From: Gammaproteobacteria bacterium
GTDB lineage: Bacteria > Pseudomonadota > Gammaproteobacteria > Eutrophobiales > Eutrophobiaceae
Assembly (NCBI GenBank): GCA_963422205.2
Contig: CAXMWX010000001.1
Location: 416,001 to 480,000 of the forward strand
Direction of reading: 5' to 3'
DNA: 64,000 bases
Shown here: positions 1 through 64,000 of the stretch, piece by piece
How the letters are laid out: the number at the start of each line of letters is the position of its first letter
Numbering within the stretch: the stretch's first letter is position 1
Made by a program: the position numbers and the translations under genes
The notes under the pieces: generated by a model
What the model was told of the DNA's origin: nothing
The model's input: the letters and a program-made list of their open reading frames with translations, nothing else
The model's database searches: none

Positions 1-990
1 GCGCTCAGCGGCAAAGAGCAGCCCGGCGGGGATGCGGGATACGATGTTATCACGACAAAACCCCAGCATGGCCTGCCGGACAGATTGCACATAGGTGATC
101 ATCTTATCGCTACTGGCTGTCAGGCCGGCGGCAAATAATTTCTCCTCCGGGTACAGGCGTGCCATTTTGCGGTAATACCCAACGGGCAAACGGAATGTGC
201 CGAGTGTGACAGAATGCAGATACCGTGGCTGGATGCGGGCAAACACCTGCTCGAAAAAAGTGGCGTACATGTTTTGAAAATCCTGCGTATAAATCAGCGG
301 GTCAAACCGCAAGCCTGTCATCCAGCCGGCCTCCTGCAGGGCCTGTATTGCCGCCAGTCGCTTTTGCAGGCTGGGGGTTTTGTGTTCGATGGCCGAGATA
401 ATGCCCTGTGGTGCCAGGCTGAAGGCGACAACACAGTTAGGCAGAGGGTCATGTTGCAATAAGGTGCGGATCTGTGTGCTTTTGGTACGTAATTCTAACA
501 GGGCTGTCGGGTTATCGGCAAAAAAAGGCAGGAACTCGGTCACAAATCCGGTCACCGGCGCCAGGGCCAGGCTGTCACAGTCATAACCGGAGAAGAAATG
601 CACGGCCTCGCTGTGGCTGTCAATGCGCTCTTGTAAGGCCGTCTTGAAATCTGCGTAATTGACAAACAAAACGTAATGCGCCGACTGATACTTTCCCTGC
701 AAAAAACAATAGCGGCAATCATACGGGCAATTCAACAGATGGGAGAAGTAGTAATTTTCCCTGGCGCCGATGGCGTATTCGGCGGGAATGGGCGGCACGT
801 GATTGCTGTGTTTACTGGCAAGCAGGAGGGCAGGCTGACGTTTTTGCAGCCTGAAGCTCTGCGCCTTGCGATTAAATACCTCGCCGTAATGGTCGCACGG
901 AATTGTGGTTGCCCGTGGATAACGTCCCAGTATCTGTCGGGTGAGGGCATGCTGCCGGACGGCGTGTTCAATGTAGATGCGGTCAAACAT
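1..990 (-). CDS. Spore photoproduct lyase-like radical SAM protein (3' end runs off the window)
   Basis: Manual translation from ATG at 990: MFDRIYIEHAVRQH...YFSHLLNCPYDCRYCFLQG, with a CxxxCxxC radical SAM motif in SPL-like context. Absent from the ORF track, presumably because no stop falls in the window. Confidence 0.8.
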   Translation of the reverse strand, partial: MFDRIYIEHAVRQHALTRQILGRYPRATTIPCDHYGEVFNRKAQSFRLQKRQPALLLASKHSNHVPPIPAEYAIGARENYYFSHLLNCPYDCRYCFLQGKYQSAHYVLFVNYADFKTALQERIDSHSEAVHFFSGYDCDSLALAPVTGFVTEFLPFFADNPTALLELRTKSTQIRTLLQHDPLPNCVVAFSLAPQGIISAIEHKTPSLQKRLAAIQALQEAGWMTGLRFDPLIYTQDFQNMYATFFEQVFARIQPRYLHSVTLGTFRLPVGYYRKMARLYPEEKLFAAGLTASSDKMITYVQSVRQAMLGFCRDNIVSRIPAGLLFAAER

Positions 991-1849
991 CGGCGGATGT
1001 TGGAAGCGGCAGTTCCGCATTCTCAATGCCTGTGCGGATAAACCGCAGCACTTCTTTGGCATCTGCATTTTTTTGTGCATACGCCAGCAGGGAGTCCGGG
1101 TGCGGGTACAATGCCGTCCAGGCAGCGATGAGTTGCCGCAGTGTATTTTTCTGACAGGCGGTGTAATGCGTGCAGGCAGTGAGCTGGCTGATCACCTCCT
1201 GTGTGGCTGAGTGGCGCACAGCCTGGGTTGCTTGCAGATCCAGCAATGCCTGCATGATGGACTCAATCTGTGGCAGGTTCTGCTCAACCAGCCCGGAGAG
1301 CGTCCGGCCATTGGGCGCCGTCACCGGGCAGTGTTTATTATCGGAGACAATCTTGACGGCATGGATTAATTCTGCCGTGCTGATCCGGCTGGCAGCATCA
1401 TAGAAGCCCGCGCCCTCCATGTCATACAGCCCCTGCCCATAGTCTGTTTCCGGTTGATCCACGGTGATGAGGCAATCCTGCGGCAGGGCGGTGGTAAAAC
1501 AACATTGCGGATACCAGTTCCGCCCGCTGCTTTGTTCGGTGATTTTATTGACTAACAAGGCCAGGCCGACAGGATGCGCTGCATGTCCGCAAACCCCTAT
1601 GTTCAGCCAGGCGGCCGGGGATTGCCCGCAGAGAGGTTGTCCAGGAAAGGATCGTCCAGGGAAATAAAATTCAGTCGCCAGCACCGCCTGTGCCGCTGCC
1701 AGCTTGCCAACGCCGGTGATGGTCAGTGAGAGCCGGGCCTGCAAATCCTGATACCGGCTGAACAGGCCGGCATCATCACAATATGACAGCCGGTATGTCT
1801 CAATCACCGGCCGGGCCTCGGCCAGCAAGGCACAGACGATATGCAGCAT
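983..1849 (-). CDS. Nucleoside phosphorylase/MTA-SAH nucleosidase-fold protein
   Basis: Motifs ITGVGKLAAA, WLNIGVCG, YDMEGAGF, KIVSD of the PNP_UDP_1 fold; overlaps the start of the SPL-like gene. Confidence 0.65.
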   Translation of the reverse strand: MLHIVCALLAEARPVIETYRLSYCDDAGLFSRYQDLQARLSLTITGVGKLAAAQAVLATEFYFPGRSFPGQPLCGQSPAAWLNIGVCGHAAHPVGLALLVNKITEQSSGRNWYPQCCFTTALPQDCLITVDQPETDYGQGLYDMEGAGFYDAASRISTAELIHAVKIVSDNKHCPVTAPNGRTLSGLVEQNLPQIESIMQALLDLQATQAVRHSATQEVISQLTACTHYTACQKNTLRQLIAAWTALYPHPDSLLAYAQKNADAKEVLRFIRTGIENAELPLPTSADV

Positions 1850-1888
1850 TATCTGCCCGCCCCCTGTCTCTTGACAGCCGAAACCGGC

Positions 1889-2734
1889 TCAGGCAAACCG
1901 CCGCAACAATGCCTCGCATTCCCTGACATAGTCCGTGTTATTGTGCTTTTTTGCACCCTTGAGATAGAGGTTGATTTTGTAATGCAATGCGCTGATCGCC
2001 GCCGCCGTATCGCCTGCATTCAGTATATCCTCTGCCAGGATTTTTGCTAAGGCCATGATGCGGTATTTATCCATGCCCCGGTATTGGCCGGATAACTGAT
2101 CGGCATGGCCGCCGTATTTTATGGTCAGGGGCGCCTCAAGATACAACACCGGCAGGCGTGCACACAGACGCAGCCACATATCATAATCCTCGCACACAAC
2201 CAGCGCCTCATCAAACAGCCCCACCCGGTCAAACACCGCCCGGTGCAGCAGGATGGCCGAAGGCGATATCACACACCGGGGCAGGCAATGTTGAAATAGC
2301 CAGCCGCCCTGTTTGCGATGTCTGGCCGATTGGCGCAGCGGCCTGCCGTGACGTATCCATTGCTCGTTGGTATGGATCACCTGATAGCCGGGATTATCTT
2401 TAAGGCAGGCGACCTGCCGTGCCAGTTTCTGCCGGTGCCAGGCATCGTCTGAGTCCAGCAGGGCGAGCCACTCACCGCTGGCCGTCGTGATGCCACGGTT
2501 ACGTGCCGCGCTGACCCCCTGATGCGCTTGCCGCAGCAGGGTCACCCCCGGATAATGCTGTTGCAGCAGCGGCACGGTGTTATCGCTTGAGCCATCATCA
2601 ACGACAATAATCTCATCGGCCGGCCGGCTTTGAGAGATGACAGAATCCAGCGCCCGGGGCAGCATTCGGGCCCGATTCCATGTGGGTATGATGACGGAGA
2701 TGGTGTGCAAATCGGGATCCTCATCTGCCCTCAT
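1889..2734 (-). CDS. Glycosyltransferase family 2
   Basis: SVIIPTWNR, IIVVDDGSSD, GVSAARNRG, LDSDD, EDYDMWLR motifs. Confidence 0.9.
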   Translation of the reverse strand: MRADEDPDLHTISVIIPTWNRARMLPRALDSVISQSRPADEIIVVDDGSSDNTVPLLQQHYPGVTLLRQAHQGVSAARNRGITTASGEWLALLDSDDAWHRQKLARQVACLKDNPGYQVIHTNEQWIRHGRPLRQSARHRKQGGWLFQHCLPRCVISPSAILLHRAVFDRVGLFDEALVVCEDYDMWLRLCARLPVLYLEAPLTIKYGGHADQLSGQYRGMDKYRIMALAKILAEDILNAGDTAAAISALHYKINLYLKGAKKHNNTDYVRECEALLRRFA

Positions 2735-2800
2735 GCTTTGCCTGGGGCGAGGCGGTTACGCTACTATCTTATAATTGCTCAAGCCTGATGATCTAACACC

Positions 2801-3562
2801 ATGCCCGCATTGCAGGATAAAGCCGCCGTGATTACCGGTGCCAGCAGCGGCATTGGCAAGGCGATCGCCCTGGCCTATGCCGCCGCCGGTGCTCAAGTGA
2901 TCGTCAATTATCGTCGTTCACAGGCGGCCGCCCGGCAGGTGGCCGATGAGATCGCCCGCCGGGGAGGGCAGGCATGGGCGGTGCAGGCCGACATATCCAG
3001 GCAACAGGAGGTTGAGTCCCTGCTGGCCGAGGCCATTCGCCGGATGGGGCAGGTGGATATCTGGGTCAACAATGCCGGTGCTGATATTCTGACGGCAGGC
3101 AATGCCGGGCAAAGTCGGCTGGAGAAATTGCACGCACTGCTACAGGTCGACCTGCAAGGCACCATGCTGTGCAGTTGGGCGGCAGCGGCCTATATGCAGG
3201 CACGGGGTGCTGGCAATATCATCAATATGTCCTGGGATCAGGCATTGCAGGGCTATCAGGGGGAGAACCCGCAGCTGTTTGCGGCGGTCAAGGCCGGTAT
3301 CACGGCTTTTAGCAAGTCGCTGGCCAGGACTGCCGGGCCAGCAATCCGGGTCAATACTCTCGCACCGGGCTGGATACAGACGGCATTTGCCGAGTCCGGC
3401 ATGGATGCTAACTACTACCGGCAGCGCTGTGCCGAGATACCACTGGGACGTTTTGGCCGTCCTGAAGAGGTGGCCGCCGCCGCCGTGTTCCTTGCCTCCG
3501 AGGATTCGGCCTACATGACGGGTGCCGTGTTGAATGTGGGTGGCGGTTTTAACCTGTGTTAA
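2801..3562 (+). CDS. SDR family oxidoreductase
   Basis: TGASSGIG Rossmann motif, VNNAG, IRVNTLAPGWI, PLGRFGRPEEVA. Confidence 0.9.
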   Translation: MPALQDKAAVITGASSGIGKAIALAYAAAGAQVIVNYRRSQAAARQVADEIARRGGQAWAVQADISRQQEVESLLAEAIRRMGQVDIWVNNAGADILTAGNAGQSRLEKLHALLQVDLQGTMLCSWAAAAYMQARGAGNIINMSWDQALQGYQGENPQLFAAVKAGITAFSKSLARTAGPAIRVNTLAPGWIQTAFAESGMDANYYRQRCAEIPLGRFGRPEEVAAAAVFLASEDSAYMTGAVLNVGGGFNLC

Positions 3563-4080
3563 GCCGGGTAGTCGAGCACCGAGTGCACCGCATAATCGGT
3601 CAGCTTGGCACGCCCGCCCAGATCGCTTAGCTCAATTAAAAAGGCACAAGCCGCCACCTTGGCCCCCAGTTTTTCGATCAACTCACAACTCGCCAGCGCC
3701 GTGCCACCGGTCGCTATCAGGTCATCGATCAGCAACACCTTGTCGGTCGCCGTGAGCGCATCTCTCTGCATTTGCAGGGTGGTGCTGCCGTATTCCAACG
3801 TATAGGCCACCGCCACCACCTGACCGGGTAGCTTGCCGGGCTTTCTCAGGGGAATAAAGGCCGTATTGAGTAGCTGTGCCGCCAGGCTACCAAAGATAAA
3901 ACCGCGGGCCTCCATCCCGCACACGGCCGTTATCTGCTGTTCTCTGAAGGGCGTGATCATCGCATGGGTGGCCTCTCGTACACAGCCCGGCACCTTCAGC
4001 AGCGGCGTGATATCCTTAAATTGTATGCCCGGCCTGGGGAAGTCGGGGATGGTACGAATCAGTTGGCGTATGTGTTCCAT
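3559..4080 (-). CDS. apt: Adenine phosphoribosyltransferase
   Basis: IPDFPRPGIQFKDITPLL, EARGF, RKPGKLP, LIDDLIATGGT PRPP motif. Confidence 0.96.
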   Translation of the reverse strand: MEHIRQLIRTIPDFPRPGIQFKDITPLLKVPGCVREATHAMITPFREQQITAVCGMEARGFIFGSLAAQLLNTAFIPLRKPGKLPGQVVAVAYTLEYGSTTLQMQRDALTATDKVLLIDDLIATGGTALASCELIEKLGAKVAACAFLIELSDLGGRAKLTDYAVHSVLDYPA

Positions 4081-4141
4081 GCTGCTGCTGTTTTTTGTTT
4101 ATGCTAACGTACACTAAAATACCCGATCATGTTACACAAAA

Positions 4142-4809
4142 ATGAAAGCCAAGGTTGCACATGACTGGCCGGTGAATCGGCAACAGGCGATTGCCTTGCA
4201 GAGAACATTAAGCCCCCGGGTCAGCCTGCTGGATAGGTGCATGAGGTAGGCCATGTCGCCGGTGTGGATGTGGGTCTGGTGGCGAGGGGCAGGATCATGC
4301 GTGCGGCGGTGGCGGTCTTGACGTACCCGGACCTTAAAACCGTAGAGACCCAGGTAGCCCATTGCCGGATGAGAATGCCCTATGTCAGCGGCTTGCTCTC
4401 TTTTCGCGAATTGCCGGCCGTGTTACAGGCGGTGAAAAAATTGCACCAGCCACCGGATCTGTTTTTATGCGATGGTCAGGGCATAGCGCATCCGCGCCGG
4501 TTTGGCATCGCCTGCCATCTGGGGGTATTGCTGGATGTGGCAACCATCGGTGTGGCGAAGCAGCGCCTGTGCGGCAGCCATGCCATGCCGGGCAATAACA
4601 AAGGTGACTGGACCTGTTTGTATGCCGGTGATGCCATCATCGGTGCTGTGTTACGCAGCCGTGCGGGCGTCAAACCCATCTATGTCTCGCCCGGCCACAA
4701 GCTGTCCCTGCCAACGGCCATCCGCTATGTGCTTAACTGCACCACCAGATACCGCCTGCCAGAGACCACCCGCCTGGCCGATAAACTGGCCTCCCGCCGC
4801 TCATGCTAG
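4142..4809 (+). CDS. nfi: Endonuclease V, apparent 1-nt frameshift near 4235
   Basis: VAGVDVG, PYVSGLLSFRE, DGQGIAHPRRFGIACHLG, YRLPETTRLAD; the typical N-terminus (MKAKVAHDWPVNRQQAIALQ) starts at 4142 in a different frame. Confidence 0.9.
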
Positions 4810-5525
4810 GCGCCCCCCTGCTGCTTCTGTGCCTGTCAGGCGCCGCCCCGCTGCCAGCAGATGAGGCCATGGCCGCCCAACATCGGCAGATGCTGCGTGA
4901 TATCATACAGATGGTTGATGAGACCAAAGACCATACCGGTATCGCCAGCCTATCAGGGCCAGTGCTGCATGCCATGCGCTGTGTACCCCGGCGGGCATTT
5001 GTCCCGCAACAGGCCCATGCCTATGCCTATATCAACCGGCCGTTGCCCATCGGCCACCAGCAGACCATCTCCCAGCCCTATATGGTCGCCCTGATGACCG
5101 AGTTGGCCGCCTTGCAACCCGGCGAGAAGGTGCTTGAGATCGGCACGGGCTCCGGCTATCAGGCGGCCATACTGGCTGAGATCGTGGCTGCGGTCTTCAG
5201 CATCGAAATTATCGCACCGCTTGGCGAGCGCGCCGCCAGCACCTTACAGCGTCTTGGGTATGATAATGTGCATGTCAGGATAGGGGATGGGTATCACGGG
5301 TGGCCGGAACAGGCGCCGTTTGATGCTATCCTGGTCACCGCCGCACCAGAGCAGGTGCCGCCGCCATTGCTGGTGCAATTAAAGACCGGCGGCCGTTTGA
5401 TCATCCCGGTAGGCAGGCAGGGACGGGTGCAGTCTCTGCAACGACTGCTCAAGGGCGCCGATGGCAGCATCCGCACAGAAAAAATACTGCCGGTGGGTTT
5501 CGTGCCATTCACGCGGCAGGAATAA
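4803..5525 (+). CDS. pcm: Protein-L-isoaspartate O-methyltransferase, paralog 1 with signal-peptide-like N-terminus
   Basis: PLPIGHQQTISQPYMVALMT, VLEIGTGSGYQAA, GDGYHGWPEQAPFDAI, FVPF. Confidence 0.88.
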   Translation: MLGAPLLLLCLSGAAPLPADEAMAAQHRQMLRDIIQMVDETKDHTGIASLSGPVLHAMRCVPRRAFVPQQAHAYAYINRPLPIGHQQTISQPYMVALMTELAALQPGEKVLEIGTGSGYQAAILAEIVAAVFSIEIIAPLGERAASTLQRLGYDNVHVRIGDGYHGWPEQAPFDAILVTAAPEQVPPPLLVQLKTGGRLIIPVGRQGRVQSLQRLLKGADGSIRTEKILPVGFVPFTRQE

Positions 5526-5624
5526 GCCCTTAATTTGGCCCCTGCTGGTCTCTACCGCTGCACAGAACAACGCCGGAGAACGGCTGGAGTTACCCGTGTG
5601 CTTCAAGGCCGGGCGGTTATTCCC

Positions 5625-7937
5625 TTACCTGTCACTGCCCGGTTTGCCCTCATCAGCGGCATCGCCGGCGTTCAGTTGGCATTCCTGGTGCGTGTTCGGG
5701 TCGGTAACGTTTGCCTCGGGCAGATCCTGTTTTCTCATCAGGCTGGCGAGGCGTCCTATCAGGCCGGCAGGATCGCCCTGTGCTTGCCTTGCCATGGCGG
5801 TCAAGGTGAGGTAGTCAATCTTGCCGGTGCTCAATACCGGCAGTTCTTCGGCATAGGCAATTTTCTCGGGTAGATACAAGGGCGAGTAATTTGCTGTTTT
5901 TATCTGCTGCTGGAGTTGTTTTCTCAAGGCGGCCTGGTGGTTGGTGATGAGTATGATTTTCTCTCCTCTGCGCTCATCCGGCAGGCTCACCGCCGCATGG
6001 ATATGCTTCGGCCAGGTCTGCCCGGCCAGCTCTTCCACCGCTGTTAGCGAGATCATCTCACCGGCGATCTTGGCAAAGCGTTTGGCCCGGCCCAGGATCG
6101 TGATATAACCCGCCGCATCGATGCTGACGATATCGCCCGTGCTGTGCCAGGCACTGCCCCCGGACTGGGGCGGCGGTATCAATTCGCCCGCCCGGTCATG
6201 CAGCAGATAGCCCAGCATCACGTTCGGGCCGCTGACCATAAGCTCTCCGCCTTCGCTGATGCCGGCGATGGGCTTGAGGCGGGCCTGCATGCCGGGCAGC
6301 AAGCGGCCAACACTGCCGTGCTTGCAGTTAATCGGTGTATTGACAGCAACCACCGGGCTGCATTCGGTGACGCCGTAGCCTTGCAGGATGCGAATACCGA
6401 ATTTATCCATCCAGAGTTGTTGGGTGTCCTGCTGTAGCTTCTCTGCCCCGGCCACCACATGACGCAGGCTGTGAAAATCAAACGCATGGGCATATTTTGC
6501 ATAGCCCCGAAAGAAGATGTTGGTGCCAAACAAGATGGTGGCGCCCAGGTTGTAGATGTGCTCCGGGATGAGGCGATAATGCAGCGGGTTGGGGTAGAGG
6601 TAGATCCGGCTGCCGCCCAACAATGGCATGAGGCAGCCTGCATTCAGGCCGAAGCAATGAAATAACGGCAGGCAACTGAACAGCATGTCAGCCGGGCGAA
6701 AATCAATATGGCAGCGCACCTGGGCGTAATTGGAGACCAGGTTGACATGGGATAACACCACGCCCTTGGGAATCCCTTCCGAGCCAGAGGTAAATAATAT
6801 TGTCGCCGGCTTGCCTGTGTCCTGATCTGTACACACCCGGCGGTAGTAGGCCAGCGGATAACGGCTGCGTAACATGCCTTTGAGTTTATCCAGGCGGCTT
6901 ACCTGCCGGGCGATATCCTCCAGGTAGATGATCGTCCTGGAGGCGCTTAGATGGTCGATCACATCCTCAAGGCCAGCATTGGCGATAAACTTTTTCGAGC
7001 TGTAGATGGTCTTCACCGAGGCCATCTCACAGGCGTTGGTCAATGCCTGTATACCGGCGGTGTAGTTTAACATGGTCGGCACCCGGCCAAGGCAGTGCAG
7101 TGCCAGATAGCTGATCACCGTGGCAGAGACATTGGGCAGCAGCAGGCCGACATTCTCCGCCGCCTTGCTCTGGTGTTTGAAGACATCGCTGAGGATGAAG
7201 GTGCGGGTTAATAACTGGCCGTAGGTCAATGGCTGCTGGTTGATGTCTTCCATGATGACAGTGTGCCGCCCGTATTTTTTCACCGCATCCAGCAGGGCGG
7301 AAAATACCGTGCGGTGATAATCTGTGGCGGCGAAGGCCAGTTGGTACATAATCTCCTGCATCCGCTTTGCCGCCTGTCGCCGGCGCTCATGCCCCTGCAC
7401 GTCTGCTGGCAGGGTGATTTTCTCAGGCGCCAAAAATCGCAGCGTGATGCGGGGGAAGCGTTGGGTATAGCCGCTCTGGTGCAGGTAAGCGGCATGGCTG
7501 TACTGTGCCCCTTCAATACTGACCGGCAAAATCGCCGCATCGGCTTTATCGGCAATCAGGCCGGGGCCTTCGTAGATCTTCATCAACACACCCGTGACGG
7601 TAATTCTGCCCTCCGGGAAGATCACGGCTTTTTTATCCTGTTGCAGAAACTTGATCATGGATTTTACCGAAAGCGGATTGGCCGGGTCCATCAGGAACAG
7701 ATCGACAAAGCAGAGATACGGGCGGAAGCGGCGTTGGCCGGCAATGTTTGTGTTGATCGCAAACGTCGGGGCATCCGGCAGCCAGGCATAGAGCAGCACG
7801 CCATCGAGCAGGGAGGTGTGGTTGGCCACGATCAAGGCCCTCGGCCCGGCCTGATGATAATGCGCCAGGCCCTTAACCTCTACCCGGTAGAGCAGCCTCA
7901 GCAGGGCACGCAACAGCCATTTAAGCAGCTTTATCAT
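5625..7937 (-). CDS. aas: Bifunctional acylglycerophosphoethanolamine acyltransferase / acyl-ACP synthetase (Aas-like)
   Basis: NHTSLLD and FPEGRIT acyltransferase motifs followed by AMP-binding motifs FTSGSEGIPKG, GYGVTE, TGDIV, GRAKRFAKIAGEM. Confidence 0.88.
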   Translation of the reverse strand: MIKLLKWLLRALLRLLYRVEVKGLAHYHQAGPRALIVANHTSLLDGVLLYAWLPDAPTFAINTNIAGQRRFRPYLCFVDLFLMDPANPLSVKSMIKFLQQDKKAVIFPEGRITVTGVLMKIYEGPGLIADKADAAILPVSIEGAQYSHAAYLHQSGYTQRFPRITLRFLAPEKITLPADVQGHERRRQAAKRMQEIMYQLAFAATDYHRTVFSALLDAVKKYGRHTVIMEDINQQPLTYGQLLTRTFILSDVFKHQSKAAENVGLLLPNVSATVISYLALHCLGRVPTMLNYTAGIQALTNACEMASVKTIYSSKKFIANAGLEDVIDHLSASRTIIYLEDIARQVSRLDKLKGMLRSRYPLAYYRRVCTDQDTGKPATILFTSGSEGIPKGVVLSHVNLVSNYAQVRCHIDFRPADMLFSCLPLFHCFGLNAGCLMPLLGGSRIYLYPNPLHYRLIPEHIYNLGATILFGTNIFFRGYAKYAHAFDFHSLRHVVAGAEKLQQDTQQLWMDKFGIRILQGYGVTECSPVVAVNTPINCKHGSVGRLLPGMQARLKPIAGISEGGELMVSGPNVMLGYLLHDRAGELIPPPQSGGSAWHSTGDIVSIDAAGYITILGRAKRFAKIAGEMISLTAVEELAGQTWPKHIHAAVSLPDERRGEKIILITNHQAALRKQLQQQIKTANYSPLYLPEKIAYAEELPVLSTGKIDYLTLTAMARQAQGDPAGLIGRLASLMRKQDLPEANVTDPNTHQECQLNAGDAADEGKPGSDR

Positions 7938-8249
7938 GGGGCTAGTGTAACCTGAATTGCCCGGAAATAAATTGTCGGGTTGTCTGCATTGACGTTGAAA
8001 ACATCCAGGGCGGCCAGGCGCTCAGGGGATTAGGCGATACCGGTGTTGATTAAGATTGACCGTCCTGGGAATGGCGTTAATTTGGTTTTGATTATCATGC
8101 GGATCGCTTTATGATAACACGCCAGTATTTACCTATAAAATCAATAGCTAAAGTGAAGCCTTGCCGAACCCCTGGCGGGGTGGAGGGTGGCATATCGGTG
8201 ATTTTCAGCCCATCGCCTGGCGAACACGCCTTAGCCTGATATCTGCCGT

Positions 8250-9029
8250 ATGGATGCAATACAACAGAAGAGAGAACACGTGAGTTTCAAGCACTGGTTC
8301 AGAACCCGGCAGGGCATGGCCCTCAGCACCTGTGAGCAGGACCGTGTTGCCGGTGTGCTGTCGACTTTGTTTGGCTACCATATTGTTCAGATTGGGGCAG
8401 TCACACCGGCCGATTACCTGCACAGCAGCCGGATAGGGCATAAGGTGATCTGCCAGTTAGCCGGTGAGGGCGAGGCGGCCGCGGCTGTTGATCTGCTGAT
8501 CACCGACCAGGATCTGCCCTTCTCAACGGCCAGTATTGATGTCGCCCTGGTGCCGCATGTCCTCGAATTCTCCGACAAGCCGCACCGATTTTTACGCGAG
8601 ATAGCGCGTATTCTGATCGGTGATGGCCATGTCCTGATCCTGGGGTTTAACCCCTGGAGCCTGTGGGGGCTGTGGCGCCTGTGGCTTGCCTGGCGCGATC
8701 AGCCGCCCTGGAACGGGCATTTCTACAGTCTGCCCAGGATCAGGGACTGGCTGTATCTGCTCGATTTTGAGATCATCAGCACAGAGCGGTTTATCTTCCG
8801 GCCGCCGCTGGGGGAGGGTCGCCTCATGCAGCGGATACAATTTATGGAGAAACTGGGCAGCTATTGCTGGCCGTACTTTGGCAGTGTTTATATGATACTG
8901 GCGAGAAAACGGGTGGTGCCTTTAACACCGATAAAAATGCGCTGGCAGAAGCAACGTCAACGGCTGGCTGCTGGTGTTGTCGAGCCAACGGTGCGGGCGG
9001 CTACAGTGACAGAGCGGGCAGGGCGATGA
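8250..9029 (+). CDS. Class I SAM-dependent methyltransferase (YafS-like)
   Basis: [28 protein letters not shown]; conserved position upstream of rnhA-dnaQ. Confidence 0.8.
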
Positions 9030-9478
9030 GAAAACAACTGGAAATTTTTACCGATGGGGCCTGTCGTGGCAATCCCGGTGCGGGCGGTTGGGGGGCGTTG
9101 CTGCGCTTCGATGGTGTGGAGGAGGAGCTTTGCGGTGCAGAGCACCAGACCACCAATAACCGCATGGAGCTGATGGCGGCGATTAAAGCGCTGGAGTCGC
9201 TGACAGAGCCTGCCAGCGTGTGTTTAACCACCGATTCGATCTATGTCAAAGAGGGCATCACCTCATGGATCAGTGGCTGGAAGCGGAGGCACTGGAAGAC
9301 AGCATCCAACAAGCCGGTAAAGAATCAAGACTTATGGCAGCAGTTGGATCGATTAAGCGCCAGGCATGAAGTGCAATGGTGCTGGGTAAAAGGGCATAGC
9401 GGGCATCCAGAGAATGAGCGTGCCGATGCGCTGGCCAATCAGGCCATAGACAGGCTGCTGACGATGGGGCGCGCCTGA
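9026..9478 (+). CDS. rnhA: Ribonuclease HI
   Basis: [47 protein letters not shown]; ATG at 9026 overlaps the upstream TGA. Confidence 0.97.
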
Positions 9479-9488
9479 GTATCAGCGC

Positions 9489-10199
9489 ATGCGGCAGATC
9501 ATTCTTGATACTGAGACCACCGGCCTTGATCCGCAACAAGGCCATCGTCTTATTGAGATTGCCTGTATTGAGGTCATTAATCGCCGCAAGACCGGGCGTG
9601 TGCTGCATCATTATCTCAATCCTGAGCAGGAGGTGGATGAGGCTGCCTACCGTGTCCACGGTATCGGTCATGAGCAAGTGAAGGATGCGCCACGCTTTGC
9701 CGATATTGCCGGGGAGTTGATCGATTTTATTCGTGATGCCGAGTTGATTATGCACAATGCCCCGTTTGATGTTGGGTTTATCAACACCGAGTTGGCATCC
9801 TCAGGGCGTGCATGGGGCGAAGTGAAAGACTACTGCACCGTGCTGGATACCCTGGCACTGGCCAGAGATAAGCATCCGGGGCAAAGAAACAGCCTGGATG
9901 CCTTGTGCGGCCGGTATGAGGTGGACAATTCGCATCGCATTCAGCACGGCGCCCTGCTGGATGCCGAGATCTTACTGGATGTGTATCTGGCGATGACGGG
10001 GGGTCAGGTCAGCCTGCTGTCGGACGATGAGGCAGATACGCCAGGTCATGGCGGCAGTAACCACTATCAGCACAAACGCCTGGATAAACAAACCCCACTC
10101 AGGACGATTCAGCCCAGTGCTGCCGAGTTATCTGCCCATGAGCGGCTGCTGGATGTGATGCGTGATACGACCGACCAGCCACCGCTCTGGCGGCAGTAA
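9489..10199 (+). CDS. dnaQ: DNA polymerase III epsilon subunit
   Basis: RQIILDTETTG, HNAPFDVGF, HGALLDAEIL..VYLAMTGGQ. Confidence 0.97.
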   Translation: MRQIILDTETTGLDPQQGHRLIEIACIEVINRRKTGRVLHHYLNPEQEVDEAAYRVHGIGHEQVKDAPRFADIAGELIDFIRDAELIMHNAPFDVGFINTELASSGRAWGEVKDYCTVLDTLALARDKHPGQRNSLDALCGRYEVDNSHRIQHGALLDAEILLDVYLAMTGGQVSLLSDDEADTPGHGGSNHYQHKRLDKQTPLRTIQPSAAELSAHERLLDVMRDTTDQPPLWRQ

Positions 10200-10260
10200 G
10201 CAGCGTGGTGCTGGCCGTGATCGTTGCCGCGGCAAGCGGCAGGTAGATGTCCTGAACAGC

Positions 10261-10608
10261 TTAGTCAGACTGGGCCGGTCGGGCAGTATCCAGCAGGGTC
10301 TTTAACTCGCCGCTTTGGTACATCTCCAGGGTAATATCACAGCCGCCGACCAGCTCGCCATTGACGAACACCTGCGGGAAGGTGGGCCAGTTGGAGATGC
10401 CGGGCAGTGTGCCTCTGACCTCAGGGGCGGCCAACACATCCACATAGGCAAATTCCGCCCCGCAGGACTTCAGGGCCTCGGCGGTTTTCATGGAGAAGCC
10501 GCATTGTGGCAGGTCGGGTGTGCCTTTCATAAACAGCACGATGGGGTTCTCGGTGATGATCTTGTGCAGTTGCTGTTCTACAGTTTCCTGGGTTTCTTGT
10601 TCGGACAT
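10261..10608 (-). CDS. grxD: Monothiol glutaredoxin Grx4
   Basis: FMKGTP..PQCGFS, WPTFPQVFVNGELVGGCDI. Confidence 0.95.
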   Translation of the reverse strand: MSEQETQETVEQQLHKIITENPIVLFMKGTPDLPQCGFSMKTAEALKSCGAEFAYVDVLAAPEVRGTLPGISNWPTFPQVFVNGELVGGCDITLEMYQSGELKTLLDTARPAQSD

Positions 10609-10903
10609 GGCTCAATGCTCTCTGGTCAGTGTATGCCCTTGCCATCGGGCGTGTTATTAAGGCTCGCTTATCCTTGACATGCCAAAGTCTATACGGTTTC
10701 AGGCGATGATTGAAGCAGGATTGAAATATTTACGGGCCAGCCATCCGCACGGCCTCTACTGTCAGGAGATGCCCGCCGGCGCATCTTACGCCTGATCGCC
10801 GGATTTTTGTATCTGATATGTCGTGCATCAGGCGGGACTCGGCAGTATAATTGCGGCAGATTCGATACTCACCACCATTTGACCAACGTAAGGGGAATAG
10901 CTT

Positions 10904-11488
10904 ATGAATCCGCTAAAATCTGTATCGGGTACGATCACCCTGGGCTTTGTTGTTGCCATTGTCCTGCTGCTTGCCTTCGGTAATCGCACATTGAACATGT
11001 GGTCACTGACTGTCTGGCTGCATGTATTCTTTGGCGTGCTGTGGATTGGCCTGTTGTATTACTTTAACTTCGTTCAGGTGCCGGCCATCGCCCAGGCGAC
11101 CGGCGATACCGACGGCCCCGGCCCGGCCGCCATCAATAAATACATCGCCCCCAAGGCGTTGTTCTGGTTCCGATGGGCGGCGGTTTTGACCTGGCTCACC
11201 GGTGCGGCCGCCCTGGAGATCATGGGGGTTGGGCTGGTCAATGCCTTTGCCCTGAAACCGGGCGCTTGGGTGATCGGCTTAGGTGCCTGGATGGGTACGA
11301 TCATGTTGTTTAATGTCTGGGTTTTGATCTGGCCGAACCAGAAAAAAGTGCTGGGCATCGTGCCGGCCAGCGATGAGGAGAAGGCGAGGGCAAAAATGGT
11401 GGCGCTGATGGCCTCCAGAACGAACACCTTCCTGTCCATCCCGATGCTGATGTGCATGGTTGGCCACGGCCACGGCCTACCCTTCTGA
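10904..11488 (+). CDS. Urate hydroxylase PuuD-family membrane protein
   Basis: WLHV..G..WIGLLYYFNFVQVP, ALFWFRWAA, FNVWVLIWPNQKK, SRTNT.LSIPML. Confidence 0.8.
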   Translation: MNPLKSVSGTITLGFVVAIVLLLAFGNRTLNMWSLTVWLHVFFGVLWIGLLYYFNFVQVPAIAQATGDTDGPGPAAINKYIAPKALFWFRWAAVLTWLTGAAALEIMGVGLVNAFALKPGAWVIGLGAWMGTIMLFNVWVLIWPNQKKVLGIVPASDEEKARAKMVALMASRTNTFLSIPMLMCMVGHGHGLPF

Positions 11489-11524
11489 TCGTTGCCAGGC
11501 ATATCATTGACAGCACAATCGCCG

Positions 11525-11553
11525 GCCCGGCTTTTGCCGGGCTTGTTAGTTTT
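11525..11553 (+). terminator. Probable intrinsic terminator
   Basis: GCCCGGC-TTTT-GCCGGGC hairpin followed by a T-rich tract just after the PuuD-family gene. Confidence 0.55.
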
Positions 11554-11585
11554 AAGCACGGCGCACACGCATCACATCGGCCATC

Positions 11586-11634
11586 CCCCGGTCATGACCC
11601 CGGCCATGACCCCGGCCATGATCCTGGCCTGTGA
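11586..11634. repeat. 12-bp tandem repeat CCCCGGYCATGA x3 plus one degenerate copy
   Basis: Units at 11586, 11598, 11610 and a degenerate one at 11622, just upstream of argD. Confidence 0.8.
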
Positions 11635-11655
11635 TCTTAACCATCATCCTGACCC

Positions 11656-12837
11656 ATGACCTCGGCAATCATGCCCACTTATGCACGCCAGAATATCGGT
11701 TTTGAGTCTGGCGAGGGTGCCTGGCTGACGGCGACCGATGGCGGGCGCTACCTTGATGCCGTGAGCGGGATCTCGGTGTGTAACCTGGGGCATGCCCACC
11801 CGGCCGTGCATCAGGCCATCAGCCGGCAGTCGCAAAAGCTGCTGCATACTTCAAATCTCTATCAGATCCCCTTGCAGGAGGCACTGGCAGCAAAGCTGGC
11901 ATCGCTGGCCGGCATGGAGATGGTCTTCTTCGGTAATTCGGGGGCGGAGGCGAACGAGGCCGCCATCAAGCTGTCTCGGAAATGGGGCGCCGATAACGGC
12001 ATGACCGCCCCGTTGATAGTGACCATGACCGGCGGGTTTCATGGCCGGACGATGGCGACCCTGACCGCCACGGGTAATGCGAAGATAAAAGTAGGCTTTG
12101 CGCCCTTGCTGCCCGGTTTTATCCATGTGCCTTACAATGATATCGATGCTTTGCAGCAGGTGCTGGCAGCTCACGAGCAGGTCGCTGCTGTGATGCTGGA
12201 GCCGGTGTTGGGCGAGGGGGGGGTGGTGGTGCCGGATGCCGGATATCTGGCCGCGGTCAGGGGTTTGTGTGATGCCCATCACTGCCTGATGGTTGTCGAT
12301 GAGATACAAACCGGCCTGTGCCGAACCGGCAGGTGGTTTGCCTATCAGCATGAACAGATAATCCCCGATGTGGTCACGCTGGCCAAGTCACTGGGCAATG
12401 GCGTGCCTATCGGTGCGTGTATGGCACAGGCCAGGGTGAGCGGCGTCTTGCAGCCGGGTCAGCATGGCTCGACTTTTGGCGGCAATCCGCTGGCAGCGAG
12501 TGCTGCCCTGGCGGTGTTACAGACCCTGCAAGCGGAGAATATGCCGGCCAGGGTAGAGCGCCTGGGCCAAGCCATGCTGGCAGGTTTGGAGGCAAGGCTG
12601 GCAGCCCAGCCGCTGGTGCGGGATATTCGTGGCAAAGGGCTTATGCTCGGTATTGAGTTGACCATGCCCTGTGCCGGGCTGGTCGCCGATGCCCGGCGAG
12701 AGCATCTGCTGATTAATGTCACGGCGATGAATGTGATACGGTTATTGCCGCCGTTTATTATCACCGATGAGGAGGCACAGATGATCGTGGATATTGTCAG
12801 TCGTGTGATCGAGCGCCTGGCAGAGGCAGCCCCATGA
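11656..12837 (+). CDS. argD: Acetylornithine aminotransferase
   Basis: NSGAEANEAAIK, FHGRT, DEIQTG, AKSLGNGVPIGA, HGSTFGGNPLA; adjacent to argF. Confidence 0.92.
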   Translation: MTSAIMPTYARQNIGFESGEGAWLTATDGGRYLDAVSGISVCNLGHAHPAVHQAISRQSQKLLHTSNLYQIPLQEALAAKLASLAGMEMVFFGNSGAEANEAAIKLSRKWGADNGMTAPLIVTMTGGFHGRTMATLTATGNAKIKVGFAPLLPGFIHVPYNDIDALQQVLAAHEQVAAVMLEPVLGEGGVVVPDAGYLAAVRGLCDAHHCLMVVDEIQTGLCRTGRWFAYQHEQIIPDVVTLAKSLGNGVPIGACMAQARVSGVLQPGQHGSTFGGNPLAASAALAVLQTLQAENMPARVERLGQAMLAGLEARLAAQPLVRDIRGKGLMLGIELTMPCAGLVADARREHLLINVTAMNVIRLLPPFIITDEEAQMIVDIVSRVIERLAEAAP

Positions 12838-13745
12838 TCAGACACTTCCTGACCTTGAGCGATCTGAGAAAGGCGGAGTTGCTGGCGCTGATTGATGATG
12901 CCCGCCGGCTGAAATCTGCCCTGGCCGAGGGGCATAGGGACCGATCCTGTCTCGGCAAGGTGCTGGCGATGCTGTTTGCCAAGTCGTCCACCCGCACTCG
13001 GGTGGCATTTGAGACAGCGATGGTGCAGATGGGCGGCCATGCCATTTTTCTGTCTGCCCACGATACCCAGTCAGGCCGGGGCGAGCCGGCCGAGGATACC
13101 GCACGGGTGTTGTCCCGGATGGTTGACATTATCATGCTGCGTACGCACTCTCATGCCGAGCTTGCGACCTTTGCGAACTATGCCAGTATCCCGGTGATCA
13201 ACGGCCTGTCTGACAGCCATCATCCCTGTCAGGTGCTGGCCGATATCCAGACTTACATGGAACACCGGGGCCCTATTGAAGGGAGGAAGGTGGCCTGGTT
13301 TGGTGATGGGAACAATATGTGCCATTCCTGGATCGAGGCGGCCGGGCTGCTGGGCTTTGAGCTTGCCATCGCCTGCCCGCCGGCCTACCCGCCTGATGCG
13401 GCTGTCATGGCGGCCGCTGGCGGGCAGGTCACGCTCACCGACAACCCGAAGCAGGCTGCCCGTGGTGCTGATCTGTTGCTGACCGATGTCTGGACCAGCA
13501 TGGGACAGGAAGAGGAGGCACGGATACGGCAACAGGTGTTTGCGCCGTTTCAGGTCAACAGCGATACGATGCAGCAGGCCGCCACAGATGCCTTGTTCAT
13601 GCACTGCCTGCCTGCCCATCGAGGCGAGGAGGTGACTGCCGAGGTGATTGACGGGCCGCAGAGTGTGGTCTGGGATGAGGCGGGCAACCGCCTGCATGCA
13701 CATAAGGCGTTATTGCGTTTTTTGCTTGGCAACGGCGCGCAGTAA
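12834..13745 (+). CDS. argF: Ornithine carbamoyltransferase
   Basis: SSTRTR, HPCQ, DVWTSMGQE, HCLPAHRGEE. Confidence 0.97.
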   Translation: MIRHFLTLSDLRKAELLALIDDARRLKSALAEGHRDRSCLGKVLAMLFAKSSTRTRVAFETAMVQMGGHAIFLSAHDTQSGRGEPAEDTARVLSRMVDIIMLRTHSHAELATFANYASIPVINGLSDSHHPCQVLADIQTYMEHRGPIEGRKVAWFGDGNNMCHSWIEAAGLLGFELAIACPPAYPPDAAVMAAAGGQVTLTDNPKQAARGADLLLTDVWTSMGQEEEARIRQQVFAPFQVNSDTMQQAATDALFMHCLPAHRGEEVTAEVIDGPQSVVWDEAGNRLHAHKALLRFLLGNGAQ

Positions 13746-13766
13746 ATCAAGAGATCAGTCACGGGT

Positions 13767-14426
13767 ATGAGCGCTAATTTTCAGGGTATCGGCATGACTT
13801 CGCAGCGCTCCCGCAATCGCCTGGTGGCACAGTTGCGGGACATGGGCATACAGTCAGAACATGTGCTGAACGCCATCGCCAACACCCCAAGACATATCTT
13901 TGTGGATGAGGCGCTCGCCAGTCGGGCGTATGATAATACCGCCCTGCCCATCGGCCATAATCAGACCATCTCCCAGCCCTATATTGTTGCCCGCATGACC
14001 GAGGCGCTGCTGCAACATGGCGGCTTGCAGCGGGTGCTGGAAGTGGGCACAGGGTGCGGCTACCAGACGGTGATCCTGGCGCAATTTGTCGCCGAGGTGT
14101 GCAGCGTGGAGCGCATTGATGCCTTGTTGACCAAGGCCAGAGAGAGATTCCATGCCCTGAAATACCGCAACATCAAGGCAAAACATGGTGATGGTCACCT
14201 GGGCTGGGCCGAATACAGCCCGTTCGATGGTATTCTGGTGGCCGCCGCCCCGGCGGGTGTGCCGCAGTCGCTGGTAGCCCAGTTGGCCATGGGTGGCCGG
14301 CTGGTGATCCCGGTGGGGCAGCGTGGCGAGCAGGCGCTCTTGTGTATCAAACGGACCGAGGACGGGCTGATTGAAGAGCGTCTTGACTGGGTAAGTTTTG
14401 TGCCCATGCTGGATGGGCGAGGCTGA
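13767..14426 (+). CDS. pcm: Protein-L-isoaspartate O-methyltransferase (canonical, pcm-nlpD-rpoS locus)
   Basis: GIGMTSQRSR, ALPIGHNQTISQPY, VLEVGTGCGYQT; synteny with nlpD-rpoS. Confidence 0.95.
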   Translation: MSANFQGIGMTSQRSRNRLVAQLRDMGIQSEHVLNAIANTPRHIFVDEALASRAYDNTALPIGHNQTISQPYIVARMTEALLQHGGLQRVLEVGTGCGYQTVILAQFVAEVCSVERIDALLTKARERFHALKYRNIKAKHGDGHLGWAEYSPFDGILVAAAPAGVPQSLVAQLAMGGRLVIPVGQRGEQALLCIKRTEDGLIEERLDWVSFVPMLDGRG

Positions 14427-14435
14427 TACGGCCCC

Positions 14436-15310
14436 ATGCGCTTGCCTGGCAGATGCAAACTCCCTATCCTGGCTATTGCCGTGGCGATTGTGCTGATGAT
14501 TTGCCATGGTTGCAGCACAACGGCCACGGCGCCCGTGAGGAGTCAATCAACAGCCAGAGAAACGCCTGACACCCATACCCGCCGTGCCTTGCCAGCCAAA
14601 GAAAACACTGCCACAGCGGCCAGCCACACCGTCAAAAAAGGCGATACGCTGTATTCCATCGCCTGGCGTTACCAGCATGATTATCGCAACATCGCCCGCT
14701 GGAACACCATCAGCAAACCTTACACCATCTACCCCGGCCAGGTGTTGCATCTCATCCCCAAACCAACCCCTGCTGCCATGCCATCCTCAAGCGCAGATAA
14801 AAAGGCCGCCAGATCATTACAGCCAGGGCCTATCGTGGCCGAACAGCTCAAAACAAAACCCGCCAGGCAAAAGCCAGCGATCAGCAAAACAACGCCGCCT
14901 GTCAGCAACCCAAAGGCCAGGGCGTCAAAAGTTGTGGCCAGCATCAGATGGCAATGGCCGGCCAGTGTCCACCTGCTGAAGACAAGCACGGGCAAGCGCA
15001 ATAAAGGCGTTGATTTTAATGGCAGGCAGGGACAGAAAATTTTTGCGGCAGCGGCGGGCGAAGTGGTATACAGTGGCCGTGGGTTACTCGGTTACGGCAA
15101 GCTGATCATTATCAAACACAACGACAGATATTTAAGCGCCTATGCCTACAACAGAAAGCTCCTTGTACAGGAGGGGCAGACAGTCGCCGCCGGCAGCAGA
15201 TCGCCACCATGGGCATCGGCATCAAGGGCTTGCCGACGCTGCACTTTGAGATTCGAAAAGACGGCAAACCCACCAATCCGTTACACTATCTGCCACGCCA
15301 GCAGACCTGA
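14436..15310 (+). CDS. nlpD: LysM/M23 lipoprotein NlpD, apparent 1-nt frameshift near 15192
   Basis: Lipobox-like HGC, Lys[16 protein letters not shown]23 [11 protein letters not shown]; the normal C-terminus QQIATMG...[19 protein letters not shown] is in another frame ending at TGA 15308-15310. Confidence 0.88.
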
Positions 15311-15317
15311 ACAAAGC

Positions 15318-16286
15318 ATGATCCACTCTGGCAAAGAGACAGACCGAAGTAAGCTGGAAGAGGTGGGGCTTGAGGGGACGTTGACAGAGGATATGGCCGA
15401 GTTGACCGGCGGCACTGACACCACGCTCAATGAATTGAGCCGTGCGGGCGATTTGGATGCCACCCGTCTGTATTTGAACGAAATCGGTTTCTCGCCGCTG
15501 CTGACCGCCGAGGAAGAAGTGCATTATTCCAGGCTGGCATTGCAGGGCGATGAGCGGGCCCGCCAGCGCATGATAGAGAGTAACCTTCGGCTGGTGGTGA
15601 AGATTGCCAAGCGCTACATGAACAGAGGGCTGGCGCTGCTGGATCTGATAGAAGAGGGTAATCTGGGTTTGATCCGGGCGGTGGAGAAATTCGATCCGGA
15701 ACGAGGTTTCAGGTTCTCAACCTATGCCACCTGGTGGATACGGCAAACCATTGAGCGTGCGCTGATGAACCAGACCAGAACGGTGCGGCTGCCCATACAT
15801 GTCATCAAAGAGATCAATATCTACCTGCGTGCCGCCAGGAAACTGGCACAAACCCTGGACCGGGAGCCAAGCACAGAGGATATAGCAGCAATGCTGGATC
15901 AGCCGATTGCGGAGGTGAAAAAACTGCTGGGTTTGAACGAAAGAGTGGCCTCGGTGGACGCCCCTGCCAGCCGTGATAATGATAAATCATTGCTTGAGAC
16001 CATCGCCGATGAACATAATATCGATCCATCTTTGTTGTTACAGGATGACGATGTCAGGCAACACATAGATATCTGGTTAAGCCAGTTGACAGACAAACAA
16101 CGTGCGGTCGTGGAGAGACGCTTCGGTCTGCACGGCAGAGAGGCGGCGACATTAGAGGAAATCGGGCTTGAACTGGGCGTCACCAGAGAGCGAATCCGGC
16201 AAATACAGATCGAGGCGATCAAGCGCCTGCGTCTGATTTTGCGGCGAGAAGGTTTTTCTGTTGATGCCTTGTTTGATGATAGTTAG
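15318..16286 (+). CDS. rpoS: RNA polymerase sigma factor RpoS
   Basis: [61 protein letters not shown]; own ATG at 15318. Confidence 0.95.
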
Positions 16287-16310
16287 ATCATGCCCGGCGA
16301 TGCTCACCCC

Positions 16311-16688
16311 TCAATTCGCCGCAATGAACAGCAAGGCAACGACCCGCCGGGCTTCGCCTGAGAGAAAATTAAACGAGCGGCAAGCCGCCCCCGTATCCAT
16401 GATCTCCATGCCGATATTGTGTTCAAACAGGGTCTGGCAAATGCCATCAGCCGGATAATGCAAGGTCGCCCCGCTGCCGAATAAAACGATTTCAGGCTGC
16501 ATGGAGATGACTGTATCGAGTTGATGTTGTTGCAACTTGGCAATATGTGCGGGCAGCAGGTCTTCGATAATGCGCTCATCACCGATGATAATGCTGCGTG
16601 TATAAACACGATCAGCCACTGAAACTGACGCATCGGAATAGGCCGTGATGTTAAGCCCGCTGGCGAGCGTGTTCAGTTCCAGTTTCAC
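16311..16688 (-). CDS. Mth938-like domain protein
   Basis: [38 protein letters not shown]. Confidence 0.85.
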
Positions 16689-16720
16689 TTATCCAGGCGA
16701 TTAAAAGTCGAGGGAAATTT

Positions 16721-17383
16721 ATGAAAATCATATTATTAGGCCCGCCGGGTGCTGGCAAGGGAACACAGGCAAAATTTATCCAGGCCGAGTTTAACATACC
16801 TCAAATCTCCACTGGCGATATGTTACGGGCGGCGGTCAATGCCGGCACGGATCTGGGTCGGCAGGCCAAAGATGTGATGGATGCGGGCGAGTTGGTTTCC
16901 GATGAACTCATTATCGAGCTGGTGAAGGTGCGTATCAAGGCAGATGACTGTGCTGGCGGCTATCTGTTTGATGGCTTCCCCAGAACACTGACACAGGCCA
17001 AAGCCATGCTGGCAAACGACATTGCCATAGACTGTGTGGTTGAGATCCATGTTGATGATGAGGAGATCATAAAACGGCTGGTCGGCAGGCGCATTCATCC
17101 CGGCTCCGGGCGTGTGTATCATATTATCAACAATCCACCAGGGCAGGCAGGCAAAGACGATATGACCGGTGAAGCGCTGATACAAAGAGATGATGACAAA
17201 GAACAAACCGTGCGAAAACGCTTGCAGGTGTATCATCAACAAACAGCACCGTTAATTAAATACTACCAGCATAACGATCAGGATGATGCGCTGAAGGCAA
17301 TTAAATACCTGCGTTTCAGCGGTATGGCAGATGTCGAACAAATCACTGCCGAGATGATCAGCAGTTTGCGTGATTTTGCCTGA
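16721..17383 (+). CDS. adk: Adenylate kinase
   Basis: [44 protein letters not shown]. Confidence 0.98.
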
Positions 17384-17588
17384 GTGAGAGCATAAGCAGC
17401 ATGGCTTGCCGATGCCCTTGCCTGTTTGTATGCTTGCCCGTTGGTTGATCCAATGACAGCATTTAAATTTTTTTATAAAAAAGTTAGCAAAAATAAAAAA
17501 CATTACTATAATTGTTACGTTTAATGTGGTTGTGTTGTAGAGAATCAACTTTCAATTCACTAATTTAAGTTCAGGGGAGTCTATTGAT

Positions 17589-17879
17589 ATGGCGAAGAAG
17601 GCGGCAAAGAAACGGCCTGCTAAGAAGAAAGTGGCCAATAGGAAAGTAGCCAGGAAGGTGGCTAAAAAGAAGGTAGCGAAGAAAAAAGTTACCAAGAAAA
17701 AGGCTAAGAAAAAAGTAGCGAAGAAGGCGGCCAAAAAGAAGGCGGCAAAGAAAAAAGCCACCAAGAAGAAAGCTGCCAAGAAAAAGGCCAAGAAAAAAGT
17801 AGCGAAGAAGGCCACTAAAAAGAAAGTGACCAGAAAAAAAGCTGCCAGGAAAAAGGCAACAAAAGCGAAAAAAAAATAA
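17589..17879 (+). CDS. Histone H1-like Lys/Ala-rich DNA-binding protein
   Basis: 96 aa almost entirely K/A/V/R/T (AKKKVAKK repeats); GGGGAG ribosome-binding site and an AT-rich upstream region. Confidence 0.8.
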   Translation: MAKKAAKKRPAKKKVANRKVARKVAKKKVAKKKVTKKKAKKKVAKKAAKKKAAKKKATKKKAAKKKAKKKVAKKATKKKVTRKKAARKKATKAKKK

Positions 17880-18092
17880 CGTTCTGGTACGCATAGCGAC
17901 CAGGCAGAGCGCCCAGGCAATCATCAAAGCCCGGCGAGACAAACGTCGAGAGTTAGCCAGGCGGTTAGCTGGCAAGCCGGAATAGAAAACCAGGCTGAAT
18001 CAGAGGACGGAAGTCGGAGGACAGATAGCGGCAGCTGTTTGATCACGGCAACGTGCGTACTCCCCGGACAAGTACACCGGGCAAGCACGGCT

Positions 18093-19290
18093 TTAGTGTG
18101 TCTGCCCGGGGTGTGCGCCAACACGGATCGTCTGGTATGTCCACGCCTGCTCCACCGCCTGATCAGCCGGGATCCCGGCTTTTTGTTTTAATTGTTCAAG
18201 GAAGCGGGCGGGCGATTCGATCGACTCCCATACCGAGGGCAGAAAAGTCGCCTGACGGCGGCCGTTGCTAATAATCAGCCCATCGATTGCCCCGGGCGTA
18301 GTTGCGAGATTAACTCGGCCTCATCGGTGAACTGCACACCGCTGGCAGGTGTCAGGATGGAGAGTTCTATCTCAATATCGGCCAACTCATCTGCCGGGAA
18401 GCGCGGGTCATGAAAGGCCGCCTGCCACGTGCTGTTCACCACGCTATGCACCAGCGGCTCTATCGCCTCGGTCGTGCCCATGCAGCCGCGCAGCCTGCCC
18501 TGTTTATGCAGCGTGACGAAGGTGGCGCGCGCTGGTTAATGCCGCCGGGAAAGAATCCGCATTGACCGCCAGCTTGTTGCCGGATGCAACACCGGTCTTG
18601 AGCGTCCGCCAGGCCAGTTCAAGCAACCCTGCCTTGTCATGCGCCGTGCAGTGTGCCTGTTCGGTCAGCGTGTACGCACCATAGCCCACCACCCGCTCAT
18701 GGCTGCCCGCCGTATCGCCGGAGTTGATGGTCGCCAGCACCGAGATGTGCATCTGCTCATCACGTGCCGGGGCCAGTAAACCGCGCAAAGGCATACAACC
18801 ACAGGCGTGCTGCGGCCCGATTCTCTCCAGCGCAAGATCAGCGATGGCATCTGAGGTGGCCGCATCCATTTTCTGTGCCACCGCATAGGTATGGTAATGG
18901 CTCAGATCGGAGCTGACGATGATCAGCGTCTCTTCACCGCCCCATACCATTTACAGGACTTGCTTGACCTCTTGCGGTGGGGTATGACCACGAGCAGCGG
19001 CAACAGGGCAAACTCATGCAGGCAGGCTTGCAAAAACGGCAGCTGCACTTCCAGGCTGTGTTCCATGTCGTGGGCGGCTTCCAGTACCTACACTTGGGGT
19101 AATGTTTTCAGCCGGGCCATGCTGTGCCAGTCCAGCACAATACGGCCCGGCGGCGTGGCAAAATGACTGTGCTCACTGAGGGCAATCCCCTCCAGTGCCA
19201 CCCGGTGGGCCGGGCCTAACACCACCACCCGCTTGATCTTCTCCTTGACTGTGGCCAGCGTGGCATAGGCCCTGGCGGCGGCATCACCGG
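18093..19290 (-). pseudogene. AmmeMemoRadiSam system protein B (MEMO1)-protein A (AMMECR1) fusion, degraded
   Basis: Fragments AARAYATL, VVVLGPAHRV, EHSLEVQLPFLQ, SSDLSHY, NSGDTAG..ERVVGYGA, then ATFVTL..LRGCMG, AAFHDPRFP, QATFLPSVWE, KQKAGI, in several frames with in-frame stops; the 5' end is missing. Confidence 0.85.
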
Positions 19291-19369
19291 TGTTCGGATC
19301 TGCATCCGGTTTTAATTCAACATGAATGGTCAACTTATCCAGGTTACCGCTGCGCTTGATCTCGATTTG

Positions 19370-20431
19370 CTAACCCGGCGACTTTGCATCCAGATAAGCG
19401 AGCAGTTCAGCATAAGCCTCTGGATAACAGGCATCAAAATCCTGTTTGTATTTCCGATAGACAATGGCCGCTGTCTCTCTGGTGTAATGGTCTTTCCATT
19501 CATCCCTGTGGGCTTGTGACTTGCGGTGATGAGGCAGGGGGTTTAAGTGGTACTTTTCTCTGATGGGTTCAAATTCTTTGATGAGGTTTTCATACCGACC
19601 GATAAAGTCAGGCGATGGCTGGTTTTTTTTGTATAGACAGAAATATTGACCGGTAAAATGTTCGTCGGTCAAACACATGGGAATTTTGTTTATTTTCTTT
19701 ATGAACGTCTCAAAGTCTTTTACCTGCCTTAAATACCCGCCCAGATAATACTGGTAGTATGAGACCATAATCCTTTCCTTATAACAGGAATAGAGCCTGG
19801 AGAAAGGATTGCGGACAAAAGTAAATTTGAAATAATCCACACTCTCCGGCAATGATCGTAAATTTCTCTGCGTGAAATTTGTTCCTTGTCCAGCAGGTTC
19901 ATCAAGCAGCGCTTCCCGAAGTGAGGTACTGGCATTCTTGCATAGATTGAAGTAGATGATATTCCTTTTCTCATCGATCACATAGTCACTGCCCCGGTAG
20001 TGAGGTATGCCCTGGTGGTTGAGTATAATAAGACGTACTGCCGACCATACAGGCTCTGGCAGGTGTTTTTTCAGCAGCGCCTTGAGTTTGGCGGTCTGCG
20101 GTCTGCGGTCTGCGGTCTGCGGTCTGCGGTCTGCGGTCTGCGGTCTGCGGTCTGCGGTCTGCGGTCTGCGGTCTGCGGTCTGCGGTCTGCGGTCTGCGGT
20201 CTGCGGTCTGCGGTCTGCGGTCTGCGGTCTGCGGTCTGCGGTCTGCGGTCTGCGGTCTGCGGTCTGCGGTCTGCGGTCTGCGGTCTGCGGTCTGCGGTCT
20301 GCGGTCTGCGGTCTGCGGTCTGCGGTCTGCGGTCTGCGGTCTGCGGTCTGCGGTCTGCGGTCTGCGGTCTGCGGTCTGCGGTCTGCGGTCTGCGGTCTGC
20401 GGTCTGCGGTCTGCGGTCTGCGGTCATTCAT
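19370..20431 (-). CDS. Sulfotransferase family 2 protein with N-terminal (DRRPQTA)16 tract
   Basis: PAPS-binding-like [35 protein letters not shown]; AT-richer than the flanking core genes. Confidence 0.85.
20090..20425. repeat. Heptanucleotide simple sequence repeat (GACCGCA on minus strand), about 48 units
   Basis: 336-nt tract of TGCGGTC on the plus strand, starting two codons after the sulfotransferase ATG; the last unit has one mismatch. Confidence 0.97.
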
Positions 20432-20505
20432 AATGTTCTACCAGAAAACAGCGTACTTGGCAAGCTGGCTCTGATGTTGGCCGGGAGGGTCTGGCGGCAG
20501 ATATA

Positions 20506-20953
20506 CTACCGCTGCCGGCGTTAAGTTCAAGGGCGAGTTTTACCAGTTGCTCAACGATAGCCAGATCGCCCATCTATACACCTATCCCAAAACCCCAAAA
20601 ATGAATGCCGTGGTTGGTGAGCTTGCCGAACCATCTGCGAGCGTTCTAATCGCACCATGGTTGGTGAGCCTGTCGAACCATTCAAGAGCAGTCCTGCCTG
20701 TGCGTGTCCGCACGCAGACAGGTCGTGGACTTCCATGAACAGCTGCTGTTTGAAGACCTGCACCTGTTCAATGAAAAACTGGCCGACCTGCCTGTGCGTC
20801 CCTTCACGCAGACAGGCTGACTGGTCAAATATAACGGACTAAGACCACACAAGGGACTGGGATTACGAACACCAGTGCAGTACATTTGGTTGGTGAGCTT
20901 GTCGAACCCTATCCAGCACAACAAAAAGTGCAGTATGTGGTGGACTCATAACA
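20506..20953 (+). mobile_element. IS481-family-like element remnant 1 (3' half of transposase plus right end) interrupted by five micro-insertions
   Basis: After removing inserts it reads FKGEF..HLYTYPKTPKMNAICERxNRTIQEQFVDFHEQLLFEDLHLFNEKLADxLVKYNGLRPHKGLGLRTPVQY..KCSMWWTH (rve integrase C-terminal part) and ends ...CATAACA. Left boundary approximate. Confidence 0.8.
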
Positions 20954-20958
20954 ACCGC

Positions 20959-20987
20959 TTGAAATACCGCAAGCCAGCCTGTAGTAT
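20959..20987 (+). promoter_or_regulatory. Sigma70 promoter of tRNA-fMet
   Basis: TTGAAA-17 nt-TAGTAT followed by a GCGC discriminator, 12 nt before the tRNA. Confidence 0.7.
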
Positions 20988-20999
20988 GCGCTACCACGA

Positions 21000-21076
21000 T
21001 GCGGGGTGGAGCAGTCTGGCAGCTCGTCGGGCTCATAACCCGAAGGTCGCAGGTTCAAATCCTGCCCCCGCTACCA
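21000..21076 (+). tRNA. metY: tRNA-Met(CAT), initiator type (metY position)
   Basis: TGCGGGGTGGAGCAGTCTGGCAGCTCGTCGGGCTCATAACCCGAAGGTCGCAGGTTCAAATCCTGCCCCCGCTACCA; CAT anticodon, three G-C pairs in the anticodon stem, unpaired 1:72, encoded CCA. Confidence 0.97.
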
Positions 21077-21272
21077 TGTCTGCTGCCAGCATCCAGCCTG
21101 CTTCCATCCAACAAATTCACCGCCATAGCGCAAATAAGACGGCAACGACGTCCTTACAGGATAAGGACGGCCTGTCTTATAATAACAAGCAAAAGGGCGA
21201 TGGCTGGTAGCCGTTGCTGTCACATGCGTGAATTGCAAAGCAGCGCAGTCGAGAGAAGCACAACATGGCTAA

Positions 21273-24200
21273 TTGATCGTGAATGAGCAATACATTGAAG
21301 ATAAGCTGATCGGCAAGCTGTCTGATCTCAAATACACCCACCGCCCGGACATTCGCGACCGCGCTACGCTGGAGCGCAACTTCCGGCAAAAATTCGAGAC
21401 GCTGAATCGCATCACACTCACCGATGCCGAATTCAAACGACTCCTTGACGATATTGTCACGTCAGATGTCTATGATGCCGCTAACCGACTCAGAAACCGG
21501 CAAACCTTCATACGGGAAGACGGCACACCGCTCAATTATACCCTCGTCAATCTCACGGACTGGTGCAAAAACGATTTTGAGGTCATCAACCAGCTCCGCA
21601 TGAATACGGACTACAGCCATCATCGTTACGATGTGGAACTCCTTATCAACGGTATTCCCGTTGTCCAGATCGAGCTGAAGACGCTTGGCATCAGTCCGCG
21701 CCGCGCCATGGAACAGATCGTCGAATACAAAAACGATCCCGGCAATGGTTACACCCGAACGCTTTTGTGCTTTGTCCAACTGTTCATCGTCAGCAACCGC
21801 GACCACACCTTCTATTTTGCCAACAACAACCATGCTCACTTTACCTTCGATGCGGACGAGCGTTTCCTGCCCGTCTATGAGTTTGCGGACGAGGACAACA
21901 GGAAAATCACCCACCTCGATGACTTTGCCGCCCGCTTTCTTCAGAAGTGCGATCTTGGCCGGACCATCAGCCGCTACATGGTGCTCATCCAGAGCGAGCA
22001 AAAGCTCATGGTCATGCGGCCCTATCAGGTCTATGCCGTGCAGCAAATCGTCAAGTGCATCGAAGACGATGCGGGCAACGGCTACATCTGGCACACCACC
22101 GGCAGCGGCAAGACCTTAACCTCCTTCAAGGCCGCAACGCTGCTCAAGCAGAACGATGACATCCACAAATGCCTGTTCGTGGTTGACCGCAAAGACCTCG
22201 ACCGCCAGACCCGCGAGGAGTTCAACCGCTTTCAGGAAGGCTGCGTCGAAGAGAACACCAACACCGAAACGCTCGTCCGCCGGCTGTACTCTCGGGACTA
22301 TGCGGACAAGGTCATCGTCACCACCATCCAGAAGCTCGGCCTGGCGCTGGATAAAGACAGCAGGCGCAACCGGCAGCGCAAGCGCAACCACGAGCCGACT
22401 TACAAGCAACTGCTGGAGCCACTCAGCGACAAACGCCTGGTCTTCATCTTCGATGAATGCCACCGCTCGCAATTCGGCGAAAACCACAAAGCCATCAAGG
22501 CGTTTTTCCCCAAAGCCCAGCTATTTGGCTTCACCGGCACGCCGATATTTGAACAGAACGCGACCAGCACGCAGGTGACCGACGAGCTTGCCACCCTGCG
22601 TACCACCGAAGACCTGTTCCAGAAGCAACTGCACGCCTACACCATCACCCACGCCATCGAGGATAAGAACGTCCTGCGCTTTCATGTGGATTACTTCAAA
22701 CCCAATGAAGAAGACGGCAAGCACAACAAAGACGGCAACGACGACAGGCACGACAAAAAGCCACCGAAGCCCGAAGAGGGCATCGCCAAGCGCGCCGTCA
22801 TCGAAGCCATCCTGACCAAGCACGACACCGCCACTGTCGAACGCCGTTTTAACGCCATCCTCGCCACCGCCTCGATCAATGATGCCATCGCCTACTATGA
22901 TCTGTTCAAACAGATGCAAACTCGGCGACAGCAAGAAGACCCCGAGTTTCAGCCGCTGAACATCGCCTGCGTTTTCTCCCCGCCCGCCGAGGGCGACAAA
23001 GACGTGATCCAGATTCAGGAAGACCTGCCACACGAAAAACAGGACAACGCCGTTGAACCGGAAAAGAAAAAAGCCGCCCTGAAGGACATTCTGAACGACT
23101 ACAACGACCGCTATGGTGCGAACCACACGATCAGCGAATTTGACCTCTACTACCAGGACATCCAGAAACGCATCAAAGACCATCAATGGCCCAATGCCGA
23201 CTTCCCCCGGGCGCAGAAAATCGACATCACCATCGTTGTTGATATGCTGCTCACCGGCTTCGATTCCAAATACCTGAACACCCTGTACGTGGACAAGAAC
23301 CTTCAGCACCACGGCCTGATTCAGGCTTTCTCGCGCACCAATCGCGTGCTCAACGACACCAAGCCCAACGGCAACATCCTCGACTTTCGCGGGCAGCAAG
23401 CCCGCGTGGATGCCGCTATTGCGCTGTTCTCCGGCGAGAAAACCGCCGAGCAGGCGCGGGAAATCTGGCTGGTGGACAAGGCGCCCGTGGTCATCGGGAA
23501 GCTGGAGGCCGCCGTGCAGCAGCTCAGCGGTTTCATGAAATCCCAGGGCCTCGAAACCGCCCCCAAAGCTGTGCCAAACCTGAAAGGTGATGCCGCCCGC
23601 GCCGGGTTCATCAATCACTTCAAGGAAGTCCAGCGCCTGAAGACCCAGCTTGACCAGTACACAGACCTCACAGAAGACAACAAAGCCGCCATCGAGCGGG
23701 TGCTGCCGGATGAACAGCACCGCGGCTTCAAGGGTGCTTATCTCGACACGGCCCAACGATTGAAGGCGCAGCAGGGCAGGGGCAAGAGTCAAGGTGAGGG
23801 CAATGAGCCGGCGGATACCCGTAACACCACCCAACTGGATTTTGAATTCGTGCTCTTCGCCTCCGCCCTCATTGACTACGACTACATCATGCGCCTTATG
23901 ACCAGGTTCTCGGCCAACGCACCGGGCAAATCGAAAATGACCCATGAGCAGCTTATCGGCCTGATCAGCGCAGATGCCAAGTTTATGGACGAGCGCGAGG
24001 ACATCGCCGCCTACATCGCCACGCTCAAGCCCGGTGAGGGTCTCAGCGAAACCGCCATCCGCGAGGGATACACCCGCTTCAAGGCCGAGAAGAACGCCGC
24101 CGAACTTGCCGCCATCGCCGCAAGGCACGGCCTTGCAACCGAAGCCTTGCAGACCTTCGTGGATAGCATCCTTAGCCGCATGATCTTCGATGCCGAAAAG

Positions 24201-24341
24201 CTCGGCGATCTCTTCGCCCCGCTCGACCTCGGCTGGAAGGCAAGAGCCGACAAAGAACAGGCGCTGATGGCCGACCTCATCCCGCTGCTGAAAAAACGCA
24301 GCGCAGGCAGGGAGATTTCAGGGCTGACGGCCTATGAGTAA
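21273..24341 (+). CDS. hsdR: Type I restriction enzyme R subunit
   Basis: DVELLINGIPVVQIELK nuclease motif, IWHTTGSGKT, VVDRKDLD, DECHRS, GFTGTP, MLLTGFD, QAFSRTNR. Start may be GTG 21279. Confidence 0.95.
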   Translation: MIVNEQYIEDKLIGKLSDLKYTHRPDIRDRATLERNFRQKFETLNRITLTDAEFKRLLDDIVTSDVYDAANRLRNRQTFIREDGTPLNYTLVNLTDWCKNDFEVINQLRMNTDYSHHRYDVELLINGIPVVQIELKTLGISPRRAMEQIVEYKNDPGNGYTRTLLCFVQLFIVSNRDHTFYFANNNHAHFTFDADERFLPVYEFADEDNRKITHLDDFAARFLQKCDLGRTISRYMVLIQSEQKLMVMRPYQVYAVQQIVKCIEDDAGNGYIWHTTGSGKTLTSFKAATLLKQNDDIHKCLFVVDRKDLDRQTREEFNRFQEGCVEENTNTETLVRRLYSRDYADKVIVTTIQKLGLALDKDSRRNRQRKRNHEPTYKQLLEPLSDKRLVFIFDECHRSQFGENHKAIKAFFPKAQLFGFTGTPIFEQNATSTQVTDELATLRTTEDLFQKQLHAYTITHAIEDKNVLRFHVDYFKPNEEDGKHNKDGNDDRHDKKPPKPEEGIAKRAVIEAILTKHDTATVERRFNAILATASINDAIAYYDLFKQMQTRRQQEDPEFQPLNIACVFSPPAEGDKDVIQIQEDLPHEKQDNAVEPEKKKAALKDILNDYNDRYGANHTISEFDLYYQDIQKRIKDHQWPNADFPRAQKIDITIVVDMLLTGFDSKYLNTLYVDKNLQHHGLIQAFSRTNRVLNDTKPNGNILDFRGQQARVDAAIALFSGEKTAEQAREIWLVDKAPVVIGKLEAAVQQLSGFMKSQGLETAPKAVPNLKGDAARAGFINHFKEVQRLKTQLDQYTDLTEDNKAAIERVLPDEQHRGFKGAYLDTAQRLKAQQGRGKSQGEGNEPADTRNTTQLDFEFVLFASALIDYDYIMRLMTRFSANAPGKSKMTHEQLIGLISADAKFMDEREDIAAYIATLKPGEGLSETAIREGYTRFKAEKNAAELAAIAARHGLATEALQTFVDSILSRMIFDAEKLGDLFAPLDLGWKARADKEQALMADLIPLLKKRSAGREISGLTAYE

Positions 24342-24447
24342 CCCTCACACAACCTCACCCCCACGACGGGGAAACCCCGGGCAGAACAGGCGCACAGACC
24401 GGAAAATCCTGCCTATCTTCGTCATCATGTAAAACAGGTGCAGATTC

Positions 24448-25488
24448 ATGACCAAAAAGACCGACATCAACAAGGCGTTTTACACTGAAATCAGCGGCCT
24501 GCTGGCGCAGGCAAGAAGCCAGTCATACCGGGCGGTCAACATCATTATGGTGCAAACCTACTGGCAGGTCGGCAGGCGTATTGTCGAGCAGGAACAACAA
24601 GGTAGTAGCCGCGCAGGCTATGGCGAGCACCTCATCACCAGCCTTTCCAGACACCTGACCGACACCCTCGGCAAAGGCTTCTCGGAGGCCAATCTGAAAA
24701 ACATAAGGCAGTTTTATCTGGTATTCCCGGACTTTGACCAATTCGCTACGCACTGCGTAGCGAATCTCAGCTGGACCAATACCCGGACGATTATGCGCCT
24801 GGAAAACCCCGAAGAGAGAGCCTTTTACCTCAAAGAAGCCTCCTCGCAAAACTGGAGTTCACGGCAACTGCAACGCAATATCAAAAGCGACTACTACCAT
24901 CGCCTGCTATCCACCCAGCGCAACCCGGCCGCCCCGGAAACAGCGCCGCCCCAGGCGGCAGATTTTATTAAAGACCCGTACATCATGGAATTTTTAGGCG
25001 CTGCCGAGCAGATCACCAGCACGGAATCGGCGCTGGAACAAGCCCTCATTGATAACCTGCAACAGGTTTTGCTGGAACTCGGCAAGGGGTTTTCCTTTGT
25101 TGCCCGCCAGATGCGTATCAGCACCGAAACCACACATTTTTATATCGACCTGGTGTTTTACAATTATCTGCTCAAATGTTTTATCATCATTGATTTGAAA
25201 ACCCGCAAGCTCAGCCATGCCGACATCGGACAGATGGACATGTATGTCCGCATGTTTGATGCGCTAAAGCGAGGCACGGATGACAACCCGACCCTCGGCA
25301 TTATCCTCTGTACCGAAAAAGATGAGACCCTGGTGAAGTACTCGGTATTGCAGGAAAACCAGCAGCTATTTGCCTCCAAATACAAAACCCTGCTGCCCAG
25401 CGAACAGGAAATAGCCGACAGAATTGCCCGCCAGAGAACCCTGGCAGATACCCGCCAGCCATCCGGGCAATCGCGTTCAGGCCAATGA
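24448..25488 (+). CDS. YhcG/DUF1016 PD-(D/E)XK nuclease family protein
   Basis: YWQVGRRIVEQEQQG, LSWT, IKDPY..EFL, LLELGKGFSFVARQ, IDLVFYN, DIGQMDMYV, LFASKY. Confidence 0.9.
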   Translation: MTKKTDINKAFYTEISGLLAQARSQSYRAVNIIMVQTYWQVGRRIVEQEQQGSSRAGYGEHLITSLSRHLTDTLGKGFSEANLKNIRQFYLVFPDFDQFATHCVANLSWTNTRTIMRLENPEERAFYLKEASSQNWSSRQLQRNIKSDYYHRLLSTQRNPAAPETAPPQAADFIKDPYIMEFLGAAEQITSTESALEQALIDNLQQVLLELGKGFSFVARQMRISTETTHFYIDLVFYNYLLKCFIIIDLKTRKLSHADIGQMDMYVRMFDALKRGTDDNPTLGIILCTEKDETLVKYSVLQENQQLFASKYKTLLPSEQEIADRIARQRTLADTRQPSGQSRSGQ

Positions 25489-25515
25489 ATAAACCAGACA
25501 ACAATAGACAACCCC

Positions 25516-25937
25516 ATGAATCAAGATAAACCAGATGGCAATATCGTTTTGATAATTACCAACGCGCATTCAGCTTATTGCACGAAGCGATTGAATTACA
25601 AGATGACAAACCCCTGTCCGATCTGGAAAAAGAAGGCATTATTCAACGCTTTGAATACACTTGGGAACTGGCATGGAAAACCCTCAAGGATTATCTGGAA
25701 CATGAGGGTGTGGTGTTCGATAAAATCACCCCTAAAGCGGTTATCATAAAAGCCATTGAAGCAAAGGTTATCAGCAATCACGAACAGTGGATGAAAGCCC
25801 TGGACGACCGCAACAAGATGAGCCATGTTTATAACCACAGTGACTTTGAAAAAGTCATAGAAAATATTACCCGGCATTATCTGGCATTATTCGACACGCT
25901 CTATGAGAAATTGCTCAATGAAATCCTGCAACCATGA
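25516..25937 (+). CDS. HEPN toxin, HI0074/nucleotidyltransferase substrate-binding family; apparent 1-nt frameshift near 25532
   Basis: RWQYRFDNYQRA, GIIQRFEYTWELAWKTLKDYL, RNKMSHVY (RX4HXY); ATG 25516 (MNQDKP) is one base out of frame with the rest. Confidence 0.85.
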
Positions 25938-27652
25938 ACAACGACATTGACCACGGACTATCGCCCGGCGAATTACGCATCGTGCGGAACATCCTCAGCC
26001 CCTACCAACAACACATTGATAAAGTCGGTATTTTTGGCTCCAGGGCAAACGGCAACTATAAAGAATACTCCGATATTGATTTAGTGCTCTATGGCAACCT
26101 GGCCCAACAAGACCTGGCCCGCCTGCATACCCTGTTCGATGAAAGCCAATTAGGGGTAAGGGTGGACATCAATGCCTATCACCTGATTGCCTATCCCCCG
26201 CTGAAAAGACATATCGACAGCAAACACAAAACGCTGTTTACCGGCCAGGATTTACACCATGGGGGTGAGTTGCCTTCGGCTACGCTCAGGCAGCGGTCGG
26301 GGGGTGAGTCAGACAGTTCAACAGCGGTGGGTGAGCGGAGCCGAACCCCCGAATTGCGTTTCCCGGAATTTCGGGACAAGGGGGAGTGGGAGGTGAAACG
26401 AATTGATGAAATTGCCGATGTTGTTGCTTCCGGCGATTTAGATAAAGAATCTTTTTCACCACAAATGACGGATGAACATGTTTTTCCTATTTACTCCAAT
26501 TCTGTATCTAATGAAGGCTTGTACGGATACAATAACTATTCGAAATATCAGCCAAATAGCATCACAATTACCGCAAGGGGGACATTAGGAGTTGCCTTTG
26601 TAAGAAATACTGAATTTGTTGGTATTGGAAGACTTTTGGTTGTTTCTGAGTTGAGAAATATCGATCCAATATTCTTAAAAGAAAACTGGAATCAATATGC
26701 CAGAATTCCCCTTGAAAATGGCGGTATTCCGCAACTTACTGCGATAAAAACTAAAAGTGTTTCTTTGCTGTTTCCAGAGTTTGAAGAACAACAAAAAATC
26801 GCCGATTGCCTGTCTTCCCTTGACGACCTGATTGGCGCGCATATCGAAAAGCGCGAAGTGCTCAAAGCCCACAAGCGCGGCCTGATGCAACAGCTTTTTC
26901 CTCCGCCGCCTTCGACTACGCTTAAGAATCGGTCGGGTGGTGAGTCAGATAGTTCAACAACGGTGGGTGAGCCGCCTTCGGCTACGCTCAGGCAGCGGTC
27001 AGATAGTTCAACAGCGGTGGGTGAGCGGAGCCGAACCCCCGCATTGCGCTTCCCTGAATTTCGGGACAGTGGGGCGTGGGAGGAAAAAGAACTAGGAATG
27101 GTGAGTGATGTTCGGGATGGTACCCATGACTCCCCCAGATTTGTCAGTACAGGAATGCCACTCGTAACATCAAAAAATTTACTCGCTGACGGCTCATTAG
27201 ACCTCGGTAACGTAAATCTGATCTCAAATAAAGACTATGAGAAAATAAACAAGCGTTCAAACGTAAACGTAGGCGACATACTTTTCGGGATGATAGGAAC
27301 AATAGGAAATCCCGTTTTAGTTGAGTCTGATGAATTTGCAATAAAGAATGTCGCTCTAATCAAAGAAAAGAATGAGTTATTAAACGAATACCTTGTCTAT
27401 CTTTTAGACAGCCAATACATGTTTGATAAATTTCAGATGTTAGCTACTGGAAATACTCAGAAATTTATTGCTTTGGGAAAAATAAGAAGTCTAGTGGTGC
27501 CGCTACCAGTAAAAAAAGAACAACAAAAAATCGCTTCCTGCCTGTCATCTTTAGATGAGTTAATCACCGCCCAGTCGGAGAAAATCGCCCAACTGCAACA
27601 ACACAAAAAGGGCCTGCTGCAGCAACTTTTTCCTCGTGTTACAGGAGAATGA
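25934..27652 (+). CDS. hsdS: Fusion: N-terminal MNT nucleotidyltransferase antitoxin plus type I RM specificity subunit with two TRDs
   Basis: Residues 1-~105 contain FGSRANGNYKEYSDIDL (GSX10DXD); then PELRFPEF, TRD1, EQQKIADCLSSLDDLI..K..LMQQLFP, PALRFPEF, TRD2, EQQKIASCLSSLDELI..KKGLLQQLFP. Start overlaps the HEPN stop (ATGA). Confidence 0.9.
   Translation: MNNDIDHGLSPGELRIVRNILSPYQQHIDKVGIFGSRANGNYKEYSDIDLVLYGNLAQQDLARLHTLFDESQLGVRVDINAYHLIAYPPLKRHIDSKHKTLFTGQDLHHGGELPSATLRQRSGGESDSSTAVGERSRTPELRFPEFRDKGEWEVKRIDEIADVVASGDLDKESFSPQMTDEHVFPIYSNSVSNEGLYGYNNYSKYQPNSITITARGTLGVAFVRNTEFVGIGRLLVVSELRNIDPIFLKENWNQYARIPLENGGIPQLTAIKTKSVSLLFPEFEEQQKIADCLSSLDDLIGAHIEKREVLKAHKRGLMQQLFPPPPSTTLKNRSGGESDSSTTVGEPPSATLRQRSDSSTAVGERSRTPALRFPEFRDSGAWEEKELGMVSDVRDGTHDSPRFVSTGMPLVTSKNLLADGSLDLGNVNLISNKDYEKINKRSNVNVGDILFGMIGTIGNPVLVESDEFAIKNVALIKEKNELLNEYLVYLLDSQYMFDKFQMLATGNTQKFIALGKIRSLVVPLPVKKEQQKIASCLSSLDELITAQSEKIAQLQQHKKGLLQQLFPRVTGE
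26272..26348. repeat. REP-like inverted-repeat unit inside hsdS at the MNT/HsdS junction
   Basis: CCTTCGGCTACGCTCAGG ... GGTGAGCGGAGCCGAACC, with arms complementary at 13/14 positions. Confidence 0.75.
26908..27038. repeat. Tandem REP-like units inside the hsdS central linker
   Basis: CCTTCGACTACGCTTAAG...GGTGAGCC then CCTTCGGCTACGCTCAGG...GGTGAGCGGAGCCGAACC; direct repeat of 26272-26348. Confidence 0.75.
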
Positions 27653-29362
27653 AATATGAATAATACACTGAAACTCAACTCAAAAGATGAGTCATTAAGA
27701 GAAGTATTAAGCAATGGCAAGAAATACTTCGTGCCCAAATTTCAACGCGATTATTCATGGGAAAATGAGCATTGGGAAATCTTCTGGGAGGATATAGAAA
27801 ATGTATTGCAGGGAGAAAATGAATATCATTATATGGGTTACTTGGTGCTGCAAGAAGCCGAACAAAATCAATTCAAGATTATTGATGGACAGCAGAGACT
27901 CACAACCTTTTCTTTACTGGTGCTGGCCGCTATCAAGCGGCTGAAAGACGCAGCGCAGAATGAACAGGAACGCATGGATGAGTTACATAAGAATTTTATA
28001 GGGAGTAAGGATTTAATAAAACTTCAGATGACCAATAAGCTGAAATTAAACAGAAATAATGAGTATTACTTTAACGAGGCTGTCGCTGGCCATGATTTGC
28101 CTAAACGGGGAGTGAAGAAAACCGTGCATCTGATGAGAAAAGCGCTCGATTATTTCTATGGTGCTTTTGGGGATAAAACCGGGGAAAAGATCGGGGAAAT
28201 TATCGAAACGACCAGCCAGAATCTGCTTTTTACGACGATCTACATCGGCAGTGAACTCAATGCGTACAAGGTTTTTGAAACACTGAATGCGCGTGGTGTG
28301 CAGCTCTCTTCTGGGGATTTATTAAAAAATTATCTCTTCTCTGTTATTGATCAAAAGAACACGGCACCGGATGAAGTGATTGATCGATTGGATAAGAAAT
28401 GGGAGAAAATTGGCAGCGACATAGGTGATAATCATTACACGGATTACATTTTGTGTGACTGGAACAGCGCCCATTCACTCGTGAGAAAATCCGCGTTATT
28501 CAAAGAGATTCGAGATGAACTGGACACAACTGAAAAAGCGGATAATTACCTAAGCAGGTTAGCAAATAACAGTCAGCTTTATCATGCGCTGTTGAATCCT
28601 GATGATGAATTCTGGAAAGGTGATCAAGACTATCTTGCAATCAAAACCGATCTGCTTTTTTTGCGCCTGTTCAATATCAGGCAACCAGTCAGTCTGCTTT
28701 ATGCTGCCCACCTGAATACGCGGAACAGTTTCGCAAAAATATTACACTGGATTGCTTTGTTTTCGTTGCGATATAACGTGATATGCAGAGAACCCCCCAG
28801 TGAACAGGAAAGGCTTTACAACAAGATAAGTGTGTTGTTGTCAAACTCTACGGAGGGGACAAGTCAATTATTGCATAAAATCAAAAAAGAGATTGAAAGG
28901 CTCTGCCCTATGGATGAGGAGTTCAAGCAGAATTTTACGAATAAAACCATGCCGACCGAACAGTCCAACAAAAAAGCCCGTTATCTGCTCGCCAGATTGG
29001 CAGAGCAAGGCGGAGCGAATGCCATAGATGAGACCAGGCTGACCGTTGAGCATATTTTGCCTGCTCATCCAGAGAGTGAATGGATTGATGATTTTGGCGA
29101 TAACTGGCAGCTTTTCACGCAAAGAATCGGCAATATGGCGCTGGTTACCAAGAATCAAAATGAGCGGTTAGGGCAGCAGGCTTTTGCAGATAAAAAACAG
29201 ATATTATGCGCTTCTGAATACGCCATTAACGATGTTGCGGATTATGAAACATGGGATTCCCAGAGCGTTGAATCACGGCAGAATCGCTTGGCAGACATTG
29301 CCGTTCAGCTTTGGCGAATAGATTGATCACCGCCCAGTCGGAGAAAATAGCCCAACTGCAAC
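27563..29362. repeat. 37-bp direct repeats flanking the GmrSD-like gene
   Basis: ATCACCGCCCAGTCGGAGAAAAT(C/A)GCCCAACTGCAAC at 27563-27599 (inside the hsdS 3' end) and 29326-29362. Confidence 0.9.
27656..29326 (+). CDS. DUF262 + DUF1524 (GmrSD-like) nuclease
   Basis: VPKFQRDYSW, IIDGQQRLTT, FETLNARG (DUF262) and C-terminal TVEHILP, IGNMALV..N (HNH-like DUF1524); AT-rich. Confidence 0.88.
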   Translation: MNNTLKLNSKDESLREVLSNGKKYFVPKFQRDYSWENEHWEIFWEDIENVLQGENEYHYMGYLVLQEAEQNQFKIIDGQQRLTTFSLLVLAAIKRLKDAAQNEQERMDELHKNFIGSKDLIKLQMTNKLKLNRNNEYYFNEAVAGHDLPKRGVKKTVHLMRKALDYFYGAFGDKTGEKIGEIIETTSQNLLFTTIYIGSELNAYKVFETLNARGVQLSSGDLLKNYLFSVIDQKNTAPDEVIDRLDKKWEKIGSDIGDNHYTDYILCDWNSAHSLVRKSALFKEIRDELDTTEKADNYLSRLANNSQLYHALLNPDDEFWKGDQDYLAIKTDLLFLRLFNIRQPVSLLYAAHLNTRNSFAKILHWIALFSLRYNVICREPPSEQERLYNKISVLLSNSTEGTSQLLHKIKKEIERLCPMDEEFKQNFTNKTMPTEQSNKKARYLLARLAEQGGANAIDETRLTVEHILPAHPESEWIDDFGDNWQLFTQRIGNMALVTKNQNERLGQQAFADKKQILCASEYAINDVADYETWDSQSVESRQNRLADIAVQLWRID

Positions 29363-29528
29363 TGTGCCGTTCTGGGCCTGATGCTTATTTCATTGGGAAA
29401 TCCCTTCGGGCGATTTATCTACCTTATCCTATTGATAATAAAGATATTTTTTATTTCACTGGAAAATACTTTTGACACAGATTGCCACCGAAGAGGCAAG
29501 TAAAGAGAAAAACCCTGAACCCTGAACC

Positions 29529-31169
29529 ATGACCGACGAAGATCAAAAACAACTGGGTAGCACCCTCTGGAAGATTGCCGATGACCTGCGCGGGGCGATG
29601 AACGCCGATGACTTCCGCGACTACATGCTGTCCTTCCTCTTCCTGCGTTATCTCTCCGACAACTACGAAGCGGCGGCAAAGAAAGAACTCGGCAGAGACT
29701 ATCCCGAGACTGGCGGCGACAGCGCCGAGGTGCCCCTGGCGCTCTGGTATGCAGATAACCAGGACGATACCACAGCGTTTGAAAAACAGATGCGGCGTAA
29801 GGTGCATTACGTGATCAAGCCGGAGCACCTGTGGAGCAGCATCGCCAATCTGGCACGCATGCAGAACAGCGAGCTTCTGAACACACTGCAAGCGGGCTTT
29901 AAATACATCGAAGAGGAATCCTTTGAGAGCACGTTCTCCGGCTTGTTTTCGGAAATCAACCTCCACTCCGACAAGCTCGGCAAAACCTATGAAGACCGGA
30001 ACGCCAGGCTTTGCACTGTCATTCAAAAAATAGCCGAAGGATTGAACGCCTTCTCAACGGACATCGACACACTGGGCGATGCCTATGAATACCTGATCGG
30101 TCAGTTCGCCGCCGGGTCCGGCAAGAAGGCCGGCGAGTTCTATACGCCGCAGCAAATCTCCGACATCTTGTCTGCCATCGTTACGCTGGACAGCCAGGAA
30201 CCAAAAACCGGCACGAAAGAGCGGCTGACGACGGTCATGGATTTTGCCTGCGGTTCTGGCTCGCTGCTGCTCAACGTGCGTAAACGGATAAACAACGCAG
30301 GCGGCACTATCGGAAAAATTTTAGGCCAAGAGAAAAACATCACCACCTACAACCTGGCCCGAATGAACATGTTGTTGCACGGGGTGAAGGACACGGAGTT
30401 TGACGTCTTCCACGGCGACACGCTGGGCAACGAGTGGGACAGCCTGCGCGAGTTGAACCCGGCCAGGAAGCCAGCCTTTGACGCCGTTGTCGCCAACCCG
30501 CCGTTCAGCTATCGCTGGACGCCCGGCGAGGGCATGGGTGACGATGTGCGCTTCAAAAGTCATGGGTTGGCGCCCAAGTCCGCCGCCGATTTTGCGTTTC
30601 TGCTGCACGGTTTTCATTATCTGAAAGACGATGGGGTCATGGCCATCATTCTGCCGCACGGCGTGCTTTTCCGTGGCGGGGCAGAGGCGCGCATCCGCAC
30701 CAAATTGCTGCAAGATGGCCACATTGACACGGTCATCGGCCTGCCGGCCAATCTGTTCTACTCCACCGGCATCCCGGTGTGCATTCTGGTGTTGAAAAAA
30801 TGCAAAAAACCCGATGATGTGCTGTTTATCAATGCCAGCGAGCATTTTGAGAAGGGCAAACGCCAGAACCAGCTCAAACCCGAGCACATCGACAAGATCA
30901 TCGACACCTATCAGTATCGGAAAGAGGCCGACCGCTGGGCCCGCCGGGTGGAAATCGCCGAGCTCGAGAAGAATGACTACAACCTCAATATCTCGCGCTA
31001 TGTCAGCACGACCAGAGCTGAAGAGGAAATTGATTTAACCCAGACCCACCAGCGACTGCGCCACATCGAAAACCGGATGCACCAGGCGATGGACAAGCAC
31101 AATGCGTTTCTTGCCGAACTGGGGCTGCCCCGCCTGCCACTTTTGCCCGAAGCAGATAACATTGACTGA
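29529..31169 (+). CDS. hsdM: Type I restriction-modification methyltransferase subunit
   Basis: LWKIADDLRGAMNADDFRDY, GEFYTPQ, DFACGSGSLL, ANPPFS, LPHGVLFRGG, YNLNISRYV. Confidence 0.96.
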   Translation: MTDEDQKQLGSTLWKIADDLRGAMNADDFRDYMLSFLFLRYLSDNYEAAAKKELGRDYPETGGDSAEVPLALWYADNQDDTTAFEKQMRRKVHYVIKPEHLWSSIANLARMQNSELLNTLQAGFKYIEEESFESTFSGLFSEINLHSDKLGKTYEDRNARLCTVIQKIAEGLNAFSTDIDTLGDAYEYLIGQFAAGSGKKAGEFYTPQQISDILSAIVTLDSQEPKTGTKERLTTVMDFACGSGSLLLNVRKRINNAGGTIGKILGQEKNITTYNLARMNMLLHGVKDTEFDVFHGDTLGNEWDSLRELNPARKPAFDAVVANPPFSYRWTPGEGMGDDVRFKSHGLAPKSAADFAFLLHGFHYLKDDGVMAIILPHGVLFRGGAEARIRTKLLQDGHIDTVIGLPANLFYSTGIPVCILVLKKCKKPDDVLFINASEHFEKGKRQNQLKPEHIDKIIDTYQYRKEADRWARRVEIAELEKNDYNLNISRYVSTTRAEEEIDLTQTHQRLRHIENRMHQAMDKHNAFLAELGLPRLPLLPEADNID

Positions 31170-31578
31170 TTATGTGATCGATAGCCCCAGCCGCCGGCGT
31201 TAGGCGATTGTCCTGATATGAGCATGTGTGTGCCATGCTGCATCTGTGGTGGAGGGCGAGAGGGCAGCAGAGCGTGTCAACGATGCCCTGATTGAAACCA
31301 TCCTTGTGGCCTGGGCAGGCAATCATGGCCGTGCATGGTCGCTGTCATGATCTGCCGGGTGTCGGGACAGCGGCGCCGGCCATGTTGCCATGGCGCAAAC
31401 TCCCTGATACAATCTGCCGCCACTGTCAGGCACACCTGATAACAGCCGCTGATTATTCTGGTAGATTATTTTGGTGGATTATCAGGGTGTGCTTGTCGGC
31501 AGGAGGGGCGAATCGCTGCTTGAAAAAGCCAAGATACGCTGGTTGCCCGCCCCCGCTATCAGTATTTACGGTTTCGAT

Positions 31579-31602
31579 AGCCCCGCAGGATGGGGTTTTT
31601 TT
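31579..31602 (+). terminator. Intrinsic terminator just after the att-like copy (possibly the original tRNA terminator)
   Basis: AGCCCC-GCAGGAT-GGGGTT followed by a T-run. Confidence 0.6.
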
Positions 31603-31705
31603 ACGCCTGTTGTTCAGCCGGTGTGTGGTTGGACGCCAGAGGCCAGGCGGGTAACTCGGCTGAATCATGTTTATCTGGCGAAGGAGTGATATACATGCGG
31701 TATGA

Positions 31706-31730
31706 AAGTGGGCTTTGCGCCCATTTTTCG
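31706..31730 (+). promoter_or_regulatory. rimP leader hairpin
   Basis: AAGTGGGC-TTTGC-GCCCATTTTT, resembling the conserved hairpin upstream of rimP. Confidence 0.55.
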
Positions 31731-31778
31731 TTTCCGGTTCTTGCATCAGGTGAGTGGGCAGGCCGATGAGTAGACCGG

Positions 31779-32243
31779 ATGAATAGACAAGACATCGGGC
31801 TTGAGGCCTTGTTGCGCCCGGTTGTCGTCGGGCTGGGTTATGACTTGTGGGGGATAGAGCGGCTTGGCAGTCACGGTGCGCCCCTGGTTCGGTTGTATAT
31901 CGATGCAGCACAAGGCATCACGCTGGCTGATTGCGAGGCGGTCAGCCGCCAGGTCGCTGCGGTGCTGGATGTGCATGATCCGATCAAGGGGCGTTATACC
32001 CTGGAGGTGTCCTCGCCGGGCATGGATCGGCCCTTGTTCAGTCGGGCGCAACTGGCAGCTTATGTGGGCGAGCAGGTGCATTTGCGGCTGAATGAGAAAA
32101 TAAATCAGCGATGCAAGGTCAGCGGTCATCTGGAGCAGGTCAAGGCGGATTCTGTCATCGTCAGTATGGCTGATTTTGTCTGTGAAATTCCGCTGGATGC
32201 CATAAAAAAAGCCAATCTGGTATGCCAGACGCAGCGTCCATGA
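31779..32243 (+). CDS. rimP: Ribosome maturation factor RimP
   Basis: VRLYID...GITLADCEAVSRQV..LDVHDPI..YTLEVSSPGMDRPL. Confidence 0.96.
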   Translation: MNRQDIGLEALLRPVVVGLGYDLWGIERLGSHGAPLVRLYIDAAQGITLADCEAVSRQVAAVLDVHDPIKGRYTLEVSSPGMDRPLFSRAQLAAYVGEQVHLRLNEKINQRCKVSGHLEQVKADSVIVSMADFVCEIPLDAIKKANLVCQTQRP

Positions 32244-32270
32244 TATGAAGATGCAGGTAAAGAGGAGCCG

Positions 32271-33794
32271 ATGAATAAAGAGATTTTAATGGTTGTTGAT
32301 GTGGTGTCGAATGAGAAGGCCGTGGGCAAAGAGATCATCTTTGAGGCGATTGAGGCCGCCCTGGCCAGTGCCACCAAAAAACGCCATCGCGAGGATATTG
32401 AAGTGCGGGTAGCCATTGATCGCAACACCGGGGATTACGAAACCTATCGCCAGTGGCTGGTGGTCGATGAGTCGGCTGATGCCCTGGAAGCCCCTACCCG
32501 CGAGATAGGGTTAAGCGATGCCCGGGAAAAAACACCTGACATTGAGCCAGGCGGGGCGATTGAAGCGCCGATGGAGTCGGTGGAATTTGGCCGGATAGCT
32601 GCCCAGACGGCCAAGCAGGTCATCGTGCAGAAAGTGCGCGAGGCCAAGCGCAAGCAGGTCTTTGATGCGTACATGCCGCGGGTGGGCGAGATGGTCAGCG
32701 GCGTGGTGAAGCGGGTCGAGCGTGGCAATGTCATTCTTGATCTGGGCAACAGCGCCGAGGCGTTTATCCCGCGCGAAGCGATGATCCCGCGCGAGGCCGC
32801 CCGGCCGGGCGATCGTCTGCGTGCCTATCTGAAAGCGGTGACGTCGGAGCATCGCGGGCCACAATTATTCCTCAGCCGCACGGTGCCGGGCCTGCTGATT
32901 GAGTTGTTCAAGATTGAAGTGCCGGAAATCAACGAGGGGATGATCGACATCCTGGGCGGTGCCCGGGACCCGGGCTCACGGGCAAAGATTGCCGTGCGTG
33001 CCAATGACAGCCGGATCGATCCGGTCGGTGCCTGTGTGGGCATGCGCGGCTCACGGGTGCAGGCGGTCTCGAATGAGCTTAGTGGCGAGCGGGTGGATAT
33101 CATTCTCTGGGATGAGAATCCGGCGCAGTTTGTGATCAACGCGATGGCGCCTGCCGAGGTGGTCTCGATCGTGGTTGATGAGGATGCACATGCCATGGAT
33201 GTTGCCGTGGCCGAGGAGAACCTCTCGCAGGCGATCGGTCGTGGTGGTCAGAATGTCAAGCTGGCCAGCGAGTTGACGCAGTGGGAATTGAATGTGATGT
33301 CGGTCGAACAGGCCGATGAGAAGACCGAGGCCGAGGCACAGACCCTGCACAAGATGTTCATGGAGCAACTGGATGTGGACGAGGAGATCGCCATCATCCT
33401 GGTGCAGGAGGGGTTTTCCAGTGTCGAGGAGGTGGCCTATGTGCCTGAAAATGAAATACTTGATATTGAAGAGTTTGATGAGACGCTGGTCAAAGAACTG
33501 CGTGATCGTGCCCGCGATATCATGTTGACCCGGGCAATCACCAACGAGGAACGTCTGGTTGATGCACAGCCTGCTGATGATTTGCTCACGATGGAGGGCA
33601 TGGACACGGCGCTTGCCTATGAGTTGGCCGGTCACGGTGTGGTGACCAGGGAAGATCTCGCGGAGCAATCGGTTGATGAGCTGCTGGAGATCGAGAGCCT
33701 GGATAAACAGCGCGCCAGCGACTTGATCATGACCGCCCGCCAGCCCTGGTTTGAAGCGGCAGAAAATACCACGGAGGAGCGAATCGATGCCTGA
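32271..33794 (+). CDS. nusA: Transcription termination/antitermination factor NusA
   Basis: [55 protein letters not shown]. Confidence 0.98.
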
Positions 33795-36279
33795 GGTGAC
33801 GGTGAAACAATATGCCGATGTGATCGGCATCCCGGTCGACAAGCTGCTGCTACAGTTGCAACAGGCCGGGGTCGCCGATAAATCGGCAGAGGATATGATA
33901 TCCGATAATGAGAAGTCCGAGTTACTGGGTTTTTTACGCAGAAAACGCGGGCAGACGGACGGTTCAGAGCCCAGCAGGATCACCTTGCGGCGGAAGAGCG
34001 TGAGTGAGATCAAGGTGCCGATTGCCTCGCCAGGGGGGCGGGTGAATAAATCACGTTCGAAGACGGTCAGCGTTGAATTTCGCCAGCGTCGCACCTACAT
34101 CAAGCGCAGCGTGCTGGAGGAGGAAGAGCAGGAGTTGGCCGCCGAGAAGTCCAGGCAAGAGGCAGCGTTACAGGCACAGCAACAGGCCGAGGAGCAGGCC
34201 CGGCAGGAGCAGGAAAGACAGGAAAAAGCGCGCATTGAAGCCGAGCAGGCCCGTAAGGCAGCACAGGATGAGGCCGCCATACGGGCGGTGGAGGCGGTCA
34301 GATCGGCGGAGGTGCTGCCGGAGGCGCAGACGGCAGAGCGGCGATCAGTGGCCGATGCGCCCAAAAAACCCGATGAGCGGCCATCCAGGGGGAAGGCTTC
34401 CCGCATCCATCGAGAGGAGCTGCACGTTGCCTCTGATAAATCCGGCAAGCGGAGAAAAAAACAACGGCCACGTCCGGTGGTGAAGCGCCCGGCCCAACAC
34501 GCCTTTGAAAAACCGACTGCCCCGGTGGTGCTGAAGGTGGAGATCCCGGAGATCATCACCGTCTCTGAGCTTGCCCAGAGAATGTCAGTGAAGGGCACGG
34601 AAGTGGTCAAGATCATGATGAATCTCGGCAGCATGGTGACGATCAACCAGACCCTCGATCAGGACACGGCAGCGATTGTGGTGGAGGAGATGGGGCATAC
34701 GGCGAAGCTGCTGCAAGAGCATACGCTCGAAGATGAGGTGATGCGTGCCAGTGTGTCGGATGCCGAGGCCGTCACCCGGGCGCCGGTCGTGACCATCATG
34801 GGGCATGTTGATCACGGCAAGACCTCATTGCTTGATCACATACGCAGCAGCCAGGTGGCCGTCAGCGAGGCCGGCGGCATTACCCAGCATATCGGTGCTT
34901 ACAAGGTCAATCATGCCAAAGGCGATATCACTTTTCTGGATACGCCCGGGCATGAGGCGTTTACCGCCATGCGCGCCAGAGGCGCCAAAGTGACGGATAT
35001 CGTCGTGGTGGTGGTGGCCGCCGATGATGGCGTGATGCCGCAGACCGAGGAGGCCGTGCGCCATGCCAGGGCGGGCGAGGTGCCGATCATCATTGCGGTC
35101 AACAAGATAGACAAGCCCGAGGCCGATCCTGAGCGCATCAAACAGGCATTGTCGAAACATGATGTCATCCCGGAGGACTGGGGGGGCGAGACTATGTTTA
35201 TACCGGTTTCGGCGCTGACCGGTCAGGGTGTGGATGCGCTGTTGGATGCCATCTTGTTGCAGGCAGAGGTGCTGGAGCTGAAAGCCAGCGAGCAGGGCAC
35301 GGCCGCCGGGGTGGCGATTGAGTCCCGGCTGGACAGGGGCCGGGGGCCGGTGGCAACGGTCTTGATACAAAATGGTTGCCTGAAAAAAGGTGATGTGATG
35401 TTAAGCGGGCATGCGTTTGGCCGGGTGCGTGCCATGTATGATGAGCATGGCCGGGAGCTTGACGCCGCCGGGCCGTCTACCCCGGTTGAGGTGCTGGGCT
35501 TGTCCGGTACGCCGAATGCAGGCGATGAGGTGATCGTGATCGCCGATGAGAAGAAGGCACGGGAGATCGCCTTGTTTCGCCAGGGCAAGTATCGTGAGGT
35601 CAAGCTCGCCAGGCAGCAGGCGTCCAAGCTGGAGAACGTCATCTCACAGATGGGCAGTGAGCCGGGCGCCACGGTCAATTTGCTGATCAAGGCCGATGTG
35701 CAGGGCTCGGCTGAAGCCCTGGCGGACGCCTTGCAGAAGCTGGGCAATGAAGAGGTCAAGGTCGCTGTTATCAGCAGTGCGGTTGGCGGGATCACAGAGT
35801 CCGATGTGAATCTGGCGCTGGCTTCCCGCGGGGTCGTGATCGGTTTTAATGTGCGTGCCGACAGTGCGGCCAGGAAGGTGGTTGATGAGGAAGGGATTGA
35901 TTTGCGTTATTACAGTGTGATTTATGATGTGATCGAGGATGTGAAGGCTGCGATCAGTGGCCTGCTTGCACCGGAAATCAGAGAGCAGATCATCGGTGTT
36001 GCCGAAGTCAGGGAAGTCTTTCGTTCCCCCAGATTTGGTGATATTGCCGGTTGTATCGTTGCCTCCGGTATTGTACGGCGTACCAACCCTATCCGGGTGC
36101 TGCGAGATAATGTCGTGATCTATGAGGGTGAGCTGGAGTCCTTGCGGCGCTTCAAGGATGATGTCAATGAAGTGAAATCGGGCACCGAATGTGGCATTGG
36201 CGTTAAAAATTATAATAATGTGCAGGCGGGTGATCAGATAGAAGTCTTTGAGCGCATTGAGATCACGCGCAGCGTGTGA
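33787..36279 (+). CDS. infB: Translation initiation factor IF-2
   Basis: [42 protein letters not shown]; ATG at 33787. Confidence 0.98.
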
Positions 36280-36285
36280 TGCCTT

Positions 36286-36648
36286 ATGGCCAGAGAGTAC
36301 GGGCGCAATCAGCGCATTGCCGGGCAGCTGCAACGTGAATTGGCGGTGCTGATCCAGCGGGAAGCTGAGGGCGAGTTGGGCATGATCACCGTATCCGCCG
36401 TGGATGTCAGCCCGGACTTAAAAAATGCCAGGGTGTATTTTACGGCACTTAACCTCAGTGCTGAACAGGACGTACTGGAGAGAGAACTCAATGCCAGGGC
36501 GGGTTTTTTCAGGCATCAGCTGGCCCGGATACTCCCGCTAAAGCTCATGCCGACATTGCGCTTTGTCTTTGATCAGTCAATCGCCAGGGCAAACCATCTC
36601 AATGCGTTGCTCGATTCCGTTGCCGGCGGGAATGCCTCTGAACAGTAA
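36286..36648 (+). CDS. rbfA: Ribosome-binding factor A
   Basis: ITVSAVDVSPDLKNARVY, PTLRFVFDQS; synteny. Confidence 0.95.
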   Translation: MAREYGRNQRIAGQLQRELAVLIQREAEGELGMITVSAVDVSPDLKNARVYFTALNLSAEQDVLERELNARAGFFRHQLARILPLKLMPTLRFVFDQSIARANHLNALLDSVAGGNASEQ

Positions 36649-36653
36649 GCCCT

Positions 36654-37583
36654 ATGGGCAGGAAAAGGCAAGCTAAAGGCCGCCCGGTGCATGGGCTTGT
36701 GTTACTGGACAAGCCAGCGGGGATCACCTCAAACCAGGCCCTGCAACGGGTCAGGCAGGTGTTCCAGGCACAAAAAGCCGGGCATACCGGCAGCCTGGAT
36801 AAGGGCGCCACCGGCTTGTTGCCGCTGTGTCTGGGCGAGGCGACCAAGCTCTCGGCCTTCTTGCTGGAAGCGGATAAACGCTATGCGGTGGTTTGTCAGT
36901 TAGGCAGCGAGACCAGCACCGGTGATGCGGCGGGCGAGATTACCCGGCAACAGGCAGTGCCGCCCCTGACAACGGCCCGACTGGAGTCCGTGCTGGCCGG
37001 ATTTGTGGGCGAGATGATGCAGATTCCGCCGATGTTCTCGGCCCTGAAACAGCACGGCCAGCCGCTCTACAGGCTGGCCTATGCGGGCAAGGAAGTCAAA
37101 CGCAAGGCGCGCCGGATACGTATTGATGAGATCGTCCTTGAGGGACGGAGCGCCGATACGTTGTCGCTGGAGATCGCCTGCTCAAAAGGCACGTATATCC
37201 GCACCCTGGCAGAGGATATTGGCCGTGCCCTGGGCTGTGGTGCCCATGTCAAGTCTCTGCACAGAACGGCGTCCGGGCCGTTTTCGGCCGCACAGATGAT
37301 CCGCCTCGGCGCACTGGAGGCGACTGCACAACGGGGGCTGGGGCAGTTGGATAAACACCTGTTGCCGGTTGATGCGCTGGTTGCCCACATGCCCTCGGTG
37401 AATGTGCAAGACAGCGTATCGTATTACCTCTGCCAAGGACAGGCGGTGCTGGTGCCGCAGGCCCCTGGCAGTGGTTCTGGCAGGGGCATGGTGCGGCTTT
37501 ACGCTGAGCATCAGCGGTTTCTGGGGATTGGTGAGGTGCTGGATGATGGTCGAGTGGCACCGAGGCGTCTGCTGCATCTTTAG
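36654..37583 (+). CDS. truB: tRNA pseudouridine(55) synthase
   Basis: LDKPAGITSN, KAGHTGSLD..ATG, CSKGTYIRTLAEDIG. Confidence 0.97.
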   Translation: MGRKRQAKGRPVHGLVLLDKPAGITSNQALQRVRQVFQAQKAGHTGSLDKGATGLLPLCLGEATKLSAFLLEADKRYAVVCQLGSETSTGDAAGEITRQQAVPPLTTARLESVLAGFVGEMMQIPPMFSALKQHGQPLYRLAYAGKEVKRKARRIRIDEIVLEGRSADTLSLEIACSKGTYIRTLAEDIGRALGCGAHVKSLHRTASGPFSAAQMIRLGALEATAQRGLGQLDKHLLPVDALVAHMPSVNVQDSVSYYLCQGQAVLVPQAPGSGSGRGMVRLYAEHQRFLGIGEVLDDGRVAPRRLLHL

Positions 37584-37743
37584 CCTGCTCTTCGCCCCGC
37601 CGCGCCGTTAAGATCACCGCCGGGAAATGATAAAAAAACAGGCGAAATCAGCTGACTATACGGGCGTGTTAAGACCTGTTCAGGTTCGCTCGACACGCGG
37701 TCAGCACGGTGCAGATAAAATTTTGAAATTTGCGTGTTTTATC

Positions 37744-37772
37744 TTGTGACAGCGATAGTGCGTGGGTACAAT
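37744..37772 (+). promoter_or_regulatory. Probable sigma70 promoter of rpsO
   Basis: TTGTGA-17 nt-TACAAT followed by a GC-rich discriminator. Confidence 0.5.
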
Positions 37773-37816
37773 ACGCCCGTTTTCAGCCGATGAGTCAACT
37801 ATCAGGGGTAGTCAGC

Positions 37817-38086
37817 ATGTCACTCAGTCAGCAGCAAAAAGCTGATATCGTCAAAAATTATCAAACCGGGGGGCGTGATACCGGCTCGCCTGAAGTCCAG
37901 GTCGCCTTGCTTACTGCACGCATCACGGGTCTGTCTGAACACTTCAAAACCCACAGCAAAGACCATCATTCGCGTGAGGGCTTGTTGCGTATGGTCAACC
38001 ACCGCCGCCGGCTGCTTGATTACCTCAAAGCCAGGGACGTCAACCGCTATCGTGCGCTCATCGCCAGGCTGGGTTTACGAAAATAA
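37817..38086 (+). CDS. rpsO: 30S ribosomal protein S15
   Basis: [33 protein letters not shown]; 89 aa from ATG 37817. Confidence 0.98.
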
Positions 38087-38257
38087 CATCGCCCGCCACC
38101 CGCAACATCATCCATAACCCCGTATCATGCAGCAGGTCGGTTGAGTTCACTCATGCCACGTTTTTACCGCCGTCATACGATGGCAGCATTTCCACGGCAG
38201 CATTGCAGGCACAGTGCTGTCATCGTCTATTTAAGCTAAACAGTCAGGACACTATCA

Positions 38258-40342
38258 ATGAAACAGGCCAGAAGAGAATTTCAATTCGGTAATACATCGC
38301 TCATCCTGGAGACCGGCAAGATTGCCCGGCAGGCATCGGCGGCGGTGGTGGTGAGCATGGGGGATACAGTGGTACTGGTCACCTGTGTGGCGAGCAAGAC
38401 AGCCAGGGAAGGGCAGGATTTTTTCCCCTTAACGGTAGACTACCAGGAAAAGACCTATGCGGCCGGCAAGATCCCGGGCGGGTTTTTCAAGCGTGAAGGC
38501 CGTCCCTCGGAAAAAGAAACGCTCACTTGCCGGCTGATTGACAGGCCGATCAGACCGCTGTTCCCCAGGGCATTCAGGAATGAGGTGCAGATCATCGCCA
38601 CGGTATTATCACTGGACCCGGAAATCGATCCCGATATCCCCGCCATGATCGGCGCCTCAGCCGCTGTGGTGCTCTCCGGTGCGCCTTTTAACGGGCCTAT
38701 AGGTGCTGCCAGGGTAGGGTATCGTAACGGGCAATATCTGTTAAACCCGACGTTCTCTGATCTAACCACATCACAACTGGATTTGGTCGTGGCGGGCACC
38801 CAGCGCTCTGTCCTGATGGTCGAATCCGAGGCGCGGCTGTTATCGGAAGAGGTGATGCTGGGCGCGGTGACCTACGGGCATGAGCAAATGCAGGTGGTGA
38901 TCGACAACATCCGGCAGTTGGCCGATGCCGCCGGTGTCAAGCCCTGGGACTGGCAACCCCCGGCAGCCGATACGGTGTTGCAGGCGGAAGTGGAAAAACG
39001 CTGTGCTGATCTGCTGCGTGAAGCCTATGCCATCACGGATAAACTGAGCCGCCGAGAGCGCATTGCAGAGATTACCCAGGAGGTCAGCGAGGGCATATTG
39101 GAAGCCTTTGATGAGCGGTGGTCTGAAGCCGCCGTCCACAGCATGATTGAAGCCCTGGAAAGCAGCACTGTGCGTGGCGGCATCATTGCCGGCGAGCCGC
39201 GTATTGATGGCCGTGATAACAAGACCATCCGTGCCGTCTCTGCGGAGGCTGGGGTATTGCCACGTACCCACGGTTCGGCCTTGTTTACCCGTGGTGAAAC
39301 CCAGGCCCTGGTCGTGGTGACCCTGGGCACAGACCGGGATGCACAGATCATTGATGCCATCGAGGGCGAACGCCGAGATCCCTTCATGCTGCACTATAAC
39401 TTTCCGCCTTTCTGTGTGGGGGAGACTGGCCGGGTCGGCTCGCCCAAACGCCGCGAAATCGGCCATGGTCGGCTGGCCAAACGCGGTGTCATGGCCGTCA
39501 TGCCGAAGCCGGAGGATTTTCCCTATGTCATTCGGGTCGTCTCCGAGATCACCGAGTCGAACGGCTCCAGTTCAATGGCGTCTGTGTGTGGTACCAGCCT
39601 GGCCTTGATGGATGCGGGTGTGAACATCAAGGCACCGGTTGCCGGCATTGCGATGGGCTTGATCAAAGAGGGCGAGAAATTCGTGGTCTTGTCGGACATT
39701 ATGGGTGATGAGGATCACCTGGGTGATATGGATTTCAAAGTGGCTGGTTCAGAGGCCGGCATCAGCGCCTTGCAGATGGACATTAAAATAGATGGCATCA
39801 CCAGCGAGATCATGCAGGTTGCCCTGCAACAGGCGAGGGAAGGGCGGCTGCATATTCTGGGCGAGATGAAGCGGGCATTGGCTGCGCCCAGGGAGAAGAT
39901 GTCCGAACATGCCCCGCGTATTACCTCGTTGAAGATCAACCCTGACAAGATTCGCGATGTCATTGGCAAGGGCGGGTCGACGATTCGTGCGATCACCGAG
40001 GAGACCGGCACCACCATCGATATTGATGATGACGGGACGGTGAAGATCTACTCCAGTGACAAGACCGCCAGCGATCAGGCGCGCCAGCGCATTGAGGACT
40101 TAACCGCCGACATTGAGGTCGGCAAGATTTACGAAGGCCGGGTGGCCAAGCTGATGGACTTCGGTGCGTTTGTCAATATTCTGCCCGGTAAAGACGGCCT
40201 GGTGCATATCTCACAAATCTCAGAAGAGCGAGTGGAAAATGTCTCTGATAACCTGGCCGAGGGCGATGCGGTCAAGGTCAAGGTGCTGGAGATCGATCGC
40301 CAGGGCCGGGTGCGCCTGAGCATGAAGGCCGTCAACGGATAG
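38258..40342 (+). CDS. pnp: Polyribonucleotide nucleotidyltransferase
   Basis: [42 protein letters not shown] and S1 domains. Confidence 0.98.
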
Positions 40343-40579
40343 CGGCAAGCCAGCCGTCATGCTCGCCTGCGCTGCGGTTTTTCGAATGGCGCGCTGGTGT
40401 TCATGAGTTAAGGATTAACCGGGGAGTGCTGCATTGGCGGAAATGATAAAAGACGCGCACAGCCGCATGACGGCGGGTGAGAGAAGGCTGGCGCGGCGCG
40501 GATGTCGGTGGGCTAGGGCGGGCGCCTGTTGTTGGTGTCAGGCAGATCCGTCTTCGACTCCAAGCTTCGGGGATGGGCA

Positions 40580-42151
40580 TTAAAATAAACTTGGGACATG
40601 ACAGGCCATACCAGGTTTACGTTTTTGTATTTGGCAGGTGTTTCCCGACATATCCAATGATACACTTTCAATGATACACTTTTCCTCATTGAAGATAAAA
40701 TGGATCGAGAGACAGTTACTAGCATTGCTTTTGCCTAGTGTGATATGCGGTTCGAAAAGTCGTCTTGAACCCTTATAGAGGAATTTGTAACGCTCTCCGT
40801 ATTTGCCTTTGGTGGTTGGCGAAATCCTACGCTTGGCGGGCAAGTTACGTTTCTTGAGATTCTTAATTACACTCCCGATACTCGCCCCGGTATTTTGTTG
40901 TCCCTGCAACTCGCCAGTGATTTCATTGATATCCCTTAGCGCCTCAAATACTTCACCAGGGCGTTGATAAGGACTGTCATTAGCGGCCTCAACGGCTGAT
41001 GGAAGGATTTCTATAGTATCGGAATACAACTCGGCGGCCCTCTCTACCGCTTCAGCGACTGATGAGATAGGAATTTCTTTATCTGTGAGGAATTCATTTA
41101 TCGGATTCGACAATATGACCTGTTGGTTAGCCCGCAGGTTCGCATTCTCATTTTCCAGTTCTTGAATCTTTTTTTCGTATTCATTCAACTTACGCAGATC
41201 ACTTTCGTATTCATCCAAGAATTCGTTAGTATTTTTCTCCTTTATCTCCTCAAGCCTTTTTCGTCGCTCTGCGGCCTCTGCCTCCTGGATTACTTTTGTA
41301 ATTCGCTGATCTGGCACGAAGCCATAGGCTGCCACTGAAAACACTGCACGCTCTATTGCCTTCATGGCAGCAGTTCCACCCACCTGTTTAATCCAGTCGC
41401 CGAAGAATAAACGATGTTTTTTAGGATAATCTTCTTTCGAGAAACCAGGCCAATATATGCGTGCTGCTCCATTAAAACAGGAAAGCTGTTGGCCAACCTT
41501 GTCGCTGAAATTCCATGTAACTCTCGGTTCGTCAAAACAACATACTATCGCCACGCCAGCAAGATTTTCAGCCAGTTTTTTCGCATCAATATGGTTTTTG
41601 TTGACACTATCATACGGCGATAAAAGCACGACTGGAAGCTGTCGGCGGCTACTTGCAAGCAATACCAGCAAATCATCCAAGTCATGCCATCCTAATAGAT
41701 GGAGTGCAGCATGTACCCACCTGTCGTTGACAAAAACAGAGGTTTGCATGCAAATATCACGAACGACACGAGGCGAACCAATAGCCGGCCTCTCAGGCGT
41801 AACCACGTAGTCCAGGAACTCAACATGTATTAGATGTTCAACACTGCAATCATCTTCAAACTGCCCAATCCGAATATTGTTTAACCACTGAAGGTTATCG
41901 TCATTTTGTCTGGGGTAGCGCCATGACAGGCTGATGACATTCCCCGCATCGCTTTCGTATAACCTTGATTCAAGGCGGTGATGTTCGGGTAAATTCTCAG
42001 CTTGAGAGGTCTTTGGGTCGAAATTAAACTCAGTTATCTTGTGGCCTTCACGATAATGGTTTACTACCCAGTCACGGTAGGCATTGGAAACAGTAGTGAT
42101 CCCTGCTTTGTCATGAACTTCAAATCTGCATGCGTAGAGAAGTTGAGCCAT
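40580..42151 (-). CDS. Uncharacterised 523-aa protein with central coiled coil and possible C-terminal RelE-like toxin domain; C-terminus frameshifted by a 14-bp duplication
   Basis: Long AT-rich ORF; LPVVLLS...LAGVA...SCFNGAARIYWPG, charged coiled-coil segment, then FEPHITLGK..CLSIHF; the alternative ending CIIGYVGKHLPNTKT* lies in another frame. Confidence 0.65.
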   Translation of the reverse strand: MAQLLYACRFEVHDKAGITTVSNAYRDWVVNHYREGHKITEFNFDPKTSQAENLPEHHRLESRLYESDAGNVISLSWRYPRQNDDNLQWLNNIRIGQFEDDCSVEHLIHVEFLDYVVTPERPAIGSPRVVRDICMQTSVFVNDRWVHAALHLLGWHDLDDLLVLLASSRRQLPVVLLSPYDSVNKNHIDAKKLAENLAGVAIVCCFDEPRVTWNFSDKVGQQLSCFNGAARIYWPGFSKEDYPKKHRLFFGDWIKQVGGTAAMKAIERAVFSVAAYGFVPDQRITKVIQEAEAAERRKRLEEIKEKNTNEFLDEYESDLRKLNEYEKKIQELENENANLRANQQVILSNPINEFLTDKEIPISSVAEAVERAAELYSDTIEILPSAVEAANDSPYQRPGEVFEALRDINEITGELQGQQNTGASIGSVIKNLKKRNLPAKRRISPTTKGKYGERYKFLYKGSRRLFEPHITLGKSNASNCLSIHFIFNEEKCIIESVSLDMSGNTCQIQKRKPGMACHVPSLF

Positions 42152-42200
42152 TTGGTGATCCCATATTCACAATCGACTGCTTTAATAGTACCACGAAAAG

Positions 42201-43253
42201 TGTATGTATAACTTCAGAAACACACTGCACTACTCAGAGAGAAAGCGAGAGCACTATCAGCATATAGGGTATCGAATAAAAGACTTTTATCGCACGGGCA
42301 GCCATGCAATAAGGGCGGACATGAATAATCAAATCGCCGCACAGCGTCCCTGCTTGCGTGCTGCGTGCAGGCAAGTCAGTGTGCTTAGATTCTGGGACAA
42401 GCATGGCCTGACCCGCCCTTGACCACAGTGGCAGTGGTTCGACAAGCTCACCCACCAGAGCCGCCGTACCCTGTATGCCTGGCGCAAAGCCTACCGCGAG
42501 TGGGGACTGTCTGGCTTGTGTCCGACCCCCAAAGCACCGAAGCGCACTCGCCGCTGACCACAAGCGGTTATCCAGCAGATACGCCAACGGCGCCAAGACC
42601 TGCCCAATCTGGATAAAGAGCAGTGTCAGGTACTGCTCAGATCCTGGTGTCAGGCCAGGGGATTGCCCTGTCCCAGTACTTCGACCATTGGCCGCCCTGT
42701 CTGTGCGGGTACGCAGACGGGCTGATTGCCGATACCCCCGACAAGAGGCGAATCTCACCCCCGGCCTTGAGCCCGAAGGGGAAAGCCAAAGCCTATCGAA
42801 GAACCCCCGTCACACGCCGCCCTAAAGGCTATCGCCCCAGCCAGATTGGCGAGTGTGTGGGACTGGACGCCATCGAGCGGCGTAGGCAGGTGGCCGGGGG
42901 GTATCTCCTCACCTCTATTGACGAAGCCAGTGGCTATGCCTTAGTCCTGGCGGTGCCGAAACGGAGCAGCCAAGCTGCCAGAGACTTCTTTGAGACGTGT
43001 TTCCGCTTGACCCCCTTCCCCATCCAGCAGGTGATTACCGACAGTGGCGTTACGTTCAAGGGCGCGTTTGACCAACGGCTCAATGATAGTCAGATCCTGC
43101 ATCTATACACCTATCCCAAAACCCCCAAAATGAATGCCGTGGCTGGTGAGCTTGCCGAACCATCTGTGAGCGTTCTAATCGCACCATGGTTGGTGAGCCT
43201 GCCGAACCATATCCAGTACAACAAAAAGGGCAATATAGTGGTGGGCGCATACA
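42201..43253 (+). mobile_element. IS481-family-like element remnant 2 (both ends present, transposase pseudogene)
   Basis: Starts TGTATG...CACACTGCAC and ends ...CATACA; fragments LRFWDKHGL, SRRTLYAWRK, PSTSTIGRLIAD, GECVGLDAIE, QQVITDSG.TFKG.F, HLYTYPKTPKMNA; 3' part highly similar to 20506-20953. Confidence 0.82.
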
Positions 43254-43294
43254 TGGGATTGACTTATTTATCGTAAAAGTGCAGTCTTCACGTC

Positions 43295-43555
43295 ATGAAC
43301 ACGGTGGCTTTTGATACGCATCACTTTGTCAAGCGGCTGACCGAGGCCGGGATGCCGGAGCAACAGGCCGAAGTGCTGGCCGAGGAACAGACGCACCTGA
43401 TCGAAAGCCACCTGGCCACCAAGCAGGACATCAAAGAACTTGAAGCGCGACTCCGGCAAGATATTGCCGAGTGCAAGACGGATATTGTCAAATGGATGTT
43501 TGCCGCGCTGATAGGCCAGGGCGGCCTTATCGTTGCCCTGATCAAGCTGCTCTAG
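43295..43555 (+). CDS. DUF1640/CCDC90-like coiled-coil protein, copy 1
   Basis: FDTHHFVKRLTEAGMPEQQAEVL, LATKQDI, DIVKWM plus C-terminal transmembrane segment. Confidence 0.8.
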   Translation: MNTVAFDTHHFVKRLTEAGMPEQQAEVLAEEQTHLIESHLATKQDIKELEARLRQDIAECKTDIVKWMFAALIGQGGLIVALIKLL

Positions 43556-43638
43556 GTCGGGCGCCTCTGTCACTGGCTAACGCCCTTTACCTTCCATCGC
43601 CGTTGACTTGTTTATCGTAAAAGTGCAGTCTTCACGTC

Positions 43639-43965
43639 ATGAACACGGTGGCTTTTGATACGCATCACTTCGTCAAGCGGCTGACCGAGGCCGGGATGCC
43701 GGAGCAACAGGCCGAAGTGCTAGCCGAGGAACAGACGCACCTGATCGAAAGCCACCTGGCCACCAAGCAGGATATCATTGAGGTGAAGCGCGAGATCAAG
43801 GCGCTGGAGACGCAGCTGACTACCAACATCAAGGCGCTGGAGACACGCCTAACCGCCGAGATCACCGCGCGGATTGCCGAGTGCAAGACGGATATTGTCA
43901 AATGGATGTTTGCCGCGCTGATAGGCCAGGGCGGCCTTATCGTTGCCCTGATCAAGCTGCTCTAG
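43639..43965 (+). CDS. DUF1640/CCDC90-like coiled-coil protein, copy 2 (22 aa longer stalk)
   Basis: Termini identical to copy 1; centre contains IKALETQLTTN-IKALETRLTAE. Confidence 0.8.
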   Translation: MNTVAFDTHHFVKRLTEAGMPEQQAEVLAEEQTHLIESHLATKQDIIEVKREIKALETQLTTNIKALETRLTAEITARIAECKTDIVKWMFAALIGQGGLIVALIKLL

Positions 43966-44378
43966 GTCGGGCGCCTCTGTCACTGGCTAACGCCCTGCAC
44001 CTTCAGTAACGCAATAACGCCCGTTGGCCCGCCATCCGTTTCAGGCGCAAGTGACATGCTGCACCATTTTTCGGGATTGCAGTATCCATGCTTTCCCTCA
44101 AGGGGCTGATCACGGGATTGGCCGCCATCGCCGGGCTTTACTGTGGCTTGGGCGGGCAGATGACGCTGACGTTTTTGTCGGATTTTAAGAAGAAGTACCC
44201 AACCAATCCGGTGGCCGCTGGTGAAACAGACAGAGAACAGCGACGGGTTCACGGCAGGCACCCCCATCCATGGATGTGGTTTTAACAGCAGAACACGCTA
44301 CAATAGGATTGAGATGTTGCCAGATACTGCCCGGCATGGGGTTATCCGGCTGATCCGACCTTAAACAGACGATGCGCT

Positions 44379-44849
44379 ATGGCGATTACATTCATCCTTA
44401 ACGGGCGAGAGACGGCAGTTGATGTCGAGCCGGAGATGCCCTTGTTATGGGTGTTGCGCGATGTGCTGAATCTGACCGGCACCAAGTTCGCCTGCGGTAT
44501 TGGTGCTTGCGGGGCCTGCACGGTGCAACTTAACGGCCAGGCAGCACGCAGTTGTGTCTTGCCGGTATCTGCCGTCACCGGGGCTGAGGTCACCACCATT
44601 GAAGGTCTGGCCGAGTATGATGGTTTGAACCCCCTGCAACTGGCCTGGATCGAACACCAGGTGCCGCAGTGTGGCTATTGCCAGTCCGGTCTGCTCATGG
44701 CGGTCAGTGCGCTGCTGAATAAAAACCCTGCTGCTGATACCGAGGAGTTGCGCCAGGCTGTGACGAATATCTGCCGCTGTGGCAGCTATGAGGCGGTGAA
44801 GCGGGCGGTGCAGTCCCTCACAGAGAAAGCGGAAGCGGCAGATGCCTAG
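44379..44849 (+). CDS. (2Fe-2S) subunit, isoquinoline 1-oxidoreductase alpha-like
   Basis: GTKFACGIGACGACTV, QCGYCQSG, NICRCGSY. Confidence 0.9.
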   Translation: MAITFILNGRETAVDVEPEMPLLWVLRDVLNLTGTKFACGIGACGACTVQLNGQAARSCVLPVSAVTGAEVTTIEGLAEYDGLNPLQLAWIEHQVPQCGYCQSGLLMAVSALLNKNPAADTEELRQAVTNICRCGSYEAVKRAVQSLTEKAEAADA

Positions 44850-47031
44850 ACTAAGTCGGCGCGGTTTTCTGATCAGCGGCGGTGTGGTGGGCGGTGCCAT
44901 GCTGCTGGGCTACCTGTTCATCCCCAGACGCCTGGCCTTGCATCCTGCCGCCAGCAACACGCAGACCTGGCTGACAAGCTGGGTCAGTGTCAATGCGGAT
45001 AATACGATTACGGTGTTAGTGCCACAGGCCGAGATGGGGCAGGGGGTGTTGACTACCTTGCCGATGATGCTGGCCGAGGAGATGGAGGCGGACTGGGACC
45101 TGGTCAGGATCGAGACCGCCCCGGCGTCTGGTTTTTATGTCACCGACAATATCGCCCAGGGATTTACTGTCGGCGAGGTGGCCATGCCAGCCGCCTTGCA
45201 GCGCTTGCTGGATTACGCCTTCTACCAGGCCGCCAATGTGATGGACTTGCAGATCACCGGCGGCAGTGCCAGCGTCAGGTTTACCGGCCAATGGGGTATG
45301 CGTCGGGCGGGGGCGGCTGCCAGGGCGATGCTGATTGAGGCGGCGGCCGAGCGCTGGGCGGTTGACCCGGCGGCATGTTATGCCAGATTGAGTGAGGTCA
45401 GACATGATGGCAGTGGTCGCCATGCGAGCTTTGGCGAGCTGGCAGAGGCGGCGGCGGCAATACCACCTCCCTTGCAGCCGGCGTTAAAACGGCCGGAAGA
45501 TTACACCCTCTGCGGACGCTCTGTTGCCAGGCGTGATGTGCCAGCGAAGGTCACGGGCGAGCAGCACTATGCCATGGATGTGCGGCTTGAGAATATGCAC
45601 TATGCGGCGGTCAGGCATGCGCCGGTGTTTGGCGGCGAGGTCGCCTCCTATGATGCGGAGGCAATCAAAAATGCTCCCGGTATCCGTGATGTGATTCAGA
45701 TCCCCGGCGCCATGGTGGTGACTGCCGATAACTATTGGCGTGCCAGCCAGGCCGTGAATGCCATGTCGATTGAGTTCAGCGATGGTGAACAGGCTGACTT
45801 TAGCACAGCCGCCCTGTTTGAGACCCTGGCCGAGAAGCTGACGGGCGGTGAGGTGGAGGCAGACCTTGAACAAGGCGATGCCAGCCAGCAACTGGCCCTG
45901 ACAGGGTCGCCGATAACGGCGGAATACCGGGTGCCGTTTCTTGCCCATGCCACCATGGAGCCGATGAACTGCACGGCACATTGGGAGGCCAGCAAACTGA
46001 CGCTGTGGGTGGGTACGCAGGATCCGTTAGGCACCCGTGCGCTGGCGGCAAAGGTGGCCGATGTGGCTATGGAGGCGGTGACCCTGAACCCCATGCAACT
46101 GGGCGGCGGCTTCGGTCGCCGAATATCGTTCACGGGCAATTTTGTTGAGGATGCCGTGCATGTGGCAAAACACGTGGATTATCCGGTGCAGGTGATCTGG
46201 TCACGTGAAGAGGATATGCAGCACGATTACTACCGGCCGGCGACCATCAGCCGCTTTGTGGCCGCCCTGAACGCCAAAGGGGCGCCCGAGGCATGGCGCA
46301 ATCACTACACCGACATCGGCGTCAACCAGGCACGGGCGGCGGCCTTCCCGCCATACCAGATAGCCCATCAGGAAATCGGCCGGGTGACCCATGAGACACC
46401 TGTGCCGGTCAGTTACTGGCGCAGCGTGGAGCATTCCTACCAGGGCTTCTTCATCGAGTCTTTTATCGATGAGCTAGCACACCATGCCGCCGTTGATCCG
46501 CTGGCCTATCGCCTGCGCCTGTTGGTTGAGAAGCCACGCTACCAGGCGGTCTTGCGCCTGGCCGCCGATAAGGCAGGCTGGGGCAAGCCCTTGCCGGAGC
46601 GCACGGCCTTAGGCGTGGCGATCGTGGAGAGTTTCGGTACGATTGTTGCCGAAATCGCACGGGTTAAGGTGAGCGATACAGTTGAGGTAGAGCAGATTGT
46701 GGCCGTGGCTGATCCGGGCGAGTTGATCAATCCGGCCACCGCCCGGGCGCAGATCGAGAGCGGCATCCTGTTCGGTTTGACGGCCGCCCTGTATGGCAGG
46801 ATAACCGTGGAGAAGGGCCGGGTGGTGCAGACCAACTTTCCGAATTACCCGATGATCAAGCTGGCCGATGCACCGGATATCGAGGTGTGTTTCATTGAGA
46901 GCAGGGCGGTGATCGGTGGCATGGGCGAAGTCGGCACCCCGCCTGTGGCAGCGGCGGTCACGAATGCGATCTTTGCCGCCACGGGCAAGCGCCTGCGGGA
47001 ATTGCCAATTAAGGATCAGTCCCTGTCCTGA
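44842..47031 (+). CDS. Molybdopterin subunit, isoquinoline 1-oxidoreductase beta-like, Tat-exported
   Basis: SRRGFL Tat motif, AEMGQGV, TGGSASV, HATMEPMNCTA, LGGGFGRR, GGMGEVGTPPVAAAVTNAIFAATGKRLR. Confidence 0.9.
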   Translation: MPRLSRRGFLISGGVVGGAMLLGYLFIPRRLALHPAASNTQTWLTSWVSVNADNTITVLVPQAEMGQGVLTTLPMMLAEEMEADWDLVRIETAPASGFYVTDNIAQGFTVGEVAMPAALQRLLDYAFYQAANVMDLQITGGSASVRFTGQWGMRRAGAAARAMLIEAAAERWAVDPAACYARLSEVRHDGSGRHASFGELAEAAAAIPPPLQPALKRPEDYTLCGRSVARRDVPAKVTGEQHYAMDVRLENMHYAAVRHAPVFGGEVASYDAEAIKNAPGIRDVIQIPGAMVVTADNYWRASQAVNAMSIEFSDGEQADFSTAALFETLAEKLTGGEVEADLEQGDASQQLALTGSPITAEYRVPFLAHATMEPMNCTAHWEASKLTLWVGTQDPLGTRALAAKVADVAMEAVTLNPMQLGGGFGRRISFTGNFVEDAVHVAKHVDYPVQVIWSREEDMQHDYYRPATISRFVAALNAKGAPEAWRNHYTDIGVNQARAAAFPPYQIAHQEIGRVTHETPVPVSYWRSVEHSYQGFFIESFIDELAHHAAVDPLAYRLRLLVEKPRYQAVLRLAADKAGWGKPLPERTALGVAIVESFGTIVAEIARVKVSDTVEVEQIVAVADPGELINPATARAQIESGILFGLTAALYGRITVEKGRVVQTNFPNYPMIKLADAPDIEVCFIESRAVIGGMGEVGTPPVAAAVTNAIFAATGKRLRELPIKDQSLS

Positions 47032-47194
47032 CCGCTGCCATGCGACCGGGCGATGTTCAGGCACAGCACCTGTCATCGGCAGGTTGCACATGATGAGCGA
47101 CGGCGAATGGTATCCGGCCCTGGCCACAGGCAAGCCGTGTATTTTCCCCGGTATTTAGGTAGCATGCATTGTTTTGTAGACGTGAGGCATCACC

Positions 47195-48043
47195 ATGCAG
47201 ATGAGCAGCCGGGAATTTGCCGCCCGGGAGCGCAAGGCGGTCACCTTGCTGGGCATGTCTGGGGTGGGCAAAACCACGCTGGCACGGGTGATACGGCGGG
47301 ATAACTGGTTTCACTATTCAGGTGATTACCGCATCGGCACCCGTTATCTGGATGAGCCGATACTGGACAACATCAAGCAACACGCCATGCAGGTGGCGCT
47401 GCTGCAAGACCTGCTGCGCTCGGATTCGATTCATATTGCCAACAACCTGGACATCGACAACCTGACGCCGCTGTCGACTTTTCTGGGCAAGCTGGGCGAT
47501 CCTGAGATGGGCGGCCTGGCGCTGGATGAGTTTCGCCGCCGTCAACGGCTGCACCACCAGGCCGAGGCGGCCAGCATGCACGATGTGCCGGAGTTCATCA
47601 ACAAAGTCCATACCGTATACGGCTATGCCCATTTCGTCAATGATGCCGGCGGCAGTTTATGTGAAATGGATGACGATGTGTTTGCCGTGCTGGCTGAACA
47701 CACCCTCATTTTGTATATCAAGGCCAGCGCCCAAGATGAGCAGGCGTTGATCAGGCGTGCCGATCAAGCACCCAAGCCGTTATATTATCAGCCGGATTTT
47801 CTGGCCGCTCAACTGGTCGCATACATGCAGGAAAATTCACTGGGCTATGTTGCCGAGATCAACCCGGACGACTTTGTCCGCTGGATCTTTCCGTACCTGT
47901 TGCAGGTTCGTCTGCCACGCTATCAGGCGATAGCCCGCCGCTACGGCTACACCGTAACCAGCGATGAGGCAGCCGCTATTGTCGATGAGCAGAGTTTTAT
48001 CCAGCTCATCTGCCGTGCCATTGACAGACAGGCGAGCGCCTGA
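47195..48043 (+). CDS. Uncharacterised P-loop ATPase/kinase adjacent to metA
   Basis: GMSGVGKTT Walker A, WFHYSGDYRIGTRYL, NDAGGSLCE, PKPLYY. Confidence 0.75.
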   Translation: MQMSSREFAARERKAVTLLGMSGVGKTTLARVIRRDNWFHYSGDYRIGTRYLDEPILDNIKQHAMQVALLQDLLRSDSIHIANNLDIDNLTPLSTFLGKLGDPEMGGLALDEFRRRQRLHHQAEAASMHDVPEFINKVHTVYGYAHFVNDAGGSLCEMDDDVFAVLAEHTLILYIKASAQDEQALIRRADQAPKPLYYQPDFLAAQLVAYMQENSLGYVAEINPDDFVRWIFPYLLQVRLPRYQAIARRYGYTVTSDEAAAIVDEQSFIQLICRAIDRQASA

Positions 48044-48044
48044 C

Positions 48045-49130
48045 GTGCCGCTGGTCGCCAACACGGATCTGCCCAGTTTCCAGCGTCTCATCGATGAGGG
48101 GGCGACCGTGCTGTCCAGTGTGGCGGCGCTCAAGCAGGATATACGGGAGCTGCACATCGGCCTGCTGAATATGATGCCAGATGCCGCGCTGGCGGCGACC
48201 GAGCGGCAGTTTTTCCGCTTGATCGGTGAGAGTAACCAGATTGCACAATTCTACCTGCATCCCTTCACGATTGATGAATTGCCGCGCAAGGCTGAGGGCA
48301 GGGCGCATGTCGAACACTACTACACGCCATTCTCGCAGATTAAGGCCGAGGGGCTGGATGCCTTGATCATCACCGGTGCGAATGTCATCGGCCGGGATTT
48401 GGAAGCCCAGGCGTTCTGGCGGCCCTTGATCGAGATCGTGGATTGGGCCTATGAAAATGTCACCTCCACGCTGTGTTCCTGTCTGGCTACCCATGCGGTG
48501 TTGCAATTTCGCTATGGGCAACGGCGGCAGCCGCTGAATAAAAAATGCTGGGGGGTGTATTCGCATCAGGTCATTGACCGGCAACATCCGCTAATCGCTG
48601 GTGTGAATACCCGGTTTGATGTGCCGCATTCACGCTTTAACGTGGTCACCAGGGCGCAGTTTCAGGCGGCCGGATTGCCGGTACTGGTGTTGAGTGATGC
48701 GGGCGATGTGCATCTGGCCGTGAGCGAGGATGGGATCAGGATCGTCTTTTTTCAGGGGCATCCTGAATATGACATCATCAGCTTGCTGAAGGAATACAAG
48801 CGTGAGGTAGGGCGCTATATCGCCAGCGAGACCGATGCCTGGCCGCCGTTTCCAGAGCATTATCTTGGCCTTCGCAGCAAGGCGATTTTAAATGAGTTTC
48901 GTGAGCGTGTCGATCAGGCCAAGATCGATCGGGCCGGGGCGGATAACCTGTCTCTGCCCGATTTTCCCGAACCACTCATCACCCCCCGGCTGCATAACAC
49001 TTGGCATGACAGCGCCGAGGCGGTGCTGAATAACTGGCTTGGCCGGGTTTATCAGCTAACCCACCTGGACCGCAGGATTCCCTTTCGGGATGAGATAGAT
49101 GCCAGCGACCCCCTGGGCTTAAAGTCTTAG
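48045..49130 (+). CDS. metA: Homoserine O-succinyl/acetyltransferase
   Basis: QDIRELHIGLLNMMPD, DALIITGA, CLATHA, PHSR, QGHPEYD; GTG start at 48045. Confidence 0.92.
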   Translation: MPLVANTDLPSFQRLIDEGATVLSSVAALKQDIRELHIGLLNMMPDAALAATERQFFRLIGESNQIAQFYLHPFTIDELPRKAEGRAHVEHYYTPFSQIKAEGLDALIITGANVIGRDLEAQAFWRPLIEIVDWAYENVTSTLCSCLATHAVLQFRYGQRRQPLNKKCWGVYSHQVIDRQHPLIAGVNTRFDVPHSRFNVVTRAQFQAAGLPVLVLSDAGDVHLAVSEDGIRIVFFQGHPEYDIISLLKEYKREVGRYIASETDAWPPFPEHYLGLRSKAILNEFRERVDQAKIDRAGADNLSLPDFPEPLITPRLHNTWHDSAEAVLNNWLGRVYQLTHLDRRIPFRDEIDASDPLGLKS

Positions 49131-49162
49131 GGACTTAAAAGCCCTGGCCTGGTGCTACCGGC

Positions 49163-49483
49163 TCATGTCTCTTCGGTCGTCTCCGCTGTGATTTTTTTGT
49201 CCGCTGGTGGCTGTGTTTCTGTGGGCCAGGGGCTGAAAGGAAACGGCCGGGTATCAGACTGGAAGGTGATGTAATGGATGATCTGATATATGTACAGGGC
49301 AAGAGCGGCGCTGAAATTGGCCAGGTGTGTATTCAGTTTGCCGCTGACGACCTTCGTGACAAACTGAAAGACCACCAGCAGAAATAATATCCCGAAGACA
49401 AAGTACAGGATGACACTGAAAACCACGATAAACAGGCCCCGCAACCAGACATCGGGATTTTTGGCGTTTGCTTTTATGTCCAT
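49163..49483 (-). CDS. DUF4389 membrane protein
   Basis: WLRGLF...VVFQF...YIYQII.YITF....PFPFSPWP. Confidence 0.75.
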   Translation of the reverse strand: MDIKANAKNPDVWLRGLFIVVFSVILYFVFGILFLLVVFQFVTKVVSGKLNTHLANFSAALALYIYQIIHYITFQSDTRPFPFSPWPTETQPPADKKITAETTEET

Positions 49484-49692
49484 TAAGCTAACTCGTGTTG
49501 GTTGATGAATGTCAATCTGCACATGGTAGCAGACTTTAAGGTGCGCTGACAGCAATTTCAGTCGGGCAGGTTAAGGATGGCAACAGGAATACGCCCGTCC
49601 TGCTTTCGCCTGAACACCCGCACTCATCACCGCCAGCGCGTTATAACTGGCGGGGTAGCCGTACCCCCGGCGGCCAGGCGATGTAAAAGGCT

Positions 49693-50253
49693 TTATGTCG
49701 GGATGATGAGCCGCTGCTCGGTAACGATCACCTCCATCAGCACATCATGCGCCTGCCGGGGTATGGCATCGTGCAGCAGGCACTCATAGCCCAGTGCGAT
49801 CCTTGTTACCCTGGGATGGGTGCTGAACCAGCGATCATAATAGCCTTTGCCATAGCCAAGGCGGCGGCCATCCGTGGAAAAACTCAGGCCGGGGGTGATG
49901 CTGATGTCAATCGTCCCCGGGTAGGCTGTGTTGCTCTGGGGTGTCAGGATCCCCAGCGGGCCTTTTTTCAGGGTATCCCAGCCCGTGAACCGGGTGGCTA
50001 TCATCTTGCCATCTGTGAGTCTCGGCACCAGCAGTGTTTTGTGTTCAGCGAGGCAATGCTCGATCAAGGCACGGGTGCTGATCTCCGCTGCCGTGGCTAA
50101 ATAAATAAACACCACGCTGGCGGCCCTGAACGCATCCAGGGTCTGTAGCCGTTGTGCGATCTGGCGATCGAATGCCGTTTTTTGCTGCACCGTAAGCTGG
50201 CGGCGGCGCCGTTTAAGCTGTACCCGCTGTTGCTGTTTTGCTGTCTGTTTCAT
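49693..50253 (-). CDS. 5-formyltetrahydrofolate cyclo-ligase
   Basis: K...R..LK, PGLSFSTDGRRLGYGKGYYDR, HDVLME.IVTE. Confidence 0.92.
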   Translation of the reverse strand: MKQTAKQQQRVQLKRRRRQLTVQQKTAFDRQIAQRLQTLDAFRAASVVFIYLATAAEISTRALIEHCLAEHKTLLVPRLTDGKMIATRFTGWDTLKKGPLGILTPQSNTAYPGTIDISITPGLSFSTDGRRLGYGKGYYDRWFSTHPRVTRIALGYECLLHDAIPRQAHDVLMEVIVTEQRLIIPT

Positions 50254-50506
50254 TGTCGCATCCGCATCAATCCCTGTACTTTGCTTCTTATCCTCATGCC
50301 TCGGTCAAGATAGCCCGGCGGGTCACTGGATAAAGTGACTCACAGCCCGATGTTATTGATGCGAATTGTTTGCCCATGTTCTCTTTAATTGGCTTTCTTT
50401 TTGTGCCGTTTTACGTACAATACCTTCACTTTTTCGAGCAGTTGCCCGAGGCAGTTAAGAAGCAGTCGCCGGGGCGGCGCAACAGTAATTTTTCAGGTAG
50501 CAATTT

Positions 50507-50794
50507 ATGGTCACCATCCGATTAGCACGCGCTGGCGCTAAAAAACGCCCTTTCTATCATATTGTCGTTGCGGATTCACGCAGCCCCCGTGATGGTCGCT
50601 ATATCGAGCGTCTGGGGTTTTATGATTCCGCGCCCGCCGGCCAGCATGATAACCAGAGTGAGGGCCTGCGGCTGAATGTTGAGCGGGTTGATTACTGGCT
50701 GTCTCAGGGGGCGGCGACCTCGGCCCGGGTAGCCAGGCTGATCAAGCATAACCGGCGGTTCTCGGTGCCAGAGGCCCCGGCGACTGCTGAGTAA
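50507..50794 (+). CDS. rpsP: 30S ribosomal protein S16
   Basis: [39 protein letters not shown]. Confidence 0.98.
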
Positions 50795-50795
50795 C

Positions 50796-51317
50796 ATGAT
50801 GCGGCCGGCTGCGCCCTGTCAGCCACAGGTTGTGCTCGGCAAGGTGATGGCCGCCTATGGCATCAAGGGCTGGTTAAAAGTCTACTCATACACCCGGCCG
50901 GCAGAGAATATAGTCAGCTACAGTCCCTGGACTTTGAGGACACAGACCAGGACCCTGCCGGTGGCGGTTTTGGAAGGCAGGATGCAGGGCAAGGGCGTGA
51001 TTGTCAGGCTGGACGGGATCACGGATCGGGAGGCGGCAAGTAATTTGCGGGGGGCAGAGATCCGTATTGTCGGCGAGCAGTTGCCTGCATTGCCAACGGG
51101 ACAATTTTACTGGCATGAGTTGCTGATGCTCGATGTGATTAATCTTGCGGGCGAGAGACTGGGCAGGATCACCGGGATTAAAGAGACGGCCGCCAATGAT
51201 GTGCTGGTCGTTGAAGGCCAGCGGCGCTGCCTCATCCCCTGGGTGTATGCACACTATATCAAGGCGGTGGATCTGGCGGCAGGTGAGTTACGGGTTGACT
51301 GGCCGGCGGCGGAGTGA
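50796..51317 (+). CDS. rimM: Ribosome maturation factor RimM
   Basis: [33 protein letters not shown]; synteny. Confidence 0.95.
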
Positions 51318-52153
51318 TGTTGCAAATTGCGCTGGTGAGTCTGTTTCCTGAGATGCTGGCCGCAGTCACCGACTATGGCATGACAAGGCGGGCGGTGCAG
51401 CAAGGCATCTTGCAAGTCTCTGGCTTTAATCCGCGTGATTATGTCGATGATGTGCATGGCAAAGTGGACGACCGGCCCTATGGCGGGGGTGCCGGGATGG
51501 TGATGCAGGTGCAGCCATTACAGGCGGCGATCACCGCTGCCAGGGCCGCCATCAGCGAGGCCAGGGTGGTGTATTTATCCCCGCAGGGCTGTCTGCTCAA
51601 GCAGAATCTGTGTACCGAGATAGCGGCTGCCCGGCAGAATCTGATATTGATAGCGGGGCGTTATGAAGGCATTGATGAGCGCTTGATCGGGCTTGAGGTG
51701 GATGCAGAATGGTCAATAGGCGACTATGTGCTTTCCGGCGGCGAATTGGCGGGCATGGTCGTGATAGATGCTGTTGCCCGCTGTTTGCCTGGTGTGCTGG
51801 GGCATGAGGCCTCTGCCGGGCAGGATTCTTTTGCCGATGGGCTGCTGGATCACCCGCATTATACCCGACCGGAATCGGTGGCAGGTGTGGCTGTTCCCTC
51901 GGTGTTGATGGGCGGCAACCATGAGGCCATCCGCCGCTGGCGCCTGAAGCAGGCCCTGGGGCGCACCTGGCAACGGCGGCCCGAGTTGTTACAGGCGAGA
52001 CCGCTGGATGCTGAACAACGGCAGCTGTTGCAGGAATATCAAGATGAGCAGGGGAGAGGAGAAATGAGCCCGGGAAACATGAGCATGAATCAGATGGCTG
52101 ATGTCAGGACATGCTCCCAGGGTGTGAAATTATTCAGTCATATAAGAGAGTGA
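51317..52153 (+). CDS. trmD: tRNA (guanine-N1)-methyltransferase
   Basis: [46 protein letters not shown]. Confidence 0.97.
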
Positions 52154-52167
52154 TGGAGTCTGGCGTG

Positions 52168-52515
52168 ATGAATACGATAGCAGAATTGGAGCAAGAGCAA
52201 CTCAACGGCGACATACCGGCATTTGCCAGCGGTGATACCATCATCGTGCAGGTGAAGGTCAAAGAGGGGCAGCGAGAGCGCTTGCAGGCGTTCGAAGGTG
52301 TGGTGATCGCCAGGAAGAATCGCGGCCTTAATTCATCCTTCACCGTACGCAAGATATCCTATGGCGAAGGCGTGGAAAGGGTGTTTCAGACCCATAGCCC
52401 GGCGATAGCCTCAATTCAAGTGAAGCGCCGTGGTGCTGTACGTCGTGCCAAGCTGTACTATATGCGTGACCGCCGGGGCAAGGCCGCCCGTATCAAGGAA
52501 AAAATCAAATCCTGA
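52168..52515 (+). CDS. rplS: 50S ribosomal protein L19
   Basis: [42 protein letters not shown]. Confidence 0.98.
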
Positions 52516-52570
52516 TGCCGGTCTGCTGCCGGGGAACTCGCTGCTTGTGACTGACCAGGAACGCAAGCGG

Positions 52571-53449
52571 GTGAATCCGCTGATCGATCAGTTTCTTGAT
52601 GCCATCTGGATGGAGCGCGGATTAAGCGAAAATACACTTAGTGCCTACCGTCATGATCTCTCTGCTTTTGCGGCCTGGGCAGCACAGCGCGGTATAACGA
52701 TAGAACAGGCACGGGCCGGGGATGTACAGGCCTGGCTGGCCAGTCAGGCGGCACAATCCAGCCGTACCTCCGCCCGGCGCCTGTCCAGTTTGCGCGGCCT
52801 GTTTCACTACCTGGTGAGGGAGGAGAGGCTGGCGCACGACCCCACGGCACAGATTAGCGCACCCCGCATTGGTCGCCAGTTGCCCAAATCTCTGACCGAG
52901 GCAGAGGTGGACGCCTTGCTGGCGGCGCCTGATACAACCACGGCCACGGGCCTGCGCGACCGGGCCATGCTGGAAGTGCTGTATGCGACTGGCCTGCGGG
53001 TATCAGAGCTGGTGCGGTTGAGCGTGGTGCAGATCAACCTTCGGCAAGAGGTGGTGCGTATCATGGGCAAAGGTGGCAAGGAGCGCCTGGTGCCCCTGGG
53101 CGAGCAGGCGATTGACTGGTTACAGCGCTACATGACCACCGCCCGCCTGGAATTATTTCATGGCCCGCCTGATTTAGTTGTGTTTCCCAGCCGCCGCGGC
53201 ACCATGATGACGCGACAGACTTTTTGGTATGCCATAAAAAAATACGCCACTCTGGCCGGGATCAGCAAGCCCTTATCGCCCCATGTCCTGAGACATGCGT
53301 TTGCCACCCACCTGCTTAATCATGGGGCGGATTTGCGCGTGGTGCAGATGTTATTAGGGCATACAGATATCTCCACCACCCAGATCTATACGCATATCGC
53401 CAGACAGCGATTAAAGGATCTGCATGCAGCACACCATCCACGGGGTTGA
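52571..53449 (+). CDS. xerD: Site-specific tyrosine recombinase XerD
   Basis: ERGLSENTLSAYR.DL, LRDRAMLEVLYATGLRVSELV, SPHVLRHAFATHLLNHGADLRVVQMLLGH..ISTTQIYTH. Start approximate. Confidence 0.95.
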   Translation: MNPLIDQFLDAIWMERGLSENTLSAYRHDLSAFAAWAAQRGITIEQARAGDVQAWLASQAAQSSRTSARRLSSLRGLFHYLVREERLAHDPTAQISAPRIGRQLPKSLTEAEVDALLAAPDTTTATGLRDRAMLEVLYATGLRVSELVRLSVVQINLRQEVVRIMGKGGKERLVPLGEQAIDWLQRYMTTARLELFHGPPDLVVFPSRRGTMMTRQTFWYAIKKYATLAGISKPLSPHVLRHAFATHLLNHGADLRVVQMLLGHTDISTTQIYTHIARQRLKDLHAAHHPRG

Positions 53450-53478
53450 CCCATAATCATGACAGATGAGGCGAACAG

Positions 53479-53844
53479 ATGATAAAGACCGCCAATGAAC
53501 TGATTGCCGCCGCGCAGTCACAGATCGATTGCGTGGATGCGGCTGCCGCAAAAGCATTGTATGAACAGGCCGAGGAGGGTGTGATCATTGATGTCAGAGA
53601 GGCCGATGCCGCCGCCGAATCGAAACTCAAAGCCGCCGTGAATATTCCCCGGGGCGTATTGGAGTTGAAGTTACCCGCCTTGTGTGCAACCCCGGAGACC
53701 TTGATCCTGATACATTGTGGCGGCGGTGGCCGGGCATCGTTATCTGCCCTGACACTGCAACAGATGGGCTATGTAAACGTACATGCGATCACCGCCCGGT
53801 ATGAGGACATCAAGGCCGTGTTTGATGGGGAAAAGCCGGAGTAA
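53479..53844 (+). CDS. Rhodanese-like domain protein
   Basis: IIDVRE, VNIPRGVLE, HCGGGGRASL. Confidence 0.88.
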   Translation: MIKTANELIAAAQSQIDCVDAAAAKALYEQAEEGVIIDVREADAAAESKLKAAVNIPRGVLELKLPALCATPETLILIHCGGGGRASLSALTLQQMGYVNVHAITARYEDIKAVFDGEKPE

Positions 53845-53911
53845 ATGTCCACTATGCCGCCATGCTGGCGGCAGAGATCGGGCAACTCGTGCAGTTTGCC
53901 GGCAAGTGTCT

Positions 53912-55696
53912 TTAAGTATCCTCCTCATCCCGGTGGGTGGCGAGAGTGGCATACACCTCTTCCAGGCTGGTGTAACCATCCGCCACTTTCTGGGCGCCAC
54001 TGAGAGCGAGCGAGCGCATGCCTTGTTTGCTGGCCGCCTGCTGTATCTCTTCCAGTTCGGCAGAGCGGGTGATCAGCCGCCTTATCGGGTTATCAATCAC
54101 CAGCGTTTCGTAGATGCCGATACGGCCTTGATAACCTGTACCCCGGCAGTCGTCACAGCCCCGGCTGGTGTATACGGTTTTCGGTGCTCGTGTTTTGTAG
54201 GGATAAACCAAATCTGCCCATGCCTGCCTGTCCAGATTGGTTTTGGTTTTACACAACGGGCAGAGTGTTCTGAGCAGACGCTGGGCGATGATGCCCAGTA
54301 GCGTTGCGCTGATTAAGTAAGGCTGGGTACCGAGATCAAGCAGGCGTATGATCGTTGCAGGTGCGTTGTTGGTGTGCAGGCTGGAGAGCACCCGATGGCC
54401 GGTGAGTGCGGCCTGCACCGCCACCTCGGCAGTCTCCCGGTCTCGTATCTCGCCGACCATGATGACGTCAGGGTCCTGCCGCAGTAAGGTTCTCACGCCC
54501 GTGGCAAAGCCGATGTCAAGCTGCGGCTGCACCTGCATTTGATTAAAATGTGGATCAACCAGTTCGATCGGGTCTTCGATGGTGCAGACATTGATATCCG
54601 GCCTGGCGATCTGTTTCAGAGTCGAATACAGCGTGGTGGTTTTACCCGAACCGGTCGGCCCGGTTACCAGCAGGATGCCGTGCGGGTTGGCAATCAGTCC
54701 TTGCCAGCAGGTGTGATCATGTTTGGTGAAGCCCAACTCATGCAGGCTCTTCATCAGCATGTCAGGATCAAAGATCCGCAACACCAGTTTCTCGCCGAAG
54801 GTGGTCGGCATGGTCGACAAGCGCATCTCCACCTCGGTACCGTTCGGGGTAAGCGTCTTTACCCGGCCATCCTGGGGCCGGCGTTTATCCGTGACATCCA
54901 TCCGCCCCAGTGTCTTTAAGCGGCTGGTAATTGCGCCCATGAGTTTAATCGGGAACTCATGCACCTGATGCAGCACGCCATCGATACGAAAACGGACTTT
55001 CCCCTGCTCACGGCGCGGCTCTAAGTGAATATCGCTGGCGCGTTGTTCAAAGGCAAACTGTAACAGCCAGTCCACCAGGCTGACGATATGACGATCATTG
55101 GCATCCGGTTCAATCCGCCCGACCTCAACCAGCGATTCGAAATTTTGTATTTCATTGAGCGAGCGAGTGGCGGTGTCAGAAACCGCCCCCATGATGGTCT
55201 TGCTGACGCCGTAAAATTCAATCAGGTAGCGCGTAACATCTCTGGGGTTGATGATGACGCGTTTGATTTGCCGTTGTGAGATACGTGCCAGTTCATGTTC
55301 CCAATGCGTTATCCAGGGCTCGCAGGTCGCCACGGTCAATTCGTATGCGTTTATCTCAACCGGCAGGATTTGCAGCTTGCTGGCATAGGCTTGGGATACC
55401 AGCCTCGTGATCTCGGCGACATCTGTCTTTAGCGGATCAACACGGAAATAGGGCTGTCCACACTCGGCGGCCAGCCATTTTGTTAATTGCTCCAGCGTCA
55501 GCTCATACGCAGGCCGGGTTATGCTGCGAAAGTTCTGTGCGGCGATTAAGATCAGTGGGTGTTTGTCTTGATCATCTCTGGATAAAGGGGCGGCCAGCAT
55601 CTGTTGCTGTTGTTTGGTGCTGATGATCCTGCTTTGGTATAACGCGGCGATCAGCTCTTGCAGGGTAAGTTTCTGGTTAGTATTGGGTTTCAGCAT
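53912..55696 (-). CDS. GspE/PulE/PilB-family secretion/assembly ATPase
   Basis: ASDIHLEP, RRPQDGR, VTGPTGSGKTTTLY, LRQDPDVIMVGEIRD, CxxC...CxxC zinc motif. Confidence 0.92.
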   Translation of the reverse strand: MLKPNTNQKLTLQELIAALYQSRIISTKQQQQMLAAPLSRDDQDKHPLILIAAQNFRSITRPAYELTLEQLTKWLAAECGQPYFRVDPLKTDVAEITRLVSQAYASKLQILPVEINAYELTVATCEPWITHWEHELARISQRQIKRVIINPRDVTRYLIEFYGVSKTIMGAVSDTATRSLNEIQNFESLVEVGRIEPDANDRHIVSLVDWLLQFAFEQRASDIHLEPRREQGKVRFRIDGVLHQVHEFPIKLMGAITSRLKTLGRMDVTDKRRPQDGRVKTLTPNGTEVEMRLSTMPTTFGEKLVLRIFDPDMLMKSLHELGFTKHDHTCWQGLIANPHGILLVTGPTGSGKTTTLYSTLKQIARPDINVCTIEDPIELVDPHFNQMQVQPQLDIGFATGVRTLLRQDPDVIMVGEIRDRETAEVAVQAALTGHRVLSSLHTNNAPATIIRLLDLGTQPYLISATLLGIIAQRLLRTLCPLCKTKTNLDRQAWADLVYPYKTRAPKTVYTSRGCDDCRGTGYQGRIGIYETLVIDNPIRRLITRSAELEEIQQAASKQGMRSLALSGAQKVADGYTSLEEVYATLATHRDEEDT

Positions 55697-55851
55697 GTAT
55701 TTTAGTTAAGATACTCGGCTATCAGACAGCTAAACTAATTCACCACAGGGACACTTACAAGTGAATTTTCCAGGTTTATTTTTCTGGATGAAACAGAGAA
55801 CCGATGCTACTGTCCCAATACCACTGCCATTTTTTAAGGAAGCCTTGCCTG

Positions 55852-56610
55852 ATGATAAGCCGATTCCCCCCGCTGTTTTTGACAGCATTATTATTTTGTG
55901 TTGTTGGTCAGAATCCTCTTGCAGATAACGCGTTGGCAGATGCAGCACGGACCGATGAGCAAAATGCCGTGCGCCAGGCGATTGAGAGCGTGTTTGATGA
56001 GGCCAAGGTCAGCCGGATAAGACCATCCGCCGTGCCGGGTTTGTATGAGGTGCTGGTTGGCACTGAGGTGATCTATGCAAGCGGCGATGGTCGTTATATT
56101 CTTCGAGGCGATCTCATTGATTTGCAGGCGCGGATAAATCTGAGTGAGAATCAACGTAGCCAGGCACGGCAGGCGATGCTCAAAGCTGTGCCAGTGGATG
56201 ACTTGGTGACGTTTGCCGCAGAGCATAAGAAGCACGCTGTTTATGTCTTCACCGACACCACCTGTGGTTATTGCCGTAAGCTGCATCAGGATGTGGCCGA
56301 GTTGAACAGACGGGGGGTTGATGTGCATTACCTTGCGTTTCCGCGCACCGGTGTCGGTTCACCGGCTTATCGTGAGATGGCGGCGGTGTGGTGCAGCGAG
56401 GATCAAAATGCCGCCATGACCCGGGCCAAGGCAGGCGGCATGGTCACGGCCAGCACCTGTGCCAATCCGGTGCAGGCGCACTATGAGCTGGGGCATGCGC
56501 TTGGGGTGCGGGGTACGCCGACCATCTATCTGGAGGATGGCACCAGTCTGCCCGGTTACGTGCCGCCACAGGTATTACTGCAAGAGCTACAGCAGAGCAC
56601 CGCCGATTAA
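55852..56610 (+). CDS. dsbC: Thiol:disulfide isomerase DsbC
   Basis: Signal peptide, PGLYEV, VFTDTTCGYCRKLH, YLAFPR, GVRGTP. Start at ATG 55852 preferred (AAGGA upstream). Confidence 0.9.
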   Translation: MISRFPPLFLTALLFCVVGQNPLADNALADAARTDEQNAVRQAIESVFDEAKVSRIRPSAVPGLYEVLVGTEVIYASGDGRYILRGDLIDLQARINLSENQRSQARQAMLKAVPVDDLVTFAAEHKKHAVYVFTDTTCGYCRKLHQDVAELNRRGVDVHYLAFPRTGVGSPAYREMAAVWCSEDQNAAMTRAKAGGMVTASTCANPVQAHYELGHALGVRGTPTIYLEDGTSLPGYVPPQVLLQELQQSTAD

Positions 56611-56700
56611 CACCGGGAGCTTGACGGCACAGGAACGAGGCAGACAACGGGCAGCGGCCTGGTGGTGTACACTGCTGCGATCGGTGATGGCGTGGCGGTA

Positions 56701-57429
56701 TTAATACGCAAGACCGGTCAGAGACTGAATCATCGCCACGGTCTTGTTTCTGTCTTTTTCGATGTTCTCTACCTTGACAGGCAGATAGCGCAGCTTTTCG
56801 GCACACCAGAGTGTTACCGTGCGGGTACGATTGTCTTTATAGCGAATCATCTTGATAGTATCAAACTCACCCAGCGGTGTTTGCAGTCTTTCCCGGCCAA
56901 GTTTCTCAAAGCTGTAGTTTTTGATTTTGCCGCCATCGGCGATCGTATAGGAAGCCCTGGCCTTGCCCGCCTCCAAATCCAGCATGATGGCAAGCTGGTA
57001 TAACAGCTTGTCCATGACTTCCGGTGTGCCGGGCATCTGCCAGGCATCGCCGTTAATGGTATTGATAATTTTCAGTTGCTCCCAGTCAAACTCAACCGAC
57101 ACGCGGCGGTCTTTTTTGCCGCCGGTATGCTGGTAAGTGTACAGGCTTGGTTTCGGTCTGCTGGCCGCAAAATCCCAGATACTTTTTTCAATGATGTGAT
57201 CTTTGCGAAATAACGCAACCAGCCCAACGGTTTTGGTTTCGGAAAAATATTCAAAACGGGCATCTGCCATCGGGGAGATGCGCCGCCGGATTCTGGCCAC
57301 TTTGGCACCAGCACGATACAGGCTGTATTCTGCGGTAAAAACCGGCGGGGCAAGCGGCTTAAGTTCAGGTTCAGCCAGGCTTGTCAGGCTGCCAAGCACT
57401 GCCGCCAGGCTGATAATAATTTTAAGCAT
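56701..57429 (-). CDS. DUF3108-like secreted protein
   Basis: Signal peptide; TPLGEFDTIK and LWCAEKLRYLPVK C-terminal motifs. Confidence 0.7.
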   Translation of the reverse strand: MLKIIISLAAVLGSLTSLAEPELKPLAPPVFTAEYSLYRAGAKVARIRRRISPMADARFEYFSETKTVGLVALFRKDHIIEKSIWDFAASRPKPSLYTYQHTGGKKDRRVSVEFDWEQLKIINTINGDAWQMPGTPEVMDKLLYQLAIMLDLEAGKARASYTIADGGKIKNYSFEKLGRERLQTPLGEFDTIKMIRYKDNRTRTVTLWCAEKLRYLPVKVENIEKDRNKTVAMIQSLTGLAY

Positions 57430-57511
57430 AATCCATATTTACGACAGTAACTATGTGATAAGATTTAATTTTTCCATGACAGAGCAAGCCGCTTTATAGC
57501 ATGCACAACTG

Positions 57512-58951
57512 ATGCAGACAAGCTATCACCCCGCCCGCCGCGCCAGGATCACCGTTATCGGCGATGTCATTTTAGATCGTTATGTGCACGGCACGATCAG
57601 CCGTATTTCCCCGGAAGCGCCGGTGCCGGTTATCCGGGTAGAGCGCGAGGAGGAGCGGGCCGGCGGGGCGGCCAATGTGGCGCTTAATATCAGCCGGCTG
57701 GGTGTGTCGGTACAGCTGCTTGGCATCACGGGCGATGATGTCAGCGCGGTGCGTTTGCAGGCCATGCTGGCAGAACAGGCCGTTGCCTGTGATCTGCTGC
57801 AACAGGATGATTTTCCGACTATCACTAAGATCCGGGTGGTTAGCCAGAATCAACAGTTGTTGCGTATGGATTATGAAGAGTCGCCGCAAACAGCCGATGG
57901 TTCGGCCTTGCTGGGGAGGTGCCTGGCCAGCCTGGATGACAGTGATTTGCTGGTGTTGTCGGATTATGCCAAGGGCAGCTTGCAGTGCGTGCCGGCGATG
58001 ATTGAGGCGGCAAGAGAACGTGATATTCCTATGCTTGTCGATCCCAAAGGCGGTGATTTTGAGCGCTACCGGGGGGCGACAACGCTAACGCCCAATATCA
58101 AGGAATTCGAGGCGGTGGCGGGCTGCTGTCAGACGGAACAGGACCTGGTCGATAAAGCACACGCATTGTGCCATGCGCTGCATATCAGCAGCCTGCTGAT
58201 TACTCGTGGTTCACAGGGGATCAGCCTGATTGAGCCAGCGCATGATCGGGCTTGGCACCTGCCGGCCGTCCGCCAGGAGGTGTTTGATGTCACCGGTGCT
58301 GGCGATACCGTGATAGCCACCTATGCGGCTGCTATCGCTTCGGGCTATGCTGCCCGGCAGGCGGTTGACTTTGCCAACCATGCGGCTGGTATCGTGATCA
58401 CCAGAATCGGCACGGCCAGCGTGACAGCGGCGGAGTTGAACAGTGCCCTGTGCGCCTGCGATTCGACTGCCCGATCCCGGCTGACCGCCGAGGAGGTGAT
58501 TGCGCTGGTCAGGCAGGCAAAAGCGGCCGGGGAGAGAATTGTCTTCACCAACGGCTGCTTTGATATTATTCACGCCGGGCATATCGCTTGTCTGCAACAG
58601 GCCAGGCAGGCTGGCCACCGGCTGGTGGTCGCCCTGAACGATGATGCGTCTGTGAGGCGTCTTAAAGGGGCAGGCCGACCGGTCAATTCCCTGCAACACC
58701 GGGCCGAGGTATTGCTTGCACTGGAAGCGGTGGACTGGGTTGTGCCGTTTGGCGAGGATACGCCGCTGGCATTGCTGAAGATGATCAATCCAGATGTGTT
58801 GGTGAAAGGAGGGGATTATCACGTGGCCGAGATTGTCGGGGCCGAGTACGTGCTAGCAAATGGCGGTGCCGTCAACATCATCCCGCGGCACCCGGGGCTG
58901 TCCACCACGGCCCTGATCGCCGGGATCAACAGCAAGGCGGCGGCTGGATGA
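57512..58951 (+). CDS. hldE: Bifunctional heptose-7-phosphate kinase / heptose-1-phosphate adenylyltransferase
   Basis: RISPEAPVPV, GGAANVA, DVTGAGDTV, FTNGCFDIIHAGH, LVKGGDY. Confidence 0.96.
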   Translation: MQTSYHPARRARITVIGDVILDRYVHGTISRISPEAPVPVIRVEREEERAGGAANVALNISRLGVSVQLLGITGDDVSAVRLQAMLAEQAVACDLLQQDDFPTITKIRVVSQNQQLLRMDYEESPQTADGSALLGRCLASLDDSDLLVLSDYAKGSLQCVPAMIEAARERDIPMLVDPKGGDFERYRGATTLTPNIKEFEAVAGCCQTEQDLVDKAHALCHALHISSLLITRGSQGISLIEPAHDRAWHLPAVRQEVFDVTGAGDTVIATYAAAIASGYAARQAVDFANHAAGIVITRIGTASVTAAELNSALCACDSTARSRLTAEEVIALVRQAKAAGERIVFTNGCFDIIHAGHIACLQQARQAGHRLVVALNDDASVRRLKGAGRPVNSLQHRAEVLLALEAVDWVVPFGEDTPLALLKMINPDVLVKGGDYHVAEIVGAEYVLANGGAVNIIPRHPGLSTTALIAGINSKAAAG

Positions 58952-59889
58952 TCGTGGTGACGGGTGGGGCCGGTTTTATCGGCAGCAATCTCATCGGCGG
59001 GCTGAATGAGCAGGGCTATCACGATATTCTCGCCGTGGATGATCTGACGGATGGGCATAAATTTCGGAACATGGCCGGCCATAAGATCGCCGATTATATG
59101 GATAAGGAGGATTTTCTGGCTCTGCTGCGAGAAGCGGATGGGTTGCATCAGGTGGAGGCCGTCTTCCATCAGGGGGCTTGTTCGGTCACCACCGAAACGG
59201 ACGGCCGATACATGCTGTACACCAACTATGAATATTCCAAGCGGTTATGGCAGGCGTGTGTGCGCTCGGCTGTGCCATTGATCTACGCATCCAGTGCCGC
59301 TGTCTATGGCACCGGGGCTGTCTTCAGTGAAGCGGATGAGGCGGCAACCCCGGTCAATGTGTATGCGTATTCCAAGTTCCTGTTTGATCAGTACGTGCGC
59401 CGCTCTGCTCACAAGGCAAACAGCCAGGTGGTTGGCCTGCGTTACTTCAATGTGTTCGGCCCGCATGAACAACACAAGGCCGCTATGGCAAGCGTCATCT
59501 ATCATTTTAACCAGCAGCTAAAACACACCGGCAAGGTCAAATTATTCAAGGGCAGCGGGGGTTATGCCGATGGCGAGCAACGGCGCGACTTCATCTTTGT
59601 GGATGATGTGGTCAAGGTCAATCTGTGGTTTCTCCAGCACCCGGAGCTGAGCGGGATTTTTAATGTCGGTACAGGCCAGGCCCACAGTTTTAATGCGGTT
59701 GCTAACGCTGTCATTAGCTGGCATGGGCGGGGAGAGATTGAATACATTGATTTCCCCCAGCACCTGCACGGCAGTTATCAGAGCTTCACCGAGGCTGACA
59801 TCAGCCGCTTGCGAGAGGTGGGCTACCCGCATGAATTTACCGGCCTGGGGCAGGGTGTGCGGTGTTATCTGGATTGGCTCAATCGGTAG
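58948..59889 (+). CDS. hldD: ADP-L-glycero-D-manno-heptose 6-epimerase
   Basis: MIVVTGGAGFIGSN, FHQGACS, YASSAAVYG, YAYSK, LRYFNVFGP. Confidence 0.96.
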   Translation: MIVVTGGAGFIGSNLIGGLNEQGYHDILAVDDLTDGHKFRNMAGHKIADYMDKEDFLALLREADGLHQVEAVFHQGACSVTTETDGRYMLYTNYEYSKRLWQACVRSAVPLIYASSAAVYGTGAVFSEADEAATPVNVYAYSKFLFDQYVRRSAHKANSQVVGLRYFNVFGPHEQHKAAMASVIYHFNQQLKHTGKVKLFKGSGGYADGEQRRDFIFVDDVVKVNLWFLQHPELSGIFNVGTGQAHSFNAVANAVISWHGRGEIEYIDFPQHLHGSYQSFTEADISRLREVGYPHEFTGLGQGVRCYLDWLNR

Positions 59890-59920
59890 TCAACAGCGCA
59901 TGAAACAGGCGTGATCCTGC

Positions 59921-61207
59921 ATGATGCGTTTTCTCTACAGTGTCTTGCTGTATCTACTTTTACCATTCATCATGATCAAGCTGCTGACAAGCAGCATTAC
60001 GCATACAGGATACAGAAAAAGGCTGGGTGAGCGTTTTGGCCATATTGACTTTCAGCAAAGCGCTCGCCCGGTCATCTGGCTGCATGCCGTCTCCGTCGGG
60101 GAGGTGCAGGCGGCCAGGCCGTTGGCAGACAGGCTGCTGAAACAGTATCCGCACTATCGCCTGCTCATCACCACGACTACCCCCACCGGTGCGGCCACAG
60201 TGCGGCGATTATTTGGCGATGCGGTTGAGCATTTTTATCTGCCTTATGATCTGCCCCATGCGGTCAATAAATTTATCTCCAGCATCAAGCCTGCACTGTT
60301 GATCATTATGGAGACCGAGCTCTGGCCGAATCTGCTGCATTACTGTAAAGCACATGGCACACATACAGCCCTGGTGAATGCGCGCCTGTCCGATCGATCC
60401 TATGCCGGTTATAAAAAATGCGCTGCCCTGGTGTGTCAGACCCTGGCGAAGTTTGATCTGCTGATTGCCCAAACCGACAAAGATGCAAGGCGATTGATCC
60501 GGCTTGGGGCAAGACCCGCCGCGGTACATGTCAGCCCCAATCTTAAATACAACATCACCATTGCCAGCAGTGTGTATGAACAAGGCGAGGCCATGCGCCG
60601 CCTGTTATCCCCGGACCGGCCGGTGTTCATGGCAGCGAGCACCCATGAGGGAGAGGAGCAAATTCTGTTTGAGGCATATCGGGAGATAAGAAAAAACGTG
60701 CCGGATTGTCTGCTGATGCTGGCACCCAGACATCCCGACCGGGCCGCCGCCATCAGGAAGATTGCCCTGGGTTATGGTTTATCTGTGGCCTTGCGTAGCC
60801 AGCCCGGTGATTACCATAAGGACAGCCAGTTATTTTTGATCGACTCCCTCGGTGAATTACCGGTATTTTATGCCTGTGCGGATGTTGCCTTTGTGGGCGG
60901 CAGCCTGGTGCCGCTGGGTGGTCATAATGTGCTGGAGCCGGCGGCTATCGGTTTGCCGGTGATTACCGGCAGGCATGTGGCGAATTTTCAGGAGATAGTT
61001 GACAACTTAAAGCAGCACGAAGCTATCGTTGTGGTGGCCGAAGCCGGTGAGCTGGTGACGGCGGTGTTGCAGTTTATTGCCGATGCCAATAAACGCCATG
61101 GTTACGGTGAACGTGCCAGAGAGGTCATATCGGCCAACCAGGACGGCGCCCGGCGTATCATGGAACGGCTGCAAGCCTTCCTGGCACCTGAGAAGCGGTG
61201 TGTGTAA
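59921..61207 (+). CDS. waaA: 3-deoxy-D-manno-octulosonic acid transferase
   Basis: IWLHAVSVGEV, YLPYD, METELWPN, AASTHEGEE, PRHPDR, GGHNVLEPA. Confidence 0.96.
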   Translation: MMRFLYSVLLYLLLPFIMIKLLTSSITHTGYRKRLGERFGHIDFQQSARPVIWLHAVSVGEVQAARPLADRLLKQYPHYRLLITTTTPTGAATVRRLFGDAVEHFYLPYDLPHAVNKFISSIKPALLIIMETELWPNLLHYCKAHGTHTALVNARLSDRSYAGYKKCAALVCQTLAKFDLLIAQTDKDARRLIRLGARPAAVHVSPNLKYNITIASSVYEQGEAMRRLLSPDRPVFMAASTHEGEEQILFEAYREIRKNVPDCLLMLAPRHPDRAAAIRKIALGYGLSVALRSQPGDYHKDSQLFLIDSLGELPVFYACADVAFVGGSLVPLGGHNVLEPAAIGLPVITGRHVANFQEIVDNLKQHEAIVVVAEAGELVTAVLQFIADANKRHGYGERAREVISANQDGARRIMERLQAFLAPEKRCV

Positions 61208-61304
61208 CCTGATTGCTGACACTTGGCTTCGGTAAACGGCTGGTCAATTTTTTCGTATCTGCTACCATGCAGCCATACTGTACATTCTGCGGGGAGGTAT
61301 CGTC

Positions 61305-61688
61305 ATGCGCTATGCGTTTTTATTCGTGGTTGTGTTGTTGCCGGGGGTGGCATTAGCTGCTGCCTACCCGACGATTGAGACCGTCAGGATGGTGGTCACC
61401 TGTATGGCGGCCATGGGCGAGCAGAACGAAGAGAATCTGATCACCTGTGCCTGCAAACACGATGTCCTGCAAGATCAGTTGACGTTCAAGGAGTATGAGG
61501 AGGGTAATTTGATGGAGCGCTATCGAAGTATGCCGGGGGAGAAAGGCGGCATCTTCAGGGAAAATGAATTGGGCGAGGGTTATCTGAGAAAGATAAGCGC
61601 CGCCCGGAAGCTGGCAGATCAGCAGTGTCCAACTGTCAAAAAAATCAGCATCAAGCGAGATAAAGACAATAACATCATCCGGGAATAA
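61305..61688 (+). CDS. Small secreted cysteine-containing protein beside the quinoprotein cluster
   Basis: GGGGAGG RBS, signal peptide, YPT...CM...CAC...C; located next to the SoxYZ-like and PQQ dehydrogenase genes. Confidence 0.6.
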   Translation: MRYAFLFVVVLLPGVALAAAYPTIETVRMVVTCMAAMGEQNEENLITCACKHDVLQDQLTFKEYEEGNLMERYRSMPGEKGGIFRENELGEGYLRKISAARKLADQQCPTVKKISIKRDKDNNIIRE

Positions 61689-61822
61689 TCTCCCATAAGC
61701 GAAGGTATTGATGCAGCCAATCCGGGGAAATGATCTCTGGGGAGATGGCAGGTGTGCAGGATGATGATCTGCCGACCGGCCCCTTGGATTATGTTAGGAT
61801 TATTTTATTTATGCAGCAACCC

Positions 61823-62707
61823 TCAGCCGGACATCAGATCATGTTCTGACTGCCAGTGGTTGTTGGCGGTATCTCCCACCTTGAACGTCATGGTGCCGGC
61901 CTTGTCGGGCAGGAAAAAGAAGCGCAGGCTGGGGTCCATGCTGACAGAGAAAGTCAGCAGGGCTTTCATGATCATCGTGCCGTTGTAGCTTACTTCCAGC
62001 GAGTTGACAAAATGTGCAGGCGGTCTGACACGTGAGCCAATACGCATGGGTTGCAGGCCGGTAATGTTGGGATGTTTTATCCTCAGCTGGACAAGATTCG
62101 GCTCACCGTATGCCAGCTCGCCGACGGTACGCATCCGCATCTGCCCCATATTGGCGATGGAGTCATCTATGCTTTTGGGCGGCGGTGCAGAGCAGGCCCC
62201 GGTCGCCCGCACAAAACTCTTGCTCATGTACAACTCGCCCGTGTTGAGCTCGGCAATGGCGCGCACAAAGGTAAAATCATCCACCCGAATACGCATGGCC
62301 AAATCGGCTTTGCCGCTGTTTGGTGTGAAGTCAAAAATGCCCACCAGAGGGGTCGGGTTTTTATCCACGAAGACATGTATCTGCTTGATGTATCTGTCGA
62401 CCGCCTGCGGGATTTTTGTGTGTATGGTGAGCGGGACGATGGTCGCATCCTCGGCGCGAAAAGGTGCTTTTAATTGCAGGATTTTATGGCTGGAGTCCTC
62501 AACTATCCCACGCTCACCAAAGGTTTGACCACGTAGCTGCTCTTCCCATACCTGATCGGACTGCTGTTCTCGCCAATCTGTCGGCATGACATCGGCCATC
62601 ACATCGGTATGGCCGCTACCAAGCACCAGCAGAAAGACCAGACAGGGGAATGACATTTCCATGCCCGGGATTTTCAGGGCTGATATTTCTCGTATTGCAT
62701 CTGACAT
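61823..62707 (-). CDS. Quinoprotein dehydrogenase-associated SoxYZ-like carrier
   Basis: APFRAEDATIVP, VDKNPTP, RIRVD..T.VRAIAE, FVRATGACSAP, IKHPNITGLQ, SVSMDPSLRF. Confidence 0.85.
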   Translation of the reverse strand: MSDAIREISALKIPGMEMSFPCLVFLLVLGSGHTDVMADVMPTDWREQQSDQVWEEQLRGQTFGERGIVEDSSHKILQLKAPFRAEDATIVPLTIHTKIPQAVDRYIKQIHVFVDKNPTPLVGIFDFTPNSGKADLAMRIRVDDFTFVRAIAELNTGELYMSKSFVRATGACSAPPPKSIDDSIANMGQMRMRTVGELAYGEPNLVQLRIKHPNITGLQPMRIGSRVRPPAHFVNSLEVSYNGTMIMKALLTFSVSMDPSLRFFFLPDKAGTMTFKVGDTANNHWQSEHDLMSG

Positions 62708-63288
62708 GTGCAGGCCTCCTTCGCTGCCTTTTAAGGGCGCTCGTTATGACATATAACGACTGACTATGCTACTTTGTGTGCATTTGTCAACTATCTTGCC
62801 GCAAGTGCCCTGGAAGTGGTACGGCGTAACGGCTATTGCGAGTGTTGCAATATGCAATAATATCTGGACAAATATTTTGCACGCAGTACGCCCCTAGTGT
62901 AACCCTTAAAAAATATTGAAATAGTTGTCATAAGCTCATGTATTTACTAAGAAAGCCTGGCAATCAAAGCGGAGGGGGTGGCGGCTTTTGGCAGGTTATG
63001 GGAAATTCGCTTGCAGCTTGAGTATGAAAATTTCCTAAGATACCCGCCAGTTGAGTGTGCCAGCGCTGTTTGTGAATCGGTGATTACAGTCAGCATAAAT
63101 TTGGATTACAGTTATCTTACATATAATTTGCATGGCAGCTTTTCTAAAAAATTCAACGCACGATGGTTACGTTTGACATGCAACGTTTTTTAGCCCTTCG
63201 TCTATGCACGGTCTCGGCGTAGTGGGGGGGTGTCTCAACTTAACGAGATCACAATGACTAAACCAACAACTATAGAGAGGAGGAGGTC

Positions 63289-64000
63289 ATGAGTAAATTG
63301 TCCTTCAGTAAGTGGATAATTGCTTGTCTGGCTGTGGTGTTTTCCCTGACAGTGACTGCGAATGACGAAGTTCGCAAGCTGACAGAGAATCCAAACTACT
63401 GGGCTTTTCCAGGCGGCAATTACTGGAACTGGCGTTATTCTGAGTTGAATCAGATTAACAACAAAAATGCCAGTAAAATAGTGACGGCGTGGACGTTCTC
63501 TACCGGACGTCTGCAAGGTCATGAGGGGGGGCCTCTGGTGCTGCCGCCAAGTGCGACAGGGCTGGAGTCCGATCATCTGTACATCCATTCTTCGTTCCCG
63601 AATGATGTTTTTGCCGTCAATCTGGATGATCTGACCATCACCTGGGCGTATGAACCACAGCAGAATGAGGCAGAGACCGTGCCGGTGATGTGTTGTGACA
63701 TCGTCAACCGCGGCCTGGGTTACAGCATGGGGCAGATCTACCTGCAACAGGCAGATACCAAGCTGGTGGCGCTGAACGCCAAGACCGGTAAAGAGGTCTG
63801 GTCAACCTGGAATGGTGGCGACATCCCTGAATCGCAAGGCGGCCCTTATGGCCCCAAGAAGGGTATGACCAACACCAACGCACCGCACCCCATTAAGGAC
63901 AAGGTCATTACGGGGTGTTCCGGGGCGGAGTTTGGTGTGCGTTGCTGGCTGGCCGCTTACAATGCGAAAGATGGCTCGCTGGCCTGGCGTGCTTTCAGCA
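63289..64000 (+). CDS. PQQ-dependent methanol dehydrogenase large subunit, XoxF/MxaF family (runs off the window)
   Basis: AGGAGG RBS; manual translation MSKLSFSKW...RYSELNQIN...AWTFSTG.LQGHEGGPLV...PVMCCDIVNRGL...GAEFGVR. Absent from the ORF track because no stop falls in the window. Confidence 0.88.
   Translation, partial: MSKLSFSKWIIACLAVVFSLTVTANDEVRKLTENPNYWAFPGGNYWNWRYSELNQINNKNASKIVTAWTFSTGRLQGHEGGPLVLPPSATGLESDHLYIHSSFPNDVFAVNLDDLTITWAYEPQQNEAETVPVMCCDIVNRGLGYSMGQIYLQQADTKLVALNAKTGKEVWSTWNGGDIPESQGGPYGPKKGMTNTNAPHPIKDKVITGCSGAEFGVRCWLAAYNAKDGSLAWRAFS

Follow-up and report, generated by a model that had tools for sequence, protein, structure and literature searches.

Precise 23-30 nt hairpin inserts in dead IS481-family transposase genes and their association with GIY-YIG nuclease cassettes

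The stretch of DNA analysed here (the window; 64,000 nucleotides of a gammaproteobacterial contig) carries two copies of an IS481-like element, as well as an hsdS gene, all of which are interrupted by very short repeated sequences. The first copy is a remnant in which five inserts of 23-30 nt, falling in two families, A and B, lie within 20611-20909 of a dead IS481-family transposase gene:

20517..20953, + strand: IS481-family element, 3' remnant, 5'-truncated, with an rve transposase gene aligning to residues ~241-345 of the homologue P0001
20611..20633, + strand: family A, insert A1, 23 nt, separating ..AATGCCG from TCTGCGAG.. (NAV|CER); frame broken
20658..20680, + strand: family A, insert A2, 23 nt, separating ..CGCACCA from TTCAAGAG.. 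(NRT|IQEQ)
20693..20722, + strand: family B, insert B1, a hairpin of 30 nt separating QEQ from FVD; in frame and stop-free
20787..20816, + strand: family B, insert B2, a hairpin of 30 nt separating LAD from (W)LVKYN; in frame, translated LPVRPFTQTG
20887..20909, + strand: family A insert A3, 23 nt, last base C, 3' of ..CAGTACAT(T)

The right end of the remnant reads ...GGTGGACTCATAACA, and the tandem repeat at 20091-20425 has a 7-mer as its unit. An earlier note made from the letters of the window had described the same five inserts; they are real and lie where it placed them, their best boundaries differing by 1 nt (A1, A2 and A3 are shifted). Allowing up to three mismatches, the family A pattern occurs in the window at 20611, 20658, 20887, 42436 (minus strand), 43140 and 43187, and had no match in 100 shuffles of the window. 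The family B pattern occurs at 20693-20722 and 20787-20816 and likewise had no match in shuffles.

That these segments are insertions is seen from their absence elsewhere. The intact homologue P0001 (348 aa, 65% identical), alignment to which was the kind of check proposed earlier, reads ...KMNAVCERFNRTLQEQFVDYREILLFDDLALFNERLADWLVKYNSARPHKGLGLKTPVQVII... and contains none of them, and tblastn alignments are interrupted at a family B variant and at A1. Among 14 aligned paralogues, empty sites are present for A1, A2, A3 and a further insert of a third family, C: the paralogue at C9:98280-98550 lacks both A1 and A3, its empty A3 site reading CAGTACAT|TATCCAGCA; four paralogous copies lack A2; and the copy at C7:344650-345050 lacks the family C insert. 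Filled and empty sites differ by exactly the insert, and their comparison revealed no target duplication at the A or B inserts, which bears out the earlier description of the insertions as precise and free of duplicated target.

The second copy retains both ends and carries additional inserts:

42206..43253, + strand: second IS481-like copy with both ends (TGTATAAC...CATACA) and an internal deletion
42349..42375, + strand: hairpin insert of family C, 27 nt, within the N-terminal part of the transposase; in frame
42435..42457, - strand: family A insert A0, inverted orientation, between HSG(R) and SRRTLYAW
42696..42721, + strand: family B variant, 26 nt, between TIGR and LIAD; frame broken
43140..43162, + strand: family A insert A1 of the second copy
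43187..43209, + strand: fused A2/A3 copy, marking a ~230-bp deletion

Four insert sites of this second remnant (42206-43253) are additions to the earlier list: the C insert, the inverted A, the 26-nt B variant and the fused A2/A3. The deletion was made by recombination between A2 and A3, and annotating the inserts accounts for the frame breaks and internal deletions in the IS copies. An uninterrupted 139-aa piece of the transposase is 65% identical to P0001, a protein with rve, rve_3 and helix-turn-helix (HTH) domains, and scores 29.5 bits against PF00665, below the cut-off of 32.6 bits; a second protein, P0002, is named an IS481 family transposase by NCBI. The ends of the element, as seen in 8-10 copies, are of the form TGT...ACA (left TGTAYAAGTTCAGAAAC, right ..GGTGGACTTATACA), and short terminal inverted repeats ending in TGT...ACA are typical of the IS481 family. 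Judged from its predicted protein and ends, the element hosting the inserts is a member of this family, with a DDE transposase built on an rve integrase core and an N-terminal helix-turn-helix. No clear target duplication is readable in the flanks of the IS481-like copies, several of which are truncated or share common flanking repeats. The possibility that family A derives from the IS ends was considered and rejected, these ends (TGTAYAAG..) being unlike A.

The copy at 42206..43253 belongs to a set of seven copies, 97-99.9% alike, which carry the same frame-breaking inserts at different loci, while a tblastn search of the genome found no intact IS481-like copy and a search of a plasmid collection with a full IS copy gave no matches. 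Such multiplication of broken copies might suggest that the inserts are skipped at the RNA or translation level, in the manner of mitochondrial bypass elements, and are harmless to the transposase. We find this barely conceivable: besides the inserts, these copies contain in-frame stop codons and a large internal deletion, their multiplication is more simply explained by mobilisation in trans or by segmental duplication, and some of them have common flanks. Two sequencing runs contain this DNA in the form of contigs. In three runs compared with the window, 23 nt were missing at A2 and 276 nt were skipped from A1 to A3; these gaps were considered as signs of excision or expression and discarded, both corresponding to paralogous copies in the assembly. 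We note that, in near-identical copies, the SNPs around A2 do not parallel its presence. Local gain, loss or recombination in the recent past is therefore possible, and a purely imported history of the inserts is weakened.

Copies of family A measure 23 nt and read TGGTTGGTGAGCYTGYCGAACC(A/C); their ends are inverted over 5 bp (TGGTT/AACCA) and enclose a conserved core, TGAGCYTGYCGAA. Family B is an imperfect hairpin of 26-30 nt, CCTGYCTGTGCG-loop-CGCAGACRGG. The earlier picture of short palindromes applies well to B, whose predicted folding energies range from -6.3 to -9.3 kcal/mol (z -2.5 to -3.1; B and C together, -6.3 to -9.3 kcal/mol, z -2.1 to -3.1), and poorly to A, whose predicted hairpin is weak (-1.3 to -3.4 kcal/mol, z -0.4 to -1.7). 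Insertion sites of B are centres of palindromes in a minority of cases (11.5% vs 1.4% at random positions); the same idea was rejected for A (0.8% vs 1.1% at random positions). A strict and poorly designed hairpin scan for more B- or C-like elements returned four matches, all unrelated, and when nine A-rich loci and one IS copy were compared with Rfam, the only matches were partial and sub-threshold ones to RF02901, on tandem A arrays.

Genome-wide scans of both motifs, another check that had been proposed, place all 33 family A matches of the 2.99-Mb genome in IS481-like copies, together with 32 of 32 matches to the core TGAGCYTGYCGAA, and all four matches to a variant core in hsdS. Family B has 26 matches at E<=0.004 (the next at E=2.2), all in IS481-like or IS1595-like-derived DNA, a weak match at C11:176846 (E=0.0007) being left out. 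The initial impression that the motifs occur only in the IS remnants and, in related form, in hsdS therefore holds for the entire genome. In the window, the hsdS gene carries:

26270..26349, + strand: pair of in-frame hairpins within hsdS that belong to the same superfamily (core TGAGCGKAGYCGAA, present in both orientations)
26905..27039, + strand: second cluster of such in-frame hairpins, ahead of the second target-recognition domain of hsdS

The first pair joins the N-terminal nucleotidyltransferase domain of HsdS to its first target-recognition domain. A location of every copy in IS or restriction-modification (R-M) genes, with most A inserts breaking the transposase frame, is what one would expect of a host system writing palindromes into mobile-element DNA to silence it, as the earlier note had proposed. 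We nevertheless hold this to be extremely unlikely. The B inserts keep the frame; the same inserts recur in near-identical IS copies, so that most copies must have arisen by IS multiplication instead of repeated targeting; no candidate machinery was found; and, as described below, other genomes carry the motifs at hundreds of dispersed, mostly non-IS sites.

Neither A nor B is private to this genome. The exact A 22-mer was found in at least 117 stretches from many phyla, where ~1 would be expected by our own estimate, its hosts including cyanobacteria (Nostoc, Anabaena, Dolichospermum, Cuspidothrix, Trichormus and others), Bacteroidales, spirochaetes, Fibrobacter, Actinomycetota, Mariprofundaceae and an archaeon. 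It is often embedded in arrays of tandem heptamers or placed centrally in longer repeat units, heptamer-embedded copies being found in cyanobacterial loci such as L029, L054, L096, L128 and L130. Four genomes hold 597, 145, 93 and 76 copies of the core (controls, 0-2), and in these motif-rich genomes the copies are dispersed; across other genomes the elements occupy hundreds of sites, mostly non-IS. Family B occurs in at least 119 metagenome stretches (~3 expected, own estimate), with copies nested inside one another. Of 118 A copies and 98 B copies in other genomes, 30 and 36, respectively, are contained in open frames of at least 200 aa. This dispersal, with a quarter to a third of copies in long open frames, speaks against the earlier proposal that the motifs are generally written into mobile DNA.

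Conceptually, the nearest known system is that of REP/REPIN elements and their RAYT transposases, in which short imperfect palindromes in many copies accompany a nuclease gene flanked by inverted repeat copies. The B and C inserts match a 20-40 nt imperfect palindrome, A folding weakly, and the lack of target duplication and the often clustered or tandem arrangement in other genomes would also suit ordinary REP/REPIN elements moved by a RAYT (IS200/IS605-like Y1 transposase). We consider this very unlikely. A search of the genome (97.97% complete) for RAYT/Y1 genes gave no PF01797 match, the same search being positive in 6 of 14 known genomes used as a control, so that the RAYT/TnpA-REP gene flanked by the motifs that the earlier note had suggested looking for is not among the genes of this genome recognised by PF01797. 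Clustering of ORFs around the 117 A loci revealed no family in more than eight loci and no RAYT-like cluster; the largest cluster, ABC-type ATPase-like by sequence, was judged unrelated. REP ends carry a GTAG or CGTC tag according to the accessible text of PMC3733652, and neither tag was seen at the ends of the 134 A and 126 B copies listed. Finally, REP/REPIN elements are mostly extragenic and REPs form doublets, whereas A and B are 23-30 nt singlets, many of them intragenic and, in this genome, all within IS or R-M gene sequence.

A more promising partner is a group of small GIY-YIG nuclease genes, which fall in two subfamilies. One of these, seen in other genomes, is flanked by A-type hairpins. 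When GIY-YIG loci were ranked by likeness to the gene of locus L136, at least two core hairpins were present within 300 bp in 8 of the 9 top-ranked loci, four of the eight positive loci (L136, L021, L099 and L092) having been found through motif A and hence not being independent; no core hairpins were present near the 32 lower-ranked rows (30 loci). In an unbiased phylum sample the core was found at 1 of 29 GIY-YIG loci, and L149, a close relative, has no core hairpins. In L099 and L092 the GIY-YIG cassette lies in frame inside hsdR, and the boundaries of the L099 cassette are formed by an A-like repeat and an A in inverted orientation. GIY-YIG genes of the A type that stand on their own are absent from this genome.

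The second subfamily consists of in-frame cassettes whose ends resemble the arms of B, and one of its members lies in this genome. A DNA methyltransferase encoded on contig C14 is interrupted between YERQHYI and GVNPNLR by a cassette of 109 aa, the inverted ends of which read CCTGCCTGCCCGCC / GCGCGGCAGGCAGG; the GIY-YIG domain is missing from 115 of the 120 best homologues of this methyltransferase. The earlier statement that no enzyme is visible in the window stands, with the addition that this GIY-YIG cassette with family-B-like ends lies elsewhere in the same genome; and the idea, put forward in the same note, of seeking a GIY-YIG gene with the motifs on its flanks proved fruitful, in the form of A-flanked genes and B-ended cassettes in other genomes and in C14. 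Among the 119 B loci a GIY-YIG gene was found only once, in L197, as a cassette that lies in frame within a methylase gene and has a B copy at a distance of ~240 bp to either side; this cassette shares 51% identity with that of C14 and ends in CTTGCCTGCGCCGC / GCGGCAGGCAGG. The arms of B (CCTGCCTGTGCG / CGCAGACAGG) are similar, and not identical, to the ends of both cassettes. In the related protein P0008 the cassette occupies a different site, and P0005 also contains a solo B, read as LPVRCTQTG.

The B-like arms encode the peptides that open and close the cassette, LPAP and RQAG. The L and both P residues of the former are at least 90% conserved among 98 aligned cassette-bearing proteins, as are the A and G of the latter in a 101-protein alignment. 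Cassettes are found in many unrelated host proteins; of the hosts longer than 300 aa (n=98), 75 are HsdS and ~8 other R-M proteins. A homing endonuclease of the kind borne by group I introns or inteins, with an added DNA-binding domain, was considered and rejected: the cassettes are read straight through in frame, match no Pfam domain besides GIY-YIG, and resemble neither inteins nor introns in the searches made. Against PF01541 the C14 cassette scores 65.6 bits and the GIY-YIG gene of L082 69.7 bits, and the Y, G, R, H and E columns of the GIY-YIG domain are invariant or nearly so in the 98-101 aligned cassette proteins. The accessible text of PMC1564403 gives as hallmarks of the superfamily the GIY...YIG motifs, a central Arg and a C-terminal Glu. 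By these features the candidate enzyme is a predicted GIY-YIG superfamily nuclease.

Insertion, insert polymorphism, the distribution of the inserts and an association with GIY-YIG genes are all directly observed. To account for them, we lean towards the reading that A and B derive from GIY-YIG cassettes as miniature, gene-less and non-autonomous forms, carried along and amplified with dead IS copies. The parent would be a small cassette bounded by A- or B-type repeats whose sole gene encodes a Slx1/YhbQ-like GIY-YIG nuclease, and this nuclease would act in trans on hairpin ends, A and B inserting precisely and without target duplication. Host genes would tolerate cassettes and solo hairpins because in-frame read-through is common. 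Inserts would have entered the IS481-family element at no fewer than eight sites and an IS1595-family element at no fewer than three, the broken IS copies then multiplying and recombination between inserts producing deletions. We infer the mobilising role of the nuclease from its association with the hairpins, and the places where the inserts were acquired are likewise deduced rather than observed. Of the two options first offered for the inserts, that of ultra-small hyperparasites mobilised in trans fits better than host silencing, for which no evidence was found.

An alternative that we regard as unlikely, and that nonetheless deserves weight, is that the hairpins spread by some other mechanism and that the GIY-YIG genes are separate selfish homing-type genes preferring hairpins, in which case the association would be real and the nuclease would not be the mover of solo hairpins. 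Consistent with it, a GIY-YIG gene is present at just 4 of 117 A loci, as well as at the single B locus mentioned above; two A-rich genomes, an Anabaena (93 core copies) and a Mariprofundaceae MAG (5 tandem A copies), have only UvrC-type GIY-YIG genes, that is, no matching one; the L082 gene sits between two direct ~100-bp multi-hairpin units, as if inserted into an array; and REPs are reported as targets of IS elements. Yet a gene between hairpin arms is structurally equivalent to a terminal-repeat element with its miniature, cassettes with identical end peptides have settled at different positions within a single gene family, and they reside in many unrelated host proteins, where a pre-existing hairpin is not expected.

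On the reading of A and B as derivatives of GIY-YIG cassettes, their restriction to IS and R-M genes in this genome most likely reflects their arrival with horizontally travelling genes and, for the cassettes, R-M genes being favoured targets. Horizontal arrival and copying with the IS explain this restriction at least as well as targeting does. Further, it is possible, if somewhat short of probable, that the cassettes represent an undescribed class of mobile element: a GIY-YIG cassette of ~300-400 bp with hairpin inverted repeats, inserting without target duplication, read through, residing mainly in R-M genes and shedding 23-30 nt solo hairpins across phyla.

Such elements would resemble several known systems in part. 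Small dispersed repeats (SDRs) are 21-27 nt repeats of Nostocales, found in heptamer arrays and nested in one another. To our knowledge they are dispersed and apparently mobile repeats with no enzyme assigned to them, and have been without a mechanism since 2008, when Elhai et al. (Genome Res 18:1484) reportedly described eight SDR families in Nostoc and relatives. The size class (~20-27 nt), dispersal and apparent mobility of A and B recall the description of SDRs, as do the occurrence of A in Nostocales and, in other cyanobacterial loci, within heptamer arrays, and the nesting of B. A and B differ from SDRs in that their hosts span many phyla, and in their link to GIY-YIG cassettes and in-frame residence in R-M and transposase genes. 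If the cassette class proposed above is real, it would supply the missing enzyme for the cyanobacterial repeats, and the association with a specific nuclease subfamily makes their mechanism testable at the bench. Rickettsia palindromic elements, which are ~100-150 bp repeats found only in Rickettsia, share with A and B the property of being in-frame palindromes tolerated in protein-coding genes; we know of no nuclease gene associated with them. SDRs of Nostoc and its relatives are mentioned in the accessible parts of PMC3116915, PMC2884548 and PMC3733652, the last of which gives 70-300 bp as the size of bacterial MITEs. Family B has the appearance of a MITE in that it looks like two cassette ends minus the gene; A and B are far smaller than that range, display no target duplication, and would have a parent carrying a GIY-YIG-fold nuclease instead of a DDE transposase. 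From REP/REPIN-RAYT systems they differ in the same respect, the candidate enzyme being a GIY-YIG nuclease and not a Y1 HUH enzyme.

One published case, a partial precedent, is an instance of the R-M cassettes described here. Dunin-Horkawicz et al. (2006; PMC1564403, accessible text) reported a GIY-YIG domain inserted at about position 800 of the HsdR of Methylococcus capsulatus, an 80%-identical homologue lacking the domain, and considered it "very recently inserted". That text treats the insertion as an isolated domain event and, in its accessible part, does not mention bounding repeats, miniatures, multiple sites or an excess in HsdS. Literature searches on prokaryotic GIY-YIG genes with hairpin repeats, and searches of literature text for the insert peptide and DNA strings, returned nothing relevant within their scope, which was that of main texts outside most subscription journals; as far as these searches show, the GIY-YIG link of such repeats and their in-frame residence in R-M and transposase genes have not been described before. 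Should the cassettes be the autonomous partners of A and B, bacteria would have a transposable element powered by a GIY-YIG nuclease, alongside the REP/RAYT system with its HUH enzyme, and many of the odd "fusion" proteins and spurious read-through ORFs that databases contain would be accounted for; the cassettes' heavy colonisation of hsdS would further suggest an influence on the evolution of restriction specificity.

The transposase remnant in the window lies between a tandem heptamer array (20091-20425) and tRNA-Met (21000-21076), with a type I restriction-modification cluster beyond the latter. It encodes the same protein as P0001, an intact homologous transposase (348 aa, 65% identity over the uninterrupted core, running ...KMNAVCERFNRTLQEQFVDYREILLFDDLALFNERLADWLVKYNSARPHKGLGLKTPVQVII...), plus five extra segments:

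20517-20953, 3' end of an IS481-family element, 5'-truncated
20611-20633, insert A1, 23 nt, extra relative to P0001
20658-20680, insert A2, 23 nt, extra relative to P0001
20693-20722, insert B1, 30 nt, extra relative to P0001
20787-20816, insert B2, 30 nt, extra relative to P0001, read as LPVRPFTQTG
20887-20909, insert A3, 23 nt, extra relative to P0001

The five inserts reported in the earlier note from the sequence alone thus stand against an intact homologue that carries none of them, as does its statement that no clear target duplications accompany them; its exact junctions do not, the best ones being shifted by one base (e.g. GCCG/TCTGCG, the slash marking the insertion point, which gives back NAVCE). 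The 23-nt inserts (family A) break the reading frame and both 30-nt inserts (family B) keep it. Family B and a further 27-nt family, C, fold into good hairpins and family A into a weak one. Families A and B match the window at six and two places, respectively, and had no match in 100 shuffles of it.

The genome (2.99 Mb, 14 contigs, ~55% G+C) holds ~15 copies or fragments of this element, seven of them 97-99.9% alike. A full-length copy spans ~1250 bp with ends TGTAYAAGTTCAGAAAC ... GGTGGACTTATACA. The copies contain stop codons, and no intact one was found in the genome; tblastn alignments with P0001 break off at A1 and at a 26-nt family B variant. Inserts occupy eight sites across this element family, and a full copy bears seven of them:

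C, 27 nt, in frame
A0, inverted family A
B variant, 26 nt
A1
A2, only in some copies
B1
B2
A3

An alignment of 14 copies revealed empty A1 and A3 sites in C9:98280-98550 (ATGAATGCGGT/CTGCGAG and CAGTACAT/TATCCAGCA), the absence of A2 from four copies (CGCACCA/GTCAAGAG) and that of the family C insert from C7:344650-345050, as well as deletions by recombination between A2 and A3 (four copies, one of them the second copy in the window, 42206-43253), A1 and A3 (one copy) and B1 and B2 (two copies). The empty sites and inter-insert deletions therefore indicate that the inserts were acquired singly in a diversifying IS lineage and later copied with it. Among copies 98-99% alike, the presence or absence of A2 occurs with two SNP types in the preceding 24 nt in all four combinations, which points to inter-copy recombination or to repeated gain and loss of A2; this independence from adjacent SNPs leaves room for local activity or recombination. 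Just after the window's second copy, within 43270-43700, ~60 bp including a short ORF start (..ATCGTAAAAGTGCAGTCTTCACGTCATGAACACGG..) occur at ~43270 and again at ~43613.

A scan of this whole genome bore out the earlier note's observation that the motifs occur in IS remnants and, in related form, in hsdS. All 33 family A matches (11 exact, 21 with one mismatch and one with two) and all 32 matches to its 13-nt core, TGAGCYTGYCGAA, fall in IS481-like copies, and a variant core, TGAGCGKAGYCGAA, matches only the window's hsdS (four of four matches, at 26270-26349 and 26905-27039). A profile search for family B returned 26 copies at E<=0.004, the next match having E=2.2: 16 lie in IS481-like copies, six are spread over three copies of an IS1595-family remnant, whose inserts of 27 and 30 nt likewise keep the frame, and three in a ~110-bp segment adjoining that remnant, one of them standing alone between leuD and a neighbouring gene; the remaining one is a weak match. 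Since IS-derived DNA makes up only ~0.5% of the genome, a random spread of the inserts is excluded. A 14-mer census of the genome yielded no plentiful REP-like repeat family in intergenic DNA; its most frequent 14-mers come from a single ~36-nt repeat (..CTTCAATGAGGCCGAAGCGTAATGCTTCGGAATAC..) with ~162 occurrences, presumably one or more large CRISPR arrays. The hsdS gene encodes a 572-aa fusion in which in-frame hairpin repeats join an N-terminal nucleotidyltransferase domain (Polbeta / NTP_transf_2) to a two-domain specificity subunit. It belongs to a defence island beside tRNA-Met (21000-31169):

21273-24341, hsdR
24448-25488, YhcG/DUF1016 PDDEXK gene
25934-27652, hsdS
27656-29326, GmrSD type IV restriction gene
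29529-31169, hsdM

Three GIY-YIG nuclease matches were found in this genome (G000):

620-aa open frame of UvrC-like length
256-aa protein whose C-terminal half is SprT-like by eye
G000:C14:105001-107466 (547-3012 of locus L132), minus strand, domain within an 821-aa site-specific DNA methyltransferase

The third is a 109-aa in-frame cassette bordered by YERQHYI and GVNPNLR, whose DNA ends, CCTGCCTGCCCGCC and GCGCGGCAGGCAGG, form inverted repeats that resemble both arms of family B. No GIY-YIG domain is recorded in 115 of the best 120 homologues of the methyltransferase, and the segment is absent from all three that were aligned. One homologue, P0005, shares the position of the cassette and also has a solo family B hairpin elsewhere, read as LPVRCTQTG; another, P0008, has a homologous cassette at a different site. 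Relative to P0005, the left end of our cassette carries an extra small nested insert (RLLAAQG). Searched against the full protein library, the cassette matched 7726 proteins at E<=0.001 and 450 at E<=1e-10. Among the best 150, 12 are no longer than 150 aa and 101 exceed 300 aa, and the domain occupies many different internal places. In alignments the L, P and P of the leading LPAP are nearly invariant, as are, in the larger alignment, the A and G of the closing RQAG. HsdS accounts for 75 of 98 of these long proteins, a count inflated because hypervariable HsdS proteins fall into many 50% clusters; the others include HsdR (2), DUF1156 methylases (2), type III methylases (2), an HsdM-type protein (1), an N6_N4 methylase (1) and scattered housekeeping proteins such as trigger factor, QueC, TatD and arginyl-tRNA synthetase. 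This excess in restriction-modification genes suggests a real target bias.

The earlier note had also proposed looking for a GIY-YIG gene flanked by the same motifs, and such genes came to light beside family A in other genomes. Clustering of the ORFs around A loci brought out one small protein shared by four loci from four phyla, a GIY-YIG nuclease of ~100 aa. At locus L082 its start has an A copy 60 bp upstream, and at both L099 and L092 it is embedded in frame within hsdR; at L099, the one of these two read base by base, it is bounded by an inverted A on the left and an A-like repeat on the right, with a solo hairpin further upstream. A 2006 survey already describes a GIY-YIG domain as 'very recently inserted' in one HsdR (PMC1564403). 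Three A-holding genomes have further small GIY-YIG genes, two of the cases having A-type hairpins as flanks and the third other repeats. When all fetched GIY-YIG loci were ordered by their similarity to the gene at locus L136, at least two core hairpins lay within 300 bp in eight of the top nine, four of these eight not being independent of the motif because they were found through it, and in none of the 32 lower-ranked entries (30 loci). Across 300 genomes of the phylum sampled without bias, the core occurred at one of 29 fetched GIY-YIG loci, in a genome with 145 core copies and a second flanked GIY-YIG gene. Most long database relatives of this A-type subfamily are free-standing genes that carry read-through extensions; the best 120 include three within HsdS and three within housekeeping proteins. 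A GIY-YIG gene from a different subfamily (L176, G107:C1:2385500-2388800) has a direct repeat encoding ENPAWNDLAVGFGL on both sides; other subfamilies may therefore own distinct flanking repeats.

The simplest account, based on association and on the likeness of the ends, would be that family B is the cassette form without its GIY-YIG gene and family A its equivalent beside a sister subfamily, the nuclease acting in trans on the repeats. Against it stand hairpin-rich genomes with no matching GIY-YIG gene, the rarity of such a gene near solo copies (only one of the 119 B loci listed, L197) and the absence of the A-type gene from this genome. As the main rival reading, the nuclease genes may be selfish genes in their own right, with hairpins as their landing sites. 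At L197, a methylase ORF of >1116 aa contains an in-frame cassette 51% identical to ours with B copies ~240 bp off on each side, four B copies being present on the contig. We think that most inserts here came with travelling genes and then multiplied with the IS, because near-identical IS copies share inserts, relatives are without them and other genomes have the elements in dispersed form.

None of 60 relatives shows more than a single near-match to the core of A. The exact A 22-mer is nevertheless present in species-representative genomes, in at least 117 stretches (chance expectation ~1 by our own estimate); the matches listed come from cyanobacteria, Bacteroidales, Treponema and other spirochaetes, Fibrobacter, Lachnospiraceae, Microbacterium, Mariprofundaceae, Planctomycetota and a methanogen-related archaeon. 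There A occurs singly, repeats head to tail with a period of 23, adjoins sister units that share its core but have different stems, or lies within tandem heptamers or mid-way in longer repeats. Four A-bearing genomes hold 597, 145, 93 and 76 core copies (reversed control, 0-2). At least 119 metagenome stretches contain family B (chance expectation ~3, likewise our estimate). Among the matches listed, B is commonly nested inside another B, lies at the centre of a flanking palindrome in 11.5% of cases vs 1.4% for random positions, and measures 27 or 30 nt in 85 of 98 copies. Open frames of at least 200 aa contain 36 of 98 B and 30 of 118 A copies listed, vs fractions of 0.63 and 0.69 for random positions in the same loci; both families are thus mostly, by no means solely, intergenic.

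The nearest described relatives are the small dispersed repeats of cyanobacteria. REP/RAYT is a conceptual neighbour whose defining features, when tested, were not found. Text searches of an incomplete literature collection found no paper in which GIY-YIG genes of prokaryotes are linked with hairpin repeats or with miniature elements.

Next to the IS remnant, the heptamer GCGGTCT forms a perfect tandem array of 47.9 copies (20091-20425) ending ~90 bp from it. The array lies within the 5' part of a 353-aa sulfotransferase-family ORF (19370-20431, minus strand) and encodes ADRRPQT repeats; as a change in copy number would shift the frame, it looks like a contingency locus. The 89 bp between array and remnant (20430-20518) are 100% identical to C7:127185-127273.

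Follow-up and report, generated by a model that had tools for sequence, protein, structure and literature searches.

This locus raises the question of how GC-rich palindromic units came to lie in frame ahead of both TRDs of an HsdS that is fused to an MNT nucleotidyltransferase domain, and whether they serve the enzyme or are simply carried by it. The window, i.e. the whole stretch of DNA that was analysed, is 64,000 nt long; the fused ORF and the other features of the hsd locus are listed in Table 1. Pfam assigned PF18765 and PF01909 to the MNT part of this ORF (aa 15-103) and Methylase_S (PF01420) twice to the remainder. With two Methylase_S TRDs and a conserved helix behind each, this remainder has the composition of a type I R-M specificity subunit (HsdS), and structure 1YF2 is a sequence match to it. 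Relatives of TRD1 are up to 78% identical, and those of TRD2, which have a canonical 8-aa linker, up to 74%. J has a GC content of 0.66 and C1-C2 one of 0.61, as opposed to 0.41 in both TRD+CR halves, so that the contrast between AT-rich TRDs and GC-rich units, drawn earlier in a sequence-only reading of this DNA, is real.

Table 1. Features of the hsd locus, with positions in the window
Feature	Position	Strand	Basis
MNT nucleotidyltransferase domain and two-TRD HsdS, one in-frame fused ORF, 572 aa	25934..27652	+	ORF list, Pfam
MNT domain, native C-terminus at ~aa 109-110 (...TLFTGQDLHH)	25934..26262	+	homologue alignment, stand-alone relatives
Junction stretch: 10-nt tail of preceding unit (26263-26272) and J	26263..26347	+	match to C1 tail
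In-frame TTG (L113), SD-like GGGGGTG 3 nt upstream, putative separate HsdS start	26270..26272	+	anti-SD duplex
J, MNT/HsdS junction unit, 75 nt = 25 codons, PSATLRQRSGGESDSSTAVGERSRT	26273-26347	+	sequence
TRD1 and conserved helix CR1 (helix aa 283-321)	26348..26902	+	Pfam, AlphaFold2
C1, central unit, 66 nt = 22 codons, degenerate left arm, without right arm, PSTTLKNRSGGESDSSTTVGEP	26909-26974	+	sequence
C2, central unit, 63 nt = 21 codons, both arms, without 12-nt block, PSATLRQRSDSSTAVGERSRT	26975-27037	+	sequence
TRD2 and conserved helix CR2 (helix aa 527-565)	27038..27652	+	Pfam, AlphaFold2
hsdR, EcoR124_C-type C-terminus	21273..24341	+	Pfam
DUF1016/YhcG PD-(D/E)xK nuclease gene inside hsd locus	24448..25488	+	Pfam
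HepT-like (NTase_sub_bind) partner gene, frame broken after codon 6	25516..25937	+	Pfam, two frames vs relatives
GmrSD-type restriction endonuclease gene inside hsd locus	27656..29326	+	Pfam
hsdM	29529..31169	+	Pfam

Each unit array is followed by a P-x-LRFPEF motif, at aa 141 and aa 371, and the inverted-repeat units described earlier ahead of these motifs are indeed present and in frame: there are three of them, J, C1 and C2, all starting in codon phase 0 and all of a length that is a multiple of 3, with arms that exceed chance. The left arm (CCTTCGGCTACGCTCAGG in J) has 3 matches in the window against 0.02 expected, and the right arm (GGTGAGCGGAGCCGAACC in J) 2 against 0.07, none of 100 shuffles having as many in either case. 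J and C2 agree at 34 of 36 positions on the left and at 36 of 37 on the right; a 12-nt block shared by J and C1 is absent from C2. Like intragenic REPs or RPE-like repeats, J and C2 form stem-loops, each on an imperfect stem of 13 bp (J: -20.1 kcal/mol, z -2.1; C2: -19.6 kcal/mol, z -2.4; 3/200 shuffles as good), whereas C1 gave no fold (z +0.98). Since C1 lacks both right arm and hairpin, the "about two in tandem" claimed for the central region amounts to one truncated and one complete unit, C2. Tandem Repeats Finder returned no rows for 25900-27700 at score 30. The arms of J and C2 are identical at 70 of 73 positions, compared to 43 of 51 in the adjoining conserved coding DNA. Recent gene conversion extending beyond the units was considered and rejected, because the latter value falls inside the range of 34-45/51 found at six homologous loci.

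Comparison with homologues showed that the units are insertions, as had been supposed. The linker between CR1 and TRD2 is 8 aa long in 88 of the 97 homologues matched by our pattern (120 were listed), versus 47 aa here, and the extra DNA comes in lengths divisible by 3 (75, 66 and 63 nt). When the linker peptide (aa 318-378) was compared with 5.8 billion proteins of 314-1001 aa, the only match was the query itself.

The distribution of the repeat bears on its origin. In the 2.99-Mb host genome (G000) neither the J unit nor the 18-nt left arm (<=2 mismatches) has a copy outside hsdS, and the other S-type loci of this genome lack the unit; it is therefore not a dispersed multi-copy family of the same genome. 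A further 125 genomes from the same order gave no match to the units either (E<=0.01). A 26-nt degenerate left-arm pattern, in turn, occurs at 19 loci, mostly outside long ORFs, where about one would be expected by chance according to our own estimate. These loci come from MAGs of Bacteroidia, Cytophagales, Treponema, Spirochaetota, Nitrosomonadales, Thiothrix and Anaerolineae. In five of these genomes the 18-mer (<=1 mismatch) recurs 101, 62, 18, 47 and 18 times, the reversed control giving 0. A Nitrosomonadales MAG produced 54 BLAST matches, many with 96-100% identity over 26-28 nt, and at a Cytophagales locus an 81-nt match with 76% identity spans both arms. These copies in distant MAGs uphold the earlier proposal that the arms belong to a class of dispersed palindromic repeats. 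No metagenome contig matched the middle of the unit (AGTTCAACARCGGTGGGTGAGC) exactly; because only the arms are common to dispersed repeats, the whole unit is without known source. As judged from sequence, the view that the units are REP-like and foreign to the host is supported. By contrast, it is very improbable that they represent a native low-complexity linker resembling dispersed repeats by chance. That the unit in full is confined to this hsdS would suit such an explanation, but the near-identity to dozens of Nitrosomonadales copies, the excess of pattern matches and the 8-aa linker of most homologues all speak against it.

As for a putative link of the repeat with RAYTs, as in a REPtron, Y1 (Y1_Tnp) transposase genes are present in 5/5 repeat-rich genomes, but also in 6/14 control genomes, and the motif lies within ~1.5 kb of a Y1 gene at only one of six loci inspected. 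CTAC/GTAG occurs inside the left arm, but neither a GTAG nor a CGTC tag could be made out in the position that defines such REPs.

The right arm had also been likened to family A, which has 30 copies in the host genome; those read in the window sit in repeated transposase-like stretches. The likeness holds at class level, through the common frame TGAGC-N(2-4)-GYCGAA, but goes no further, the HsdS unit having no other copy in the genome. A second HsdS, L026 (P0004), also has related palindromes in both seams, in the N-terminal tail as well as in the central region. The left-arm core of its units, TTCGACAAGCTCA, equals the family A core in reverse complement, its central seam ends in ...CGAACC-CCC-x-[LY]RFPEF as in the ORF studied here, and its N-terminal unit directly follows its own ATG. 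In TRD2, the unit-bearing P0004 and P0020 are 61% and 64% identical to our ORF, compared to up to 74% for the unit-free P0007. Because unit-bearing HsdS are not mutual closest TRD2 relatives, common descent of their inserts is not established, and these identities lend no support to the inserts of our ORF and P0004 having descended together via a TRD2 cassette. Judging from these sequences, independent insertions into a tolerant seam and common descent of the inserts appear equally possible.

Within the present gene, the two seams could have been struck separately by an active element with preferred target DNA, without any intragenic copying. In three HsdS with the same TRD2 type (our ORF, P0004 and P0020), one and the same seam bears a different insert each time, and the presence of units at both seams of L026 points in the same direction. 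In one homologue (L030), the DNA of the canonical seam (GTGAGGGCGAAACC) is similar to the right arm, a weak indication from one locus. We nevertheless regard two such insertions as improbable: the homology of J to the central array runs 10 nt past the left arm into the tail of C1, which argues for copying or deletion of a piece of an array over a fresh single insertion, and neither a mobilising enzyme nor a target duplication was found.

The junction between MNT and HsdS can be defined by comparison with stand-alone relatives. MNT homologues are mostly 100-120 aa long and align to query residues 5-108; stand-alone relatives end, immediately before the stop codon, in ...ILFTHHDLL (109 aa) and ...ILFTRKDIMINRQE (115 aa), so that J starts at most 1-2 codons from the native MNT end. 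The sequence-only reading had suggested that the palindromic element created the fusion. This agrees with a junction that is made of the unit and lies close to the native end of MNT, but is weakened by three observations: the tail of a preceding unit at J, the ATG ahead of the L026 unit and the existence of five MNT-HsdS fusions elsewhere that lack such a repeat junction. The latter were found among the best 150 MNT representatives, where 6 matches exceed 300 aa and 5 of these 6 have Methylase_S. In view of the first two observations, it is simpler to assume that a deletion reached into an N-terminal array already in place. Among proteins of 314-1001 aa, none closely shares the MNT of our ORF, the fusion being a singleton.

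Although both domains of a HepT/MNT (HI0074/HI0073-type) pair are present, they are not encoded by separate intact genes. MNT has no stop codon of its own, and the HepT-like gene, broken in frame after codon 6, retains TTG 25578 as its sole in-frame start (119 aa, versus 141 and 142 aa in intact relatives). An internal start for HsdS is suggested by the TTG at 26270, where the anti-SD duplex reaches -9.7 kcal/mol, under the 5th percentile (-7.85) of in-frame ORF positions, albeit at short spacing. HsdS may be translated either as part of the fusion or starting at this internal TTG.

These observations bear on the possibility that the repeat-built linker is a functional tether, which would make the MNT antitoxin a subunit of the type I methylase/restriction complex and couple a HepT-type RNase toxin to the state of that complex, on the pattern of PrrC and EcoprrI. 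MNT-HsdS fusions have arisen repeatedly, as the five cases above indicate, and hsdR has an EcoR124_C C-terminus as in the type IC family; the latent RNase of EcoprrI is described as being held within a type IC complex (PMC3874165), and a tight association of HEPN toxins with R-M systems is stated in PMC4621449. However, the broken frame of the HepT-like gene, the singleton status of this fusion, the putative separate translation of HsdS from TTG 26270 and the fact that, in relatives, the stand-alone MNT pairs nearest to this one by sequence do not adjoin hsdS make a tether unlikely.

The structure predicted by AlphaFold2 has two helices, 283-321 and 527-565, of 39 residues each and with pLDDT >90. 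The central insert appears as coil after the end of helix 283-321 (pLDDT 58/45/47 per ten-residue block, 331-360) and the junction likewise as coil (pLDDT 30-42), both inserts being of low confidence and outside the two spacer helices. As the C-terminal part of MNT (aa 81-110) is also of low confidence, the model is weak near the junction. It was earlier proposed that the units act as an expandable spacer. This was not supported: they begin past residue 321, where the CR1 helix has ended, and the two helices do not differ in length, whereas TAEL repeats lie within the central helix and alter its length; TAEL itself is absent from the translations of CR1 and CR2. In the model, the translated units are disordered loops that lie clear of the coiled coil responsible for half-site spacing. 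In such a position they would be tolerated passengers, by analogy also with known intragenic repeats, and the methylation target should stay unaltered.

The spacer is one half of an explanation whose other half sees the units as direct repeats driving excision of TRD1 or exchange of TRDs. Unit lengths in multiples of 3 would suit either role. A 91-nt direct repeat with 90% identity (26308-26398 and 26998-27088) flanks TRD1+CR1, and deletion between its copies would give a half-subunit with MNT, unit, TRD2 and CR2 joined in frame; according to the available text of PMC3874165, dimers of half HsdS subunits are active, and hybrid specificities result when conserved DNA undergoes crossing-over. 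The same text has helix length setting the spacing, which counts against a spacer in view of the equal helices. As for exchange, no partner hsdS with the unit exists in the genome and no recombinase was found among six locus ORFs scanned with Pfam, so that the locus does not resemble a phase-variable hsdS shufflon. An att-type repeat (>=12 nt) of tRNA-Met was likewise absent downstream of the island.

No copy-number variant of the units was seen in sequencing data, which were examined as contigs. In Logan contigs of two runs, which belong to one study, possibly the source of the assembly, 25900-27700 is matched with 0 differences, and in each run the junction (25900-26344) lies within one contig, also with 0 differences; contigs cannot show rare variants, and nothing follows from them for unit-number variation or TRD1 excision. 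The contigs break at a common 37-nt repeat, and the whole-contig mean depths of the two runs disagree: in run X1 the 713-nt middle contig has 15.2 versus 12.6 and 8.35 for its neighbours, while in run X2 it has 414 versus 649 and 549, the opposite trend. We consider it unlikely that the units work as spacers or as sites of TRD1 excision or TRD exchange.

The scenario that we consider probable is one in which foreign REP-like repeats settled in frame at both HsdS seams, changed locally, met with a deletion that fused MNT, and persisted as tolerated passengers. A dispersed palindromic repeat of REP-like type (arm class TTCGRC-N2-4-GCTCA) would have left copies fixed in frame at two structurally equivalent seams, one before each TRD. 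As the present host lacks this repeat family elsewhere, hsdS most likely acquired the units in a previous host and brought them along. In-frame slippage or unequal recombination may then have changed them, accounting for the gain of the 66-nt unit and for the difference in the 12-nt block. Finally, a deletion from the end of the upstream MNT gene into the N-terminal unit array would have taken out the stop codon of MNT together with the start of hsdS, leaving the ORF of 572 aa.

The case indicates that the N-terminal tail of HsdS and its CR1-TRD2 linker can accommodate selfish DNA translated into tens of residues, and that selfish repeat DNA can ride with a defence gene into a host without that repeat family. 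It also calls for caution in annotation, as an overlong HsdS or an apparent MNT-HsdS fusion may be a by-product of a repeat array. A bolder and unlikely generalization is that hsdS seams, their canonical DNA resembling a repeat half-site, are landing pads for TTCGRC...GCTCA palindromes. Units 5' of each TRD would then provide portable homology by which TRD cassettes could move within and between unrelated hsdS genes and hosts, and could weld neighbouring defence genes, here the MNT antitoxin, onto HsdS by a flexible tether, giving rise to PrrC-like coupling. Should palindromes indeed land preferentially in the seams and thereby promote TRD shuffling or gene fusion, type I specificity would have a further mechanism of diversification.

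Among the papers listed by searches on title/abstract and on arm motif strings, none concerns palindromic repeats in hsdS seams. The closest known counterparts are intragenic REPs and Rickettsia palindromic elements (Di Nocera et al. 2013, PMC3733652), which are likewise short, palindromic, in frame and single or clustered. Clusters of intragenic REPs code for 43-82 aa and are argued to be neutral in linkers; intragenic REPs and RPEs are argued to occupy flexible linkers or termini with function left intact. The HsdS repeat differs in that its family is absent from the host outside one gene, and hsdS is not among the target genes that the available text names. Four arm-derived strings are absent from that text, the family sequences themselves being in figures and additional files.

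Type I systems offer parallels of a different kind, as set out in the available text of Loenen et al. 2014 (PMC3874165). EcoprrI-PrrC also places a toxin-type RNase module within a type I locus, and physical coupling to R-M is the idea that it shares with the present case; here, however, the putative coupling would run via a fused antitoxin domain, next to a toxin gene with a broken frame. The truncated and circularly permuted HsdS variants (EcoDXXI delta-N/delta-C and EcoAI cp380) show that half-subunits are functional and that the central seam is both equivalent to the HsdS termini and as tolerant, although these are engineered or selected deletions and no such variant was observed here. The TAEL repeats of EcoR124I/II are likewise in frame and between TRDs of a type IC-like HsdS. 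They lie inside the dimerisation helix and alter its length and the gap in the target, whereas the units described here lie beyond the helix, in coil. Inter-TRD repeats should be read as spacing rulers only when they are inside helices.

The three GC-rich palindromic units lie in a type I restriction-modification locus that comes after a tRNA-Met gene and is followed, beyond hsdM, by rimP and nusA. The 572-aa ORF that carries them has P-x-LRFPEF motifs at aa 141 and 371, each preceded by one or more units. The sequence-only reading had placed in-frame inverted-repeat units ahead of each motif, and this is confirmed. J, C1 and C2 start at codon phase 0. Both arms, CCTTCGGCTACGCTCAGG and GGTGAGCGGAGCCGAACC, are present in J and C2, which fold an imperfect 13-bp hairpin (z −2.1 and −2.4, respectively); in C1 the left arm is degenerate, the right arm is absent and no hairpin forms. 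Against 0.07 and 0.02 expected, the window contains 2 and 3 matches to the arm patterns. J and C2 are identical at 34/36 positions in one half and 36/37 in the other, a 12-nt block is common to J and C1 and missing from C2, and the C1 tail recurs as the 10 nt ahead of the J left arm. The units are richer in GC (0.66 and 0.61) than either TRD half (0.41 each) or the genome (0.54). Both HsdS seams, i.e. the N-terminal tail and the CR1-TRD2 linker, hold a real, in-frame, REP-like insert set. The GGTGAG motif is present three times in each full unit.

Features of the hsd locus, palindromic units and family A elements (window coordinates)
Feature	Position	Length	Remark
Family A elements	20616-20679		
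Family A element	20892-20908		
tRNA-Met	21000-21076		
hsdR	21273-24341		C-terminus EcoR124_C-type
DUF1016/YhcG nuclease gene	24448-25488		
HepT-like NTase_sub_bind gene	25516-25937		
MNT-HsdS ORF	25934-27652	572 aa	MNT nucleotidyltransferase domain (aa 15-103) and two Methylase_S domains
J	26273-26347	75 nt	MNT/HsdS junction
C1	26909-26974	66 nt	central
C2	26975-27037	63 nt	central, directly after C1
GmrSD gene	27656-29326		
hsdM	29529-31169		
Family A element	42436-42452		
Family A elements	43145-43208		

The whole locus (~10 kb; window 21000-31800), between tRNA-Met and rimP-nusA, is a GC mosaic, with 0.56 in hsdR and hsdM and 0.41-0.42 in the HepT-like gene, the TRDs and GmrSD. A tRNA repeat of at least 12 nt was sought at its far end and not found.

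Sequence comparison indicates that the units are inserts relative to HsdS homologues. Among the best 120 of 7,839 homologues, 97 matched the pattern "helix end ... [LY]RFxEF", the other 23, query included, standing outside the linker count. The distance from LFP to LRFPEF is exactly 8 residues in 88 of the 97 (typically xEGETxPx) and 13-48 residues in 9; it is 47 residues in the 572-aa ORF. The N-terminal tail ahead of the first LRFPEF is mostly 3-21 residues.

Two further HsdS proteins bear seam repeats. The central linker of P0004 (447 aa) is YPSASSVPGKSGGERSRTPN, encoded at its locus, L026, by CCTTCGGCAAGCTCAGT...GGTGAGCGTAGTCGAACC-CCC, with the same end point and frame as in the 572-aa ORF. 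The N-terminal tail at L026 is a second palindrome of the same class, immediately 3' of the ATG, and the left arms there contain the exact reverse complement of the core of family A, a short dispersed element of the host genome. P0020 has a different repeat (PPLEGWQAQPDGVV-type peptide) behind each conserved helix: once in the central seam, 48 aa long, and once as a 28-aa C-terminal tail. All three proteins share one TRD2 type and are not mutual nearest relatives: identity to the 572-aa ORF is 61% for P0004, 64% for P0020 and up to 74% for the unit-free P0007. The seams are therefore recurrent sites for such DNA, and these identities give no support to common descent of the inserts. Within a handful of loci, the canonical seam DNA of homologue L030 (GTGAGGGCGAAACC, encoding EGET) is similar to the right arm (GTGAGCGGAGCCGAACC, window 27020-27040), which may be chance or a hint of target preference.

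The units do not appear to belong to any repeat family of the host and are, by these searches, foreign to it. Within the 2.99-Mb genome (98% complete), hsdS alone holds copies of the J unit and, at up to 2 mismatches, of the 18-nt left arm; the remaining S-type loci lack the unit. Among 125 further genomes of the order there was no match at E≤0.01 (of the 126 searched, 81 were at least 90% complete), and the linker peptide had no match besides itself among 314-1001-aa proteins. Family A (GGTGAGCTTGTCGAACC and variants; ~17-24 nt, 30 copies in the genome) is the host's own member of a broad class, TGAGC-N(2-4)-GYCGAA. The window copies that were read are embedded in repeated transposase-like sequence, where family A elements flank a piece reading ERSNRT in another frame; these elements look like mini-insertions into an IS family.

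The arms are found as a dispersed repeat in other bacteria. A 26-nt degenerate left-arm pattern gave 19 loci versus ~1 by chance (our own estimate), in MAGs of Bacteroidia, Cytophagales, Spirochaetota/Treponema, Nitrosomonadales, Thiothrix and Anaerolineae, most of them away from long ORFs or at the ends of ORFs; a match within a 573-aa ORF (L018) looks like chance. Five of these genomes hold 101, 62, 18, 47 and 18 copies of the left-arm 18-mer (at most 1 mismatch) and none of the reversed 18-mer. The Nitrosomonadales MAG yielded 54 BLAST matches to the whole J unit, many 96-100% identical over 26-28 nt, and a Cytophagales locus aligned over 81 nt, both arms included, at 76% identity. Locus L008 has the C1-C2 layout, with left arms in tandem and a single right arm closing them. 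The middle of the unit had no exact match in metagenome contigs, so a known source exists for the arms only. The arm CCTTCGRCTNCGCTCAGG is high-copy and dispersed, often in tandem arrays, in MAGs from several phyla (Bacteroidia, Cytophagales, Nitrosomonadales and Thiothrix; loci L008, L023 and L012; genomes G126-G130). A literature search with arm strings returned nothing relevant. No tie of the arm class to RAYT transposases emerged: Y1_Tnp genes are present in 5/5 repeat-rich genomes but also in 6/14 controls, and the motif lies within ~1.5 kb in one of six loci examined.

The MNT-HsdS fusion, with one unit copy as its junction, is recent and a singleton. MNT homologues, mostly 100-120 aa, align to residues 5-108 of the ORF. 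In the two closest stand-alone relatives within the order, the C-terminus is ...ILFTHHDLL* (109 aa; identity 68%) and ...ILFTRKDIMINRQE* (115 aa; identity 60%), respectively, and the ORF reads ...TLFTGQDLHH-GGELPSATL... at the junction; aligned with these ends, the repeat DNA therefore begins no more than 1-2 codons from the native stop. The tail of another unit stands immediately ahead of J, and at L026 an ATG precedes such a unit. The simplest path to the fusion would be a deletion that joined the 3' end of mnt to the inside of an N-terminal array of units in hsdS. As far as contigs tell, the junction is not an assembly artefact: 25900-26344 lies in one contig with no differences in each of two runs (one study, possibly the source of the assembly). 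Assembled contigs, in which rare variants are invisible, are identical to the window and break at a 37-nt repeat. No protein of 314-1001 aa searched shares words with this MNT. MNT-HsdS fusions lacking palindromic junction units exist elsewhere, and none of them is close to the 572-aa ORF. Among the best 150 MNT representatives, Methylase_S is present in 5/6 matches longer than 300 aa (three shorter ones were also scanned). P0157, P0256, P0259, P0243 and P0235 are independent fusions of this kind (317-581 aa) from other lineages, with direct junctions, and the recurrent architecture may merit its own study. Separate initiation of HsdS could occur inside the junction at the in-frame TTG 26270, 3 nt downstream of an SD-like GGGGGTG (window 26261-26272; −9.7 kcal/mol, the 5th percentile of in-frame positions being −7.85), a short spacing.

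Translation of the HepT-like gene from ATG 25516 gives MNQDKP, after which the coding sequence shifts to another frame (RWQYRFDNYQRAF...), a break after codon 6; intact relatives (141 and 142 aa) have the same N-terminus in one frame. The sole remaining in-frame start is TTG 25578 (119 aa). The break could be a true mutation or a base-call error, and it weakens the reading that the fusion serves a working toxin-antitoxin pair.

AlphaFold2 on a 140-row alignment (mean pLDDT 82.4, pTM 0.71) places both TRDs and the two conserved helices, each of 39 residues (283-321 and 527-565), above pLDDT 90. The central insert is modelled as coil (block means 58, 45 and 47 over residues 331-360), as is the junction unit (30-42). 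According to PMC3874165, spacing in type I enzymes is governed by how long these helices are, and EcoR124I/II carry their TAEL repeats within one of the two; the units here lie beyond the helix end. Therefore, on the model, they would not be expected to change the target gap. The earlier suggestion of an expandable spacer thus finds no support, the central units being modelled as coil past the end of helix 283-321 and the two helices being equal in length. Most likely, the seam units are passengers rather than a spacing ruler. Our literature search found no paper on such palindromic repeats in hsdS seams. PMC3733652 describes in-frame REPs and RPEs within genes, including clusters coding 43-82 aa, and argues that intragenic copies are neutral in linkers. 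In-frame palindromic repeats inside genes are thus already known, and the HsdS seam units add another case.
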